Part shown: positions 1 through 64,000 of the stretch, piece after piece
How positions within the stretch are numbered: position 1 is the stretch's first letter
How the letters are laid out: every line of letters starts with the position of its first letter
Assembly (NCBI GenBank): GCA_964019425.1
Contig: OZ025804.1
Span: 744,001 to 808,000 of the forward strand
Direction of reading: 5' to 3'
Source: Flectonema sp. DT1601
Taxonomy: Eukaryota
Length of the DNA: 64,000 nt
Position numbers and translations under genes: made by a program
The notes under the pieces: model-generated
The model's database searches: none
Told to the model about the DNA's origin: nothing
The model's input: only the letters and a program-made list of their open reading frames with translations

Positions 1-870
1 CCTGAGGAGGGAGTGCGAGGACAGTCGGAACCGGAAGCGGCTTTTAGAGATTCGAAGAAGAGGGCGAAGATCGAGCTCATAGAATGGCACTCTGAAAAGC
101 CCATCTATGAACTGTTCTACGCAGCAACACAGAGGGAGACGAGAACGTGTGTTGTAAGTGGCGGTGAAGTGATCCACATGTGGAGATTCCCCCTCAAGGA
201 ATGCTCGCCGAACCGCGAGGGTAAGGCGTTAGGGATCGGGATGGCGCAGCTGCTAAGTTACGGAGACGCAGTGAAGGAAATAGTGGCGTACGGCTCACTC
301 GAGCACTCAGTAGAGTCACACCGACGATACATCGAGGTCTCGCAGAGAATGGCGCATCGACTTGGATCAACGCTGAGGCTGGAGCGCCTGCCCCCCGAAG
401 CCAGCGAAGAGGCCTACCGATGGGTGAGAGGTGAGGAAAAAGTCGGGAGGAGATTGTTAAAGTGGAAGGAGGAGAACGGTAAGGAAGTCTCACAGGCGGT
501 AACAAGCACACACGAGAAAAATATTGTGCCTGAAACCACCACGGAGCCTACCATGGACCATGACTCAGACAAGATGACGTCAGACTCGAGCTCGATCTGC
601 TCCCCACCGACACAAGAAGACCGCCCCCCAGTAGGGATGTGTGGGTGCGGAAAGGAGATACCGCAAGCAGCGATCAAGAATCCGGTGAAACACCCGACGA
701 AGGGATGGTGTGATAGGTGTGGAGAGCGGATCGCGAAGGGAACGCGGGTAGTCATGTGCGTGAAGTGTGACTACGCTGAATGCTGCGGATTGTTGGAGAG
801 ATCGCGGCGTGGGAAAGAGAAGAGGAAAAGGAAATCACGGGGATCGCGATCGAAAAACGATGCCATGTGA
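1..870 (+). CDS. C-terminal part of element polyprotein (upstream copy, partial)
   Basis: Same translation as the last ~285 aa of ORF 1323..6557; frame is open to the window edge. Confidence 0.85.
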   Translation, partial: PEEGVRGQSEPEAAFRDSKKRAKIELIEWHSEKPIYELFYAATQRETRTCVVSGGEVIHMWRFPLKECSPNREGKALGIGMAQLLSYGDAVKEIVAYGSLEHSVESHRRYIEVSQRMAHRLGSTLRLERLPPEASEEAYRWVRGEEKVGRRLLKWKEENGKEVSQAVTSTHEKNIVPETTTEPTMDHDSDKMTSDSSSICSPPTQEDRPPVGMCGCGKEIPQAAIKNPVKHPTKGWCDRCGERIAKGTRVVMCVKCDYAECCGLLERSRRGKEKRKRKSRGSRSKNDAM

Positions 871-1279
871 GAAGCATGAAACGGAAAGTGAATGAACGGA
901 AAAAATTAAATGTAAAGAAGTGAACTTGTAAAAAATGTAAAGAAGCAAACATGTTAAAAGAAAAATGAAAAAAAAAAAAAAAAAGAAGAGTGAAAAGGAA
1001 GACAGAGTTGTATGTAAACTGTATGTAAATGTAAGAAGAAAGAAAAAACACGCTGGAAGTGGGAGTGCAACCATCAGCGCAAACACAACCACAAATATTG
1101 TTTTTTTTTCCTTTTTCTTTTCTTCGCTTCGGCGACAGATATGGTAGGACCTAGAAAACCGGCCCAAAACTTGTGTTGCAGTTTATCTTTTTAGCGCACA
1201 CTCATGTAACATAAGGATCGCTGGTTCCGAGGGTTTGCTCTCCTGCCATACTTGCCTCTCACCTCCCTCAAAAAAAAAA
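1..1279 (+). mobile_element. 3' part of upstream copy of tandem poly(A)-tailed USP/RNase H-HBD element (runs off window start)
   Basis: 1-1269 matches 5688-6958 except for homopolymer lengths; ends ...CACCTCCCTC followed by A10 (1270-1279), directly abutting the next copy. Confidence 0.75.
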
Positions 1280-1322
1280 TAAAACGTGCGTAGGGGGATG
1301 TCTCGCCTGTGTACTGTGGAAG

Positions 1323-4300
1323 ATGTCTAAAGAAGACCACCCAAGACTGGACGGGTTAATGGAGGAGACACGAGTCACGATCCAGGACTTCACGGCGGAC
1401 ACGGTCAGGAAGGAGATAACAAGGTATTCTTTGGCAGGAGGTTCGCCATTGGCTTTCCTTAAACAGATCCTAAATAACCTGGCACTGAAGGAATGCGCGG
1501 TGTGGGGGGGGACTCTGAGGAGCCTGTTCGAATCCAGATTGAAAGCGACACACAGGTGTGTATGTGGGTTTGTGAGGCAGGAGGTGCAGCTGAGTTTCAT
1601 GGTCTTGGACCCAAAGACCAAGCCGGAGACAGCAAAGATCATCCTCTTAGGAGGGCCGCTCGAAGAAGAGACGAAGAGTCCAACGATCTGCGAGAGGTGT
1701 AGATCGCCAAACAGAGACTGCACTGTGCAGTGGAGATTCGCCGAGATGCCGCCGATCCTGTTCGCGAAGGAGAGAGTGGAACAGACGACGAGGGCCGCCT
1801 TTCAGGTAGAGACTGAAAGCGGGCCACGCAGTTATGTTTTAACGGGGAGTGTATGTGGCAATGGGAGACATGCAATGACAATGGTAAGAACGCCGAGGAA
1901 CCGATGGGCATGTGTGAGCGACGAACGGGTGCGGAGCAAAGAAGGACCAGGCACGGGGCCGCTTTATTGGGTGTATACGAGAATCGAAGGAACGGAGGGT
2001 CTGTTAAGTGAGAAGCTCCTCTCCATAGACCACCGCATGCGGACAAGCCGAGCACTGAAGCCACGCCCAATGGACGATAAATCGGGACGAGCGAGGCGGC
2101 GGTACTTTGACCAAAAAACACAAGTAGCGAAGGAGGCGGTGGTAGAAAGGAGGGAAGAGCCAGTTCTGCATGTGGAAAAGCCGAGGGCAGAGCAACCACC
2201 ATCCCCGTCGGAGCCGAAACCTTTGGAGCCAGCATCAAACGGAGACATTGCGAAACTGACGCAAGAGACGAAGGAAGAGCCACCAGTACAAACTAACCGC
2301 TCCAAAGGGGACGGTGGGCAGCAGGCGCTGCCGCCGCCCCAGCTGCTCAAGTCTGAGGCGCGGAGTCCAGAGCGGGCAGAAGGCTCAACAACGGAACCAA
2401 TGCGAATGGACGGGAGCGACCAGACTAAAGACGTCACCGAACCGTCGGCGGGGATAGGATTGCACGCAGGAGGGAATTACTCGGACACATCCCTGTCGCT
2501 ATCGGAACCGCCGCCTGTGAAACCCCACGGAAATGTCGAGACTTTGGAGCCAGCATCAAACGGAGACATTGCGAAGCTGACGCAGGAGACGAAGGAAGCG
2601 CCACCAGTACAAACTAACCGCTCCGAAGGGGACGGTGGGCAACAGGCGCCGCCGCCGCCCCAGCTGCTCAAGTCTGAGGCGCGGAGTCCAGAGCGGGCAG
2701 AAGGCTCAACAACGGAACCAATGCGAATGGACGGGAGCGACCAGACGAAAGACGTCACCGAACCGTCGGCGGGGACAGGATCGCACGCAGGAGGGAATTA
2801 CTCGGACACATCCCTGTCGCTATCGGAACCGCCGCCTGTGAAACCCCACGAAAATGTCGAGCGGATGCCACAGGGACTGAGTGCGGTGCCATTGACGCTG
2901 TCAAAGCAACCGGAGGACCAGGATAGACGACAGGCACCGCCGGCTCCCCAGCAGTCCGTATTAAAACTACAAGAAACAGGACAGGATTTGCTACAGGTCC
3001 CGGTGAAAGTAGCCGAGCGGTCGAAAGAACCGGAGGCGCCGCCTGCGGTAAAAGAAGAGTCGAACCTGCCGGCGAGGAACCTTTCACCACCGGTGTCTAT
3101 TTCAACACCAAGCCAGGACGTGCGGACGCCTACGCAGCCGTTGCGTGATCCCGAGCAGGGAGAACCGCATGCACTTGTGAAACCGACAGAGGGCGCACAG
3201 ACGCAAGCGAATGGATTGGTTTCAGAAGGAGCAGCCCCACAGAAGAGCAGAAGGGAGCCGACAGAACCTAAGACGTCTAGGGAGCAAGGTCTAAAACTGG
3301 GCTTTTACGCAACAGGACCGACCACGTGGGAGACAGCACCGTGGGAAGGAGAGCAAGACCCAGAGGAGGCCCAACAAAAGAGGGAGCCACTGGTACCACA
3401 GGAAGCAAACGCTCGGGAGGAAGACCGCGAGGGATATGACGAACCGACAGCGCGTGGAACAGACGGAGAAGCTGATGTACAGATGGAGAACTATGAGAGC
3501 CAGGAAGGGGCGAACTCCCAGGAACTAATGGAGGAAGTTACAGGGGAGATTGCCGAAACGAGCGAGCCGCTAGCGTATGGAATGGATGAAGGGGGTGATA
3601 TACTCATGGAGGACTGTGAACCGGAATCAAACCTTTTCTGCACGCGGGTAGCGCCAGCGGCCCCGTGTCTTGGTAGCAGAGGCCCGGACGTCACCGAACC
3701 GCAGAGCCAAGGGGGTGGGACGAATATCCAGACGCGGACCACCTGGATGGAGGGCCTGACGAACCTCGGAGACTCGTGTTACCTGAACGCCACCTTGCAG
3801 GCACTACTGAAGGGGTCGCATGTGGATTTCCAGCGGGCACGGAACACCCCTCACGTATGCGGGACGAGGTGCACAGTGTGCGCACTAGCACTGGTGCAGG
3901 GAGGTGGGTCGCAAGGAGAGATAACGAGGATCACAAGAGAATGGATGGGAAGAGGACAACAGGACGCCCACGGAGCCCTACTACACATAGTGTCGGACCT
4001 GCAGGAAAGAGCAAGACCAGGCGACCTCTTAGCAAACGCTTTCACATGCATGGTGGCAGTAGAACGCACGTGCATATGCTGTGGCGGAGGGAGCCAATCA
4101 ATCGAGCTGGACTGCGGCCTGATACTGCGGGGATGGGACCTACAGTCGGCACTGGAGTCGACGACGATACCACAGGACTACGTGTGCGGACTGTGCGGTA
4201 CGGGGTCTTTGCAGGAGCGCAGGATCTTGATGGAGGCGCCGGAAACGATGATCGTATGCATTGTGAACGAGAATGCCACGAAAATGGCGCTGGGAGAACA

Positions 4301-6557
4301 AGTGTCGATGCGGAACAGCAAGATACAGGCCGACTATAGGGTGTCCGCTGTGGTGGTCCATCAGGGGTGTCTGGGATCGGGTCACTACACGTCTTTCACC
4401 CTATCACCGGGCGGCTGGAGGTACCAGGACGATGAGGTGGAGCGAGCAACAAGCTGGCGAGAGGTGCTGTCGTCTGTCCCTTACGTGCTATTCCTGCGAA
4501 GACAAGCTACAAAGGAGATGTTCTGCGCAAATGAAGTTCCGATGATGCCACGACTAGCTCCACAGGTGGTCAGGGTAACGCCCCCAGAGCAGCACGGAAT
4601 GGAAGGAAGGGATTATAGGCAAGTGAACAGTGAAATGCTCATACGGCCTGGAACGCAAAAGTCACGGACACAGTGTGAAGTACCACAATCAACACGGACC
4701 CAAAACCCACCGAACCTGCTAAGGACGGTGAAGACACTAGGTCGGTGCGAGAAGAAGAACGCCACGCGTGTCACAATACGAGCACACACAACGAAAGGCC
4801 AGAGGAGTCAACCGGCGACGCGAATGGAGAGCAAGTTCAAGCTCTATGCTATCTCGAAGGGAAGGGGACGCACTACCATCGTGAATAGCTGGGCAGAGGC
4901 CGAGAAACAGACGAAGGGACTCTCTTGCGCTGTTTATCAGGGCTTCAATAATGGAGAGGAGGCGGAGGCTTTCCTGAGAAGCACTGACCCAGAGTATAAG
5001 ACAGCAGACAAGCCAGTAAAAGGCCCACGCAGAAATCGGCGGTACGCGGTCCCGTGTGGACGGCGTCCAGGAACGTACAGCACATGGAGTGAAGCCTCAC
5101 TGCAAGTGCTACGCTGTCCAGGTGGGAAGGTGAAGAAGCTTTGCACGGACAGGAGAGCACGGGAGTACGTCGAAGAGCACAGAGCCACGAAAGGGTTAAC
5201 GCAGCCAACACCACCACATCCAGCTGTGTACCTTTTCTTAGGCAAAACCGGAAGGGCGTGCCTGGTGCGGAGTGGCGGAGGACCAGTGATGAAGAAGTGG
5301 CATGAGACCACAGGAGAGGAAAAAGACCCCATGCTGGCCGCACTAGAATTGGCACTGGAATGGGTCACAGGGAAGGGCCTCCTGGAGGGACCCGTGGAAG
5401 TGCAAGCATACGCACCCTTGGAACAGTGGACGAGAGAACGGTGGGAGAAATTCGGGGCGATAAGTAGCGTGGTAAGGGCACGAGGACTAGTGTTGAGGCT
5501 GGCGGACCTACCTGTCGAAGTAAAGCACACAGCTTACCAGTGGGTGTGCCAAGTGATGACAGGCGAAACAGAGGTAGAACAGAAACCGAAGCCAGCGGAA
5601 CCAGTCGAGGAGCCGAAGGAAGGATCGGCAGATCCCCACCATGGACGTGAGCCCCGAATAGGATGGCGCCCAAGTGCGATCCATGAGCCTGAGGAGGGAG
5701 TGCGAGGACAGTCGGAACCGGAAGCGGCTTTTAGAGATTCGAAGAAGAGGGCGAAGATCGAGCTCATAGAATGGCACTCTGAAAAGCCCATCTATGAACT
5801 GTTCTACGCAGCAACACAGAGGGAGACGAGAACGTGTGTTGTAAGTGGCGGTGAAGTGATCCACATGTGGAGATTCCCCCTCAAGGAATGCTCGCCGAAC
5901 CGCGAGGGTAAGGCGTTAGGGATCGGGATGGCGCAGCTGCTAAGTTACGGAGACGCAGTGAAGGAAATAGTGGCGTACGGCTCACTCGAGCACTCAGTAG
6001 AGTCACACCGACGATACATCGAGGTCTCGCAGAGAATGGCGCATCGACTTGGATCAACGCTGAGGCTGGAGCGCCTGCCCCCCGAAGCCAGCGAAGAGGC
6101 CTACCGATGGGTGAGAGGTGAGGAAAAAGTCGGGAGGAGATTGTTAAAGTGGAAGGAGGAGAACGGTAAGGAAGTCTCACAGGCGGTAACAAGCACACAC
6201 GAGAAAAATATTGTGCCTGAAACCACCACGGAGCCTACCATGGACCATGACTCAGACAAGATGACGTCAGACTCGAGCTCGATCTGCTCCCCACCGACAC
6301 AAGAAGACCGCCCCCCAGTAGGGATGTGTGGGTGCGGAAAGGAGATACCGCAAGCAGCGATCAAGAATCCGGTGAAACACCCGACGAAGGGATGGTGTGA
6401 TAGGTGTGGAGAGCGGATCGCGAAGGGAACGCGGGTAGTCATGTGCGTGAAGTGTGACTACGCTGAATGCTGCGGATTGTTGGAGAGATCGCGGCGTGGG
6501 AAAGAGAAGAGGAAAAGGAAATCACGGGGATCGCGATCGAAAAACGATGCCATGTGA
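1323..6557 (+). CDS. Element polyprotein: truncated USP domain + P/E-rich linker + complete USP (peptidase C19) + 2x RNase H1 N-terminal hybrid-binding domain + degenerate RNase H-like segments + Cys-rich finger
   Basis: Cys box GLTNLGDSCYLNATLQAL, QQDAHG, His box YRVSAVVVHQGCLGSGHYTSF, WRYQDDEV, YVLFLRR (~3753-4503); second His-box-like YVLTGSVCGNGRHAM..WACVSDERV..YWVYTR; HBDs KLYAISKGR..SWAEAEKQTKG..YQGFNNGEEAEAFL and RYAVPCGRRPGTYSTWSEASLQV; C-terminal WCDRC..CVKCDYAEC. Confidence 0.85.
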   Translation: MSKEDHPRLDGLMEETRVTIQDFTADTVRKEITRYSLAGGSPLAFLKQILNNLALKECAVWGGTLRSLFESRLKATHRCVCGFVRQEVQLSFMVLDPKTKPETAKIILLGGPLEEETKSPTICERCRSPNRDCTVQWRFAEMPPILFAKERVEQTTRAAFQVETESGPRSYVLTGSVCGNGRHAMTMVRTPRNRWACVSDERVRSKEGPGTGPLYWVYTRIEGTEGLLSEKLLSIDHRMRTSRALKPRPMDDKSGRARRRYFDQKTQVAKEAVVERREEPVLHVEKPRAEQPPSPSEPKPLEPASNGDIAKLTQETKEEPPVQTNRSKGDGGQQALPPPQLLKSEARSPERAEGSTTEPMRMDGSDQTKDVTEPSAGIGLHAGGNYSDTSLSLSEPPPVKPHGNVETLEPASNGDIAKLTQETKEAPPVQTNRSEGDGGQQAPPPPQLLKSEARSPERAEGSTTEPMRMDGSDQTKDVTEPSAGTGSHAGGNYSDTSLSLSEPPPVKPHENVERMPQGLSAVPLTLSKQPEDQDRRQAPPAPQQSVLKLQETGQDLLQVPVKVAERSKEPEAPPAVKEESNLPARNLSPPVSISTPSQDVRTPTQPLRDPEQGEPHALVKPTEGAQTQANGLVSEGAAPQKSRREPTEPKTSREQGLKLGFYATGPTTWETAPWEGEQDPEEAQQKREPLVPQEANAREEDREGYDEPTARGTDGEADVQMENYESQEGANSQELMEEVTGEIAETSEPLAYGMDEGGDILMEDCEPESNLFCTRVAPAAPCLGSRGPDVTEPQSQGGGTNIQTRTTWMEGLTNLGDSCYLNATLQALLKGSHVDFQRARNTPHVCGTRCTVCALALVQGGGSQGEITRITREWMGRGQQDAHGALLHIVSDLQERARPGDLLANAFTCMVAVERTCICCGGGSQSIELDCGLILRGWDLQSALESTTIPQDYVCGLCGTGSLQERRILMEAPETMIVCIVNENATKMALGEQVSMRNSKIQADYRVSAVVVHQGCLGSGHYTSFTLSPGGWRYQDDEVERATSWREVLSSVPYVLFLRRQATKEMFCANEVPMMPRLAPQVVRVTPPEQHGMEGRDYRQVNSEMLIRPGTQKSRTQCEVPQSTRTQNPPNLLRTVKTLGRCEKKNATRVTIRAHTTKGQRSQPATRMESKFKLYAISKGRGRTTIVNSWAEAEKQTKGLSCAVYQGFNNGEEAEAFLRSTDPEYKTADKPVKGPRRNRRYAVPCGRRPGTYSTWSEASLQVLRCPGGKVKKLCTDRRAREYVEEHRATKGLTQPTPPHPAVYLFLGKTGRACLVRSGGGPVMKKWHETTGEEKDPMLAALELALEWVTGKGLLEGPVEVQAYAPLEQWTRERWEKFGAISSVVRARGLVLRLADLPVEVKHTAYQWVCQVMTGETEVEQKPKPAEPVEEPKEGSADPHHGREPRIGWRPSAIHEPEEGVRGQSEPEAAFRDSKKRAKIELIEWHSEKPIYELFYAATQRETRTCVVSGGEVIHMWRFPLKECSPNREGKALGIGMAQLLSYGDAVKEIVAYGSLEHSVESHRRYIEVSQRMAHRLGSTLRLERLPPEASEEAYRWVRGEEKVGRRLLKWKEENGKEVSQAVTSTHEKNIVPETTTEPTMDHDSDKMTSDSSSICSPPTQEDRPPVGMCGCGKEIPQAAIKNPVKHPTKGWCDRCGERIAKGTRVVMCVKCDYAECCGLLERSRRGKEKRKRKSRGSRSKNDAM
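2221..2861 (+). repeat. In-frame 321-bp (107-aa) tandem duplication within element ORF
   Basis: CTTTGGAGCCAGCATCAAACGGAGAC... at 2221 and 2542; LEPASNGDIAK...PPVKPH occurs twice with few substitutions. Confidence 0.95.
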
Positions 6558-6953
6558 GAAGCATGAAACGGAAAGTGAATGAACGGAAAAAATTAAATGT
6601 AAAGAAGTGAACTTGTAAAAAATGTAAAGAAGCAAACATGTTAAAAGAAAAATGAAAAAAAAAAAAAAAAGAAGAGTGAAAAGGAAGACAGAGTTGTATG
6701 TAAACTGTATGTAAATGTAAGAAGAAAGAAAAAACACGCTGGAAGTGGGAGTGCAACCATCAGCGCAAACACAACCACAAATATTGTTTTTTTTTTTTCC
6801 TTTTTCTTTTCTTCGCTTCGGCGACAGATATGGTAGGACCTAGAAAACCGGCCCAAAACTTGTGTTGCAGTTTATCTTTTTAGCGCACACTCATGTAACA
6901 TAAGGATCGCTGGTTCCGAGGGTTTGCTCTCCTGCCATACTTGCCTCTCACCT

Positions 6954-7003
<50 letters not shown>

Positions 7004-8239
7004 ATACCTACGGGAATGTTCCGTTTTTTCCTCTTTTCCCCCGCAGTCTTTCTTTCCCCACTTTGTTTCATTCTGAGCAATTCTTGCTTACATCATAACT
7101 GGCAGGGGGAACTAGCGATCCTTCATGCAATCAAACAGCGGGTGAGTCCGTTCGTTTACAAGAATGGCATTTAATTGGTACTTCTTTATCTCTAAGCAGT
7201 GGGAACCCGTTCTAAATTTTGCATTTCGCCTCAACATGTTGCTGGGCCTCCAGATACTGCCTGAGCATTACACGCTTTTCTCTGAACCGTTTCTTACCAA
7301 GCATCCTCCTGTTTGTTTCCCTCACAATTCGTGATTGTGAGCTATCTTGTCCGCCTTGCAGTGATGAACTGGAGATGGACGAAGGTTCCCAGTTCTCTAA
7401 TCCCTGCCTATATTGATAGGGAGTTCAGCTTTCTTTAATCTACAACATTGTGAGTCACCTGGCATCTTCTCTTACCACTAGATTCAGAGTAATTTGCTCA
7501 GCCTTATTGCTGCTCTCAGTCGCCATGAGTCTCGAGGCCGTGGATTTCTTGATAGGCGAGACTTGCACAGCTATAGATTTCCAATTGCATGTTCTGAGTT
7601 TTCTGCTCGAATTTCGTCTTATCAACCAAAGTTTTTGAATGACCATATCCACAGGATATCGTGAGGCTCGGAATTTCCGCCCAAGGTTCAATGCTATCTG
7701 ATTGAGCTATGCCTTGTAGCGCCATATTACGGTAGTTTGGAGCTCCACCTGAATCGCACATGTTGATGGGACCCACTTCAGTGGCTTGTTTGTCAATTTG
7801 CAGACGCAGTATTGGCCTCCACCATCACCTCGTGTTGTTACTGCAGCCGGTGATCTTCCTTGCAACCTTTCTGAGATTCAGATTCTATCAAACGCTTCTG
7901 AAGTCGAATGACAGCAATACGTTTTTCGCCCCGCCATGGGTTTTTTCGGGGCAAAAATTCCACACAAAATGGACATTGGGTTAGAATGTTGTGATTCTTT
8001 TGGAATGCAGAACCTCACGATATTTACGTAATACAGAATATGTAAAAAATATGGACTCAGAGATGGAACAAGGTAGTTTTGTTAATTAGTACTATTGATT
8101 TTCTTTCTTATGATAGAATTCCTCCATTCACTCACCAGGTCTTTCTTTGAAAGTGAATACACTCACTAAATTAATAGCGACCTTGTTCTTCAGTTTATCT
8201 TTAGGTGATATGTCAGGAGTATGTTAATTTTTTTGTGTG

Positions 8240-8307
8240 TTTTTTTGAGAGGTGGGAGGCAAGCAATGTAGGAAACCAACCCCTCGGGGTCCAGCGATCC
8301 TTATGTT
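8240..8307 (-). mobile_element. Diverged remnant of the element's 3' terminus with short A tail, inverted
   Basis: Reverse complement AACATAAGGATCGCTGGaccCCGAGGGgttggtttCCTacattgCTTGCCTCcCACCTCTC-A7 aligns with 6897-6958; first 17 nt identical. Confidence 0.75.
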
Positions 8308-8604
8308 GTAAGTTAGGATTGTTTTCCAGTTTTTTTGTCATCCCCTTGCAGCCAATATCAAAACACACAAACAGACCAAGCATTACGTTTTAAAAACCGA
8401 TTACAAGGCCAGCGCGACCAATGCTCAGGCAGTATGATATTTATATTTTTTGTGCCTACGAACCCATTGTTCGGTAGAAGGAGAATTGTGGCAGCGTAAC
8501 TAACCTATTCTTTTATTAGGATTTCGAGTTGACCAATTCTTTTTTTTAAATGACTTCATCACCATAGTGCATTATTTTAATGAAAAAAAAAACAACATCA
8601 ACAG

Positions 8605-9213
8605 ACGGCATACTTTGCTACGGGTTGTTTTTGGGGAGCAGAAGAAGTGATGTGGAAAACAACTGGAGTGGTAACAACATCTGTGGGCTACATGGGAGGA
8701 GCTTCGGCGAACCCAAACTATAAAGACATATGTACTGGGAAAACTGGTCACGCTGAAGCAGTCAAAGTTGTGTACAATCCTGATGAAGTGTCATTCAGTG
8801 ATTTGTTAAAAGTGTTTTGGGAATCTCATGATCCAACTCAAGGAAACAAACAAGGAAATGATAGGGGAACTCAATACAGAAGTGCCTTGTTTACTACAAC
8901 ACAAGACCAGTTAGCCTTGGCAATGGCCAGTAAAACTATTTATGAGAAAGCTCTTAAGTCTGGGAAACACTCTCGTAATGTAATTACAACTGAAATTGGT
9001 TCTGCGCCGCAATATCACTTTGCAGAGGAATACCACCAGCAGTATTTATCAAAACCAGGAAGTCGGCAATACTGTTCTGCTCAGCCTACTGGTATCCCTC
9101 TTCCAGATCTAAGCCAGTGGGGTTTGGCACAGGGTTTAGCTACGACCCATGCTTCAAGACTGGGATCTAATGTTCCAAAGTCAAGATGCGCTGGAGGTTC
9201 ATGTGCCTTGTAA
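8605..9213 (+). CDS. msrA: Peptide methionine sulfoxide reductase A (last exon; 5' exon unresolved)
   Basis: TAYFATGCFWGAEE in frame after AACAG acceptor at 8603-8604; GHAEAV, HDPTQGNKQGNDRGTQYRS, AEEYHQQYL. Confidence 0.95.
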   Translation, partial: TAYFATGCFWGAEEVMWKTTGVVTTSVGYMGGASANPNYKDICTGKTGHAEAVKVVYNPDEVSFSDLLKVFWESHDPTQGNKQGNDRGTQYRSALFTTTQDQLALAMASKTIYEKALKSGKHSRNVITTEIGSAPQYHFAEEYHQQYLSKPGSRQYCSAQPTGIPLPDLSQWGLAQGLATTHASRLGSNVPKSRCAGGSCAL

Positions 9214-9331
9214 TCCTATTTAGCCATTTGTGTTGCGTTTAATTAATGACTTTTTAGTTTTTTATTATTTTTTTTTTTTGTTTTATAAAATTTTTTATGT
9301 TTACTTATTTATTTTACGTTGTTAAATTGCA

Positions 9332-9364
<33 letters not shown>

Positions 9365-9876
9365 TGCCCAACGGTCCTAACTGCTTGATGTTTAAAAGTG
9401 TCTCGAGAGCCGATATTGCCTCTGGACACATTCATCTTTTGATTATTTCTTATACTGTTAACCAAATGAAGAGAAAAGACAAAAAAAAAGAAAATCTGAT
9501 TTTTGTCACGTAGTCTGACTACTTGCCTGATTTTAGTATCTTTTGATTAATTTATTCTTATTTATTTATTTTTATGTTGAAAAAAGAGAAGAACTCTTTT
9601 TTTTTTTTTTTAATACAGACTGTGGAATCTATTTGTTTTGCTTTCCACAACCAATTCGGTCTTGTTAAATGAATAAAGTCAAAGTTATCTAATTACTACA
9701 GATACCCACTTGGAGATCGCCAAAAGGCGTAATCGGTGGGTCTGGGTAGTCATTTACTTTTTTCTTCGGGATTTAGAGTTTTTTGATTACTTTTTTGTGT
9801 GCAGATGATATTGTCGCTTCGTCTAATGACTTGCCTGATTGGTAAGATACACATCTTTCGATTATTATTATTATTT

Positions 9877-9910
<34 letters not shown>

Positions 9911-10050
9911 ACTTTTGAAGAAAAAAAAACAACAGCGAAAGTCTCGATACAGATCGTTGGATTCTATTTCTCTCTTTTCACCAGATTGCACAGATTATAC
10001 AGACATTTATTTATTTATTTTTTTTCCCACTACAGAACTTATAATAAAAT

Positions 10051-10923
10051 ATGACTTCAAATAGCGACACCCTAGTGAGAATCGGACTCGCAGGAACGAG
10101 CGCATGTTGTGGCGCTTCCGTAACAAACCCTGTAGACGTCGTTAAAATAAGAATGCAGATGGGAGGCGTTGCCGGAAAAGCTAAATACCCAGGTATGGCA
10201 AGAGGCATCCTTGTAGTTGCAAAGGAAGAGGGTATTAAAGGTTTATATAAGGGATTAGGTGCCAGTTTATGTAGAGAAATGAGCTACTCGGGAATTAGAT
10301 TTGGTGCATACGAATCGTTCAAAGAGTTGTATGGTGCGACTGACCCAAAGAATACTCCACTATGGAAGAAGTTAGCATCTGGTGCATCAGCTGGAATGGT
10401 AGGTTCGGCCATTGCTAATCCGTGTGACTTGGTTAAAATTAGAATGCAATCTGATATTAAAGGGGAATTATACAAAAACGTATTCCAAGCATTTGGTCAC
10501 ATCTACAAAACTGAAGGATTCAAGGGGCTTTATGTTGGTGTTGCTCAGACTGTTCAGAGAGCATGTATTTTGGGTTCTTGCCAAGCCCCAGCCTATGATC
10601 ACACGAAACACACTTTGAAGAATAGCGATATGATGAAAGAAGGTGTTGGTCTTCATCTTATTTCATCATTTATTGCTGGAATTGTTGCGGTCACAGTCAC
10701 TGCTCCAATAGATTTGATTAAAACAAGAGTAATGTCATCAAAGGCGGGGGCAAACCCGTACAACGGAACCATCGATTGTCTTATGAAGACAGTAAGAAAC
10801 GAAGGTCCTCTAACCCTCTACAACGGATGGGTTGCTGGTTGGATGAGACTAGGACCTCACACTATCGTAACCTTCTTGGTCTTCGAACAACTTAGAAAGC
10901 TTGTTGGTATGCGTGCTATTTAG
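10051..10923 (+). CDS. Mitochondrial carrier (SLC25), uncoupling-protein/dicarboxylate-carrier-like
   Basis: Three PxDxxKxR signatures (PVDVVKIR, PCDLVKIR, PIDLIKTR), GLYKG, RLGPHT. Confidence 0.95.
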   Translation: MTSNSDTLVRIGLAGTSACCGASVTNPVDVVKIRMQMGGVAGKAKYPGMARGILVVAKEEGIKGLYKGLGASLCREMSYSGIRFGAYESFKELYGATDPKNTPLWKKLASGASAGMVGSAIANPCDLVKIRMQSDIKGELYKNVFQAFGHIYKTEGFKGLYVGVAQTVQRACILGSCQAPAYDHTKHTLKNSDMMKEGVGLHLISSFIAGIVAVTVTAPIDLIKTRVMSSKAGANPYNGTIDCLMKTVRNEGPLTLYNGWVAGWMRLGPHTIVTFLVFEQLRKLVGMRAI

Positions 10924-10944
10924 GTAAGGCATTGCTATTTTCTT

Positions 10945-10981
<37 letters not shown>

Positions 10982-11914
10982 TTAAACGAACGAACAGTTT
11001 TTTTAATTAATTTTCCTTTTTTTTTTTGTTTGCCTCCGATATCTATCATTACGTCATTCATAAGTGAACCAATGAGGAAAATATAACTTTGATCGCCCCA
11101 TCCTACTCCCGTCTTTTCTTTTTTCATAAAAGAATCTTTCTCGTGTTATTTCTTTTATTCTGCCAGCTGGCAACAAAGTCAACGTCATGCTGCACCCGTA
11201 TGGGAGTTACATTTTTTTGGTTCAGTTTTTTCCCTTTTCTTTTTTACTAACTTGAAATAGACAACAGAAAGAGACTAAGTGATATGCCGGTTGGGTGGTA
11301 ACAGGAAAAGTGACAGCGTGCGACATTCGCAGTCATACGGCGATTCTTCGTTTTGTACCTCAACTAAAGGCATCTGGTTTCCCCGTATGTCCCTTTCATG
11401 CATCAAGAGGAAGAAAAAAAAAAAGATAACGTGGTCGAGTTTTTCATGGGATTATGTTTTACACGTTCCCGGTTGAATGCTCTGAAAAAAAAAAAAAAAA
11501 AAGAAGAAAAAAAGAAAAAAAAAAGAAGAAGAGAATGGAAAAGAAAAGAAAATTATGAAAAAAAAAAAAAAACAATTATATGGCGAGAAAGAATGAGAAA
11601 AAGATGGGAAATTTACTTTCTTTGAGATGAGTTTTCTGTTTCACGGTTGTAGTTCTCTGACGAGGAAAGTGTTTTCCCTCACCCTCCCCCAAACTTCCCG
11701 AAAACTTATCATCGCCATGTACAACTTTAATTTCTTGTTTCAACTGCGGCGTCGGGAAATCGGCGCCTGTCAGGCCTGATGCATGTCGGGAAGAAGTATT
11801 GTCTTGCCAAACCATGCTTAGCTTAGTATGCGTGAATGGAAAAAAAACAACAACAAATAAATCTCTATCTATTTTTCCAATTCAGGATTTTACCACACAC
11901 ACTAAATTACAACA

Positions 11915-12142
11915 ATGGTCTGGGTATGCCCACAAACTGGAGAGATGAGAGATGGGGCTCTTGATGATGCCAAAGTTGACGTCGTAACCAGCCCTACTTC
12001 ATTGGTATCCAAAACAAAGGTGAGAGCAAGAAGTAATTCTCTTGATGGTGCCAAGGCGGTTTGGAAGTGGGTTGAAGAGGAAGAAATGTCAGCAACTCAG
12101 AAAGAACAACTCGCCCTGATTAGAAAAGACGTAACTAACTGA
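11915..12142 (+). CDS. Small hypothetical protein (75 aa)
   Basis: ACAACA-ATG context like other genes here, upstream pyrimidine-rich AG at 11884-11885, coding-like composition in an AT-rich region. Confidence 0.55.
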   Translation: MVWVCPQTGEMRDGALDDAKVDVVTSPTSLVSKTKVRARSNSLDGAKAVWKWVEEEEMSATQKEQLALIRKDVTN

Positions 12143-12608
12143 TATGGCTTTCAATCACAACCAGCTACAAATAAACGAAAATGTAAAAATACAACTCCTT
12201 TAGAGAAAGTTACAATGCTTGCCCATTCTCGCGCATTTTTTTTTAAAGACCCATTCTTTCCGGGCGGCGGTTTGGAAGGAGCTGCACGATCTCCGTGTGG
12301 CTGACTCCTTCTAGTCGACCCAAGTTTACCCAGTATGCTTCCCCTCTTAACTGTTTAAAAGATATAGTTTTTTTATTTCTTTAAATCCCCTTTTTGTTTC
12401 CCTTTTAGTAATATCGCGCGCAAATCTTTTTTTTTTAAATTATGTAATTACTCAACCCGGACTACTCTCACTCACTTAGTTATTCTCAGGGACTTGATGA
12501 AAAGTGATGCCAGGAAGAAGGTAAGGTTTTCTGTTTATTGTTGTTATCATTCTTTACATTGTTAAATTATTACTTCCCGAAAAAAAACAAGTCTTGTCAT
12601 CCATAACA

Positions 12609-13553
12609 ATGGCAACGGCAATTGAAAGTATGTTTATCATACCATTGGGAAGAGGGACTACTGGGTTGGGAAATCAATATGCTGACAGAGCAATTCGAGA
12701 GTATCAAAAATCATCTCAAGTAGCCTGGAAGGAAGAGAAGATGAAACAGGAGAGAGACAGAAGTATAGAGAGAGAACGTCTGCAGGCCACTCTTGAAAAC
12801 GAATCAAAACAGAGAATCAGAGACAGAGAAATTACAGCAAGAAAGAAAGAGACATTAGTTGAGAAAATGGTTCAACTTCGAAAAGACCGCGAGAAGGAAA
12901 TGACAGCAGAGTTATCAAGAAGACGAGATGAGTGGGCGCAACAGTTACGAAGTGAGAAGGACGATGCGAAGTCCAGAAAAGTCATAAAACTCGAAGAGTT
13001 GGCAGCTAAGAAAGAAAGGGATCTTCTGGTACGAAAAACAACAATCGAAAAGGAACGGAAACAATGGAAAGCAGAAATCCAACAACGAGAAGTAGCTCGT
13101 CGACTGGAAGTCAACAACTTACGTCGGATGGCAACTGTCAACAGAAAGAAGAAAGTTGAAGCAGTCGAAAAATCAATGCGCGTCAAACGAGAGACAGCCG
13201 CTAAGGGAAAGGCTGAACAACTTCAAAAAGAAAAACTTCGCGATAAACGACTTGATCAGAATCAGGTAATGTTAGCCGATGACATTAGAGAAGAACAATT
13301 ACACACAAAAAAACGTCGAGAGGAAGCAGAGACACACCGACTCGAACTAATGCTCGTCCAGCGAGAAGCTCGCAAAAAGGAAGACTCTCAGCTGGCTCTG
13401 GTGACACAAGAACGACGTCAACACGCTCTCGAATACGTTCGTCACTACAGAGACACAGAATTTAGAGAACGACAAGAGCGAAGAGAGCGAATTGACTATT
13501 TTACATCATCTCTGTTCAGGTGTAGACCTGCTAGTGCTCCTATCACTCGCTAA
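12609..13553 (+). CDS. Charged E/K/R-rich coiled-coil protein, unknown function
   Basis: Long ORF, ACA-ATG at 12609, almost wholly helical charged composition. Confidence 0.8.
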   Translation: MATAIESMFIIPLGRGTTGLGNQYADRAIREYQKSSQVAWKEEKMKQERDRSIERERLQATLENESKQRIRDREITARKKETLVEKMVQLRKDREKEMTAELSRRRDEWAQQLRSEKDDAKSRKVIKLEELAAKKERDLLVRKTTIEKERKQWKAEIQQREVARRLEVNNLRRMATVNRKKKVEAVEKSMRVKRETAAKGKAEQLQKEKLRDKRLDQNQVMLADDIREEQLHTKKRREEAETHRLELMLVQREARKKEDSQLALVTQERRQHALEYVRHYRDTEFRERQERRERIDYFTSSLFRCRPASAPITR

Positions 13554-13932
13554 GCATCTTCATAAGAGTTAGTCTCCAATCTTATGAGGTAATTCAGTAG
13601 ATGGGTTTTTGGTTAAATTATATCACTGCCCTCCTTTTGTAGTATTGCCTCTTTCGGCATTATACAGTTTTTCTTTTTTTCTTTTTTTTAATTAAAGTTT
13701 TAATAAATTCTAAAAAGTAACTCAAGCGTGTTTGTCTTCAGTTTTGTTTAGTTGTGATGAAGTCTTTACAGACCATATCAAGTCAGTTAACGTTTTGGTA
13801 CACCTTATTTATATAAACGCGTGTGTTTCGTTTTGATACCTTTTTGTCGAATTTTTTCTTGAGGGAAAAAAAAAAACCAAAAAAAAAAAAAAACTGAAGA
13901 GCAAAAAAACATATTTCTCCACAACAGGAATT

Positions 13933-15246
13933 ATGGGAGGCAAAAATACTAAATTAGAAGGTGGGGGGCGGAAACAATCGGAAGATGAAAAAGAAAAAGT
14001 GTGCAAAGACGATTTCAAAATGCTATCAAAGATTGGAGAAGGCAACTACGCTACTGTACTGTTAGTAAAACAGAAAAGCACAGGTGACTATTTTGCGATG
14101 AAAATGTTAAATAAAAGTATGCTTGTAGAACGAGACGAAGTCGAGCACACCCGAACTGAACGGGCGGTGTTAGAAAAAGCTAATCATCCGTTTTTAGTTA
14201 AAATGAGATATGCTTTTCAAACTACTGAAAAATTATATTTGGTAATGAATTTTGCTAACGGAGGTGAATTGTTTTCACATTTAAAAAAAGAAAAGCGATT
14301 TACCGAGGATCGATCCCGATTCTATGCTGCAGAGATTTCACTCGGCATTCAGTACCTTCATGATAGGGATATCGTTTACCGTGATTTAAAGCCTGAAAAC
14401 GTATTGCTTGACTCAGCAGGACACATCGTACTAACCGATTTCGGATTATCAAAGATGATGCGTGAGTCAGAACGAACAAAAACTTTCTGCGGCACACCAG
14501 AATATCTTGCTCCTGAAATATTATTAAATAAAGGTCATGGAAAACCAGTTGATTGGTGGGCTTTCGGGACTCTTTTATTTGAAATGTTGGTTGGAATTCC
14601 TCCGTATGTTAAATAAAATACCCAACATTTTACTTAGCAGAACAACCTCCCCATACTAAAAATCAAAATCAAACAACAGGTTCTACTCGACCGATACAAA
14701 AGAAATGTACGGAATGATTCTCCACGCTGATCTCTTCATACCTGAATTCGTATCCATACAAGCGACTGATATTCTTATAAAATTATTAGCTAGAGATCCG
14801 AAACATAGGTGTGTTAGAATGGAGAGTTATTTGACTAATGAAAATGATATAAATAATAACAACAACAACACAAAAAAAACAGGCTCGGAACAGGTCCAGA
14901 AGGACCAAAGGAAGTTATTAACCATAAGTTCTTCTCACCAGTTGACTGGAACGCTTTGTATAGTAAGCAAATTACACCTCCGTTTACTCCTCCTGTTGCT
15001 GGACCGGGTGATGTGAGTCAAGTTGATGAAGAATTTTTAAACAAGAAACTTCCTGACAGTATTGGTGGAGTTCCTGACTGTGGACCGTTGATTGGGTCAA
15101 CAGATCAAGAGCTGTTCGACGGATTCACTTACGATCCTTTGCATCCACATGCAAGACACTTAGGTGAATCACAGGCAGGACATCTTCCAGATACATTAGC
15201 ATCTAGTGGTGGTTTGTTGGGAGCTTCTCCTACTTCACTTCGCTGA
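13933..15246 (+). CDS. AGC Ser/Thr kinase (Akt/SGK/S6K-like, no PH domain, possible N-myristoylation); exons 13933-14603, 14680-14808, 14883-15246
   Basis: IGEGNYA, YRDLKPEN, DFG, TFCGTPEYLAPE, DWW; splicing restores GIPPFY and DPKHRLG; hydrophobic motif FDGFTY; N-terminus MGGKNTK. Confidence 0.95.
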
Positions 15247-15456
15247 ATATATAGGTTAGCACCTTAGTTCATAATTGTCAGAGTTTTTTTTTTTTTTTTT
15301 GGTATTGTTTTTAACTGACTAGAAGTGTCACTTTTTCCCGGATGAAAAATCATCTAGTCGGTCTTTGCGATACAACATTCTCAGTGAATGACAACAACCA
15401 TCAAATGCTTTTTGTTGCTTGATACCCGAAATAGGTATCTTCTCGTGGTATTCAAA

Positions 15457-15487
<31 letters not shown>

Positions 15488-16452
15488 CTGTCAAACTGAA
15501 ACATTTTTGTAATCCAGTCGTCTTAAACACTTTACATTATCATTTAAGATGGGTAGAGTGCTGTTAACATGGTTTACTTGTTTGGTTTTTCACGGAAGGC
15601 ATCAGTACATGAACAGGTCTGTTTTTTTTGGTAAGGTTCTAACAAAAAAAAAAAAAAAAAACAACAACAACTACCAACGTCATTAAAATGGGCAGGTGGT
15701 GTGGTGTGTTTGTTAATTAAAAAAAAAAAAACAAACAAGTTATGTGTCTTTTAATTCATGTGAGATTTTTAGCCTTCCCTTATTCATACATTTTGGGTGT
15801 CCTAAAATGTTGATTGAGAAACCAGTGTGCATGTTATATTTGGTACCGTCAGGCTGCTTGTGCCATCTGTGTTGTGTACTACGCACCCTCCACTTCCCCT
15901 GAGATGTTAAGAGACAACGTTGGTTTAACCTTTCTTTTTGTTTTTTTTGTTTTTTTATAATTGTTATATGGGAAATACTTACCATCTCATTTTCGTTACG
16001 TTTAGTCTCCTATGATAAGAAGAAAGAAAGAAAGAAAAAAAAAAATGAGTGAGAAAGAAAAAAAAAAAAGTAAAAAGAGTTGAAAGCTAAGGGGAGGAAA
16101 GGGGAATTACAGGAGTATGCAACTACCGTGCCCTTTTAATGCGTCTTTGTAATCCCTCGTATCATATCGTTGGTTTCCGTCCCTTTCGCAGAAGAAGAAG
16201 AATGAAAAAAAAAAAAAATAATTAAAAAAAATAGTCATAATTATCTACTTTAAGTAGTGCTGCAAGTTCTGTTCAGTTTGACATCGAAGAGGTCGGTGTT
16301 TGTCGCTTGTGGGTTTTAGTTTTTTTTCTCTTATCAGGATACAGCGACACACCCACTCTAGCTGGTTGGTTAGTATGTGACTATAATTGTGTTGATTGGG
16401 TAATGTGTTTATTCTTTCTTCAAACAGAAGTGGAGGTCGGGTAGATTAAATA

Positions 16453-17253
16453 ATGTCGTCATCGTCCCCAAAGGGATCGGTTTGTAAATCACCAAGAAAC
16501 TCATGGTCAAAATCTCCAAGACAATCTTGGTCAAAGTCTCCTAGACATTCATGGTCGAAGTCACCGAGACCTTCATGGGCACCACCTCCACCTCCACCAC
16601 CATCTGTTTTCACTGAGAGAACAGTTGTATTTTCAGGACTTTCAGAAAAGACTCCCTGGGAAGATCTTCAGTGGCAAATCGAGTACTGTGGATTAAATGT
16701 CGAGAAACACTACGAACATCCGAACCCAGCAGATCCAGAAGAGATAATATTCGTTGTAATGTTTGAGAAAGCCTCTGAAGCTGAGGAGGCTTTGTATATC
16801 ATGCCGGCCATGGAAATAAATGGAAAACCAGTTTCAGTTCATCCAGCGAAGGTAGTTGAAAGGGGAACAGGACCGGTGACTATTCATGAGTTAAAAATGG
16901 GAGTTAGTCAGAAAATACACGAATTTAAGGCGAGGCAATCTTATTGTGGTACGAATGTTCCCCCCTCTGGTGATGATGATTATGACAGTCTCGATGATAT
17001 TTCATCCGTCGACAGTCAGATCTGTAGATCAAAAGTAGACAAGTACTCTGACATTCCTCCAATTGTAAAACAAAACATCGAATCAGTTGGGAATATGGAA
17101 CCAAAAAAAAAAGCTTTAATCGCAGGTGGGTTACTGTTAGCTGCAGGCGGAGCTCTCTTCATGTCGAAAAGTACGCAACGAAAACGGAAAAAAGATGCTT
17201 GCAAAGGATACGATGTAATAGTGAGAGATATTAACAAGTTACTAAAACGTTGA
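16453..17253 (+). CDS. Protein with N-terminal KSPRxSWS repeats, RRM-like domain and C-terminal hydrophobic segment
   Basis: 4x KSPR-x-SW, RTVVFSGL..FVVMFEKASEAEEAL..MEINGKPVSV (RRM pattern), ALIAGGLLLAAGGALFM followed by basic residues. Confidence 0.8.
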   Translation: MSSSSPKGSVCKSPRNSWSKSPRQSWSKSPRHSWSKSPRPSWAPPPPPPPSVFTERTVVFSGLSEKTPWEDLQWQIEYCGLNVEKHYEHPNPADPEEIIFVVMFEKASEAEEALYIMPAMEINGKPVSVHPAKVVERGTGPVTIHELKMGVSQKIHEFKARQSYCGTNVPPSGDDDYDSLDDISSVDSQICRSKVDKYSDIPPIVKQNIESVGNMEPKKKALIAGGLLLAAGGALFMSKSTQRKRKKDACKGYDVIVRDINKLLKR

Positions 17254-17312
17254 CTTTCTGCTGGTCATCGTGGTCATCGTTTCTAAGAGGCAGCTGTCAC
17301 AATAGAGTTAAT

Positions 17313-17347
<35 letters not shown>

Positions 17348-17502
17348 CCATTCTAAGTATTTGTTATTTTACGTTGAGTTTTTTTTCTTCCTCGATTTTT
17401 TCAAGGGAATTTTTTTTTTTTTTTTAATACCCTGCTCTGGATCAAATTTTCATTCCCTCACAAGAAAAAAAAAAAAAAAAAGGGAAAATAAATAAATAAA
17501 AA

Positions 17503-18139
17503 ATGTTAAAAGTGACATCAAGACTGTACTGCATGAGTACTTCAAGATGGATTCAGGGTACTAACACACAAGGAGTTAATGAAGCAGAGCCATACCATCC
17601 TGCAGGAATGGTATTCGCAGGAGAGAGTAAGGGACGAAGAGTTCTACCAACATTCATGAAAGAGGAATACGACTACGAAGAATATCTACATGTCGGTAAA
17701 TTCACTCGCGCGCAATCTGATATGAAAGGAGGAGAGCGTAAGTTCGGATCCATGCGTAAATATAACAAAGTATACGAACTTCCAGGTGGTATCTCAAAGA
17801 GAGGAGTATGTACATAACCATTCTTAAGATTAAGGCCCCGGGAGGGGGTGATTTTTTTTTTTTTTACAATAAACTCATATACAACACTAATAACAGCATT
17901 TTAGATATCTCTCAGTCCCAACTTGGCCAGACAGAAGGGTATTACCGAAAAACAAAGGATACCGTGATGCTGCAGGGTATGGATCATGTAATTACATTTG
18001 GTATTAGGAAAAGAAAAAAAAAACTAAAAAAAAAACAAACGAAAACAGATATTTTCACTATGATCCTGAGCAGGTATACACTTTTAACATGCCTTCAATG
18101 GTTGATTCTGATTTAAAGGCATACGTTCAGAATGGATGA
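17503..18139 (+). CDS. Probable mitochondrial ribosomal protein mL41-like; exons 17503-17805, 17897-17976, 18049-18139
   Basis: Two GT-AG introns join an open frame: transit-peptide-like N-terminus, ISKRGHFRY..GYRDAAGYFHYDPEQVYTFNMPSMVDSDLKAYV, resembling the mL41 pattern (SKRG..G..G.F...P....LKPYV). Confidence 0.65.
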
Positions 18140-18334
18140 TGATTTTGATTAAACATGTTCGTATTAATCACATAATTGATTGGCTTGTGTTGACTTCAGT
18201 GAGACGGTTCAATGCCCACGATTATCGTTTTTTTGTGGGTTTCGTTCACTATTCGTTATTATTGTTGGAATTTCGTTTTTTTTTTTCTTTTTTCCATGTT
18301 TTGTTAAAATTCTCCTTTTAAAGGATACACAGGA

Positions 18335-20201
18335 ATGACACGACATAATCCTGTACCACGGGTTGATGCGAAATCCTGGGATGTTGTTGACTTGAGAAGA
18401 GATCTCGGTATGACTCAGGAAACATGGCAGACCACTCATCCAGTTGATGGAGTCAGTAGAGGATTAAGAACAACTCAAGGAGCTGGTCAAGAACAACCTG
18501 GACTAATCACAGATGATATAAACCCAATTCTTTCAGACTTTGCAGTAACCGCACCTGCCCGCGAATCAGTAGTTGCAAGGCGACCTCGTCCTAACACAGC
18601 CGCGACAAAATCACCCCTCCCACCCCGTCCAAGATTTGGAGGTGGAAGTACCATCCACAGCAAGCTTTTTGCTATGGTATTATTTTATCTTTTCTTTTGT
18701 GGAATTCAGTTATTATAAAATAATCAAAAATTCAAAACAGGCGCGCGAAAAGAATTGGAAGCCCCACGTAGTTGAAGACAAAGAAGACTTCAGAAGTAAT
18801 CTCCGAAAAGCTTCCGGACTCGATAGGGTATATCAACAATCAGAATTAGCTCATAAAAGAGATGCAAGGAAGGTGTCACCATGGGGTGCAGGTAGGGTGG
18901 TATGATTATTATTATTATTTTTTTTTTGCATTTAACAAGTATTGTAAGAACGAAAAAGAATGTTGGCAGCACACGTAAACCTCCTTTAACTTTATCAGTT
19001 TAAGTCGGTTCACGGTTTCGTGCACAAACAAAAAAATCACAGTGTTATATCATTATTTTCTGTATAGTTGAAGTTAAAGCCAATTCTTTTTGTGTATTTC
19101 ACTCACCTTTCTCAATATCACTGTAACAATATCCAACAGAAATCTGACGCGTGGGAATGGAGAAATCCAGCCAAAGTGACTGACAAACCAAAAACATCAT
19201 CAAGAAGGACTCAATACATAGGTGAAGGTCCAATATGGGACAGGCTTCATGGTCGCAGCAGTGAGATTGCACAAGTAAAAACCGACAGATACATGCAAAC
19301 CCTTCAAGTGGAACGTGAGAGAAGAAACCGAAAGGCAAAAGACAAAATGTACACCTTGGCATACAGCACTTTTGGGGAAGGCAGGCACAATAGCAGTGTT
19401 AATTTTCACAAGGTACCGACGAGGGATGTGTCAACGTCGCCTACGAAAGAAGCTCCGTGGGAAAGATTATTTCACAAGAAAACGAAGAAAAGAAAAGAAT
19501 CTTCATTGAGACTGACGGAACAGAATCCAAGACCAAGATTTCATGCTCCTCCTAACTCAAGTTACAGAAAGGAAACGATTAGACCTCCGAGACCATGGCA
19601 TCATCATCATGGAGCAAGTAGAACAGATGAAGAAAGTAACATTGACATCGGACAATGGGAAGAATCCATGTACAGAGATCCTCTTAATGGAAATGTTATA
19701 CACGTTAGGGCTGACGATACTCATGGTCAAGAACCTGCAGAACCGGTTGTACTGTTAGAGGCTGACTTACTACAACCACAAGACCATACTGAAGTAGCTG
19801 AGATGTTGTGTGATACTCAAATATCCATATCAGCTCGTAATCATTACTCCGCTGAAGATGCTGCCACTGAGGATCACATCCCAGGAGCAGACTCTAAAGC
19901 AGCTATGAACATGCTTGATTCTGAAGCAGGAGCACGAGCACGTCTCAATGAAGACAAACACCAGCGTCAACTAGCTGCACAGGCAGCTAGAGATGCTGAA
20001 GCCATAAATGTTAGAAAACGTGTTGCTGCGTTGGAAGCCGGTAAACTCCCATTCCCACCTCCAGTTGTTGGACCTACTCGTATGCCACTGAAAAGATCAA
20101 GTCCTCCTCATAAACCTGTTGTTAAGGCAAAGCCCGCACCTGTCGTCCCGTACTCCAATGGCTATGCAGATGATGAAAGTGAAGAAGATCTCGCTGCATA
20201 A
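18335..20201 (+). CDS. Hypothetical protein; exons approx. 18335-18676, 18741-18899, 19140-20201
   Basis: Three ORF pieces joined in phase 0 by GT...AACAG introns; no recognisable domain. Confidence 0.7.
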
Positions 20202-21321
20202 AATGAGATAGATAGACATATTATCCTTTCAGAGTTATTTTTATATATATATTTTTTTTGTCTTGTTTTGGAGCGAACTATCTCTTAAGCATCCGCTTTG
20301 TGAGTGTCGAAACGTTCTCGCCAAATGGCCGGCTGTTTCTTTAATTTATGTTTATTACGTTTCTGTACTGGAAGTGTCCCCCTTCTCCCATTTCTGTTCT
20401 TAAACCCTCTCGTTGTTAATTACTCTTGGTTCAGCCCTTGCCAATATAGATGGAGATTTTTTGGAAGTAGCAGTCCTCTCACATCATCTTCTGGTACTTT
20501 TCTGCTTCGGCGATGCGCTCTTTTAGTAGAGGAGCCAATTTGGTCTTCCATTGGCTACTGAGAATTTTGAATCAAATTTGTAGTAGTGAATTGTGCTCTG
20601 GTTCTGTTGTAATCGTGAGCTAAACCAAAATTTTATTATTAATTTTTTTTTTTTTTTTTTTGTCAAAACCCTTCACCCCACCCACAGTAAGTACTTTTTT
20701 CTATTCTTTCTTTTAGAATGCTTCCTTTTCCCACGTTAATCAGCTTTTGGTTACTCTCTTGCAATTTCTTAAGTGGGCTTGGTGTATTCTTCTTGCCTTA
20801 TTAGTGCGCTGGTTTCTAACATCATGTCGTCTCTTGTTTTTTTTTTTTTTTTACTCATGCTGGTGGAACAGCGTAGATTTTTGTACTTTTTTTGTGTGAG
20901 TTGATTGACAGATTGGGCTGGTAGTGTTCGTTTCTGTGGCTTGAGAAGAGCACCTGCCATCTTATTATTTTTTATTACTTTGTTTTTGTTCCTTTTTTTT
21001 TTTTTTTTACAACAATTCCTTTAGTTTGAAAAAAAAAAAAAAATAAATAAATAAAGCACATGACTTGCTCTCCCTCACATTCCCCAACATGCCCTCGCCT
21101 CTGTTGTTTTTTTTTTTTTTTTTTTTGTTTTTGTTGTAAGTCATTATCTGCTGTTTTTTTATTTTAGTTTTGGTGATAACTTTTGTGTATTGTGATTTTA
21201 TCTTTTTATTTGAAGGAAATTGGTGTAAAAATGTATTCGTAAAAACTGCTAAGCAATCTGTACTGTGACGGTCAGTCAGTTAAATAACATTAGCATACTT
21301 TAGTAGGTGTACACAGCAACA

Positions 21322-23216
21322 ATGGACTCGAAGAACATTAACGCAGTATTAGAAGAAAAGAGAGAAAGACTGCGATTGATTAGAGAAAGAAGAGGACAGC
21401 AAGGGGCAGCTGCAAGGCAGCCTTCTGTTGCATCAGCAGCGACTGTTGCTGACTCTAATCAGGCATCTCCGGATGCGGCTTCAGCAGCTTCAACTTCTTC
21501 GAGACTTCCATCAGTCTCACCACCACCAAGCGCACCCACAGGTATTGACTACTCAAAGTTGAATGCGGGTGCAGAAATCCTCCGGGCGACAAAGAAACCA
21601 ACACTTACCTTAGTAAAACCTGATGCACTAAAATGGTCAGTAGCACCCAGTGGTGCGGCACCTGGATATTCGAAACTAACTCAAACAGACCACGTTGGGG
21701 AAATTGGAGGCAAAGACCAAGGCAGTACCCCAGCAAGTCCTAGAAATGACTCAGTTGCTAGAAATAGAGCTCTTGGTGGAGGACAACCTCCAGCAAAATC
21801 AGCAGCAGCTGCAGCAGCTGTTCAGCAAGTTGAAGATGATGACAATTGTGTGGCTGATCAACTTTCTGATGATCAAAAAGTAAAAATTGTCAAATCGCAG
21901 GGATTTTACGATTTTTTCAAATCGACGACTTTTATTGTCGAGCGGGCACTTGGTGAGAGAGACGTCTTACCACCTGGTGTGGTAGAAGACTCTGAGTCAG
22001 TTTTAATGAGGGGACAAGGTGAACCCTTAGTGAGAATGCATGTATTTAATGATTCTCAATTTACGAAAAAAATAACAAAAATGTCACCCATAACGTCACT
22101 CGACTTTAATAAGTGTGGACAGTCAGAAATGTTCTTGGCTTCCTACTACAAGAGATCTGAAGGACAAACTGCTTTAAGTGATGTTGAAGGACAGGTTTGC
22201 ATATGGAGTGTTAGAGTTCCTCAGAGACCATTTCAGACTTTGACAGCACCTTGTGATGTAGCAAAAGCTTCTTATTGTAAATTTAAACCAAATATTGTTG
22301 TTGGAGGACTCTACAACGGTCAAGTATGTCTGTGGGATACCCGTGCAGGGTCAGAACCACAGCAGGTATCTCCACTAACAGTTGAGGGCCACACATATCC
22401 AGTCTTCGGAATAGAGGTAGTCGGATCTGTGAACAGTCACTCTCTGGTATCCCTTAGCAGTGATGGAAAGGTCTGTGCTTGGCAACTTGAGAAGCTGCAT
22501 GCACCAATTGAGGTAAATCTAATTAGACAAGCAGGAGAGTTGTCACTGCATCCTACTGAGATTAGAGCCACTTCATTAGCGTTTAAAGATAGCGATTCTA
22601 ATAAGTTTTTCTTAGGATCTGAGAACGGTCCACTGTTCTGTGCATCTCGAACAGCAAGTAGTCAACCTGAAGAATTTGCAGGCCACTCAAATCCGATAAC
22701 AGCAGTTCATTGTCATCCAGCTAATGGTGGAACTGATGAGTACTCTGATCTTATTCTAACATCAAGTATGGACTGGACTTGTAAACTTTGGCAACCATCA
22801 AAATCAAAAGCGTTATTCTCATTCGATGAATACACAGAATACGTCTATGACGTTAAGTGGTCACCTGTTCATCCTGCAGTCTTCGCTACTGTTGATGCAA
22901 GTGGTGTTCTTTCAGTGTGGAACATCTTAGAATCAATGGAAACACCCATTGGACGTGTTGATGTGTGTCCTGGTAAAGCTTGCACTAACCTCTCTTGGTC
23001 AGAAGATGGTAAATCCATCATTGTTGGAGATACTCTTGGTGATGTTACCCTCTGGGAAGTTTCTGGCAATGAAGCAAACCCTAAAGCTGCTGACTGGCCT
23101 CTTCTTGGTCAAAAGGTTTGTATATTCTTTTTGAAGCATAATTTGATCTTCCAATAAAAAACAACCAACTAAAACAGCTTGCTGAGATTAACCAAGGCAT
23201 TATGGCTGGGTTTTAA
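21322..23216 (+). CDS. Cytoplasmic dynein-1 intermediate chain (WD40); exons 21322-23115, 23178-23216
   Basis: N-terminal LEEKRERLRLIRERR helix, light-chain-binding YSKLTQT, ERAL motif, WD40 repeats with SSMDWTCKLW and YVYDVKWSPVHPAVFA. Confidence 0.92.
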
Positions 23217-23752
23217 GTGACGTAATGATAATATTTTCTTTTTTGAAGAGTACTTTGGTCGGACAATACGAAACCATTCCACCAATTACCTCTCAAAGGA
23301 AAGCCAAAAAACCCGCTCACAACGATTAACTTGCGACATTGTTTAATCTTTTTTCGTTTGTGTTGCGTGCAAACTAAAAATCCGACGCATGTCCGACTCG
23401 TTGATGGTGAATGAAATTTTCTCATTCTCTGACTAGAAATAAGTGAAGTACTTGCCTTTCCTACATCTCCCCTTTTCCCTCCTCCGTTTGTGTACGATTC
23501 CCGTAGAAAGAATTTAAAAAAAAAAAAAAAAGTTAAGGCATTCCGTTAGTGTAACAACCTCGTTTGCAAATGAGAGTAGAAAATAATAAAAAAAATATCT
23601 TATAGCAGTCAAATGATTGAACAACACACGACAGGGATCACTAATTTAAAAATGTCCTTCGATTGTGATATAAATCCGAAATCCCCCCAAAACTTCATTA
23701 TATAACAAAAAAAAAACACACATCCTACTTTATCATAGCGTACAGCATAACG

Positions 23753-26700
23753 ATGAGTAGTCCATCGAAAGAGAGATCGTTAACACCAAAGCGGAATACA
23801 GATGCCGTTCAGGTGGCTGTGAGAGTACGACCTTTAAATAAAAGAGAAATGGGTTCTAAGGTTGCCGTTCGAATGGATACGCACAGCTGTTGGACAGTCG
23901 AAGATGGTGAAGCGAAACCAGAGCATTCGACTCCAGGACTTCGACAAGTTGGAAAATTCGGAGCTGGCAAAACAACCGTCGCATCTGGAAAGTTTCAGTT
24001 TGATCATTGTTTATGGAGCGTCGAATCAATGGCTGATGCGAGTGGTAAGAAACGTTTCTACGAACAAGAAGATGTTTACAAAGAAATTGGAAGTCCCCTT
24101 CTAGACCACGTCTTTAAAGGATTCAACGTCTGTTTATTCGCATACGGACAAACTGGATCTGGAAAAACCCACACCATGATGGGCGACATCAGCAAGGAAG
24201 GATCAATGCCGGGTGCTGGTATTATTCCGCGACTTTGCCGAGATTTATTTCAGAGAGTTGAATCAAAGTCATCCGACAGTACTAATTTCGTCATAACTCT
24301 TTCATATATTGAATTATATAACGAACAGGTCTGCGATTTATTAAACGAAACCTTAAACCCTGACTTAAAGGTTCGAGAAGATCCAAAAACAGGTCCATTT
24401 GTTCAGGGGCTGAGAATGGAATCGGTCACCAGTGTGACACAAATCTTAAAGCATATCACTCTTGGAAATCAACGCAGACACGTCGCTGCTACTAAAATGA
24501 ACTCAGAATCGAGTAGGTCTCACGCGATAGTAACGTTATACTTTGAGGAGGAATGCCACGGTGAAGAGATGGAAGGAATCGCTGCAGCTAGTAGAGTCAA
24601 CTTAGTCGACCTTGCAGGATCGGAATCCATAGAAAAAAGTGGTGTTGAAGGAAAGAATAAAATAGAAGCTATCAATATAAACCTTTCCTTAACAACTCTA
24701 CGTAAAGTTATTGATAACTTAGCGAACCCAAACAGAGGGTTGGCTCCGCCATATAGAGACTCGAAGCTTACTTATTTATTAAAAGACAGTTTAGGAAATA
24801 ACGCAAAGACGATGATGATCGCGACTATATCTCCTTCGATAATGAACTTGTCGGAATCTAAAAACACACTTCACTACGCGGCTTTGGCAAGAGCTATTCA
24901 AAATAAAGCAAAAGCAAATCAAGATGAAAATATTAAATTAGTTCAAGACCTTCAGAATGAACTTGCTGCTCTACGTGAACGACTCTCCGCTTCTAGTTGG
25001 CTTGAAGGAAAGGGAATCACCCAGGAACGTGTCCAAGCAATGGAAGATGAATTACGACTAAAGGAAGAACAAGAAGCTCAGTTAAAAAGTCACATGGAGC
25101 AGCTACGGTTAGAAAAAGCATTAAAGGCAAAACAAGAAGAGGAACTTAGAGCAACACATGAAGAGAAGAAGAAGCTTAATCACGAAAGGTTACAACTCGA
25201 AGAGAAGCTCCACGAAACCCAATCTAAAGAAGTATCCCTTCAAGCTAATATCGCTGAACTCGCTGGTAATTACGAATTATCAAAACAACAGTTGGTGGAA
25301 CAGGAAAAGAGACTTGACGAACTCGTGAAAATGAAAGAACAGCTTGAAGAAGAACAAAAACAAAGAGCAGAACACCGAATCAGATTAGAAAAAGAAGGCG
25401 CAGACAAAGATGAGCAATTAAAAGCGTCAGCTGATCAAATAGCTGTATTAACATCTCGGATTCAGGGACTTGAAAGAGAGTTGGCGGGGGTTCGAAGTGA
25501 ACTACTAGACTCGAATGAAATAAATGATCAGCTAGTCGAAAAGAAGAAAGACCTCCAACATCAACTAAGTGATAGAGAAACAGCAATTCAAGAATTAGAT
25601 ATCGAACTTGATGAGGCTACATCTCAACTTGAAAAAGCAAACGATGACGTAACCACTTTGACTGAGTCAAAGGTTGACTTATTGGAGAAGGTTGAGCTCT
25701 TGGAAGATAAAATAAAATCACTGGAGAGTCAAATCAGTGACTTGGAATCTAAGATTGTTTCACTGCAAGCTGAGTTGAGTAGTAAAAATGACTCCATCAC
25801 CTCCCTACAAGCAGACCTTTCCGACAAGGAAACTCAACTGTCTAAATTAGAAACTGAAACCTCTGAAACTATTGCAGAGTTGAAAACAAAACTTTCAGAG
25901 ACAGAAGAACAGTTGAACAGTTTAACCATCGCATCTAACGAATCGAAACAAAAGTTCGAATCTGAATTAGCTGACGGCAAGAAACAGTTCGAGTCTTTAC
26001 AGAGTGAGTTCAACATCAGTAAAACAACTGCTGCAGAACTCACTGATGAGTTGGAAAAATTAAAATCTGATTTTGATGGAAAGTCAAAGGAGCTGTCCGA
26101 TCTGGAAACCTCCGCCACCACCTCCAAGAAAGACTTCGAACTACAACTAACTACTGCAGCTGATGAATTATCTCAACTCCAAACAGAATACGACAATAAG
26201 AAGGAATCCGATGCTGCAGCCGCAGCTGTTCTTTCGACCGATCTGAGCAACCTGAAGTCCGACTTTGAAAATAAATCGAAGGAACTTTCTGACTTGCAAA
26301 CATCCAGTACTGAGAGAGAGCAGGGCGACACTACTGCAAAGGAAGAACTTCAGTCGAAGCTGAGCAGCAAAGAGGAGGAATGTTCCGACTTGTCAGGTAA
26401 ATTGAAGTCACTCCAAAGCGAATACGACAACAAGAAGGAATCCGATGCTGCAGCCGCAGCCATTCTGACAACAGACTTGGAAAAGTTGACGTCCGATTTT
26501 GAAAATAAGTCGAAGGAACTTTCTGACCTGCAAACATCCAGTACTGAGAGAGAGCAGGGCGACACTACTGCAAAAGAAGAACTTCAGTCGAAGCTAAGCA
26601 ATAAAGAGGAAGAGCTGAAGTTACTCCAAAGCGAATACGACAACAAGAAGGAATCCGATGCTGCAGCTGCTGCCGTACTGACAACAGACTTGGGGAAGCT

Positions 26701-29700
26701 GAAAGAAGAACTTGAGACCAAATCAAATGAACTTTCGAACTTACAAAACTCATCAAGTGAATCCCAGCAGCAGGACGCTTCCGCAAAGGCGGAACTGCAA
26801 TCAAAGCTGAGCAGCAAAGAGGAGGAGCTGAAGTCACTCCAAACCGAATACGACAACAAGAAGGAATCCGATGCTGCAGCCGCAGCCATTCTGACAACAG
26901 ACTTGGAGAAGTTGACTTCCGATTTTGAAAATAAATCGAAGGAGCTTTCTGACTTGCAAACATCCAGTACTGAGAGAGAGCAGGGCGACACTACTGCAAA
27001 AGAAGAACTTCAGTCGAAGCTGAGCAACAAAGAGGAAGAGCTGAAGTCACTCCAAAGCGAATACGACAGCAAGAAGGAATCTGATGCTGCAGCTGCTGCC
27101 GTACTGACAACAGACTTGGGGAAGCTGAAAGAAGAACTTGAGACCAAATCAAATGAACTTTCGAACTTACAAAACTCATCCAGTGAATCCCAGCAGCAGG
27201 ACGCTTCCGCAAAGGCGGAACTGCAATCAAAGCTGAGCAGCAAAGAGGAAGAGTGTTCAGACTTGTCTGATAAATTGAAGTCGCTCCAAGCCGAATACGA
27301 CAGCAAGAAGGAATCCGATGCTGCAGCTGCTGCCGTACTGACAACAGACTTGGAAAAGTTGACGTCCGATTTTGAAAATAAGTCGAAGGAACTTTCTGAC
27401 CTGCAAACATCCAGTACTGAGAGAGAGCAGGGCGACACTACTGCAAAAGAGGAACTTCAGTCGAAGCTGAGCAGCAAGGAGGAGGAGCTGAAGTCACTCC
27501 AAAGCGAATACGACAGCAAGAAGGAATCCGATGCTGCAGCTGCTGCCGTACTGACAACAGACTTGGGGAAGCTGAAAGAAGAACTTGAGACCAAATCGAA
27601 TGAACTTTCGAACTTACAAAACTCATCCAGTGAATCCCAGCAGCAGGACGCAACCGCAAAGGCGGAACTGCAATCAAAGCTGAGCAGCAAAGAGGAAGAG
27701 CTGAAGTCACTCCAAAGCGAATACGACAACAAGAAGGAATCCGATGCTGCAGCCGCAGCCATTCTGACAACAGACTTGGAGAAGTTGACGTCCGATTTTG
27801 AAAATAAATCGAAGGAACTTTCTGACTTGCAAACATCCAGTACTGAGAGAGAGCAGGGCGACACTACTGCAAAGGAGGAGCTTCAGTCGAAGCTGAGCAA
27901 CAAAGAGGAAGAGCTGAAGTCACTCCAAAGCGAATACGACAACAAGAAGGAATCCGATGCTGCAGCCGCAGCCATTCTGACAACAGACTTGGAGAAGTTG
28001 ACTTCCGATTTTGAAAATAAATCGAAGGAGCTTTCTGACTTGCAAACATCCAGTACTGAGAGAGAGCAGGGCGACACTACTGCAAAAGAAGAACTTCGGT
28101 TGAAGCTAAGCAACAAAGAGGAAGAGCTGAAGTCACTCCAAAGCGAATACGACAGCAAGAAGGAATCCGATGCTGCAGCTGCTGCCGTACTGACAACAGA
28201 CTTGGGGAAGCTGAAAGAAGAACTTGAAACCAAATCGAATGAACTTTCGAACTTACAAAACTCATCCAGTGAATCCCAGCAGCAGGACGCAACCGCAAAG
28301 GCGGAACTGCAATCAAAGCTGAGCAGCAAAGAGGAGGAGCTGAAGTCACTCCAAACCGAATACGACAACAAGAAGGAATCCGATGCTGCAGCCGCAGCTG
28401 TTCTTTCAGCCGATCTGAGCAACCTGAAGTCCGATTTTGAAAATAAATCGAAGGAACTTTCTGACTTGCAAACATCCAGTACTGAGAGAGAGCAGGGCGA
28501 CACTACTGCAAAAGAAGAACTTCAGTCGAAGCTAAGCAATAAAGAGGAAGAGCTGAAGTCACTCCAAACCGAATATGACAACAAAAAGGAATCCGATGCT
28601 GCAGCTGCTGCCGTACTGACAACAGACTTGGGGAAGCTGAAAGAAGAACTTGAGACCAAATCGAATGAACTTTCGAACTTACAAAACTCATCAAGTGAAT
28701 CCCAGCAGCAGGACGCAACCGCAAAGGCGGAACTGCAATCAAAGCTGAGCAGCAAAGAGGAGGAGCTGAAGTCACTCCAAAGCGAATACGACAACAAGAA
28801 GGAATCCGATGCTGCAGCCGCAGTAGTGTTGGCAACGGATTTGGGAACTCTGAAAACTAATTTTGAGAACAAATCGAAGGAATTTTCTGACTTGCAAACA
28901 TCCACTTCTGAAAAGAATAAAAGTAACGACGCTGAGAGGGAACAGTTGAGATCAGAATTGAGTGGAAAAGAAAAAGAATGTTCCGATCTTTCTGATGAAC
29001 TAAAAACATTACAAGCTGACTCACAATCAAAATTAAAGGAAAAGGAAATCGCTTTCAATGCGACAAACGAGCGAGTTGCTGAATTAGAAAGTGAGGTTCA
29101 GTCAGCAGCAATTCGATTTACTCAACTGGAAACCGAACTCGACGATCGCAATAATAATCTGATACGTAAAAGTGATTCTTTCAACGCTTTCAGAGAACAA
29201 ACTGAAGTTGACAGACAACAGTGGAGTCAATCACTGTTAGCTTTAAAAACTGAAAGGGAAACGACCATTCGATTGAAATCTGATGAAATAACTGAATACG
29301 AACTTCAAGTGTCATCCTTAAAAGAAAAAAACAACAGCGATGTGGCTGCTTTAGAAGCAAAGCTCCAAGAGCAGAGCAGCATTCAAATCAGAGCTGATGC
29401 CCTTCAACTAGAACTTGATGAGATTACTGGAAAGCATGGAACACAAATAAAGTCATTGGAACTTCAAAACAATACAATAAACCAAGAAGTGTACGAACTT
29501 CGAAAACAAGTTGTTGACATTTCTGGTAAGCATCGCGTAGTCACATCTGAACTTATATCATTACAGAAGGAAAAAGAAAGACAGACTACATTAACTACCG
29601 GAAATGCATTTAAAACTGTCGGTGAATTAGAAAAACAAAATGAAAGACTCAGATCACAATTACAAACACAGATGAATGAAACCGCAGCTTACAACATAAA

Positions 29701-30067
29701 ACATCAGGAAGAGTCATCTCAGTTACAAAGGAGACTAAGAACTCTTCAAGATGAGCTGAACGTTCATAAACAAGAAGAGATCTCACGACGTCAGAGAACA
29801 CCTCCAACTGTAAGCGGATGGAGTAATGTTGTGACTCCTCCTCCGATGAGTACACTTGATCTGAGTCATATTAGACCAGCTTCTGGTGGACCTCAGACCC
29901 ATCGACCTCCACCTTCAGCATTCGATCAACCGATTAATGCTACTCAACCACGACAAGCATTTGAACCCTCTGCTGGAAAAGTGTGGCGTTGTAATAAATG
30001 TGACTGCTTCGCTAATCCTCAACCTGTTGATAAATGTAGACGTTGTGAGGCACCAAGAGAGTATTAG
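23753..30067 (+). CDS. Kinesin-3-type motor with long repetitive coiled coil and C-terminal RanBP2-like zinc finger
   Basis: VAVRVRP, FQFDHCLWS, AYGQTGSGKT, NSESSRSH, LVDLAGSE, PYRDSKLT; terminal WRCNKCDCFANPQPVDKCRRC. Confidence 0.95.
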   Translation: MSSPSKERSLTPKRNTDAVQVAVRVRPLNKREMGSKVAVRMDTHSCWTVEDGEAKPEHSTPGLRQVGKFGAGKTTVASGKFQFDHCLWSVESMADASGKKRFYEQEDVYKEIGSPLLDHVFKGFNVCLFAYGQTGSGKTHTMMGDISKEGSMPGAGIIPRLCRDLFQRVESKSSDSTNFVITLSYIELYNEQVCDLLNETLNPDLKVREDPKTGPFVQGLRMESVTSVTQILKHITLGNQRRHVAATKMNSESSRSHAIVTLYFEEECHGEEMEGIAAASRVNLVDLAGSESIEKSGVEGKNKIEAININLSLTTLRKVIDNLANPNRGLAPPYRDSKLTYLLKDSLGNNAKTMMIATISPSIMNLSESKNTLHYAALARAIQNKAKANQDENIKLVQDLQNELAALRERLSASSWLEGKGITQERVQAMEDELRLKEEQEAQLKSHMEQLRLEKALKAKQEEELRATHEEKKKLNHERLQLEEKLHETQSKEVSLQANIAELAGNYELSKQQLVEQEKRLDELVKMKEQLEEEQKQRAEHRIRLEKEGADKDEQLKASADQIAVLTSRIQGLERELAGVRSELLDSNEINDQLVEKKKDLQHQLSDRETAIQELDIELDEATSQLEKANDDVTTLTESKVDLLEKVELLEDKIKSLESQISDLESKIVSLQAELSSKNDSITSLQADLSDKETQLSKLETETSETIAELKTKLSETEEQLNSLTIASNESKQKFESELADGKKQFESLQSEFNISKTTAAELTDELEKLKSDFDGKSKELSDLETSATTSKKDFELQLTTAADELSQLQTEYDNKKESDAAAAAVLSTDLSNLKSDFENKSKELSDLQTSSTEREQGDTTAKEELQSKLSSKEEECSDLSGKLKSLQSEYDNKKESDAAAAAILTTDLEKLTSDFENKSKELSDLQTSSTEREQGDTTAKEELQSKLSNKEEELKLLQSEYDNKKESDAAAAAVLTTDLGKLKEELETKSNELSNLQNSSSESQQQDASAKAELQSKLSSKEEELKSLQTEYDNKKESDAAAAAILTTDLEKLTSDFENKSKELSDLQTSSTEREQGDTTAKEELQSKLSNKEEELKSLQSEYDSKKESDAAAAAVLTTDLGKLKEELETKSNELSNLQNSSSESQQQDASAKAELQSKLSSKEEECSDLSDKLKSLQAEYDSKKESDAAAAAVLTTDLEKLTSDFENKSKELSDLQTSSTEREQGDTTAKEELQSKLSSKEEELKSLQSEYDSKKESDAAAAAVLTTDLGKLKEELETKSNELSNLQNSSSESQQQDATAKAELQSKLSSKEEELKSLQSEYDNKKESDAAAAAILTTDLEKLTSDFENKSKELSDLQTSSTEREQGDTTAKEELQSKLSNKEEELKSLQSEYDNKKESDAAAAAILTTDLEKLTSDFENKSKELSDLQTSSTEREQGDTTAKEELRLKLSNKEEELKSLQSEYDSKKESDAAAAAVLTTDLGKLKEELETKSNELSNLQNSSSESQQQDATAKAELQSKLSSKEEELKSLQTEYDNKKESDAAAAAVLSADLSNLKSDFENKSKELSDLQTSSTEREQGDTTAKEELQSKLSNKEEELKSLQTEYDNKKESDAAAAAVLTTDLGKLKEELETKSNELSNLQNSSSESQQQDATAKAELQSKLSSKEEELKSLQSEYDNKKESDAAAAVVLATDLGTLKTNFENKSKEFSDLQTSTSEKNKSNDAEREQLRSELSGKEKECSDLSDELKTLQADSQSKLKEKEIAFNATNERVAELESEVQSAAIRFTQLETELDDRNNNLIRKSDSFNAFREQTEVDRQQWSQSLLALKTERETTIRLKSDEITEYELQVSSLKEKNNSDVAALEAKLQEQSSIQIRADALQLELDEITGKHGTQIKSLELQNNTINQEVYELRKQVVDISGKHRVVTSELISLQKEKERQTTLTTGNAFKTVGELEKQNERLRSQLQTQMNETAAYNIKHQEESSQLQRRLRTLQDELNVHKQEEISRRQRTPPTVSGWSNVVTPPPMSTLDLSHIRPASGGPQTHRPPPSAFDQPINATQPRQAFEPSAGKVWRCNKCDCFANPQPVDKCRRCEAPREY
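26170..28990 (+). repeat. Coding tandem repeat, ~13 units of 213 bp (71 aa), some 234 bp (78 aa), two alternating subtypes
   Basis: KKESDAAAA recurs 13 times; subtype A (DFENKSKELSDLQTSSTEREQGD) and subtype B (ELETKSNELSNLQNSSSESQQQD). Confidence 0.95.
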
Positions 30068-31000
30068 TTATGTCACAAGAAGAAAACTCACGCTGCGAAA
30101 CGTGTTTCCTTTTTTCTTTTTTGTTATGGGTAAAGGAGGAGAAATAGAAATTCTACAAGAAAAAATAAATGTTTTAAAAAAAAAAAAAAAAATAGATGAT
30201 TACCTTTTCGTTTACCACGCTGAATACTAAAATGGCGTGAGGCAGCTGATTTTCTTATTATTTTTTTTTTTTTCCCCCCTTTCTTTCTGTTTCTTCATCT
30301 TTGTTTTTTTGTTGTCTATTTGAGAGAATAATTTCGCTTTGTAAAAAATGTGTAAACTCAAAATGATTAAAGAAAAGGAAATAAATGAAATTAGACTCAG
30401 CACTACCGATTTATTGACTGAAGTGTGACTCGTTCATCTAACGTCGCCAGTCACTACTACACGCCCTATCCATTTGATCAAAGCAAGCGTTTCTTTTCAG
30501 CCATAGCAGAGAGTGTTCTGACACTTGTGGATTATCCGTCAGTGAGATGGAATCAAGGTAAGGGGTATGTGGTTACCCTGGTCATTGTATCTAAAAACTA
30601 ATGTTAAATTATCGTTATGTTGTTTTATCATACAATACATTTGTATTTTTACGTACAAAATCGAACAGTTAATTCCCCCTTTTCAAGTATAGCAACGTCC
30701 CTAACCAACGAATGTTAACAATAGTATCGACTCCACGTTTATAAAGTAAAAATAATTTGATTTAATTTCGGAGTGCTTTTTTTTTTTTTCTTCTTCTTCT
30801 CTCCCCTTTTTTTTTGTTTTTTGTTAGTTAACGAATGGTGAAGAAGGAATAGAGTGAAACAAGGAGAAGTACTCCTCAAGGTGTTTCTCTCAATTGATTT
30901 TCTTACCGCTGCTCTTTGTTACCTTCGCCCATCAGGCAGTGGTTTGGAGATTATGTGGTCGTGTGAAGAAAAATCTTACTTGCATCAATAACACAATCCA

Positions 31001-31058
<58 letters not shown>

Positions 31059-31531
31059 CGTTTTCCATTTTCTAGCTAAGAAATCTATCATTATTCTCCC
31101 AAAAAGAAAAGAAAAAAAAAAAAAAAAAAAAAGTATTTCGTTACCTTTAGGTATTTGCAGCTTTCTTCTTGTACACAAAGTTGAGAGGGATTCGGCTATG
31201 TTAATGTTGGTCTCTCGTCGGACGTGTTCACAAAATATATAAAAAAAAAAAAAATAGTTTCGGTTTTAATATTTGTCTGACCACCAACCTCATTGATGTT
31301 TTCACCACAAAAAAGGTCAACTCTTTTATGTTTTTTTTTTTTTTCCCTTTATCGTGTTTTAGTCCCAGGTTTCTCCTAGGTGAAAAAACGCTCGCTGGGC
31401 ACACATTAATTAGCAGCGGTGCTGTGTTCCTTTTCTTCCTTTTCATTTTTTTTTTTTTGAATTTGTCTGTCCACTGTCCTTTCGATTTTTTCATTTTTTT
31501 TTTCTCTGTTTCTTTCCCAAGCAGAAAAAAG

Positions 31532-31564
<33 letters not shown>

Positions 31565-32539
31565 TCTGTTTCTCAACTCGAATCAGATTTTTCGTTCAAT
31601 GTCTCTGTAAAGTGTCCCAATAATTGAGCAAAAATAAAATATATATTCCCGAGAAAAGCAATCCTTGTTTTGGTGAATAATACATGTTGATAAAAGTTTA
31701 ATTCAATTTTTTTTTTTTTTTTTTTTTTTCACCCCTTCTGTGTTATTCCTTTTGAACAGTATCGATTGACGCCCCTTTTTGTACCTAAAACTTGTGTAAG
31801 TTACGCGGAATAGCAGATAGTTTTATTTTTTCTCATTTTTTAAAAAAAAAAAAATCACATTATTACCAACACCTTTGTACCGTGTAAAAGAAACGTTAGT
31901 CCTTCCCTTCGTAACTGCCGTTATCGAACAGTCAAATAAAAAAAAATTTACTCTCTTTTTTTAAAACGGTATTTCTTTACATTGGAATGAAGTAAGATAC
32001 GGTAACAGAAGCAAGAAGTGCTCAACTATGTTTACGGCGGTATTTTTCTTTTTTTTTCTTTTTTTTTTTTTTTTCGCAATCGTGTACTACGCTTCCTGCT
32101 GAACGGTTCTTTTTTACTTTTCCTTTTAGTGTAAGACCTCAAACAACGTATTAATTTACATCTTGAATGGCTCACCTTTTAGTGGTATTTCTTTACATTT
32201 ATTTATAGTGATTAAAATGAGGTTTATGTATTCCCTATTCAGCCTTCACAGGTCGATCGGCAAATATTTCTTTTTTTTGATTCAGTGAAGTTGAAACGGA
32301 AAATAGAGGAAAGAACGACAAACAAAATGAATAAACTAAAAAAAAAAAAGAGGGGGAAAAAAAAAAAAAGAAAGGTATTTGAGCTTTGAATAGATTTCAG
32401 CGATTTTGGTATGGATGGTATTTTAGTATAATCGCATTGAGCGACATGGTCAGGTGTTCTTCCGCAACTAACGCCAGTACATTACTTGTGTCTTTGATAT
32501 AAGTCTCACTCTTAACATATACCAGCTATCACTTACAAC

Positions 32540-33721
32540 ATGGCCACCAGAGAATACTCAAACAAGAAGAGGGGGTTCTTCGTCAAGATGAACGAGTACC
32601 TCGACACCTACGACAAGATCGTCGTCGTTAGTTGTGACAACGTGACCTCCCGTCAGTTTAACACCATGCGTATTGGTATGCGTAAGAAGGGAGAGCTTCC
32701 ACTTGAGGGAAAGATCCTCATGGGTAAGAACACCATGATGAAGAAGGTTCTTCAGCAGCGTGCGGACGCTGACCCTGAGAACGCCCTCAAGCAGCTTCAG
32801 CTTGAACGTTTCGGAGAGATGTTGAAGTTGAACCGTGGTCTCATTTTCACCAACGGTATGTGTTTGTTGTTTTTTACAGAAAGTTCCTCTTCAGATTTGT
32901 TGCTTTTATTTTTGCAGCAGGGACACGGAGTTACGGTCCGTTTGGTTTTGAAACAAGCAACTTCAAACAGATGACCTTACTCAGGTCATGAAGATGGTTG
33001 AGGAGAACGTTGTTCAGTCCCAGGCTCGTGTTGGATCTGTTGCTCCATGTGACGTCAAGGTCCCAGCCGGTATCACTTCCCTTGAACCTGGTCAGACCTC
33101 ATTCTTCCAGGCCTTGAACATCCACACCAAGATTACCAAGGGAACCATTGAGATGTTGAACGAAGTTCACCTTATCACCAAGGGTGAGAAGGTCGGACCT
33201 TCCGAGGCCACCCTTCTCCAGAAGATGAAGATCAACCCATTCTACTACGGACTTGTGGTATGTGATTGTTGTTTTTATTCTTCTTCTGTGTACATCTGAT
33301 TTCTTCTGAACAAAACGAAAACCACCACCAACAGATGGAGGAGATCTACGACCAGGGATCATTCTACAGCCCGAAGGTGTTGAGGATGTCTGCTGACGAC
33401 AAGGAACAGATGGTTCGCAGAGGTATCAACCAGGTTCTTGGTCTTTCCCTTGGACTTGGATGGACTACCGAGGCCTCGTTCCCACACGTTGCCCTCAACG
33501 CCTTCAAGAACATCTTTTCCATCTCTTTGGGAACTGACTACGACTTTGAGGCATTCGGAGCGGCACAGCTCAAGCAGGACATCAAGGAAGGAAAGGTTTC
33601 CAGTGCCCCTGCTGCCGGTAGCAGTGCACCAGCTGACAGCAAGCCAGCTGCCGCCGCCGCCGCTGCCCCAGCTGACGAAGAAGATGAGGATGACTGTGAC
33701 TTCGGTGACATGTTTGACTAG
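32540..33721 (+). CDS. RPLP0: 60S acidic ribosomal protein P0 (uL10), copy 1; introns 32856-32970, 33258-33334
   Basis: [51 protein letters not shown], Ala-rich hinge, acidic tail DFGDMFD. Confidence 0.97.
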
Positions 33722-34008
33722 ACTACGCCCACTTGTAGCTCTTCATGCCCGCAGCTTCTATCCAAATGCCGCGTCACTGTTACAGCTACTCACATCAGTT
33801 TGTAATTGATCTTTAAGAACAAAACATACGGAATCGTTATCGGTCGGAAAAAAGTCGAAGGGAATGAAAAAAAATTTAAAAAAAAAAAAAAATCATTGGT
33901 ATGAAGGAAAGAATATCGGGGAGTGAGGTAGGATTATCAGTGGTTGTTTTGCTTTTATTTTAAGACATATTTTCTTCTTCACAGGCACCCCGCCCGTTAA
34001 CTTACAAC

Positions 34009-35190
34009 ATGGCCACCAGAGAATACTCAAACAAGAAGAGGGGGTTCTTCGTCAAGATGAACGAGTACCTCGACACCTACGACAAGATCGTCGTCGTTAG
34101 TTGTGACAACGTGACCTCCCGTCAGTTTAACACCATGCGTATTGGTATGCGTAAGAAGGGAGAGCTTCCACTTGAGGGAAAGATCCTCATGGGTAAGAAC
34201 ACCATGATGAAGAAGGTTCTTCAGCAGCGTGCGGACGCTGACCCTGAGAACGCCCTCAAGCAGCTTCAGCTTGAACGTTTCGGAGAGATGTTGAAGTTGA
34301 ACCGTGGTCTCATTTTCACCAACGGTATGTGTTTGTTGTTTTTTACAGAAAGTTCCTCTTCAGATTTGTTGCTTTTATTTTTGCAGCAGGGACACGGAGT
34401 TACGGTCCGTTTGGTTTTGAAACAAGCAACTTCAAACAGATGACCTTACTCAGGTCATGAAGATGGTTGAGGAGAACGTTGTTCAGTCCCAGGCTCGTGT
34501 TGGATCTGTTGCTCCATGTGACGTCAAGGTCCCAGCCGGTATCACTTCCCTTGAACCTGGTCAGACCTCATTCTTCCAGGCCTTGAACATCCACACCAAG
34601 ATTACCAAGGGAACCATTGAGATGTTGAACGAAGTTCACCTTATCACCAAGGGTGAGAAGGTCGGACCTTCCGAGGCCACCCTTCTCCAGAAGATGAAGA
34701 TCAACCCATTCTACTACGGACTTGTGGTATGTGATTGTTGTTTTTATTCTTCTTCTGTGTACATCTGATTTCTTCTGAACAAAACGAAAACCACCACCAA
34801 CAGATGGAGGAGATCTACGACCAGGGATCATTCTACAGCCCGAAGGTGTTGAGGATGTCTGCTGACGACAAGGAACAGATGGTTCGCAGAGGTATCAACC
34901 AGGTTCTTGGTCTTTCCCTTGGACTTGGATGGACTACCGAGGCCTCGTTCCCACACGTTGCCCTCAACGCCTTCAAGAACATCTTTTCCATCTCTTTGGG
35001 AACTGACTACGACTTTGAGGCATTCGGAGCGGCACAGCTCAAGCAGGACATCAAGGAAGGAAAGGTTTCCAGTGCCCCTGCTGCCGGTAGCAGTGCACCA
35101 GCTGACAGCAAGCCAGCTGCCGCCGCCGCCGCTGCCCCAGCTGACGACGAAGATGAGGATGACTGTGACTTCGGTGACATGTTTGATTAA
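34009..35190 (+). CDS. RPLP0: 60S acidic ribosomal protein P0, copy 2; introns 34325-34439, 34727-34803
   Basis: Near-identical to copy 1 (one E/D change in the acidic tail). Confidence 0.97.
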
Positions 35191-35570
35191 GCGCCTTGTT
35201 GATTTAACTTATTAACACTTTGCACAGACCTATTTAACTAACAGCTATCCAAACGTTGGTTATTATTAGCTTCACACATCAACTACTTTTGTTAATAAGA
35301 TTATTCTCTCTTCATGAGCTTATCGGGTTGTCTCTTTTTTTTGATTTTGTTTTCCCCGGCTTTTTCTTTTTTCGGGGGATAATGGAAAAAAAGAAACAAA
35401 GTATCTGTGTTTGACAACGTGACGTAATAAAACCATTATTTTTTTACAGGTACAAGCTTCAGCAGCAATCGTTTCTTCTTGTTGGGATTGGGTATTTATT
35501 ATCTCAAGTAGTATTTTGACTTATAATTAATTTATTATTTCATCAACAGGGAACACGAGTCGCTAGCAAC

Positions 35571-36752
35571 ATGGCCACCAGAGAATACTCAAACAAGAAG
35601 AGGGGGTTCTTCGTCAAGATGAACGAGTACCTCGACACCTACGACAAGATCGTCGTCGTTAGTTGTGACAACGTGACCTCCCGTCAGTTTAACACCATGC
35701 GTATTGGTATGCGTAAGAAGGGAGAGCTTCCACTTGAGGGAAAGATCCTCATGGGTAAGAACACCATGATGAAGAAGGTTCTTCAGCAGCGTGCGGACGC
35801 TGACCCTGAGAACGCCCTCAAGCAGCTTCAGCTTGAACGTTTCGGAGAGATGTTGAAGTTGAACCGTGGTCTCATTTTCACCAACGGTATGTGTTTGTTG
35901 TTTTTTACAGAAAGTTCCTCTTCAGATTTGTTGCTTTTATTTTTGCAGCAGGGACACGGAGTTACGGTCCGTTTGGTTTTGAAACAAGCAACTTCAAACA
36001 GATGACCTTACTCAGGTCATGAAGATGGTTGAGGAGAACGTTGTTCAGTCCCAGGCTCGTGTTGGATCTGTTGCTCCATGTGACGTCAAGGTCCCAGCCG
36101 GTATCACTTCCCTTGAACCTGGTCAGACCTCATTCTTCCAGGCCTTGAACATCCACACCAAGATTACCAAGGGAACCATTGAGATGTTGAACGAAGTTCA
36201 CCTTATCACCAAGGGTGAGAAGGTCGGACCTTCCGAGGCCACCCTTCTCCAGAAGATGAAGATCAACCCATTCTACTACGGACTTGTGGTATGTGATTGT
36301 TGTTTTTATTCTTCTTCTGTGTACATCTGATTTCTTCTGAACAAAACGAAAACCACCACCAACAGATGGAGGAGATCTACGACCAGGGATCATTCTACAG
36401 CCCGAAGGTGTTGAGGATGTCTGCTGACGACAAGGAACAGATGGTTCGCAGAGGTATCAACCAGGTTCTTGGTCTTTCCCTTGGACTTGGATGGACTACC
36501 GAGGCCTCGTTCCCACACGTTGCCCTCAACGCCTTCAAGAACATCTTTTCCATCTCTTTGGGAACTGACTACGACTTTGAGGCATTCGGAGCGGCACAGC
36601 TCAAGCAGGACATCAAGGAAGGAAAGGTTTCCAGTGCCCCTGCTGCCGGTAGCAGTGCACCAGCTGACAGCAAGCCAGCTGCCGCCGCCGCCGCTGCCCC
36701 AGCTGACGAAGAAGATGAGGATGACTGTGACTTCGGTGACATGTTTGATTAA
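35571..36752 (+). CDS. RPLP0: 60S acidic ribosomal protein P0, copy 3; introns 35887-36001, 36289-36365
   Basis: Near-identical to copy 1. Confidence 0.97.
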
Positions 36753-36984
36753 GCGCCTTAGATTACTCTTCACTTGCAGTCTATTATATCAGACCAACAT
36801 CTAGGGCTGACCTGTTGAAGGGTTTTCTCGTTATTCTTTTGGGAAAAAAAACCAAATAACAAAAAAAAAAAAAAAAAAAAGAGCGAAAAGGAAACAAAAA
36901 AAAAAGTTCCAGAATCAATGCACTTTATAGGTATTTCAGACGTGAAGAATATTTTTGTTTGTTTTTCAGGAGGGGGGGATATTG

Positions 36985-37016
<32 letters not shown>

Positions 37017-37021
37017 CAAAG

Positions 37022-40000
37022 ATGGCAACTCCTCCCGCTGGCGGAAACCTTCCGCCACTGCCCGGAACGGCACCTCCACATGCAGGGAGAACAACTCCGG
37101 AAATGCTTGCAACAGTTGCCTGTGAGCGTGCAAAGGAACGAGGAGGAAAAGGTGTATCAAATAAGCTCCTCTCAAGATTATACTCAAATAGTAGTCATAC
37201 TGATGGTCACATGCCTAACATACTAACAAGTGTACAGAAGAAAGAAGAACACTTATCTGGTCAACAACGAGTATCTTCTGCTGGGCTACCCGGAGGACAA
37301 GAACAACAACTTCAAACAACTTCGTTAAGTATCACAAAAGTGAGACAGAAAGGTGTTCAAGATAATAATCAAGCATCTACTACTGCTGTTACTAGTGGAG
37401 TTGTTGGTATTCGAAAAATTAAAGAATCAGAATGGAAAGATATACTAACTAGCCCGAGACGTGACAACAGAGATAGAATCCTTCACAGTCGAGGTCATAC
37501 TCACACCAGACCAGATACAGCTGTAACAAGCTTATCTGTAACAACACGTGGAGGATTGATGTATGGATTATCACCTAGATCATATCAGGACCCTCAATCA
37601 CCAATGGGAGGATCAAGTGACTTAGATGCGACTAGCGACGCTGATTACATTAACCCCGCTGATGATGAGTCCTCTCCGTTTTCATTTATCCGACGTGTTA
37701 TGAAAGGTGATCCTATGGGTAAGTTTGTTTACCTCGCTATTAAACATCAAGATATACGACAGCCATACGATCCATACAATCTAGCAGTTGTAAATCACAA
37801 AGAAACAAACCCTTCAAATTATTTCACAATGGCAAAGGAAGGAGTCACTCATGTTCAAAATGGAGAAGCTGATTTCCTTCCTCTTGATCAGTGGGTTAAG
37901 GAACATGGTATCTTTCAACAAATTCTACAAATTGGATTCTTTTCGAAGTATAGAAGGTGGAAAACTTTTTACACCTGGAGGAACCACGTAAGGAGAACTA
38001 GAATATCGTCTTTTAAGACTTTCTTAGAGGATAATCTCTTTATATTAAATCCTGACCTATCTCCTTCACAACTTCAAGTCCGTAAAATCTGCCAAGAACT
38101 GCTTCAGCTTCAACTATATGCTCCGGTACAAGAGACGAAGACGTTAGAGTCGTACGGTGAGTTGCAAAGTAGGAATAGAGATATTCAGGCAAAGAGACTT
38201 GATCAAAAAATAAATCAAATAAAAGAAATAATAAGCAGCGCATGTAAAGCAGCGATGTCGTCGAGTACTCCTCCAGTAGTTCATCATTCTGTTGGTGATG
38301 AACGAAGTGATGTGAAAGATCAAAATACTGAAGTGCAAACTCATAGCTCTCCATCTCAAAATCAACCACATCGTCAAACATATATCGAATTATCTCAAAA
38401 ACGAGCGATTTGTAGACGACTGACATCATTTATTCGACTCTGCGATTATATGGTAGTTGACTCTTTAGTTAATCTGGCTATGAAGAGTGTTGAAGAAGTA
38501 AAAGACTCTGTCTTGTATCCAAAAGAATCAGACGAAGTCACAACATACCAAGAAGAAGACACAGACGTCTCTGGTGATGAACAAACACCACGAGGCGTGA
38601 GATCTGCTCATGAATTAGCATTAGAAGCGGCTGGGGTTTCAACAGGTACGATGGCTACGAGACATACTCAGGATGCGGGTCCGTTCAGAGGTCCAGTTCA
38701 TTTTATTGACATCCTTCTGGTTGATGATAGCATTATTATTCAACCTAATCTTGAAAGTTTTATTTTTAAAGCTGAATCTGTTGTAAAGAAATTCACTGAA
38801 ACAATCGTACGAGTCGAACGCTTTGCTCAAATGCAATGCTTCGCTCCGTACACATCACACGCAGCATCTGACCATCCTGGAGATGCAGAGTTGGGTGTTG
38901 GTCCTGATGTTAATGATATGGTAACTGGAGAGGATACGTATAGGGGTTTGGTTCACACTATAAAGTCATCATTGCAAGCGGCATTCGCTGATGTTGAAGA
39001 TTATGCGATGAAATTTGAACCATTTAAGAAAATGTTTATTGAAAACAGACGAGTTGACCCTCATCAAATCAAACAAGACGATCCACCACTCGATTGGTTT
39101 CGAGATGAACGTCAAAAATATCAACTTCAGCAACAAGACATTGAGAAGCTACCTAGTCAACAAGATGTTTCTATTTTCACTGCTAAAACAGAAAAATTAA
39201 AAAGAGTACTATCCCCGTCACCAGTTCGTTGCCTTGACGAGGTTGAGTTACTACTACCGCAGATTGCAAAAGAGAAGAATGATTCACTCATGGCTGAGGT
39301 CACAGATGCTAATAAAAGACTTGAAGCTGAGGCAACAACAGTTGAGGAGTTCGTTGAGTTCATCAGGTTTCATACTCAGATGACTACTCGAATTGATCAA
39401 GTTAATCAACAATACGATGCAATTCAAGAAATGTATCTCCTAATCATGACAGATTTAGATGTCAAAGGGCCAACTACTCACGAAGATCATCTTGGATTTA
39501 CAGAAGGAACAGGTCCAGCTGTCGTAAAGGTAAGACAGATGATTGCATCAGTAGAAGACACAAAAGATAACTTAACCAGACTATTCTCAAAGAATATTGA
39601 TGTTCAGTATGATAAGTTAAAAGATAACATCGCATCTGTAATGGAAAGAGGAAAGAATCCAATTATTGATGACGAAGACGCTGACATGAATGAAGTCATC
39701 GCATACGTTGAAGACTTGGCAAAAGAAATGGAAGTAATCAAAGCAAGAGAACGAGAGTTAGCAGGATTTCAAGAACTCATCGATTCTGGTAGAGAACCAG
39801 GTAGGATAGCTGACTCTGATATCAGTCTTGAAGAGGAATTGATGGAAGTCTACAGAAACGTAAACGATAAATTAAAGCTATGGACATCCCTCAGAGACTG
39901 GCAAGTCCTCACAGCAGAATGGAGTGAAACAGTTATAGAGAATTTAGTAGCAGCAAACGTTGAGGCTGATGTTTTAAAATTCGACAAAGCCGTTCGTCAA

Positions 40001-43000
40001 GTTGACAGAACCCTCAAAGGGAATCCAGTGGTCCCGAAACTAAGAGGAATGGTTGATGAGTTTAGACTAACACTTCCAGTAATTGCTTGTCTTAAGAATC
40101 CTAATCTAAAAGAACATCACTGGACTGCTATTGACGACATCGTTGGTAGAATGCTAAGTCAAGATCCGACATACACTCTCGGTGTTCTTATGAATTTAAA
40201 AGTTATGGATCTGAAAGAAGAAATTCAACAAGTCTCTAACCAGGCCACTCAAGAACAACAGTTAGATGAAATGCTTAGTACTGTTCAGAAGCGTTGGCAA
40301 TCTGTTGAGTTTGCTATTAATCCTTACAAAGAACAAAAGGATACATACATACTCGGATCTGTTGAAGAGATTATGACACACTTAGAAGACAGCAGCGTCG
40401 TAATCGCAACTATCGCCTCAAACAGGTTCTGTACTGGAGGACTACGAAGGAGAGTTGAAGTCTGGGAGAGTGATATGAGATTTATGACCGAGACTCTCGA
40501 CAAGTGGTTAGAAGTTCAAAGAAAATGGATGTACCTGGAGTCTATATTCTCACACAAAGAACTCCAACAGCAATGGCCAGAAGACGCACGAGCATTCCTT
40601 GGGGTTGATAAGGGGTTTAGAGAACTGATGAAACGAACAGCCGGAAATCCTGGAACCAGAAACGCTCTAACCCAATCAAACTACAGCCTCCTCGCGCAAT
40701 GCAAGAAGGATATTGACTCCCTTGAGAGAATAGAAAAGCGTTTGGAAGAAAAACTTGATCAGAAGAGGAGATTGTTTCCACGTTTTTACTTGCTTTCTAA
40801 CGATGACTTGTTGGATATATTAGCGCAGATTAGGAACCCAGACAAACTTGGTCCTCATATGTTAAAAATGTTTGACAACATTAAGAAACTCACCATTTCC
40901 GAATCTGCTGACGTCACTCACATTAACAGCGCTGAAGGAGAACAAGTAGCACTCGTTAAACAATTTAAAGCAAGAGGACCAGTTGAGAAATGGTTAGGTG
41001 AGACAGAGCTATCAATGGTTCAGTCTCTTCGTCGACAAGCAAAACTATGCTGGGAAGACTTTGAGATACGTTCAAGAATGACCTGGATATTTCATCATCC
41101 TGCGCAGTTAGTTTTGGTTGTATCTCAAATCTCATGGGGAAAAGGAGCAGAAGCAGCAATTCAAAACGGAACACTTCGACAATACGAAGAAGAGAATAAA
41201 ATCCAACTAAAAGAACTGGCTGTTGCTACTGGTCAAGATCTGGACTTCGTATCAAGATCGATGTTAAGAACATTAATCACACTTGACGTTCACGGAAGAG
41301 ATTTGATATCTGAAATGGCTGAAAGTAAAATTGACAGAACTGACTCCTTTGGTTGGCAGAAACAACTTCGATGCTACTGGGAGAGAACAGATGAGAATGA
41401 TAACCACGGAGATGTTGTGATCAGACAGAACACATCAATGTTTGTGTACGGATATGAATATTTAGGAGCCATGGGTAGACTTGTCATCACCCCACTCACT
41501 GACAGAGTCTTTATGACTATCACAGGAGCTTTACACATGTGTCTTGGCACTGCTCCATCTGGACCAGCTGGAACAGGAAAAACGGAATCTGTTAAAGATT
41601 TAGCGAAGGGATTGGGAAGGCAATGCATTGTTTACAATTGTTCTGATGGTGTGACGTACAGTATGATGGAAACTTTCTTTTCTGGATTATGTCAGACTGG
41701 AGCGTGGTGTTGCCTTGATGAATTCAACAGAATTGGAATAGAAGTTCTCTCGGTGATCGCATCCCAACTCCATGAAGTACGAGGAGCTCTATTACAACAA
41801 AAGAGCGACCCATCATTTAAAACATTTACCTTCCAAGGACAACCTCAAATTGATCTAAAATCAACATTTGGTTGCTGCATCACAATGAATCCTGGTTATG
41901 CTGGACGTACCGAACTACCTGATAATTTAAAAGCTTTATTCAGACCCATCTCAGTAATGACACCAGATTTCAGAATGATTGCTGAGGTTATATTATTCTC
42001 AGAGGGTTTCGGTAACGCAACCAACCTATCATTGAAAATAACACAGCTATACAAACTTAGCTCTGAACAACTTAGTAGTCAACACCACTATGATTTTGGT
42101 ATGAGAGCATTAAAGAGTATTTTGGTAATGGCAGGTGACTTGAAGAGATCTCAACCAGAAGTTCATGAAGACTTGACTCTAATCATAGCTTGCAATGATT
42201 CGAATATCCCTAAGTTTGTTGCTGACGACATTCCTCTATTTAAAGGTATCATGAGTGATCTGTTTCCTGGTGTCACTATTCCTGTTAGAAACTATGAAGA
42301 ATTTTTAGGAGAACTAACGACGACAATGAGAAAAGGAAAGCTGCAAATGGTTCCGACTTATGTAAGTAAAATATTTCAACTTTATGAAACGCTAATTGTA
42401 AGACATGGAGTCATGACTGTTGGTGTCGCTGGTTCAGGGAAATCAACAGCTAGGCAAAGCCTTGCTGATACTCTCATCGGATTGTGTGAAAAGAAATCAA
42501 CAAACCCTCAAGCAAAACTTGTAAAACAACACATCATGAATCCAAAAAGTATTTTCATGTCTGAGCTCTACGGATCGATAGATTTAAACACAAATGAGTG
42601 GCAAGACGGAATCTTACCACTCGTCGTAAAGCAATGCAGACAACTAAATGATGCTGGAGGAGAAGGTAGTAATGATCACAGATGGATAGTATTTGATGGT
42701 CCTGTTGACACTTTATGGGTTGAAAGTATGAACTCTGTTCTTGACGATTCTAAATTATTATGTTTAGATAACGGTGTTAGAATACGTCTTCCAGACACGA
42801 TTCACATGGTCTTTGAGGTAGCTGACTTGGCTGTTGCTTCTCCAGCAACAGTTTCGAGATGTGGAATGGTCTATATGGATTTCATTGAACTGGGATGGCT
42901 ACCAACTGTTCACACCTGGCTTGAAATTCACATGACTTCTTTACTCGGACCCAAGGGAATCGCTCACCTTCAAAAACTGTTCGAAGAAAAATTAAAAAAA

Positions 43001-46000
43001 GGACTAAAGTGGTTGAACACCTGCGCCAAACAATTAATAATAGGAAGCGAACAGAACATGACTAGAAGTTGTTGTGATTTATATCATGCGTTATGCACGA
43101 CGCAAGATGTTGTGTTTCCAGCTGAAGAACAACTTGCTGAAGGTCAAGAAGAAGAAGAAGCCATTCAAAGAGAGAGAAGAGAATTAATAAACGTGATATT
43201 CGCGTTCTGTTTTATTTGGACTATTGGAGGTAACGTTGATGACAAGTCCAGGGAATCATTCGACCAGTTCACGAGGGAAGCTCTCGACGATGTTATCCTC
43301 CTCTCAGGACCTAATTCTGTATTTGATTATCACGTCGATTTTAAAAACAGGAATTTCGTTTTATGGGAAAAATCGGTACCGAAATTCACATACGATCCGA
43401 AGCTGCCATATTTCGATATTTTAGTTCCGACGGTTGACACTTATAGATATTCATTTTTGTTGAAAACGCTTTTGAAATGCAAGAAACCAGTCTTGTTCTC
43501 GGGACAATCGGGAACTGGAAAAAGCATAATCGTACAGCAAACTCTAATCCAAAGCCAAGACGAACTCGCTCTACTCAACGTCGTTATTCAATTCTCAGCA
43601 AAAACATCTGCACCGCGAACACAGGAAATGATAGAATCAAAGCTTAAAGCCAAAAGAAAAAACTTATTAGGAGCCCCAATGATCGAAGGTGTTCAAAGAG
43701 TCGTCTCTCTATTTATTGATGATTTGAATATGCCGGCTTTGGAAGTATTTGGAGCGTCACCACCTGTTGAACTGGTTCGTCAAATGATTGGAAATGGTGG
43801 ATTTTATGATAGAAAATATTTATTTTGGAAAGCAGTTCAGGAAGTTGTTGTTCTTGCGGCATGTGGACCTCCTGAGGGAGGCAGATCTCAGGTCACTCCC
43901 CGGTTGGTTAGATTTTTCCACCTTCTCCAAATACCTAACTTATCAGAGGAATCAATGACTAAGATATTCCAATCCATTTTAAATGGTTTCTTCTCAACTC
44001 AAAACTTCTCATCTGAAATTCTCGAGATCATCAAACCCATGGTAGAAGGAGCAGTTGATGTTTACAATACAATAAGAGACGTTCTTCGACCAAGACCTGC
44101 AAAGGCGCATTACACGTTCAACTTAAGAGATTTAAGTAAAGTATTTCAGGGAATCATGCAGGTAGTCCCAAGGAATTGCTCGACTAATCAGCAAGCTGTC
44201 CGTCTGTGGATTCATGAAAACTGTCGTTGTTACTTTGATAGACTTGTTAACAATACAGATAGACAATATTTTACTGAAGAAATCATAATGCCGGTCATTC
44301 AAAGAAAATTCGCATGTGCTTCGAAGTTTACTCATAAACAACTTTTTGAGGAATCTCATATTATTTGGGGTGACTTCTTGAAACCGACGGTACCAGTTGA
44401 CGAAAGACTTTACGAAGAGTGCCATGATCTGAAGAAGCTACCGAGAGTGTTTGAGGAGTACCTCGACGACTTTAATTTAAATACACAAAAAGTAATGCAA
44501 CTCGTCTTTTTCAGTGACCACTGCTACCACCTCTCGAGGATAGTCAGAATAATTAGACAGCCTCGAGGAAATGCACTTCTAGTAGGTGTTGGTGGATCTG
44601 GGAAGCAATCACTAACACGACTTGCTGCATCAATTGCGGATTATCAAGTCTTTCAAATTGAAGTAAATTCAAAGTACAGTCTGGATAAATTTCATGAAGA
44701 CTTGTTAGTGTTATATCAGATAGCAGGTATTGATAGGAGGTCAGTTGTTTTCTTATTCAACGACAGTCAGATTGTCGATGAGGGAATGGTTGAAGACGTT
44801 AATAATATGCTCAACTCTGGTGAAGTTCCTTCACTGTTTACTGTTGAGGAAAAAGATAAGAAAATCAACCAATCCATGGAGGCTGCTCGTGAAGCTGGAA
44901 TGGGATCTTCCAGAGATGAGGTGTATTCATTCTTCATAAGTAGGGTCAGAGATAATCTTCATATTGTTTTAGGTATGTCTCCAGTAGGCGATGCATTCAG
45001 AACCAGATGCAGAAACTTTCCATCTCTAACAAACTGTTGCTCTGTTGATTGGTTTGATGAATGGCCTTCCGATGCCCTTCATCAAGTCGCACACAGACAA
45101 TTCGTTGAAAGTTCTGAATTCGATTTTACTGTTTTTGGAAAAGAGAACTCATCCCTACCTGATAAACTAGTAAAGCTATGCGTCGTAGTTCATCATTCCG
45201 TTATCAATGTAGCTACTCGATTTTATGAAGAACTTCGTAGACATTATTATATTACTCCTACTTCTTATCTCGAGTTTATAAATCTTTATATCGGTCTTCT
45301 TGAAGATAAATATAAAGAAGTTGGTGAACAACTAGCAAAGCTTAAAGGAGGTTCAGAAAAAATGTGTGACACAAATACCTTTATCGCCGTTAAGAAGAAG
45401 GAAATCGCCGAGCAACAGCCTCTGCTCGAAGAAGCAGCTCAAAAGAATACAAAACTGATGGCTGTCTTAAAAGTTAGACAAGAAAAAGCCAATGCCGTTA
45501 ACATTACTGTTTCTGCACAAGAAACAGAAGCGTCTGAACAACAAAAAGTTGCTGCGGCTTTAAAGGCTGAAGCTCATGCCGATCTGGCCGAAGCAATGCC
45601 TCAGTTGGAAGCAGCTGAACGTTCTTTGCAATCTCTCGATAAACAATCCATTAATGAGATAAAAAGTTATTCAAACCCTCCGAAAGCCGTAGAAATAACA
45701 ATGCAAGCGGTAATGATACTCTTAGACGAGGGTAAATATGAATGGAAGAAAGCAAAAGATCTCTTAGGAAGAGGAAACTTCATGCAGCTACTATTTGACT
45801 ATGATAAAGACCACATACCAAAAGTATTGATTACGAGAGTTGCAAAGTTCTGTAACGATGAAGACTTCTCTCCTGACAAAGTTGAAAAAGGAGGATCTCA
45901 AGCAACTAAAGTTCTCTGCATCTGGTGCCACGCAATGTATAAATATTATCACGTATCACTGGTAGTCGAACCTAAACGAAAAGCATTAGAAAAGGCACAG

Positions 46001-49000
46001 TCAGACTTAGAAGTGACTAACAGCAAACTACAACAGGCTCAAAAAGCTTTAAAAACAGTACAAGATGAACTGAGTGTCTTACAAGAGGAATTTGATGGAT
46101 CTGTTAAAGAAAAAGAAGTTCTCGAAGAATCGATTGAAAGAAGTATTCGTCAACTTGGTAACGCTGAAGTCCTAACAGAATCACTTGGATCTGAAACAGA
46201 GAGATGGTCATCACAGATAGAAGAACTCGAGAAGGAGGTATCAAAACTCCCTGGAGACGTGTTCTTAGCAGGAGCCTCAATTGTTTATTTCGGAGCTTTC
46301 ACACCCGTGTTTAGACAAGCTGTTGTAAAGTTATGGTTAGAAGCAGCCATTGAGTTAGACGTCCCAATATCTGATAATTACAGCCTCGTAAAAACATTAG
46401 CCGACCCCATGCAAGTTAGAGATTGGCAAATCCACTCCCTTCCGACAGACTCTACTAGTAGTGAGAATGCTGTCTTGTGTATAGCTTCTTGTGAAAGTAC
46501 AAAGTTATCTCGTTGGCCCTTGATGATCGATCCACAAGGTCAAGCAGCAAAGTGGATTCGAGCTGAACAAAGTCGAAAAGGATTAAAAGTTATAAAAATG
46601 ACTGATCCGAAATACATTCACGTCCTAGCTCAGGCTATTCGAAACGGAACACCAATTCTCATTGATGAGGTAGGTGAGACTCTCGACCCCGCTCTTGAAT
46701 CTGTTTTACTAAAACAAGTTTACGTCGTTGATGGCCAACCGATGATCAATATCGGAGGCGCTGACCATGCCGTAAAGTACGATCCTCTCTTCCGTCTTTA
46801 CATGACAACTAAAATAGCGAATCCTCACTACCTTCCTGAGGTCTGTATCAAAGTCACACTCATAAACTTCACCGTGACGATGGAGGGATTGGAAGACCAG
46901 ATGCTCGGAGACGTCGTTTCCATCGAAAAAAGTGTCCTCGAAGAGCAGAAGAGTAAAGTGTTGAAGTCGGTAGCTGATGCGAAAAAACGTAAAAAAAATT
47001 TAGAAAACCAAATTTTGGAAAAATTAGAATCCGCCCAAGGAAACGTTCTCGACGAACCTGAAATAATCAAAGCCCTGAAGCAATCTCAGAGCAACGGAAC
47101 CGTTTTGGTTAAACAGCTTGCAGAAGCGGAGGAAAAAGAGAAAACTATCAACGACGCGAGAGAAGAATATCGATTGGTCGCTAAGCGAAGTGCTATTTTA
47201 TATTTCGTAACCGCGGACTTACCCCTAATTGACCCAATGTATCAGTATTCTTTAGACTATTTTAAGAGAATCGTCCGACAAGTCATTGAACAGAGCCCAA
47301 AGCATCCAACAATAACAGAACACTTGTCTCACTTAATCGAATCGGTAACAGAAACTATTTATAGAGCGATCTGCAGAGGTCTTTTCAATAGACATAAAGT
47401 TGTGTTTAGTTTGATGTTGTCTTCATCAGTTTCTCGTGGAGCCGGTTCAATAACTGAAGCAGAATGGTTATTCTTTAACAGACCAGCGTCATTTGTTAGA
47501 AATGCATCAGAGAGAGATCCTATCCCAAAGGACCTTCGAGTTCAAGAAGCCTCTTGGAGCTTTGCTGATGCTCTTTGTAAGGTATCGACAAACTTATCAA
47601 ATATTACATCTGATATAAAAAATAGAAGTAAACTTTGGATTGACTGGCTAGCTCTTGACTCACCTCAAGACGCTCGTCTTCCTGGAGAGGGTACCGAACT
47701 TGATTGGGAAGAAAAATGTACTCCATTTCAAAAATGTATTATAATGAGATGTTTTAGAGAAGAGAAGATAACCATGCAGCTCCTTCATTTGATTGAATCT
47801 GACCTCGGAGCGAAGTATGTCGAACCTCCAACTTTTGATCTAAAGGTAGCATTCCAAGACTCGGCAGTTGACCGTCCAGTTATTTTTATATTATCTCAGG
47901 GATCTGATCCGACTGAAGGATTTTTAAAATGGGCTGCAGACTATGGAAAAAAAGTTAGATACGTAGCCCTTGGTCAAGGCCAAGAAGGCCCTGCCCGACG
48001 CCTCGTCGAATCCGGAAAAAAAGCTGGTGATTGGATCCTCCTACAAAACTGTCACCTTGGTAAGAGTTTTATGATGGAGCTGCAGGACATTGTGGCTAAT
48101 CTCGACCCTTCTGATAAACAAATAAAAGATGGATTTCGAATGTGGTTGACGTCCATGCCGGTTAACTATTTCCCAATTCCTATATTACAAAATTCAATAA
48201 AAATTACCAACGAAGCTCCTTCTGGAATAAAGGCGAATATGAAACGTTGTTATGCAGACCTGACTGATAGTGATATCTGTCATTTTGATGATAGAGGTCA
48301 ATGGTCTGACTTAACAACTGGACACAACAGATCAGGTGCTTATAAAAAACTTCTCTACGGAATGTGCTTTTTTCATTCAACCATCTTGGAAAGAAGGAAA
48401 TTTGGTCCACTTGGATGGAATACTCCTTATGAATGGAACGAAACAGACTTAGTTGTGTCCAGAGACTGGCTTCGTCTATTTCTAAGCCAAGACTCAGTTC
48501 CATGGGATTCGATGGCTTATATTATTGGTGAGATTAATTATGGAGGTCGTGTTACGGATCCTCTTGACAGACTTTGCTTAGCATCGATTCTTCAGACGTA
48601 TTTCACTGTTGATATTCTAAGTGATGACTACACATTCAGTCAATCAGGAACATACCATGCTCCTTCAAATGGGGGTCTTGATATGTACCGAACGAAGATT
48701 GCAGAGCTTCCCAGAATTGATGAACCGGAAGTGTTTGGAATGCACTCGAATGCTTCATTGAGATATCAATTACAAGAAAGTCAACAACTTTTAAAAACTT
48801 TGTTAGCAATTCAACCAAGAGCGAGTTCAAAAGGTGCCGGCATATCACCAGAAGATATGGTGAAAACTAAAGCTGCTGAGACTTTAGATGTTCTTCCTTC
48901 ACTTTTAAATCTCGAAGACGCTGGTCCGAAATCTCTGATTACAATGGAGAATGGAGTTCCAAACTCCTTATCAACAGTCTTACGACATGAAGTAGAAAAG

Positions 49001-49699
49001 TTCAACAAACTATTACGACAGATGAGATCAACGTTGTTGGAATTACAAAAAGCAATTGCTGGACTCACAGTACTCTCTGAGTCACTTGATATGATGTACA
49101 TTGATTTCTTGAATGATAAGGTTCCTGAATTGTGGTTTAGGGTTAGCTATTTATCACTAAAGCCACTGGGAGCTTGGATGAAAGACATGGTAGCCAGAGT
49201 AGAGCATTGCAATAATTGGTTAAAATATGGAGAACCCTCATCATTTTGGCTCCCAGGACTATTCTCTCCTCACGGATTCATGACTGGTATATTACAAGGT
49301 CACGCCAGAACAAGTTTACTGAGTGTGGATATATTGTCGTTTGCTTTTTCTATTTTAAATGTTGATGAGATCCAGAATAGTCCTTCTCAAGGTGTTTATA
49401 TTCATGGTCTGTTTTCTGATTCATTTCAGTATGATAGAGAAAAGGGTGTCATGGTTGATCCTGCACCTGGTGAGTCTTACGCATCTCTTCCGATTATCCA
49501 CTTACTTCCGGAAGAATATCATAAACCGTCTCCTGGTTGTTTTTCATGTCCCACATACATCACAACTTCTCGTAAAGGTGTGTTGAGTAGTTTGGGAGCC
49601 TCAACAAATTTCATCCTCTGTGTTGAAACCCCTACCGATAGAGGAACTGACCACTGGATTAGAAAAGGCGCTGCGATGATATGCCAATTAAATTACTAA
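37022..49699 (+). CDS. Axonemal dynein heavy chain, inner-arm type (DNAH6-like), intronless
   Basis: 4225 aa; FPRFYLLSNDDLL, YGYEYLG, P-loops GPAGTGKT, GVAGSGKS, GQSGTGKS, GVGGSGKQ; WILLQNCHL; N-terminal YRRWKTFYTWR. Subfamily call is from memory of the family. Confidence 0.95.
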   Translation: MATPPAGGNLPPLPGTAPPHAGRTTPEMLATVACERAKERGGKGVSNKLLSRLYSNSSHTDGHMPNILTSVQKKEEHLSGQQRVSSAGLPGGQEQQLQTTSLSITKVRQKGVQDNNQASTTAVTSGVVGIRKIKESEWKDILTSPRRDNRDRILHSRGHTHTRPDTAVTSLSVTTRGGLMYGLSPRSYQDPQSPMGGSSDLDATSDADYINPADDESSPFSFIRRVMKGDPMGKFVYLAIKHQDIRQPYDPYNLAVVNHKETNPSNYFTMAKEGVTHVQNGEADFLPLDQWVKEHGIFQQILQIGFFSKYRRWKTFYTWRNHVRRTRISSFKTFLEDNLFILNPDLSPSQLQVRKICQELLQLQLYAPVQETKTLESYGELQSRNRDIQAKRLDQKINQIKEIISSACKAAMSSSTPPVVHHSVGDERSDVKDQNTEVQTHSSPSQNQPHRQTYIELSQKRAICRRLTSFIRLCDYMVVDSLVNLAMKSVEEVKDSVLYPKESDEVTTYQEEDTDVSGDEQTPRGVRSAHELALEAAGVSTGTMATRHTQDAGPFRGPVHFIDILLVDDSIIIQPNLESFIFKAESVVKKFTETIVRVERFAQMQCFAPYTSHAASDHPGDAELGVGPDVNDMVTGEDTYRGLVHTIKSSLQAAFADVEDYAMKFEPFKKMFIENRRVDPHQIKQDDPPLDWFRDERQKYQLQQQDIEKLPSQQDVSIFTAKTEKLKRVLSPSPVRCLDEVELLLPQIAKEKNDSLMAEVTDANKRLEAEATTVEEFVEFIRFHTQMTTRIDQVNQQYDAIQEMYLLIMTDLDVKGPTTHEDHLGFTEGTGPAVVKVRQMIASVEDTKDNLTRLFSKNIDVQYDKLKDNIASVMERGKNPIIDDEDADMNEVIAYVEDLAKEMEVIKARERELAGFQELIDSGREPGRIADSDISLEEELMEVYRNVNDKLKLWTSLRDWQVLTAEWSETVIENLVAANVEADVLKFDKAVRQVDRTLKGNPVVPKLRGMVDEFRLTLPVIACLKNPNLKEHHWTAIDDIVGRMLSQDPTYTLGVLMNLKVMDLKEEIQQVSNQATQEQQLDEMLSTVQKRWQSVEFAINPYKEQKDTYILGSVEEIMTHLEDSSVVIATIASNRFCTGGLRRRVEVWESDMRFMTETLDKWLEVQRKWMYLESIFSHKELQQQWPEDARAFLGVDKGFRELMKRTAGNPGTRNALTQSNYSLLAQCKKDIDSLERIEKRLEEKLDQKRRLFPRFYLLSNDDLLDILAQIRNPDKLGPHMLKMFDNIKKLTISESADVTHINSAEGEQVALVKQFKARGPVEKWLGETELSMVQSLRRQAKLCWEDFEIRSRMTWIFHHPAQLVLVVSQISWGKGAEAAIQNGTLRQYEEENKIQLKELAVATGQDLDFVSRSMLRTLITLDVHGRDLISEMAESKIDRTDSFGWQKQLRCYWERTDENDNHGDVVIRQNTSMFVYGYEYLGAMGRLVITPLTDRVFMTITGALHMCLGTAPSGPAGTGKTESVKDLAKGLGRQCIVYNCSDGVTYSMMETFFSGLCQTGAWCCLDEFNRIGIEVLSVIASQLHEVRGALLQQKSDPSFKTFTFQGQPQIDLKSTFGCCITMNPGYAGRTELPDNLKALFRPISVMTPDFRMIAEVILFSEGFGNATNLSLKITQLYKLSSEQLSSQHHYDFGMRALKSILVMAGDLKRSQPEVHEDLTLIIACNDSNIPKFVADDIPLFKGIMSDLFPGVTIPVRNYEEFLGELTTTMRKGKLQMVPTYVSKIFQLYETLIVRHGVMTVGVAGSGKSTARQSLADTLIGLCEKKSTNPQAKLVKQHIMNPKSIFMSELYGSIDLNTNEWQDGILPLVVKQCRQLNDAGGEGSNDHRWIVFDGPVDTLWVESMNSVLDDSKLLCLDNGVRIRLPDTIHMVFEVADLAVASPATVSRCGMVYMDFIELGWLPTVHTWLEIHMTSLLGPKGIAHLQKLFEEKLKKGLKWLNTCAKQLIIGSEQNMTRSCCDLYHALCTTQDVVFPAEEQLAEGQEEEEAIQRERRELINVIFAFCFIWTIGGNVDDKSRESFDQFTREALDDVILLSGPNSVFDYHVDFKNRNFVLWEKSVPKFTYDPKLPYFDILVPTVDTYRYSFLLKTLLKCKKPVLFSGQSGTGKSIIVQQTLIQSQDELALLNVVIQFSAKTSAPRTQEMIESKLKAKRKNLLGAPMIEGVQRVVSLFIDDLNMPALEVFGASPPVELVRQMIGNGGFYDRKYLFWKAVQEVVVLAACGPPEGGRSQVTPRLVRFFHLLQIPNLSEESMTKIFQSILNGFFSTQNFSSEILEIIKPMVEGAVDVYNTIRDVLRPRPAKAHYTFNLRDLSKVFQGIMQVVPRNCSTNQQAVRLWIHENCRCYFDRLVNNTDRQYFTEEIIMPVIQRKFACASKFTHKQLFEESHIIWGDFLKPTVPVDERLYEECHDLKKLPRVFEEYLDDFNLNTQKVMQLVFFSDHCYHLSRIVRIIRQPRGNALLVGVGGSGKQSLTRLAASIADYQVFQIEVNSKYSLDKFHEDLLVLYQIAGIDRRSVVFLFNDSQIVDEGMVEDVNNMLNSGEVPSLFTVEEKDKKINQSMEAAREAGMGSSRDEVYSFFISRVRDNLHIVLGMSPVGDAFRTRCRNFPSLTNCCSVDWFDEWPSDALHQVAHRQFVESSEFDFTVFGKENSSLPDKLVKLCVVVHHSVINVATRFYEELRRHYYITPTSYLEFINLYIGLLEDKYKEVGEQLAKLKGGSEKMCDTNTFIAVKKKEIAEQQPLLEEAAQKNTKLMAVLKVRQEKANAVNITVSAQETEASEQQKVAAALKAEAHADLAEAMPQLEAAERSLQSLDKQSINEIKSYSNPPKAVEITMQAVMILLDEGKYEWKKAKDLLGRGNFMQLLFDYDKDHIPKVLITRVAKFCNDEDFSPDKVEKGGSQATKVLCIWCHAMYKYYHVSLVVEPKRKALEKAQSDLEVTNSKLQQAQKALKTVQDELSVLQEEFDGSVKEKEVLEESIERSIRQLGNAEVLTESLGSETERWSSQIEELEKEVSKLPGDVFLAGASIVYFGAFTPVFRQAVVKLWLEAAIELDVPISDNYSLVKTLADPMQVRDWQIHSLPTDSTSSENAVLCIASCESTKLSRWPLMIDPQGQAAKWIRAEQSRKGLKVIKMTDPKYIHVLAQAIRNGTPILIDEVGETLDPALESVLLKQVYVVDGQPMINIGGADHAVKYDPLFRLYMTTKIANPHYLPEVCIKVTLINFTVTMEGLEDQMLGDVVSIEKSVLEEQKSKVLKSVADAKKRKKNLENQILEKLESAQGNVLDEPEIIKALKQSQSNGTVLVKQLAEAEEKEKTINDAREEYRLVAKRSAILYFVTADLPLIDPMYQYSLDYFKRIVRQVIEQSPKHPTITEHLSHLIESVTETIYRAICRGLFNRHKVVFSLMLSSSVSRGAGSITEAEWLFFNRPASFVRNASERDPIPKDLRVQEASWSFADALCKVSTNLSNITSDIKNRSKLWIDWLALDSPQDARLPGEGTELDWEEKCTPFQKCIIMRCFREEKITMQLLHLIESDLGAKYVEPPTFDLKVAFQDSAVDRPVIFILSQGSDPTEGFLKWAADYGKKVRYVALGQGQEGPARRLVESGKKAGDWILLQNCHLGKSFMMELQDIVANLDPSDKQIKDGFRMWLTSMPVNYFPIPILQNSIKITNEAPSGIKANMKRCYADLTDSDICHFDDRGQWSDLTTGHNRSGAYKKLLYGMCFFHSTILERRKFGPLGWNTPYEWNETDLVVSRDWLRLFLSQDSVPWDSMAYIIGEINYGGRVTDPLDRLCLASILQTYFTVDILSDDYTFSQSGTYHAPSNGGLDMYRTKIAELPRIDEPEVFGMHSNASLRYQLQESQQLLKTLLAIQPRASSKGAGISPEDMVKTKAAETLDVLPSLLNLEDAGPKSLITMENGVPNSLSTVLRHEVEKFNKLLRQMRSTLLELQKAIAGLTVLSESLDMMYIDFLNDKVPELWFRVSYLSLKPLGAWMKDMVARVEHCNNWLKYGEPSSFWLPGLFSPHGFMTGILQGHARTSLLSVDILSFAFSILNVDEIQNSPSQGVYIHGLFSDSFQYDREKGVMVDPAPGESYASLPIIHLLPEEYHKPSPGCFSCPTYITTSRKGVLSSLGASTNFILCVETPTDRGTDHWIRKGAAMICQLNY

Positions 49700-50541
49700 A
49701 TTATACTCTCTTCCCCCGAGGGAAAAAAAAAAAAAAAAAAAGTTGGAAGTCTCTATGACTGTTTTTATGTTTCTGTTGTTCTTTATTTTATTATTATTTA
49801 TTATTATTATTTTTTTCTTTGTTTCTTTCTTGTTTTTACCCATATTTCTTATATTCTCCTTTGTTCCTTTCCCCTTGGAAAATAGTATTTTCATTTTTTT
49901 GCAAGGGTTGCGGAATTGTTCTTAGGAAATGGGAAAGAAAAGGGGGAAAAAAAAAAAAAAAGAAAAAAAAAAAAAGGTTCGAAAAAAATTACTTTGTTAA
50001 GGTTATGTAATTTTTTTTTTAAACATGCCCTGAAAATCTTGGGTTTGTTCACCAGCCCTTTTTTTTCTGCGTATATTGTCAGAATCCTGTTAATAACTGT
50101 TTTGGTTGGCCTGGCTTTTTTTTCCCGCTTGGTATCATTTAATACTTAAGAAAAGAAAAAATCCCAAACACTCTTCTGGGTGGGTTGGGTAAGAAGTATC
50201 CCTACATACTAATATCGAGGGCTTTTCGAATAGAAATGAGCGACCTCGAGAATCGAACATGCCGTTAAAAAAAAAAAAAAAAAAAAAAAAGGTGCATTTT
50301 CACTCCTTCTCCCCTTTGTTATAAACCAAAAAAAGAAGGATCTTTGATTAACAGCTGCTTGCTATTACCCATTACTGAGTAGCTTTGTGTGCCTTGATAA
50401 GTGTTTTAATTTATTGTGGGGAATTCTTTTATTTCACAGGTCTCAGTAGGAAGCATTAGAGCAGACCAATTGAATTAATGATTAAAGTGTTTGTGAATAA
50501 AACTACTTCTCCTCTCAGACTAAGGACACCTATCACAAAAA

Positions 50542-51009
50542 ATGCCTGCCAAGAACCAAGGAAAGCAGACCGCTAACGTCGTCAAGGTCAGCAAGAAGAA
50601 GGGAGGAGCCAAGAAGGTTGTAAAGCCAAAGGCCACCGCTGTCAGAAAGAGAAAGGAGAGATTCTCTGTTCAGTTCCACAGACCGTACACACTCCGTACC
50701 AAGTCTGTCCCAGAGTGCCCAAGACGTACTACTCCAGTTGTGAGAAAGAATGACCACTTCTCAGTCATCAGATGCCCACTTACCACTGAGTCCGCGATGA
50801 AGAAGATTGAGGACACCAACACCATGGTTTTCATTGTTGACAGAAGAAGCAACAAGATTCAGATCAAGGACGCCGTAAAGAAATTGTACGACGTTAAGGC
50901 CGTCAAGGTTAACACCCTCATCCGTCCTGACGGTAAGAAGAAGGCGTTCGTTCGTATCCACCAGGACTGCGATGCTCTTGACGTTGCCTCCAAGATCGGA
51001 ATGATCTAA
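50542..51009 (+). CDS. RPL23A: 60S ribosomal protein L23a (uL23), copy 1
   Basis: [45 protein letters not shown]. Confidence 0.97.
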
Positions 51010-51416
51010 AAAGTGTTGCTTCATAGTCTTTATTGAAAGAGGGTTGTCCAAAAAAAAAAAAAAAAAAAAAAAGCAAAAAAAAATTGAAAAAAAAAAAGAG
51101 TAACAAAAAAAAAAAGATTCCTGCCCAATGCCACGGTACCGTAACCCATAAAGTTATCTGTAGCCGTTTCCTACGACTAGTGATTGGCGGGTGCTCTCAT
51201 GAAGATAAATCATTTATTGTTTTTATTAAAACTATTATTTCTCAACTCACAGTAGCAACCAAACGGACTCACAAACATTACGGAGGAGTTGGGAAGGATG
51301 TCCAGCGGTAAGAAGGTCAAGTTGGGGACCTGTTGTGGCTTTCTTTGAGATGAGCACGTCATTTCTATTTATTACAATACTTTCCTCAGCAAGAAAAGAA
51401 CAACCAGCAAAACAAA

Positions 51417-51884
51417 ATGCCTGCCAAGAACCAAGGAAAGCAGACCGCTAACATCGTCAAGGTCAGCAAGAAGAAGGGAGGAGCCAAGAAGGTTGTAAAG
51501 CCAAAGGCCACCGCTGTCAGAAAGAGAAAGGAGAGATTCTCTGTTCAGTTCCACAGACCGTACACACTCCGTACCAAGTCTGTCCCAGAGTGCCCAAGAC
51601 GTACTACTCCAGTTGTGAGAAAGAATGACCACTTCTCAGTCATCAGATGCCCACTTACCACTGAGTCCGCGATGAAGAAGATTGAGGACACCAACACCAT
51701 GGTTTTCATTGTTGACAGAAGAAGCAACAAGATTCAGATCAAGGACGCCGTAAAGAAGTTGTACGACGTTAAGGCCGTCAAGGTTAACACCCTCATCCGT
51801 CCTGACGGTAAGAAGAAGGCGTTCGTTCGTATCCACCAGGACTGCGATGCTCTTGACGTTGCCTCCAAGATCGGAATGATCTAA
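51417..51884 (+). CDS. RPL23A: 60S ribosomal protein L23a (uL23), copy 2
   Basis: Same protein as copy 1 except V/I at residue 13. Confidence 0.97.
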
Positions 51885-52165
51885 AAAGTTTCTGGCTTAA
51901 TCTTTGTGAGAAGTACATTCTTCTCGTTAGTTTGTTTCTTGCTGATGGCTTGGTAATTGCAATTTTTTTTTTTTTTTTTTCGGTTTTCTTTTTTCTTTTT
52001 TTTTCTTTGCTTTCTTTTTGAGTCATCTACGTGCATGGGTCACTCCTTATAGTTTCCTTGGCATTTTGAGACTTCCCCCGATCAATTTTTAAAAAAAAAA
52101 AAAAAAAAGGGAAAAGGGTGAGGAAAAGAGGGAAAAAAAAAAGAAAAGAAGAACATTATGGTATC

Positions 52166-52204
<39 letters not shown>

Positions 52205-52423
52205 ACACAGGGTGGTGTCAGATATGAAATTATCACCAACTATTCATAAATTCCAAAACAATACTTTTCAAAACAGCGCAACATTGGACACAAAAATGAG
52301 TTTCAAAAAAAAAAAAAAAAAACGAAACTCACATTACCATGTCAATAATCATCTATTTCTTAAAGTCCATCCTCCATCATTAAACCATAACAATGAGTAA
52401 TGCACAATAAAACAGGTAGTTGA

Positions 52424-55400
52424 ATGAACATTCAAAATGAAGTTCGTGACTTACTTCAGAGAAAGAATCCTGCAGCACTCAACAAGATTGAAGCATTGCT
52501 GAACACTCCAAAAATAGCTGGAAATTGGAACAAATTATTAGCAACTTTAAAAGAAAAATACGGAGAATTATCAGACAGTGATTGGGAAGAAAAGTGTAAA
52601 GCGTTACTACAACAACACGCACCGAAAAAAGTTTCTCAGCTCAGCGCTTTGTTGAAGTTGGATCAATATGATTCGACTGAGAAACTGTACCTCGCACTTG
52701 TAAAGAAGTACGGTGATGTTGATTGGCTGTACTGCTGTAAAGATCTCTTAAAGGCACATGATGAGTTACCACAACTTGAAACCTTACTATCAAAACACAA
52801 TAACGATAGTGAAGTGCTATATCTCTCGTTGGTAAATAAATATTCATCGTCATCATCATCTGAATCAGATCTCTGGATTACAAAATGTAAATCCATCTTA
52901 ACACAACAAGGGAAACCTCAACAACTGTCGAGGCTACTTCAGATGCCTCAGTATTCTGAGAACAGTGAGAAGTTGTACAGAGATTTAGTTAAGAAATACT
53001 CTTTGAGTGAAGACACACCATCCGATGTGCATCAGTGGAAGCAAAAGTGTGAAGCCATCCTCGAAAAACAAGGAAAGGTGAGCCAACTTCCAACACTACT
53101 TCAGATGCCGCAGTACTCTGAAGACAGTGAGAAGTTGTACAGAGATTTGGTTAAGAAATATTCCGCACCTGAGGATAAGTTATCGACATCTTCTGAAGAG
53201 CACCGATGGGAGCAAAAATGTGAAGCCATCCTCGAAAAACAAGGAAAGGTGAGCCAACTTCCAACACTACTTCAGATGCCACAATACTCCAAAGATGCTA
53301 AGAAACTGTACGAAGCTCTCGCGAAAAAATACAAAAACGACGAAAATCCAGAAGACGACTGGAAAGCGAAATGCGAAAGCCTACTCGCCACTCACAGAAA
53401 GGCAAGTCAGCTGTCAACACTTCTTGATATCCCACAGTATAAAAATAATCCAAAACATCTTTATTACGCTCTGCTTGAGAAATACTCACCTTCAGAACTA
53501 CCACATTCAGTGTGGGAACAAAAGGCTGTGACTAAAGTTGACCACGCAGGGTCAACTTTAATAGTTTCAGAACTAAGCAACCAGTACGACATTATTGGTG
53601 AACAACTTTACTTATTCGTTAAGGAGATCCTTAATTATTTTAAAAGTGAAACAGAAAGTCGTCAGCAACTAACCGAAGAGTTCACAACAACCAGAACCTC
53701 TTTGTTAGGTCAGTCAGATATGCACAGAAGGAATACAGAAGAGTTAGGGAGAGCAAGGAGACAAATCACACTCACTGAAACATCATCTCGGATGGAATTA
53801 GAAACAGTTGAGCAGCAGACTTATGAAGAACAATTATTACAGTTTAGTATTCTAAAGCAGCAAAGTACTCCTCTCGATAACATAAATAAAGACAGTGAAG
53901 ACATTGGTGAAGACATTGATCCTCAACTCTCTTCTTTAGAAGATGTCGCTCAAGAAGAAGTAGACTCGAGATATGATATCGAAGACGATGAGAGTCAGGC
54001 GATGTCAGATCTGTTCAGACATTTCATTTCCTCTTCAAAATCAATTTTTTCAACCGAACCTCCTCCTCCTTCAGCTGGTGAGAATCTCTCTCTTGAAGAT
54101 CACTCACCAACTCCTTCATCGAGGGATGGGGGAGTTGATGAATATGTGTTCGACACGCCGTCCCCACTCAAGGGAAATGTTCATCAGCCCATCCAACTCA
54201 CAACAAATAACTCACCACGAGATGGTGATACTCGTGAACCACGAGATGGTGATACTCGTGAAGAGCTATTCCTTTCACCGTCCGAGAGAGAAACTGCAGA
54301 CAGCGACATCCCTCTTATCCCTCCGCTGTATGATCACAGACTCCAATCCAACGAGGATGTTGTGGTTGACAACATTGCTCTGGACAGACCTCGTGAGTTG
54401 CAAAAACTTCCAACTGCGGAGATTGTAAACAGAAGCCCTCAGATGTCTGAAGTAGTTGCTGTGCATTCGCCACCGTCACCATCACCATCACCGTCACCAT
54501 CATCAGATCACAATATCGACAACAGGGTGAGTGATATTCAGGATTTGAACTCTTCTCAAAATATAAAAACTAATTTAATTGAAGTCATCCCAACTCACGA
54601 CAACAATGAGACAAAAGAAGTGATGGATTCGGATTCACCAATCCAACAATCAACATCCCACCAGCTAAAGTTAACTGAAGAAACACTTCAAAGACAAGCT
54701 GCTCTACACTCTGATGATGATCATGACAGAGAACCCTCACCACAGATTATTGATTCTTTATTTGGTCAGGTTGATCTGACGGTTACTAATCCAGTTGTTG
54801 AGGAGTCGAGAGAGAAGCTAATTAAATTATTTAAAATAGTAAACAAAGACCCCGAAGATATAATAGAAAAGAAAGTTGACGCGATGATGAAACACTACGA
54901 AGGTAGGGAATCTGATCTGCTCGCCGCGGTTGAAAGAAAGTATGGCACTGTATCCGACGGTATAAATAACGATAATGATGGTGATGAAGAAGAGTCCGTA
55001 GAAAAATTATCTCTCCGTGACAAACTGGTATTAATATTTAGCAAAGAAAACCCTGAAAATGAACGTTCAACAAACGAAGCAAAGTCCGACACCGTACTGC
55101 GATATTATGAAGGGAGGGAAGACGAATTAATATCCGCAATGAGAATTAAATTCGGAGACTACGCCGACGAAGTATTCGGCACCGAAGACAAAATCTCATC
55201 CACCGACGACGACAACTCATCTGAGAGCAGTATTAAAGCTGACTCATCGCTAAGAGATAAACTTCTTCGTTTATACGGAAGAGTTAATCAGAATGACGTG
55301 TCTACGAATGAGGCTCAAGTTGATACAATGATGCAGCATTATGAAGGTCGAGAAGAAGATTTAATCGCCGCGATTGAAGCCAAACATGGACCACTAGACC

Positions 55401-57956
55401 TTCCAGACTACCAACGTTATTTAAAAAAAGTTTATAAAAAATACGATCCCGATAAAATTGCTTCAGTTGATATAGTCCTCGACCAATACCAAGGGAGGGA
55501 ACCAGACTTATTCACTGCCTTAGCAACTCGTTATGCAGACAGCTCTGTTGCGACCATCTATTTAGGAAAAAAATCACCTGCAGAAATACCCAAGGAAGGT
55601 GCAAACAGCAGTTTCTTGGAAAGGCTGCAAGCTTTAAAAGAAGGAGATTCTTCGTTTATCGCAGATCCAGAAAGTCTACTGGCTAAGTACGAAGGGTATG
55701 AAGAACAACTTGTCTCTAAATTAGAAGAAAAATATCAAACTGAACAAAAGCTACCTGAGAATGCTGTTGTTCAGTTGACAGTAATCCCAACAAGGTATCG
55801 AAACAGATTGGATAGGTTTTATTCACTTTATGCAAAGGATAAGTTACCAACAGTCGACAGTACTCTTCGAACCTATAAGGGAAAGGAAGAAGATTTATTC
55901 GACATGTTAGTAGCAACATATGGTCCTGAACCACTAGCTTCTGAAAGCTGCACATCATCAGACTACGAAGAGGAACCAGACGATAGCTATTCTGAAGAAG
56001 AAGGTGATCAAGATCCAGAATCAACGCTGCTAAATAAAATTATGTCATCATCGAATGCATTTCAAGGAAGACCTGAAGAACTCAAAGACGCTATCCGAAG
56101 AAGACTAAACGCCTCGAACAGCAATACAAAACAACCTCTTGAAGGAGATAATTTAGACAACGGAAACTCTGATGATGATGGATTACTAATTCCAGTTAAA
56201 CCTGTTTGTACTAATTGTGGTCAACAATCGTGTGATTGTCTATCTGACGCAAAGAAAAAAAGAAGAATTTCACGACGAAGAACTTTTCCTCACAACGCTG
56301 TTGACTACACAGCTGGTAGTTGGCTTTATTATAGGTATGTGTGTTGTGTGTGTTCTGTGTTGTGTGTGTTGTGTGTGTTCTGTGTTGTGTGTTGTGTGTG
56401 TTGTGTGTTCTGTGTGTTGTGTGTTCTGTGTGTAGTGTGTTGTTATCAGTAGTATGAACAGTAGTAGTAAACAACCTCAAACAGGTATCACCCAACAGTG
56501 TCTACTGGTCCGAAGTCATGGAAGAGGTCATGGTTTTCCCTTCAGTCTGGTACAACTCTGATTCGAAAAACCGAACACCGAGGTGGACGTCAATTCACAA
56601 CACCTCTTAAAAAAGCAATTCGTGTAGAGCAGTACGAGTTGAAGGGTGAGGCACCACCGAAAAACAGATGTCAGCATTTTATTATAGCTTTAACAATGGA
56701 CGGGATGGTTGGGGGAAGGTGGTATAGTCAACTTGTATTCTGTTGTGAAAACATGGAAATGAAGAGATCATGGATGGCTGGTTTCAATTCAGCAATCAAA
56801 ACACTAAACACAAAACAATATACTACAGCAACACCAATAATTAGAGTTCATCGTGATGATTCTTTGAGTCCTCGTCGAAACCCATGCGATTCAGAGTTAG
56901 GTTATTCTCAATTCTATTATCAACCTGAAGCATGTCCACGCTGGGGCAGCATTCGCTTTCGAGTTCTAACTGATTACTTAGTATGCAATAGTGACACTAT
57001 TCAACTTACATATTTTCCTTTATCTTGGATTATATCAGCGGAATGGTGTCGTATTGGTAGGTTGTGTCCACCGTTACCAGCTCAGAGTACTGGTCTACGA
57101 CTTCAATTCGCGAAGAGATGTGTTTTTGTATCGGCGTCAACGAGGTCTCAGTTACAAATTTTAAAAGATAAAATAAAAAAGTTACTAACAAACCCGTCGG
57201 GGAATTCTCAAACAGTTCCAGTTTACGCATCCATTGCTACTCGTGATAAATACGGCATACCTAGTTCTCTTACTTCGCCTAAACCTGGAAATTTATGTGA
57301 CTCCGTGTACTCTGGCAGCTGGGAAGATGCTGCCGGTAAATTAATACTCCACGAAGCAGTCCACAGAAAGCTAATAACACAAGATGAAGACTTCAACGTG
57401 GATTGGATCAAAAACGGACCTCCTGAATGGGTACAAGATTTGTTCAAACAAGAGGAGTCAAGTCGACAACTACTACTCAGTGATCATAAACAAGATTGCT
57501 TTCGAATAGAAGAGGCCGCTCTCGCAGCTGCATCGGCAGCTGAGAGAAGTCCATCTCCGAAAAAAGAAGTTCGCCTACTGGAGCCACCACCTTCAATTAA
57601 TTTTAATCCTCACATAAATATAAAAGGATATCTGTTTCAGAATTATATTATAATAAATAACTTAAAGTCTTGGGGTGTCGCACTACCGAATAAGATTCAC
57701 TGGTACGACCCGGAGACTCTCGATATCCGAGGAACACTTCTCCTCTCTACTCTGACTGTTAACAACTCAGATAGCAGTCTTTTATTGACAGACTCAAGTG
57801 GATGTGAGTTTGTATGTCGTTTTCTTCTTTCTTTTATTCAAGTCAGATGGATTGTAATTGTTGAAATAAAACTAACAATAGGTAATCTCTAAATCGGGTT
57901 CAGACGTGCAGAACTGTTGGATAGAATACTTACAAAGCAAGACTGTAGCAACTTAG
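52424..57956 (+). CDS. Large protein with many short helical '...L..KY(G)' modules and C-terminal PH domains; exons 52424-56334, 56485-57811, 57882-57956
   Basis: Removing intron 56335-56484 fuses the two ORFs into PH-like WLYYR..WKRSWFSL..FCCENMEMKRSWMAGFNSAI; last exon supplies a PH-type terminal helix (QNCWIEYLQS); modules such as RLDRFYSLYAKDKLPTVDSTLRTYKGKEEDLFDMLVATYGPEP. Confidence 0.85.
56336..56443 (+). repeat. Imperfect (TG)n/TGTGT microsatellite inside an intron
   Basis: Directly visible TG-rich simple repeat starting at the GTATGT donor. Confidence 0.95.
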
Positions 57957-58240
57957 TCAATCAGAAAAATACTAATTAATCCAAATGTGCGTTTCATAAA
58001 TATAATCCGTTAAAACAAAAAAAAAAGCCCGGCTACTCGCTGCTGTTGCTTTTACGAGCTAGCCCCTTACCTGTATTGCTTTCCCTTTTCACCCTCCACA
58101 AGTAGAATGCTATTACGAAATTATTTATCCGTAGAATACTTATATTACATTACAATGCTAGTTTTTAATATTATTTATTATTTTCAAAAGAGACTGATCT
58201 TTGATCAAAAAGGTCAGTTAGTACATTTACACATGTGAGG

Positions 58241-59326
58241 ATGTCTTCAGTCAGTCGATGTAGGGAAAGGTTACTTCAATTAAGACAACTGTGTCCAGTA
58301 GATGACGAGACAGACGATGAGTTAGCAGCGAGTGTTCAATTATGTTTATTAAGATTTCAATTAAATTTATCGAAAGAGGAATACCGACTGGAATCTAAAG
58401 TAAGAAATTTACAACAAAAGATAAGAGATTTGAATATCATAACACCACTTCCCTTAGATGATTATCAAGACTCATCACCTACCAATAAGTCATCGTGTAG
58501 TAGTCATGAATCGATATGTTCTATATCAGAGGCATTGCAACTTGTGTTAGATTTGGTTAACATTATTCCACCACGTCATCCTGTCATCGATCAGCTAGAT
58601 GTCGAGTTGGGACTAATTCAACGTCGCAAAGTAATGAAATGTTCAACAACAGAAATACCACCACTGCCATCGGAGAAAACTTCGATAGAAGATATCATTG
58701 TTGAACCTAAAATTGATGAACAATATTCCAATCAGAAGAAAAGTAACTTGAAACGTCACTTAACTGCTCCGAAAACAATAAAGAAGAAATCAACATCGAC
58801 AACAGATGGTATCTGTAATGATCTTTGCTTTGATTTGAGTGGGTTTGGTGGAGTAGTAAATACCGACATAGTAGTATCACCCTCTGCTAGTACAACTAAC
58901 AACATACTGCGGAGATCATCTTTGACATCTGAAGAGGAAGACTCAGTTCTGGGTAGTAACGAATATCTTTTAAAAAGAGAAATTAGAGCTCGTTGGTATT
59001 CCGCGACAACACCGATGCTTGATACGGCTGGTAGATCAATGCCTTGGATACATCCGTATAATACGACGGTACTCACTGCTGCTTCACGAGTTGTTAGAAA
59101 TACTTTTTGGATGCATGTTGCTCGTGAGGAACGTTTTAAATTAAGAGAGCGAGAGAGGGATATATGTATTCGTCAAAAAGAGATAGAAGCGGCTCTCTTA
59201 ATTCAAAATATGTTCAGACTATTCACTGCTCGTAGACTAGTCTCCAACAGACGAATCATCGCATTCGAAGACTTTAACTCTGAGATGAACGAACTACTAG
59301 CCGGTCTCGTTGACGACTGTGACTGA
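58241..59326 (+). CDS. Hypothetical protein with C-terminal IQ (calmodulin-binding-like) motif
   Basis: ~361-aa ORF; AALLIQNMFRLFTARR. Confidence 0.75.
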   Translation: MSSVSRCRERLLQLRQLCPVDDETDDELAASVQLCLLRFQLNLSKEEYRLESKVRNLQQKIRDLNIITPLPLDDYQDSSPTNKSSCSSHESICSISEALQLVLDLVNIIPPRHPVIDQLDVELGLIQRRKVMKCSTTEIPPLPSEKTSIEDIIVEPKIDEQYSNQKKSNLKRHLTAPKTIKKKSTSTTDGICNDLCFDLSGFGGVVNTDIVVSPSASTTNNILRRSSLTSEEEDSVLGSNEYLLKREIRARWYSATTPMLDTAGRSMPWIHPYNTTVLTAASRVVRNTFWMHVAREERFKLRERERDICIRQKEIEAALLIQNMFRLFTARRLVSNRRIIAFEDFNSEMNELLAGLVDDCD

Positions 59327-59470
59327 AATCTCTTTCCTAATGTGAATATTCTTTTTTTTTTGTTATTTGTTCTGTTCTCTTCACACAGATATTATTATAA
59401 TTTTTCAACACCAGGATAATCAGATATTGACATGATATATAAAAAGGACATCAACGCTTAAGACTTTAGT

Positions 59471-62400
59471 ATGGCAATGTTAGGCGGAGGTGGTGGTGCT
59501 CCAGAACTTCGATTCGGAGATCGATTGTGCTTTCAGAATGTCTTAACAGAAGGACATCTAAGCACTGCTTTTATGAAGGGAATGTGTTTTCCTATTGTAA
59601 CCATCCACGAAGAACATTCCACTGATGAAGGGCCACCGACTCAAATTCCCGCTGCTTTTGAAAGATGTATATTCACATTAAAAAGACCTATCGATGACGA
59701 CTATACCGCCACTGAAGAAGGAACAGTTGTAACATACGGTCGTTGGGTTAAAGTTGTTAGTGTGACAAGTCAAAAACAATTAACCGTTTCAATAAAATCA
59801 AATACTCAAGGAAGGTATCACCATGGTAGTCATCTAACTGACCTAACAATTGATATTGAGGAACCCGCATGTGGGCTTTCAACCATTAACGAGACTGGTT
59901 CTCTTAGTCGATTAGAAGACACATTTAGAATCCTACCAAGAGGTAAGATTAGAGAAGAAGGTGAAGCTGTGAGAGCTGGTGAGCAGGTTGTTTTGGAATC
60001 TGTTATCGCTTCTGGATTGTTGTCAGTTGGTGGAGTGTTTCCGAATTGCACGATTTTCACGTCACAAAGTCAACCGGAAAATCACACAATGAGAGCTTTA
60101 GAAACAGTCCCACCGAGCAGTAGTACACCTGAATCAGCGATATGGGTGGTTGACCTCTTTGATCCACCTGGTGAAACAGATGTGACTACTCAACAAAATC
60201 CTTGCCCACTAAAGGCTGGCACAGCTGTATCCATTCTACACAAAGAAACTGATGCTTACCTTGAAGGTCAACCAGCTGGACAACCTCCTTCTATTGGAGG
60301 TCATTCATTCCCAGACGTCTTCTTTAACAGAAGCCAACGTATTGTTGGTAAAGAAGAACCAAGTGTCAGTAGTAACGCTATTTGGATTGTTGAATCAAAT
60401 GAAATGATAAAAGGAGGATTGTTATTAGCTGGAGGTTATGGTAGAGAATATCACTACAGACTACGACATTTAGCAAGTGGTAGATATTTATGTTCTACAC
60501 GAAGACCTGATGCATTAAAGAGAGGAGCACCACGACTAATATTATGCGACAATCTGGTTGAAGAAGAAACCGATTCTCACATCAGTACAGCTGATGGTTC
60601 TCTTGTAACGTTATACCCACTCGACGATTCTGAAGAGTACCTCAAAGAGACTACCTACGCAAGGGTTGAAATGGCTGCTTGTGGTTCATGGCTACATTGT
60701 AACGGAACAGATCTACTCCCTCCAAGACCAACACCACAAGTTGGTGATATTGAAAACAATCGAAGGTCTGTTAAGCTTGATGGATTTGCTCCACTGAGAG
60801 CAACCCTGACATCAAAAATGGTTTACGAAGATATCTACTGCATTCAACAAGTTGATTGGTCAACAGTTTGTAGTGTGAATAGAATTGTGAGTATCATACC
60901 GATATTAAAATCAGTAGCTGACACTCTCTCATCAAATGAAACTTTCGCAAATTGGAATGTTATTATGGGAAGTGGAAGTGGAAATGGAAATGAAAAACGA
61001 ATGAGAAGGAAATCGATAGATCAAAGAAAACCATCGTTAGCTAATCCTGACATCAGGGGTGTAACACCTCCTCAGGGAATGAATACGATGGAAAAAAAGG
61101 ACACGGCGGACTTATTAGTTGCTTTACGAGATGTTATTCATAAAGAATGTGATCCTGAAGGAGAAAATAACAAAGATTATGATGATAGTAAAGTGTTGTC
61201 TCCAACAACAGCTCAGAGATTGCAAGAGTTTACCTTTGCTTCCAGTCCTGATCCGATATTGTCACCTCTCAGTGATGATCACACTTTAGTATCAACTGCT
61301 GCAACAGATACCTCGTCAGATGTATCATCGTTAGCGACTCCACCTATTCAAGTTTCAACTATAAAACAAACCAGACGACCAACACCTATCAGACTAACTC
61401 GATGTATGTATCATCTTGATAGGGGTGATGACCCTGATCGAAGACTCGGATTTATTTGCACTGGTAACATTATTATAAAAGTAGCTAAAGCAGGAGTTGC
61501 TGAGACAGCAGGACTGGTACCTGGAATGAGAATAGTATCAGTTGATGGTTGTGCTGTAGTAGATGACAGTGATAACGTTATGGACGCATTTAGAAGAGCT
61601 GGGTGTGCAATCGCTGTTAGAATTGATCCAGTGATGCAAGACCCTCCTAGTGACACGGATGAAGACGACTACGCAGATATGACTCCACCACCAAGAAAAT
61701 CTGTTGGTTTTGGAGTCACTACTGAAGTATCAAAAAAAGCAAAATTAGGAGTCTCATTCGGATCAAGTCCAATTGTAGACGCTTGTCGTCCAGTAATCCC
61801 ACCTCGTCCTTTTTGGAATACTTCTGTAACAAATGAACCAAAATTATTATTGCGTTCTCAAGTTAGAGCTCTCAAGGTAGTTCCTCCATGTCGTGTTAGT
61901 ATAAATACTGGACCATTAATTAAGAAAGGTGTTAATGAGCTACTTGCTGCAACTTGGACTGCGAATGTTCGACAGCTTCTCGTTGATACGACTGCAGCGC
62001 TTTCGAATTTGATTGCGTTTGTTGTTGGAGAGGAAGTGGGTGATTGGGCGGTTCCAAAACGATCATATCTTCCAATAAAACATCGGGTGTCAGCAAAGAT
62101 GGCAAGCGAATCGTTCAAGCAAACACTTCCTCCTCAACGTGAATTTCAAAAAATGCTTCTCGAGCAGGACATTCAATACCACGTAATCAGACTTCTGAGA
62201 GCTAGTTTCGTCTTAAAGGGTGAGAAGGAAGGATTATCAGGTGGATTACACATAAGTGAAATAAACGAAGTTAGATACCAAGTTCTTCATCGAATACTGA
62301 CTTTAGGTTACAGATTGGTTATGAAGAGTGTGGTTGGGGCACCTGATTTGGCAGTCAATTTAACACATTTTTTAAATTTTTTTGAATCTCAATCTGGATA

Positions 62401-64000
62401 CAGACTAAACACTACTGACACCATCCACGCTATAGTCCACAACAACGACAGGATTCTGAGAGATTTAACTGACGAAATGATATTAAAATTAATCGAACTG
62501 CTGCACAATTTTGGTCGCAGTCCAAGTTACTTAAATCTACTAGCAGCGTTGTGTGTTTGTAATGGAAATGGTCAACTACGATCACAACACATTATATGTG
62601 AACGGTTATTGGAGTGTGGTGATGCACCAGACATCGAAAGGACTCCTTTATTATATAGCACTCGTTTAAAAGACGGTGGGTTGTGGATTCAAATATTACC
62701 ATCTCACCACAGGGAAGCAACACTTAGTTGTAATGATCCAGAGACTTTGTCTTGGGAAAATTTTCCAGTTTTGCTTCGTGATGATGCTAGTCCTTCTGCT
62801 AGTCAAACAGACGTCATCAGTAGGTGGGTCACTCTGGGTGACTTTGTAGCGAAGGAGTCGAGTACCACCATTCGGTATTTCGAAAAACAACTTCACTTGT
62901 TTGCCTGCATCGCTACAGGAAATGACGATTGCGCGATGAAAGTGTCAGCAAAGATACCAAAAAGTCATATTCTTGCTGCACTCGCAAAGACAAAATGGAC
63001 CGAAGATGCAGATGCTGTCCGCACTGGTTTCTTAGAATTAGCTAGAGTAGTTCACTTACATCCAGCAGCTGTTGATTTTGATGACTGTGATGCCGACGTT
63101 CACGAATTCATCGAAAACATAAAAGACTTACTAACACGAGATCTATCTGTTTCCACTAGATTGATAGTTCCTCAAATACAAAAGAATCGACTGGTTTGTG
63201 AGATGTTAAACTGTACGATGTTCTTAACACAAAATGATTTTTTTACTTCTAAAGAATTACAAAATCTCGTACCAGTTCTTTGTAAGGTGCTTGACCCTTC
63301 TGATGATGTTAAAAAAACACTTATTGGAGGTGCTGTTGGGAGAGAAGCAAAGGCTCGACGGGATAGTTTTTGCAACTTAGATCCTGACAGTTGGTCTTTC
63401 CTAGTGAGAGCTATTGAAGAAAGCTTGACTGAAGTCAATCACGCTGACAGTCGTTTCGAAGCTACTGAAGAAAATAAGGTAGTCATGTCTTGTAAGCTAG
63501 TTTGTTGTCTTATATTAGAAACACTTTATAAACAAAAACAACCAATCGGAGATTGGGTTCTATCATCACTATCAGTAAGAGGTCCTTATGGATCCGTCCT
63601 AACTGGAAGACGAGCACTCGTTAAGATATTAATTTGCATTACATTATATAAAGGAAATCAGAAATTGTTTCATGTTGCTTTTCAACTGCTATGTAGATGT
63701 TTAAGTGAAGAAGAAGATGGTTTTATTGAGTGTACAGGAACCTTTGAGGATCCCTCGACTGAACAAGATTCAGAACATCCGGCTATCATTGCATTCGCTG
63801 AATTATTATCACAAGACGTAGCTCATCAAAAGGAACAATTACTCGCAGATGACATGTCAATTGGTGGTAAGCTCACCAGACATTTAGTAAACCATTTCAA
63901 AGAAAACCCATACGATGATACGACAAGTGTTTCACTAGCTCTCAGAGTACTCCGCAGAGTTATCTATTCAGCTAAGAATAGAGATGGTGAAACAGGAATG
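59471..64000 (+). CDS. Inositol 1,4,5-trisphosphate receptor-like Ca2+ release channel, N-terminal ~1510 aa (partial; absent from ORF track), with inserted PDZ domain
   Basis: Manual translation from ATG 59471, spot-checked in frame to the window end: LRFGDRLCF, FERCIF, FRILPRGKIREEGEAV, SSNAIWIVE, YRLRHLASGRYL (MIR/beta-trefoil); REFQKMLLEQ, IVHNNDRIL, YLNLLAALCVCNG (RIH). Confidence 0.9.
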   Translation, partial: MAMLGGGGGAPELRFGDRLCFQNVLTEGHLSTAFMKGMCFPIVTIHEEHSTDEGPPTQIPAAFERCIFTLKRPIDDDYTATEEGTVVTYGRWVKVVSVTSQKQLTVSIKSNTQGRYHHGSHLTDLTIDIEEPACGLSTINETGSLSRLEDTFRILPRGKIREEGEAVRAGEQVVLESVIASGLLSVGGVFPNCTIFTSQSQPENHTMRALETVPPSSSTPESAIWVVDLFDPPGETDVTTQQNPCPLKAGTAVSILHKETDAYLEGQPAGQPPSIGGHSFPDVFFNRSQRIVGKEEPSVSSNAIWIVESNEMIKGGLLLAGGYGREYHYRLRHLASGRYLCSTRRPDALKRGAPRLILCDNLVEEETDSHISTADGSLVTLYPLDDSEEYLKETTYARVEMAACGSWLHCNGTDLLPPRPTPQVGDIENNRRSVKLDGFAPLRATLTSKMVYEDIYCIQQVDWSTVCSVNRIVSIIPILKSVADTLSSNETFANWNVIMGSGSGNGNEKRMRRKSIDQRKPSLANPDIRGVTPPQGMNTMEKKDTADLLVALRDVIHKECDPEGENNKDYDDSKVLSPTTAQRLQEFTFASSPDPILSPLSDDHTLVSTAATDTSSDVSSLATPPIQVSTIKQTRRPTPIRLTRCMYHLDRGDDPDRRLGFICTGNIIIKVAKAGVAETAGLVPGMRIVSVDGCAVVDDSDNVMDAFRRAGCAIAVRIDPVMQDPPSDTDEDDYADMTPPPRKSVGFGVTTEVSKKAKLGVSFGSSPIVDACRPVIPPRPFWNTSVTNEPKLLLRSQVRALKVVPPCRVSINTGPLIKKGVNELLAATWTANVRQLLVDTTAALSNLIAFVVGEEVGDWAVPKRSYLPIKHRVSAKMASESFKQTLPPQREFQKMLLEQDIQYHVIRLLRASFVLKGEKEGLSGGLHISEINEVRYQVLHRILTLGYRLVMKSVVGAPDLAVNLTHFLNFFESQSGYRLNTTDTIHAIVHNNDRILRDLTDEMILKLIELLHNFGRSPSYLNLLAALCVCNGNGQLRSQHIICERLLECGDAPDIERTPLLYSTRLKDGGLWIQILPSHHREATLSCNDPETLSWENFPVLLRDDASPSASQTDVISRWVTLGDFVAKESSTTIRYFEKQLHLFACIATGNDDCAMKVSAKIPKSHILAALAKTKWTEDADAVRTGFLELARVVHLHPAAVDFDDCDADVHEFIENIKDLLTRDLSVSTRLIVPQIQKNRLVCEMLNCTMFLTQNDFFTSKELQNLVPVLCKVLDPSDDVKKTLIGGAVGREAKARRDSFCNLDPDSWSFLVRAIEESLTEVNHADSRFEATEENKVVMSCKLVCCLILETLYKQKQPIGDWVLSSLSVRGPYGSVLTGRRALVKILICITLYKGNQKLFHVAFQLLCRCLSEEEDGFIECTGTFEDPSTEQDSEHPAIIAFAELLSQDVAHQKEQLLADDMSIGGKLTRHLVNHFKENPYDDTTSVSLALRVLRRVIYSAKNRDGETGM

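Follow-up and report, generated by a model that had tools for sequence, protein, structure and literature searches.

A recently amplified, poly(A)-ended element family with deubiquitinase and predicted RNase H1-like modules in a diplonemid genome

The 64,000-nucleotide stretch of DNA analysed here (the window) opens with a partial tandem of an element whose description as mobile, poly(A)-ended, multi-copy and recently amplified is supported by the evidence below. With a probability of about 0.6, the visible 5.7 kb make up the 3' portion of a young retroelement of the target-primed reverse transcription (TPRT) type, which ends in a poly(A) tail and the cargo of which includes a deubiquitinase of the USP type that functions at RNA:DNA hybrids. 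The host is a diplonemid, a marine protist; the window belongs to a contig of 664,009 bp, and a carrier gene at position 10051 falls into a 90% identity cluster with a protein labelled Flectonema neradi.

Tandem arrangement and the junction between copies

The near-identical repeat described in the first-pass annotation, with a period of about 5687 bp, an A10 join and an A43 end, is borne out by self-match: positions 1–1284 and 5688–6973 are 99.6% identical, homopolymer lengths being the sole differences, the period is 5687, the joining A10 run lies at 1270–1279, and the array ends in A43 at 6959–7001 on the plus strand, where identity between the copies stops. The upstream copy (1–1279, plus strand) comprises the end of an ORF (1–870), a 3' UTR and the A10 run; the claim of two near-identical copies holds over the overlap, the window containing no more of the upstream copy than its last 1.28 kb. 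The downstream copy (1280–7001, plus strand), delimited by the self-match and by analysis of the junction, is cut at its 5' side inside the first USP domain (USP1) and carries an ORF of 1744 aa (1323–6557).

Between A10 and the ATG at 1323 stand 14 in-frame codons that read KTCVGGCLACVLWK, a USP thumb sequence with the pattern CxxxCxxCxL. Together with USP1, these codons give an alignment that enters the USP profile at position 38 of 271 (HMM E 6e-10). Among 24 USP homologues, 12 show the pattern 20–27 aa past their Cys box, as does the second USP domain (USP2) of the same protein, and it arises in 6 of 100,000 shuffles of the 42 junction nucleotides. Since in-frame USP thumb codons follow A10 directly, the second copy reads as 5'-truncated just past the Cys box of USP1 and the junction as tail-to-internal, rather than as the head-to-tail join between whole units that had been proposed. 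A start within coding sequence is the 5' truncation expected of non-LTR (TPRT) elements, and in Drosophila non-LTR tandems usually have such a tail-to-internal junction (PMC5932611).

That biologically typical form of the junction speaks against an assembly error that joined two dispersed copies at an A-run, which would leave the family real and only the tandem artefactual; moreover, dispersed near-identical copies account for the identity equally well. Such an artefact is very improbable, even though the copies differ in homopolymer lengths alone and the junction is spanned by none of the three 151-nt contigs recovered from one sequencing run, all of which match the element with zero mismatch (1154–1279, 4250–4379 and 5452–5602). 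The sequencing-run search with the element returned this one matching run (share 0.05), and RNA runs were absent among the matches listed.

Long A and T runs are frequent in the non-coding DNA of this host, and therefore an isolated run of As says little about a retroelement tail and counts only in combination with other signs. The window has 24 A-runs that reach at least 15 nt, of which A43 is the longest, as well as a T56 run, and an A31 run (36985–37015) sits directly 5' of a dynein heavy-chain start codon. The poly(A) signature consists instead in recurrence at a fixed 3' end, where A43, A10 and a third A-tract share one terminus against this high background of A-runs.

Dispersed copies, the 3' end and adjoining DNA

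Seven further fragments of the family were found on six contigs other than the 664,009-bp one, namely contigs of 343,159, 825,223, 1,083,086, 464,183, 290,003 and 95,082 bp. All seven are known at the level of protein fragments alone. Two were matched to the element protein at 97% (P0003) and 58% (P0011); P0163 (81%) and P0164 (98%) came from a search that gave 3 matches among 7,998 candidates, P0165 is a cluster mate, and P0168 and P0169 are the 2 matches among 3,712 candidates. As a control, 13 host ORFs were looked up in the same collection, in which six were present, each on the single 664,009-bp contig, and seven were absent. With seven fragments on six other contigs and host genes on one contig each, the element is not a simple two-copy duplication, and the proposition that only two copies exist, named beforehand as a refutation, fails; dispersal of this kind is expected of non-LTR (TPRT) elements. 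Several fragments are altered by substitutions, by a deletion of 34 aa or by frame changes, and some of the frame changes within homopolymers may be read errors. P0168 may break at a different point, on a basis of 3–4 residues only. No relative was found in JGI metagenomes or on viral contigs, and the 30 15-mer matches in viral sequence (scores 30–36) do not continue beyond that length and are attributed to chance.

The copies on six other contigs also weigh against a host multigene family restricted to this lineage and dispersed through segmental duplication, in which the dimer would be a partial tandem broken at A-tracts and no RNA intermediate would be involved. This reading is unlikely, although several features fit it: the ORF points the same way as the host genes around it (of the 16 other ORFs listed in the window, all lie on the plus strand and 15 are host-gene-like), A-tracts are abundant, the 3' UTR contains a host-like polypyrimidine-AG site, and partial tandem gene repeats occur in Diplonema according to PMC10161547. 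However, the composition of the element is unlike that of host genes, as had been claimed from the outset, with an ORF GC of 0.57 and GC3 of 0.61 against a GC of 0.40–0.49 in seven host ORFs; GC and strand skew shift at the A43 boundary, identity stops exactly at the A-tail, and an isolated inverted copy of the 3' end with its A-tract lies nearby.

The host region has repeats of its own. The gene for ribosomal protein P0 occurs in three near-identical tandem copies (32540–36750) with two short GT-AG introns each, and the introns look identical across copies while the spacers differ, a pattern that suggests gene conversion. Ribosomal protein L23a is encoded by two tandem copies (50542–51884) that differ in one residue, and a kinesin gene (23753–30067) contains about 12 internal coding repeats of 213 or 234 bp in an alternating pattern.

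The inverted copy, at 8228–8307 on the minus strand and 1.2 kb from the element, is 80% identical to the last ~80 nt of the element (E 5.5e-13; score 61 against a shuffle maximum of 23, 0/300) and is followed by an interrupted A-tract. It is likely, from this alignment, an insertion that 5' truncation has left very short, or else a SINE-like relative; a target-site duplication was looked for around it and none was found.

Within the element itself, a polypyrimidine tract followed by AG (6786–6827, plus strand; 1097–1138 in copy 1), with pyrimidines at 82% of the 40 positions preceding the AG, is a candidate trans-splice acceptor. Use of the acceptor at 1137–1138 would place three short upstream ORFs (17, 1 and 10 codons) ahead of the ATG at 1323, and the tail of the upstream copy could in that case feed expression of a truncated protein from the downstream copy. 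The terminal ~133–137 nt (6826–6958, plus strand), which start at the polypyrimidine-AG site, are predicted to form a long hairpin (z -2.35; 5 of 200 shuffles fold as well), a structure not kept in the inverted relative at 8238–8385 (z +1.6).

Directly after A43, positions 7002–8200 are GC-richer (45%) with reversed strand skew, and possibly constitute an old insertion. On the minus strand at 7112–7123, a 12-nt match, AAGGATCGCTAG, to the 3' motif of the element beats local shuffles (0/300), not window-wide shuffles. Reading the minus strand of 7002–8200 as a decayed RNase H-bearing LINE or RT partner was not supported, with no Pfam match in six frames, no PDB match, and all four motifs considered at shuffle level. 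Across positions 1–9000, no Rfam family reached threshold, and six of the seven sub-threshold matches overlap the A43 tail; similarly, no Rfam match over the same interval indicates an SL RNA or snRNA flank of the SLACS/CRE or Utopia kind, a search by which a diplonemid SL gene might be missed.

Deubiquitinase, hybrid-binding and RNase H-like modules

The USP with catalytic Cys, His and Asp motifs reported in the first-pass annotation corresponds to USP2 (peptidase C19; 3753–4493, plus strand), in which a Cys box NLGDSC (C819), a His box GHY (H1021) and QDD (D1036/1037) stand within one domain matched by Pfam UCH at aa 811–1057 (E 2.6e-15). Judged by these motifs, USP2 is intact-looking and catalytically complete. 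USP1 (1281–2000, plus strand; hhalign 93.7%) has the USP fold without the N-terminal Cys box; it starts at the thumb CxxxCxxCxL, 14 codons 5' of the ATG, and keeps the His-box H and D, while the Cys box is lost from copy 2 by truncation. Accordingly, tandem deubiquitinases are present as far as a second USP fold is concerned, but USP1 is without its catalytic Cys here and the description is true at most for the parent; because copy 2 is cut just past the Cys box of USP1, the parent element may have two active USPs. The stretch SPLAFLKQ of USP1 was ruled out as a Cys box with Cys changed to Ala, as it aligns to the QQDAHEFL region. Between the two USPs, a Pro/Glu-rich linker contains a 321-bp repeat in two copies of 96.9% identity (2221–2861, plus strand; self-match).

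The best matches (P0002, P0024 and P0005) are multi-USP proteins of a rodent and a plant rather than elements, giant-virus USPs, the best atlas matches, score 0.77 and fall below a useful level, and none of the 21 matches scanned, among 150 matches listed, combines UCH with Cauli_VI.

The two RNase H1 N-terminal domains of the first description are confirmed by two matches to Pfam Cauli_VI in the element ORF (E 7.2e-19). Hybrid-binding domain (HBD) 1 occupies 4839–4973 (1qhk, E 6.9e-6) and HBD2 5040–5177 (3bsu, E 3.7e-5), both on the plus strand, and HBD2 retains the Tyr, Trp and Lys-Lys that align with the human HBD. Further 3' follow two RNase H-fold domains that were absent from the first domain list: domain 1 at aa 1300–1415 (5220–5567, plus strand; a lead only, 0.84) and domain 2 at aa 1489–1603 (5787–6131, plus strand), which align to each other by hhalign with E 1.1e-4 and 32% over 104 columns. 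Neither is matched to RNase H catalytic domains by sequence profiles, and a single-sequence model of 551 residues (pLDDT 43) gave uninformative fold searches. Folding domain 2 with domain 1 as alignment, in contrast, gave a model of pLDDT 77 with an archaeal RNase H1 as best Foldseek match (E 1.4e-5); against RNase H1, 104–110 of 115 residues align at Z 11.4 and rmsd 2.7–3.2, and PDB 2qkk, a D210N domain bound to a hybrid, is among the Foldseek matches. The RNase H1 fold is assigned to domain 2 from this model and to domain 1 from its homology to domain 2.

Both domains are predicted to be dead. Mapped by eye on predicted secondary structure and on a consensus of 25 cellular domains, the three Asp positions of the D-E-D-D active site are occupied in both domains by other residues (Ala/Gly, Gly/Ala and Tyr), and no more than one Glu is left, possibly in helix A of domain 2. 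The whole block of two HBDs and two RNase H-like domains is thus predicted, on the model and this mapping, to be a doubled, catalytically dead RNase H1. Because the HBDs precede two RNase H folds as in whole RNase H1, the proposal that deubiquitinase activity is targeted to hybrids appears strengthened and better founded than when it was first stated.

The protein ends in a Cys cluster of the form CxC...CxxC...CxxC...CC followed by a basic tail (6327–6542, plus strand); the cluster gave a C1-type match only, below threshold, and the tail is likely a nuclear signal. At 41% identity, a C-terminal part with the acidic linker, the Cys cluster and the basic tail is also present in P0124 and P0155 (ENA contigs of 779,553 and 327,691 bp), which further upstream are unrelated to the element protein and possibly represent a second family with the same C-terminal finger.

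Element class, proposed mode of action and known systems

The first-pass annotation had recognised no RT, endonuclease, integrase or transposase motif, and indeed no Pfam or NCBIfam family of RT, endonuclease or integrase is matched in the visible 5.7 kb, the sole YxDD of which is the Asp box of a USP. The copy is, however, 5'-truncated inside its own ORF, and therefore the absence of RT applies to the visible 5.7 kb only. As a result, the proposal of a non-autonomous retroelement stands in so far as mobility, the poly(A) end and multiple copies are supported, while non-autonomy is not established. The odds are about even as to whether RT is encoded in a 5' part beyond the window or supplied in trans.

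An autonomous LINE or Penelope-like element, with endonuclease and RT located 5' of USP1 in one giant ORF, is a possible but tentative reading, and it is no more than tentative that the deubiquitinase, RNase H and zinc-finger modules would then form the C-terminus of that ORF. The ORF is open right to the truncation point, and PMC5814959 gives the order endonuclease, RT, RNase H and nucleic-acid chaperone for L1Tc; the RNase H of L1Tc, however, lies 3' of RT and is catalytically intact, whereas the dead folds of the present protein come after two USPs and a long linker. No family fragment extends 5' of the junction, the two recovered from 3,712 candidates being internal, and among 7,310 candidates no relative with a length of 959–3052 aa was found. 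As regards Penelope-like elements, Chlamys elements form partial tandems and are frequently 5'-truncated (PMC8557442), and the tandem present here, whose upstream copy has its 5' end outside the window, may amount to a pseudo-LTR. No PLE-type RT, GIY-YIG endonuclease or hammerhead ribozyme was found in the visible part, in which the lone match to a hammerhead-core pattern (1–7001) falls within the ORF, and across the window such matches are no more frequent than chance predicts; permuted Penelope-like clades without hammerheads are described in PMC8557442.

Comparably tentative is a protein-coding, non-autonomous element of the HAL1 or MRC1 kind, in which a captured USP/RNase H1 chimera would have gained a 3' tail recognised by a foreign RT. 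The 5.7 kb without RT, the 80-nt 3' tail shared with the diverged short piece at 8228–8307 and the resemblance of HBD plus RNase H to a captured cellular RNase H1 argue for it, and HAL1 (PMC5753468) and Chlamys non-autonomous elements with shared 3' ends (PMC8557442) provide precedents. On the other side, the 5' end of the element is outside view, and searches for an RT-bearing element that ends in this tail identified none. Doubtful, and slightly less probable again, is an RT-less helper whose doubled, nuclease-dead RNase H1 clamps RNA:cDNA and shields it from host RNase H, while its USP or USPs erase ubiquitin at the insertion site.

Under the preferred reading of a young TPRT-type retroelement, the A-tail of the element RNA would prime target-primed reverse transcription at a genomic nick, often incompletely, and the dimer would arise from a second insertion at the tail of a sister copy or from template jumping. 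The HBD and dead RNase H block would bind RNA:DNA hybrids without cutting them, for example the cDNA intermediate of the element itself or its transcription R-loop. The USP, parked at the hybrid, would remove host ubiquitin from element proteins or from nearby repair or chromatin factors.

If binding without cutting is true, the block would be a natural counterpart of engineered dead RNase H1 proteins, which serve as hybrid sensors. It would also give a testable answer to a wider question, as a protease is here fused to a recognisable targeting module and deubiquitination would occur at RNA:DNA hybrids; why mobile elements repeatedly gain ubiquitin and SUMO proteases is presented as unexplained in PMC2836005. 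Furthermore, a recently amplified element family is added to diplonemids, for which, according to PMC10161547, a rigorous identification of transposons is still awaited.

Transposon-borne ubiquitin proteases are already known, and no report of the USP, HBD and dead RNase H architecture was found in a literature search of titles and abstract openings that covered neither Repbase nor subscription journals. The existence of non-LTR elements with accessory Ulp1-type proteases, as stated in the first-pass annotation, is documented: according to PMC4640811, NeSL and Utopia-1_TSP carry a Ulp1 protease and oomycete Utopia an archaeal-type RNase H. Like these, the present element would be a non-LTR element with an added ubiquitin-like-modifier protease or RNase H domain, but they encode RT, a restriction-like endonuclease and a Ulp1-type protease, whereas USP (C19), HBDs and two dead folds are found here and no RT is seen. 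Ginger1, Mutator and Helitron elements with OTU or Ulp1 and a single Trichomonas fusion of transposase and peptidase C19 (PMC2836005) similarly place a ubiquitin-pathway protease on a mobile element, in one case a C19/USP protease; these are DNA transposons with a transposase or helicase, without a poly(A) tail or hybrid-binding block. TATE, a lead for a C19-carrying precedent, was dropped, since peptidase C19 does not appear in PMC6681497.

HAL1 (half-L1) and the non-autonomous Chlamys/MRC1 elements are RT-less retroelements moved in trans, and those of the MRC1 type insert head-to-tail and have 3' ends in common with their partners (PMC5753468 and PMC8557442); HAL1, however, encodes L1 ORF1p, whereas the element here encodes a USP/RNase H1 chimera of at least 1744 aa and its non-autonomy is unproven. 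With L1Tc/ingi of trypanosomatids it shares a euglenozoan host, a poly(A) tail, an RNase H near the C-terminus and an orientation that for most insertions follows the gene cluster; L1Tc differs in having an AP endonuclease and an RT, an RNase H that is active, and the 5' hallmark Pr77 (PMC5814959), none of which is seen in the visible element. Finally, the order and fold of the hybrid-binding block match cellular RNase H1 (HBD plus catalytic domain) and compact archaeal-type RNase H1 (PDB 4e19, 3u3g and 3hst), but in the element both modules are doubled, the catalytic acids are apparently mostly lost, and the whole is fused behind a USP.
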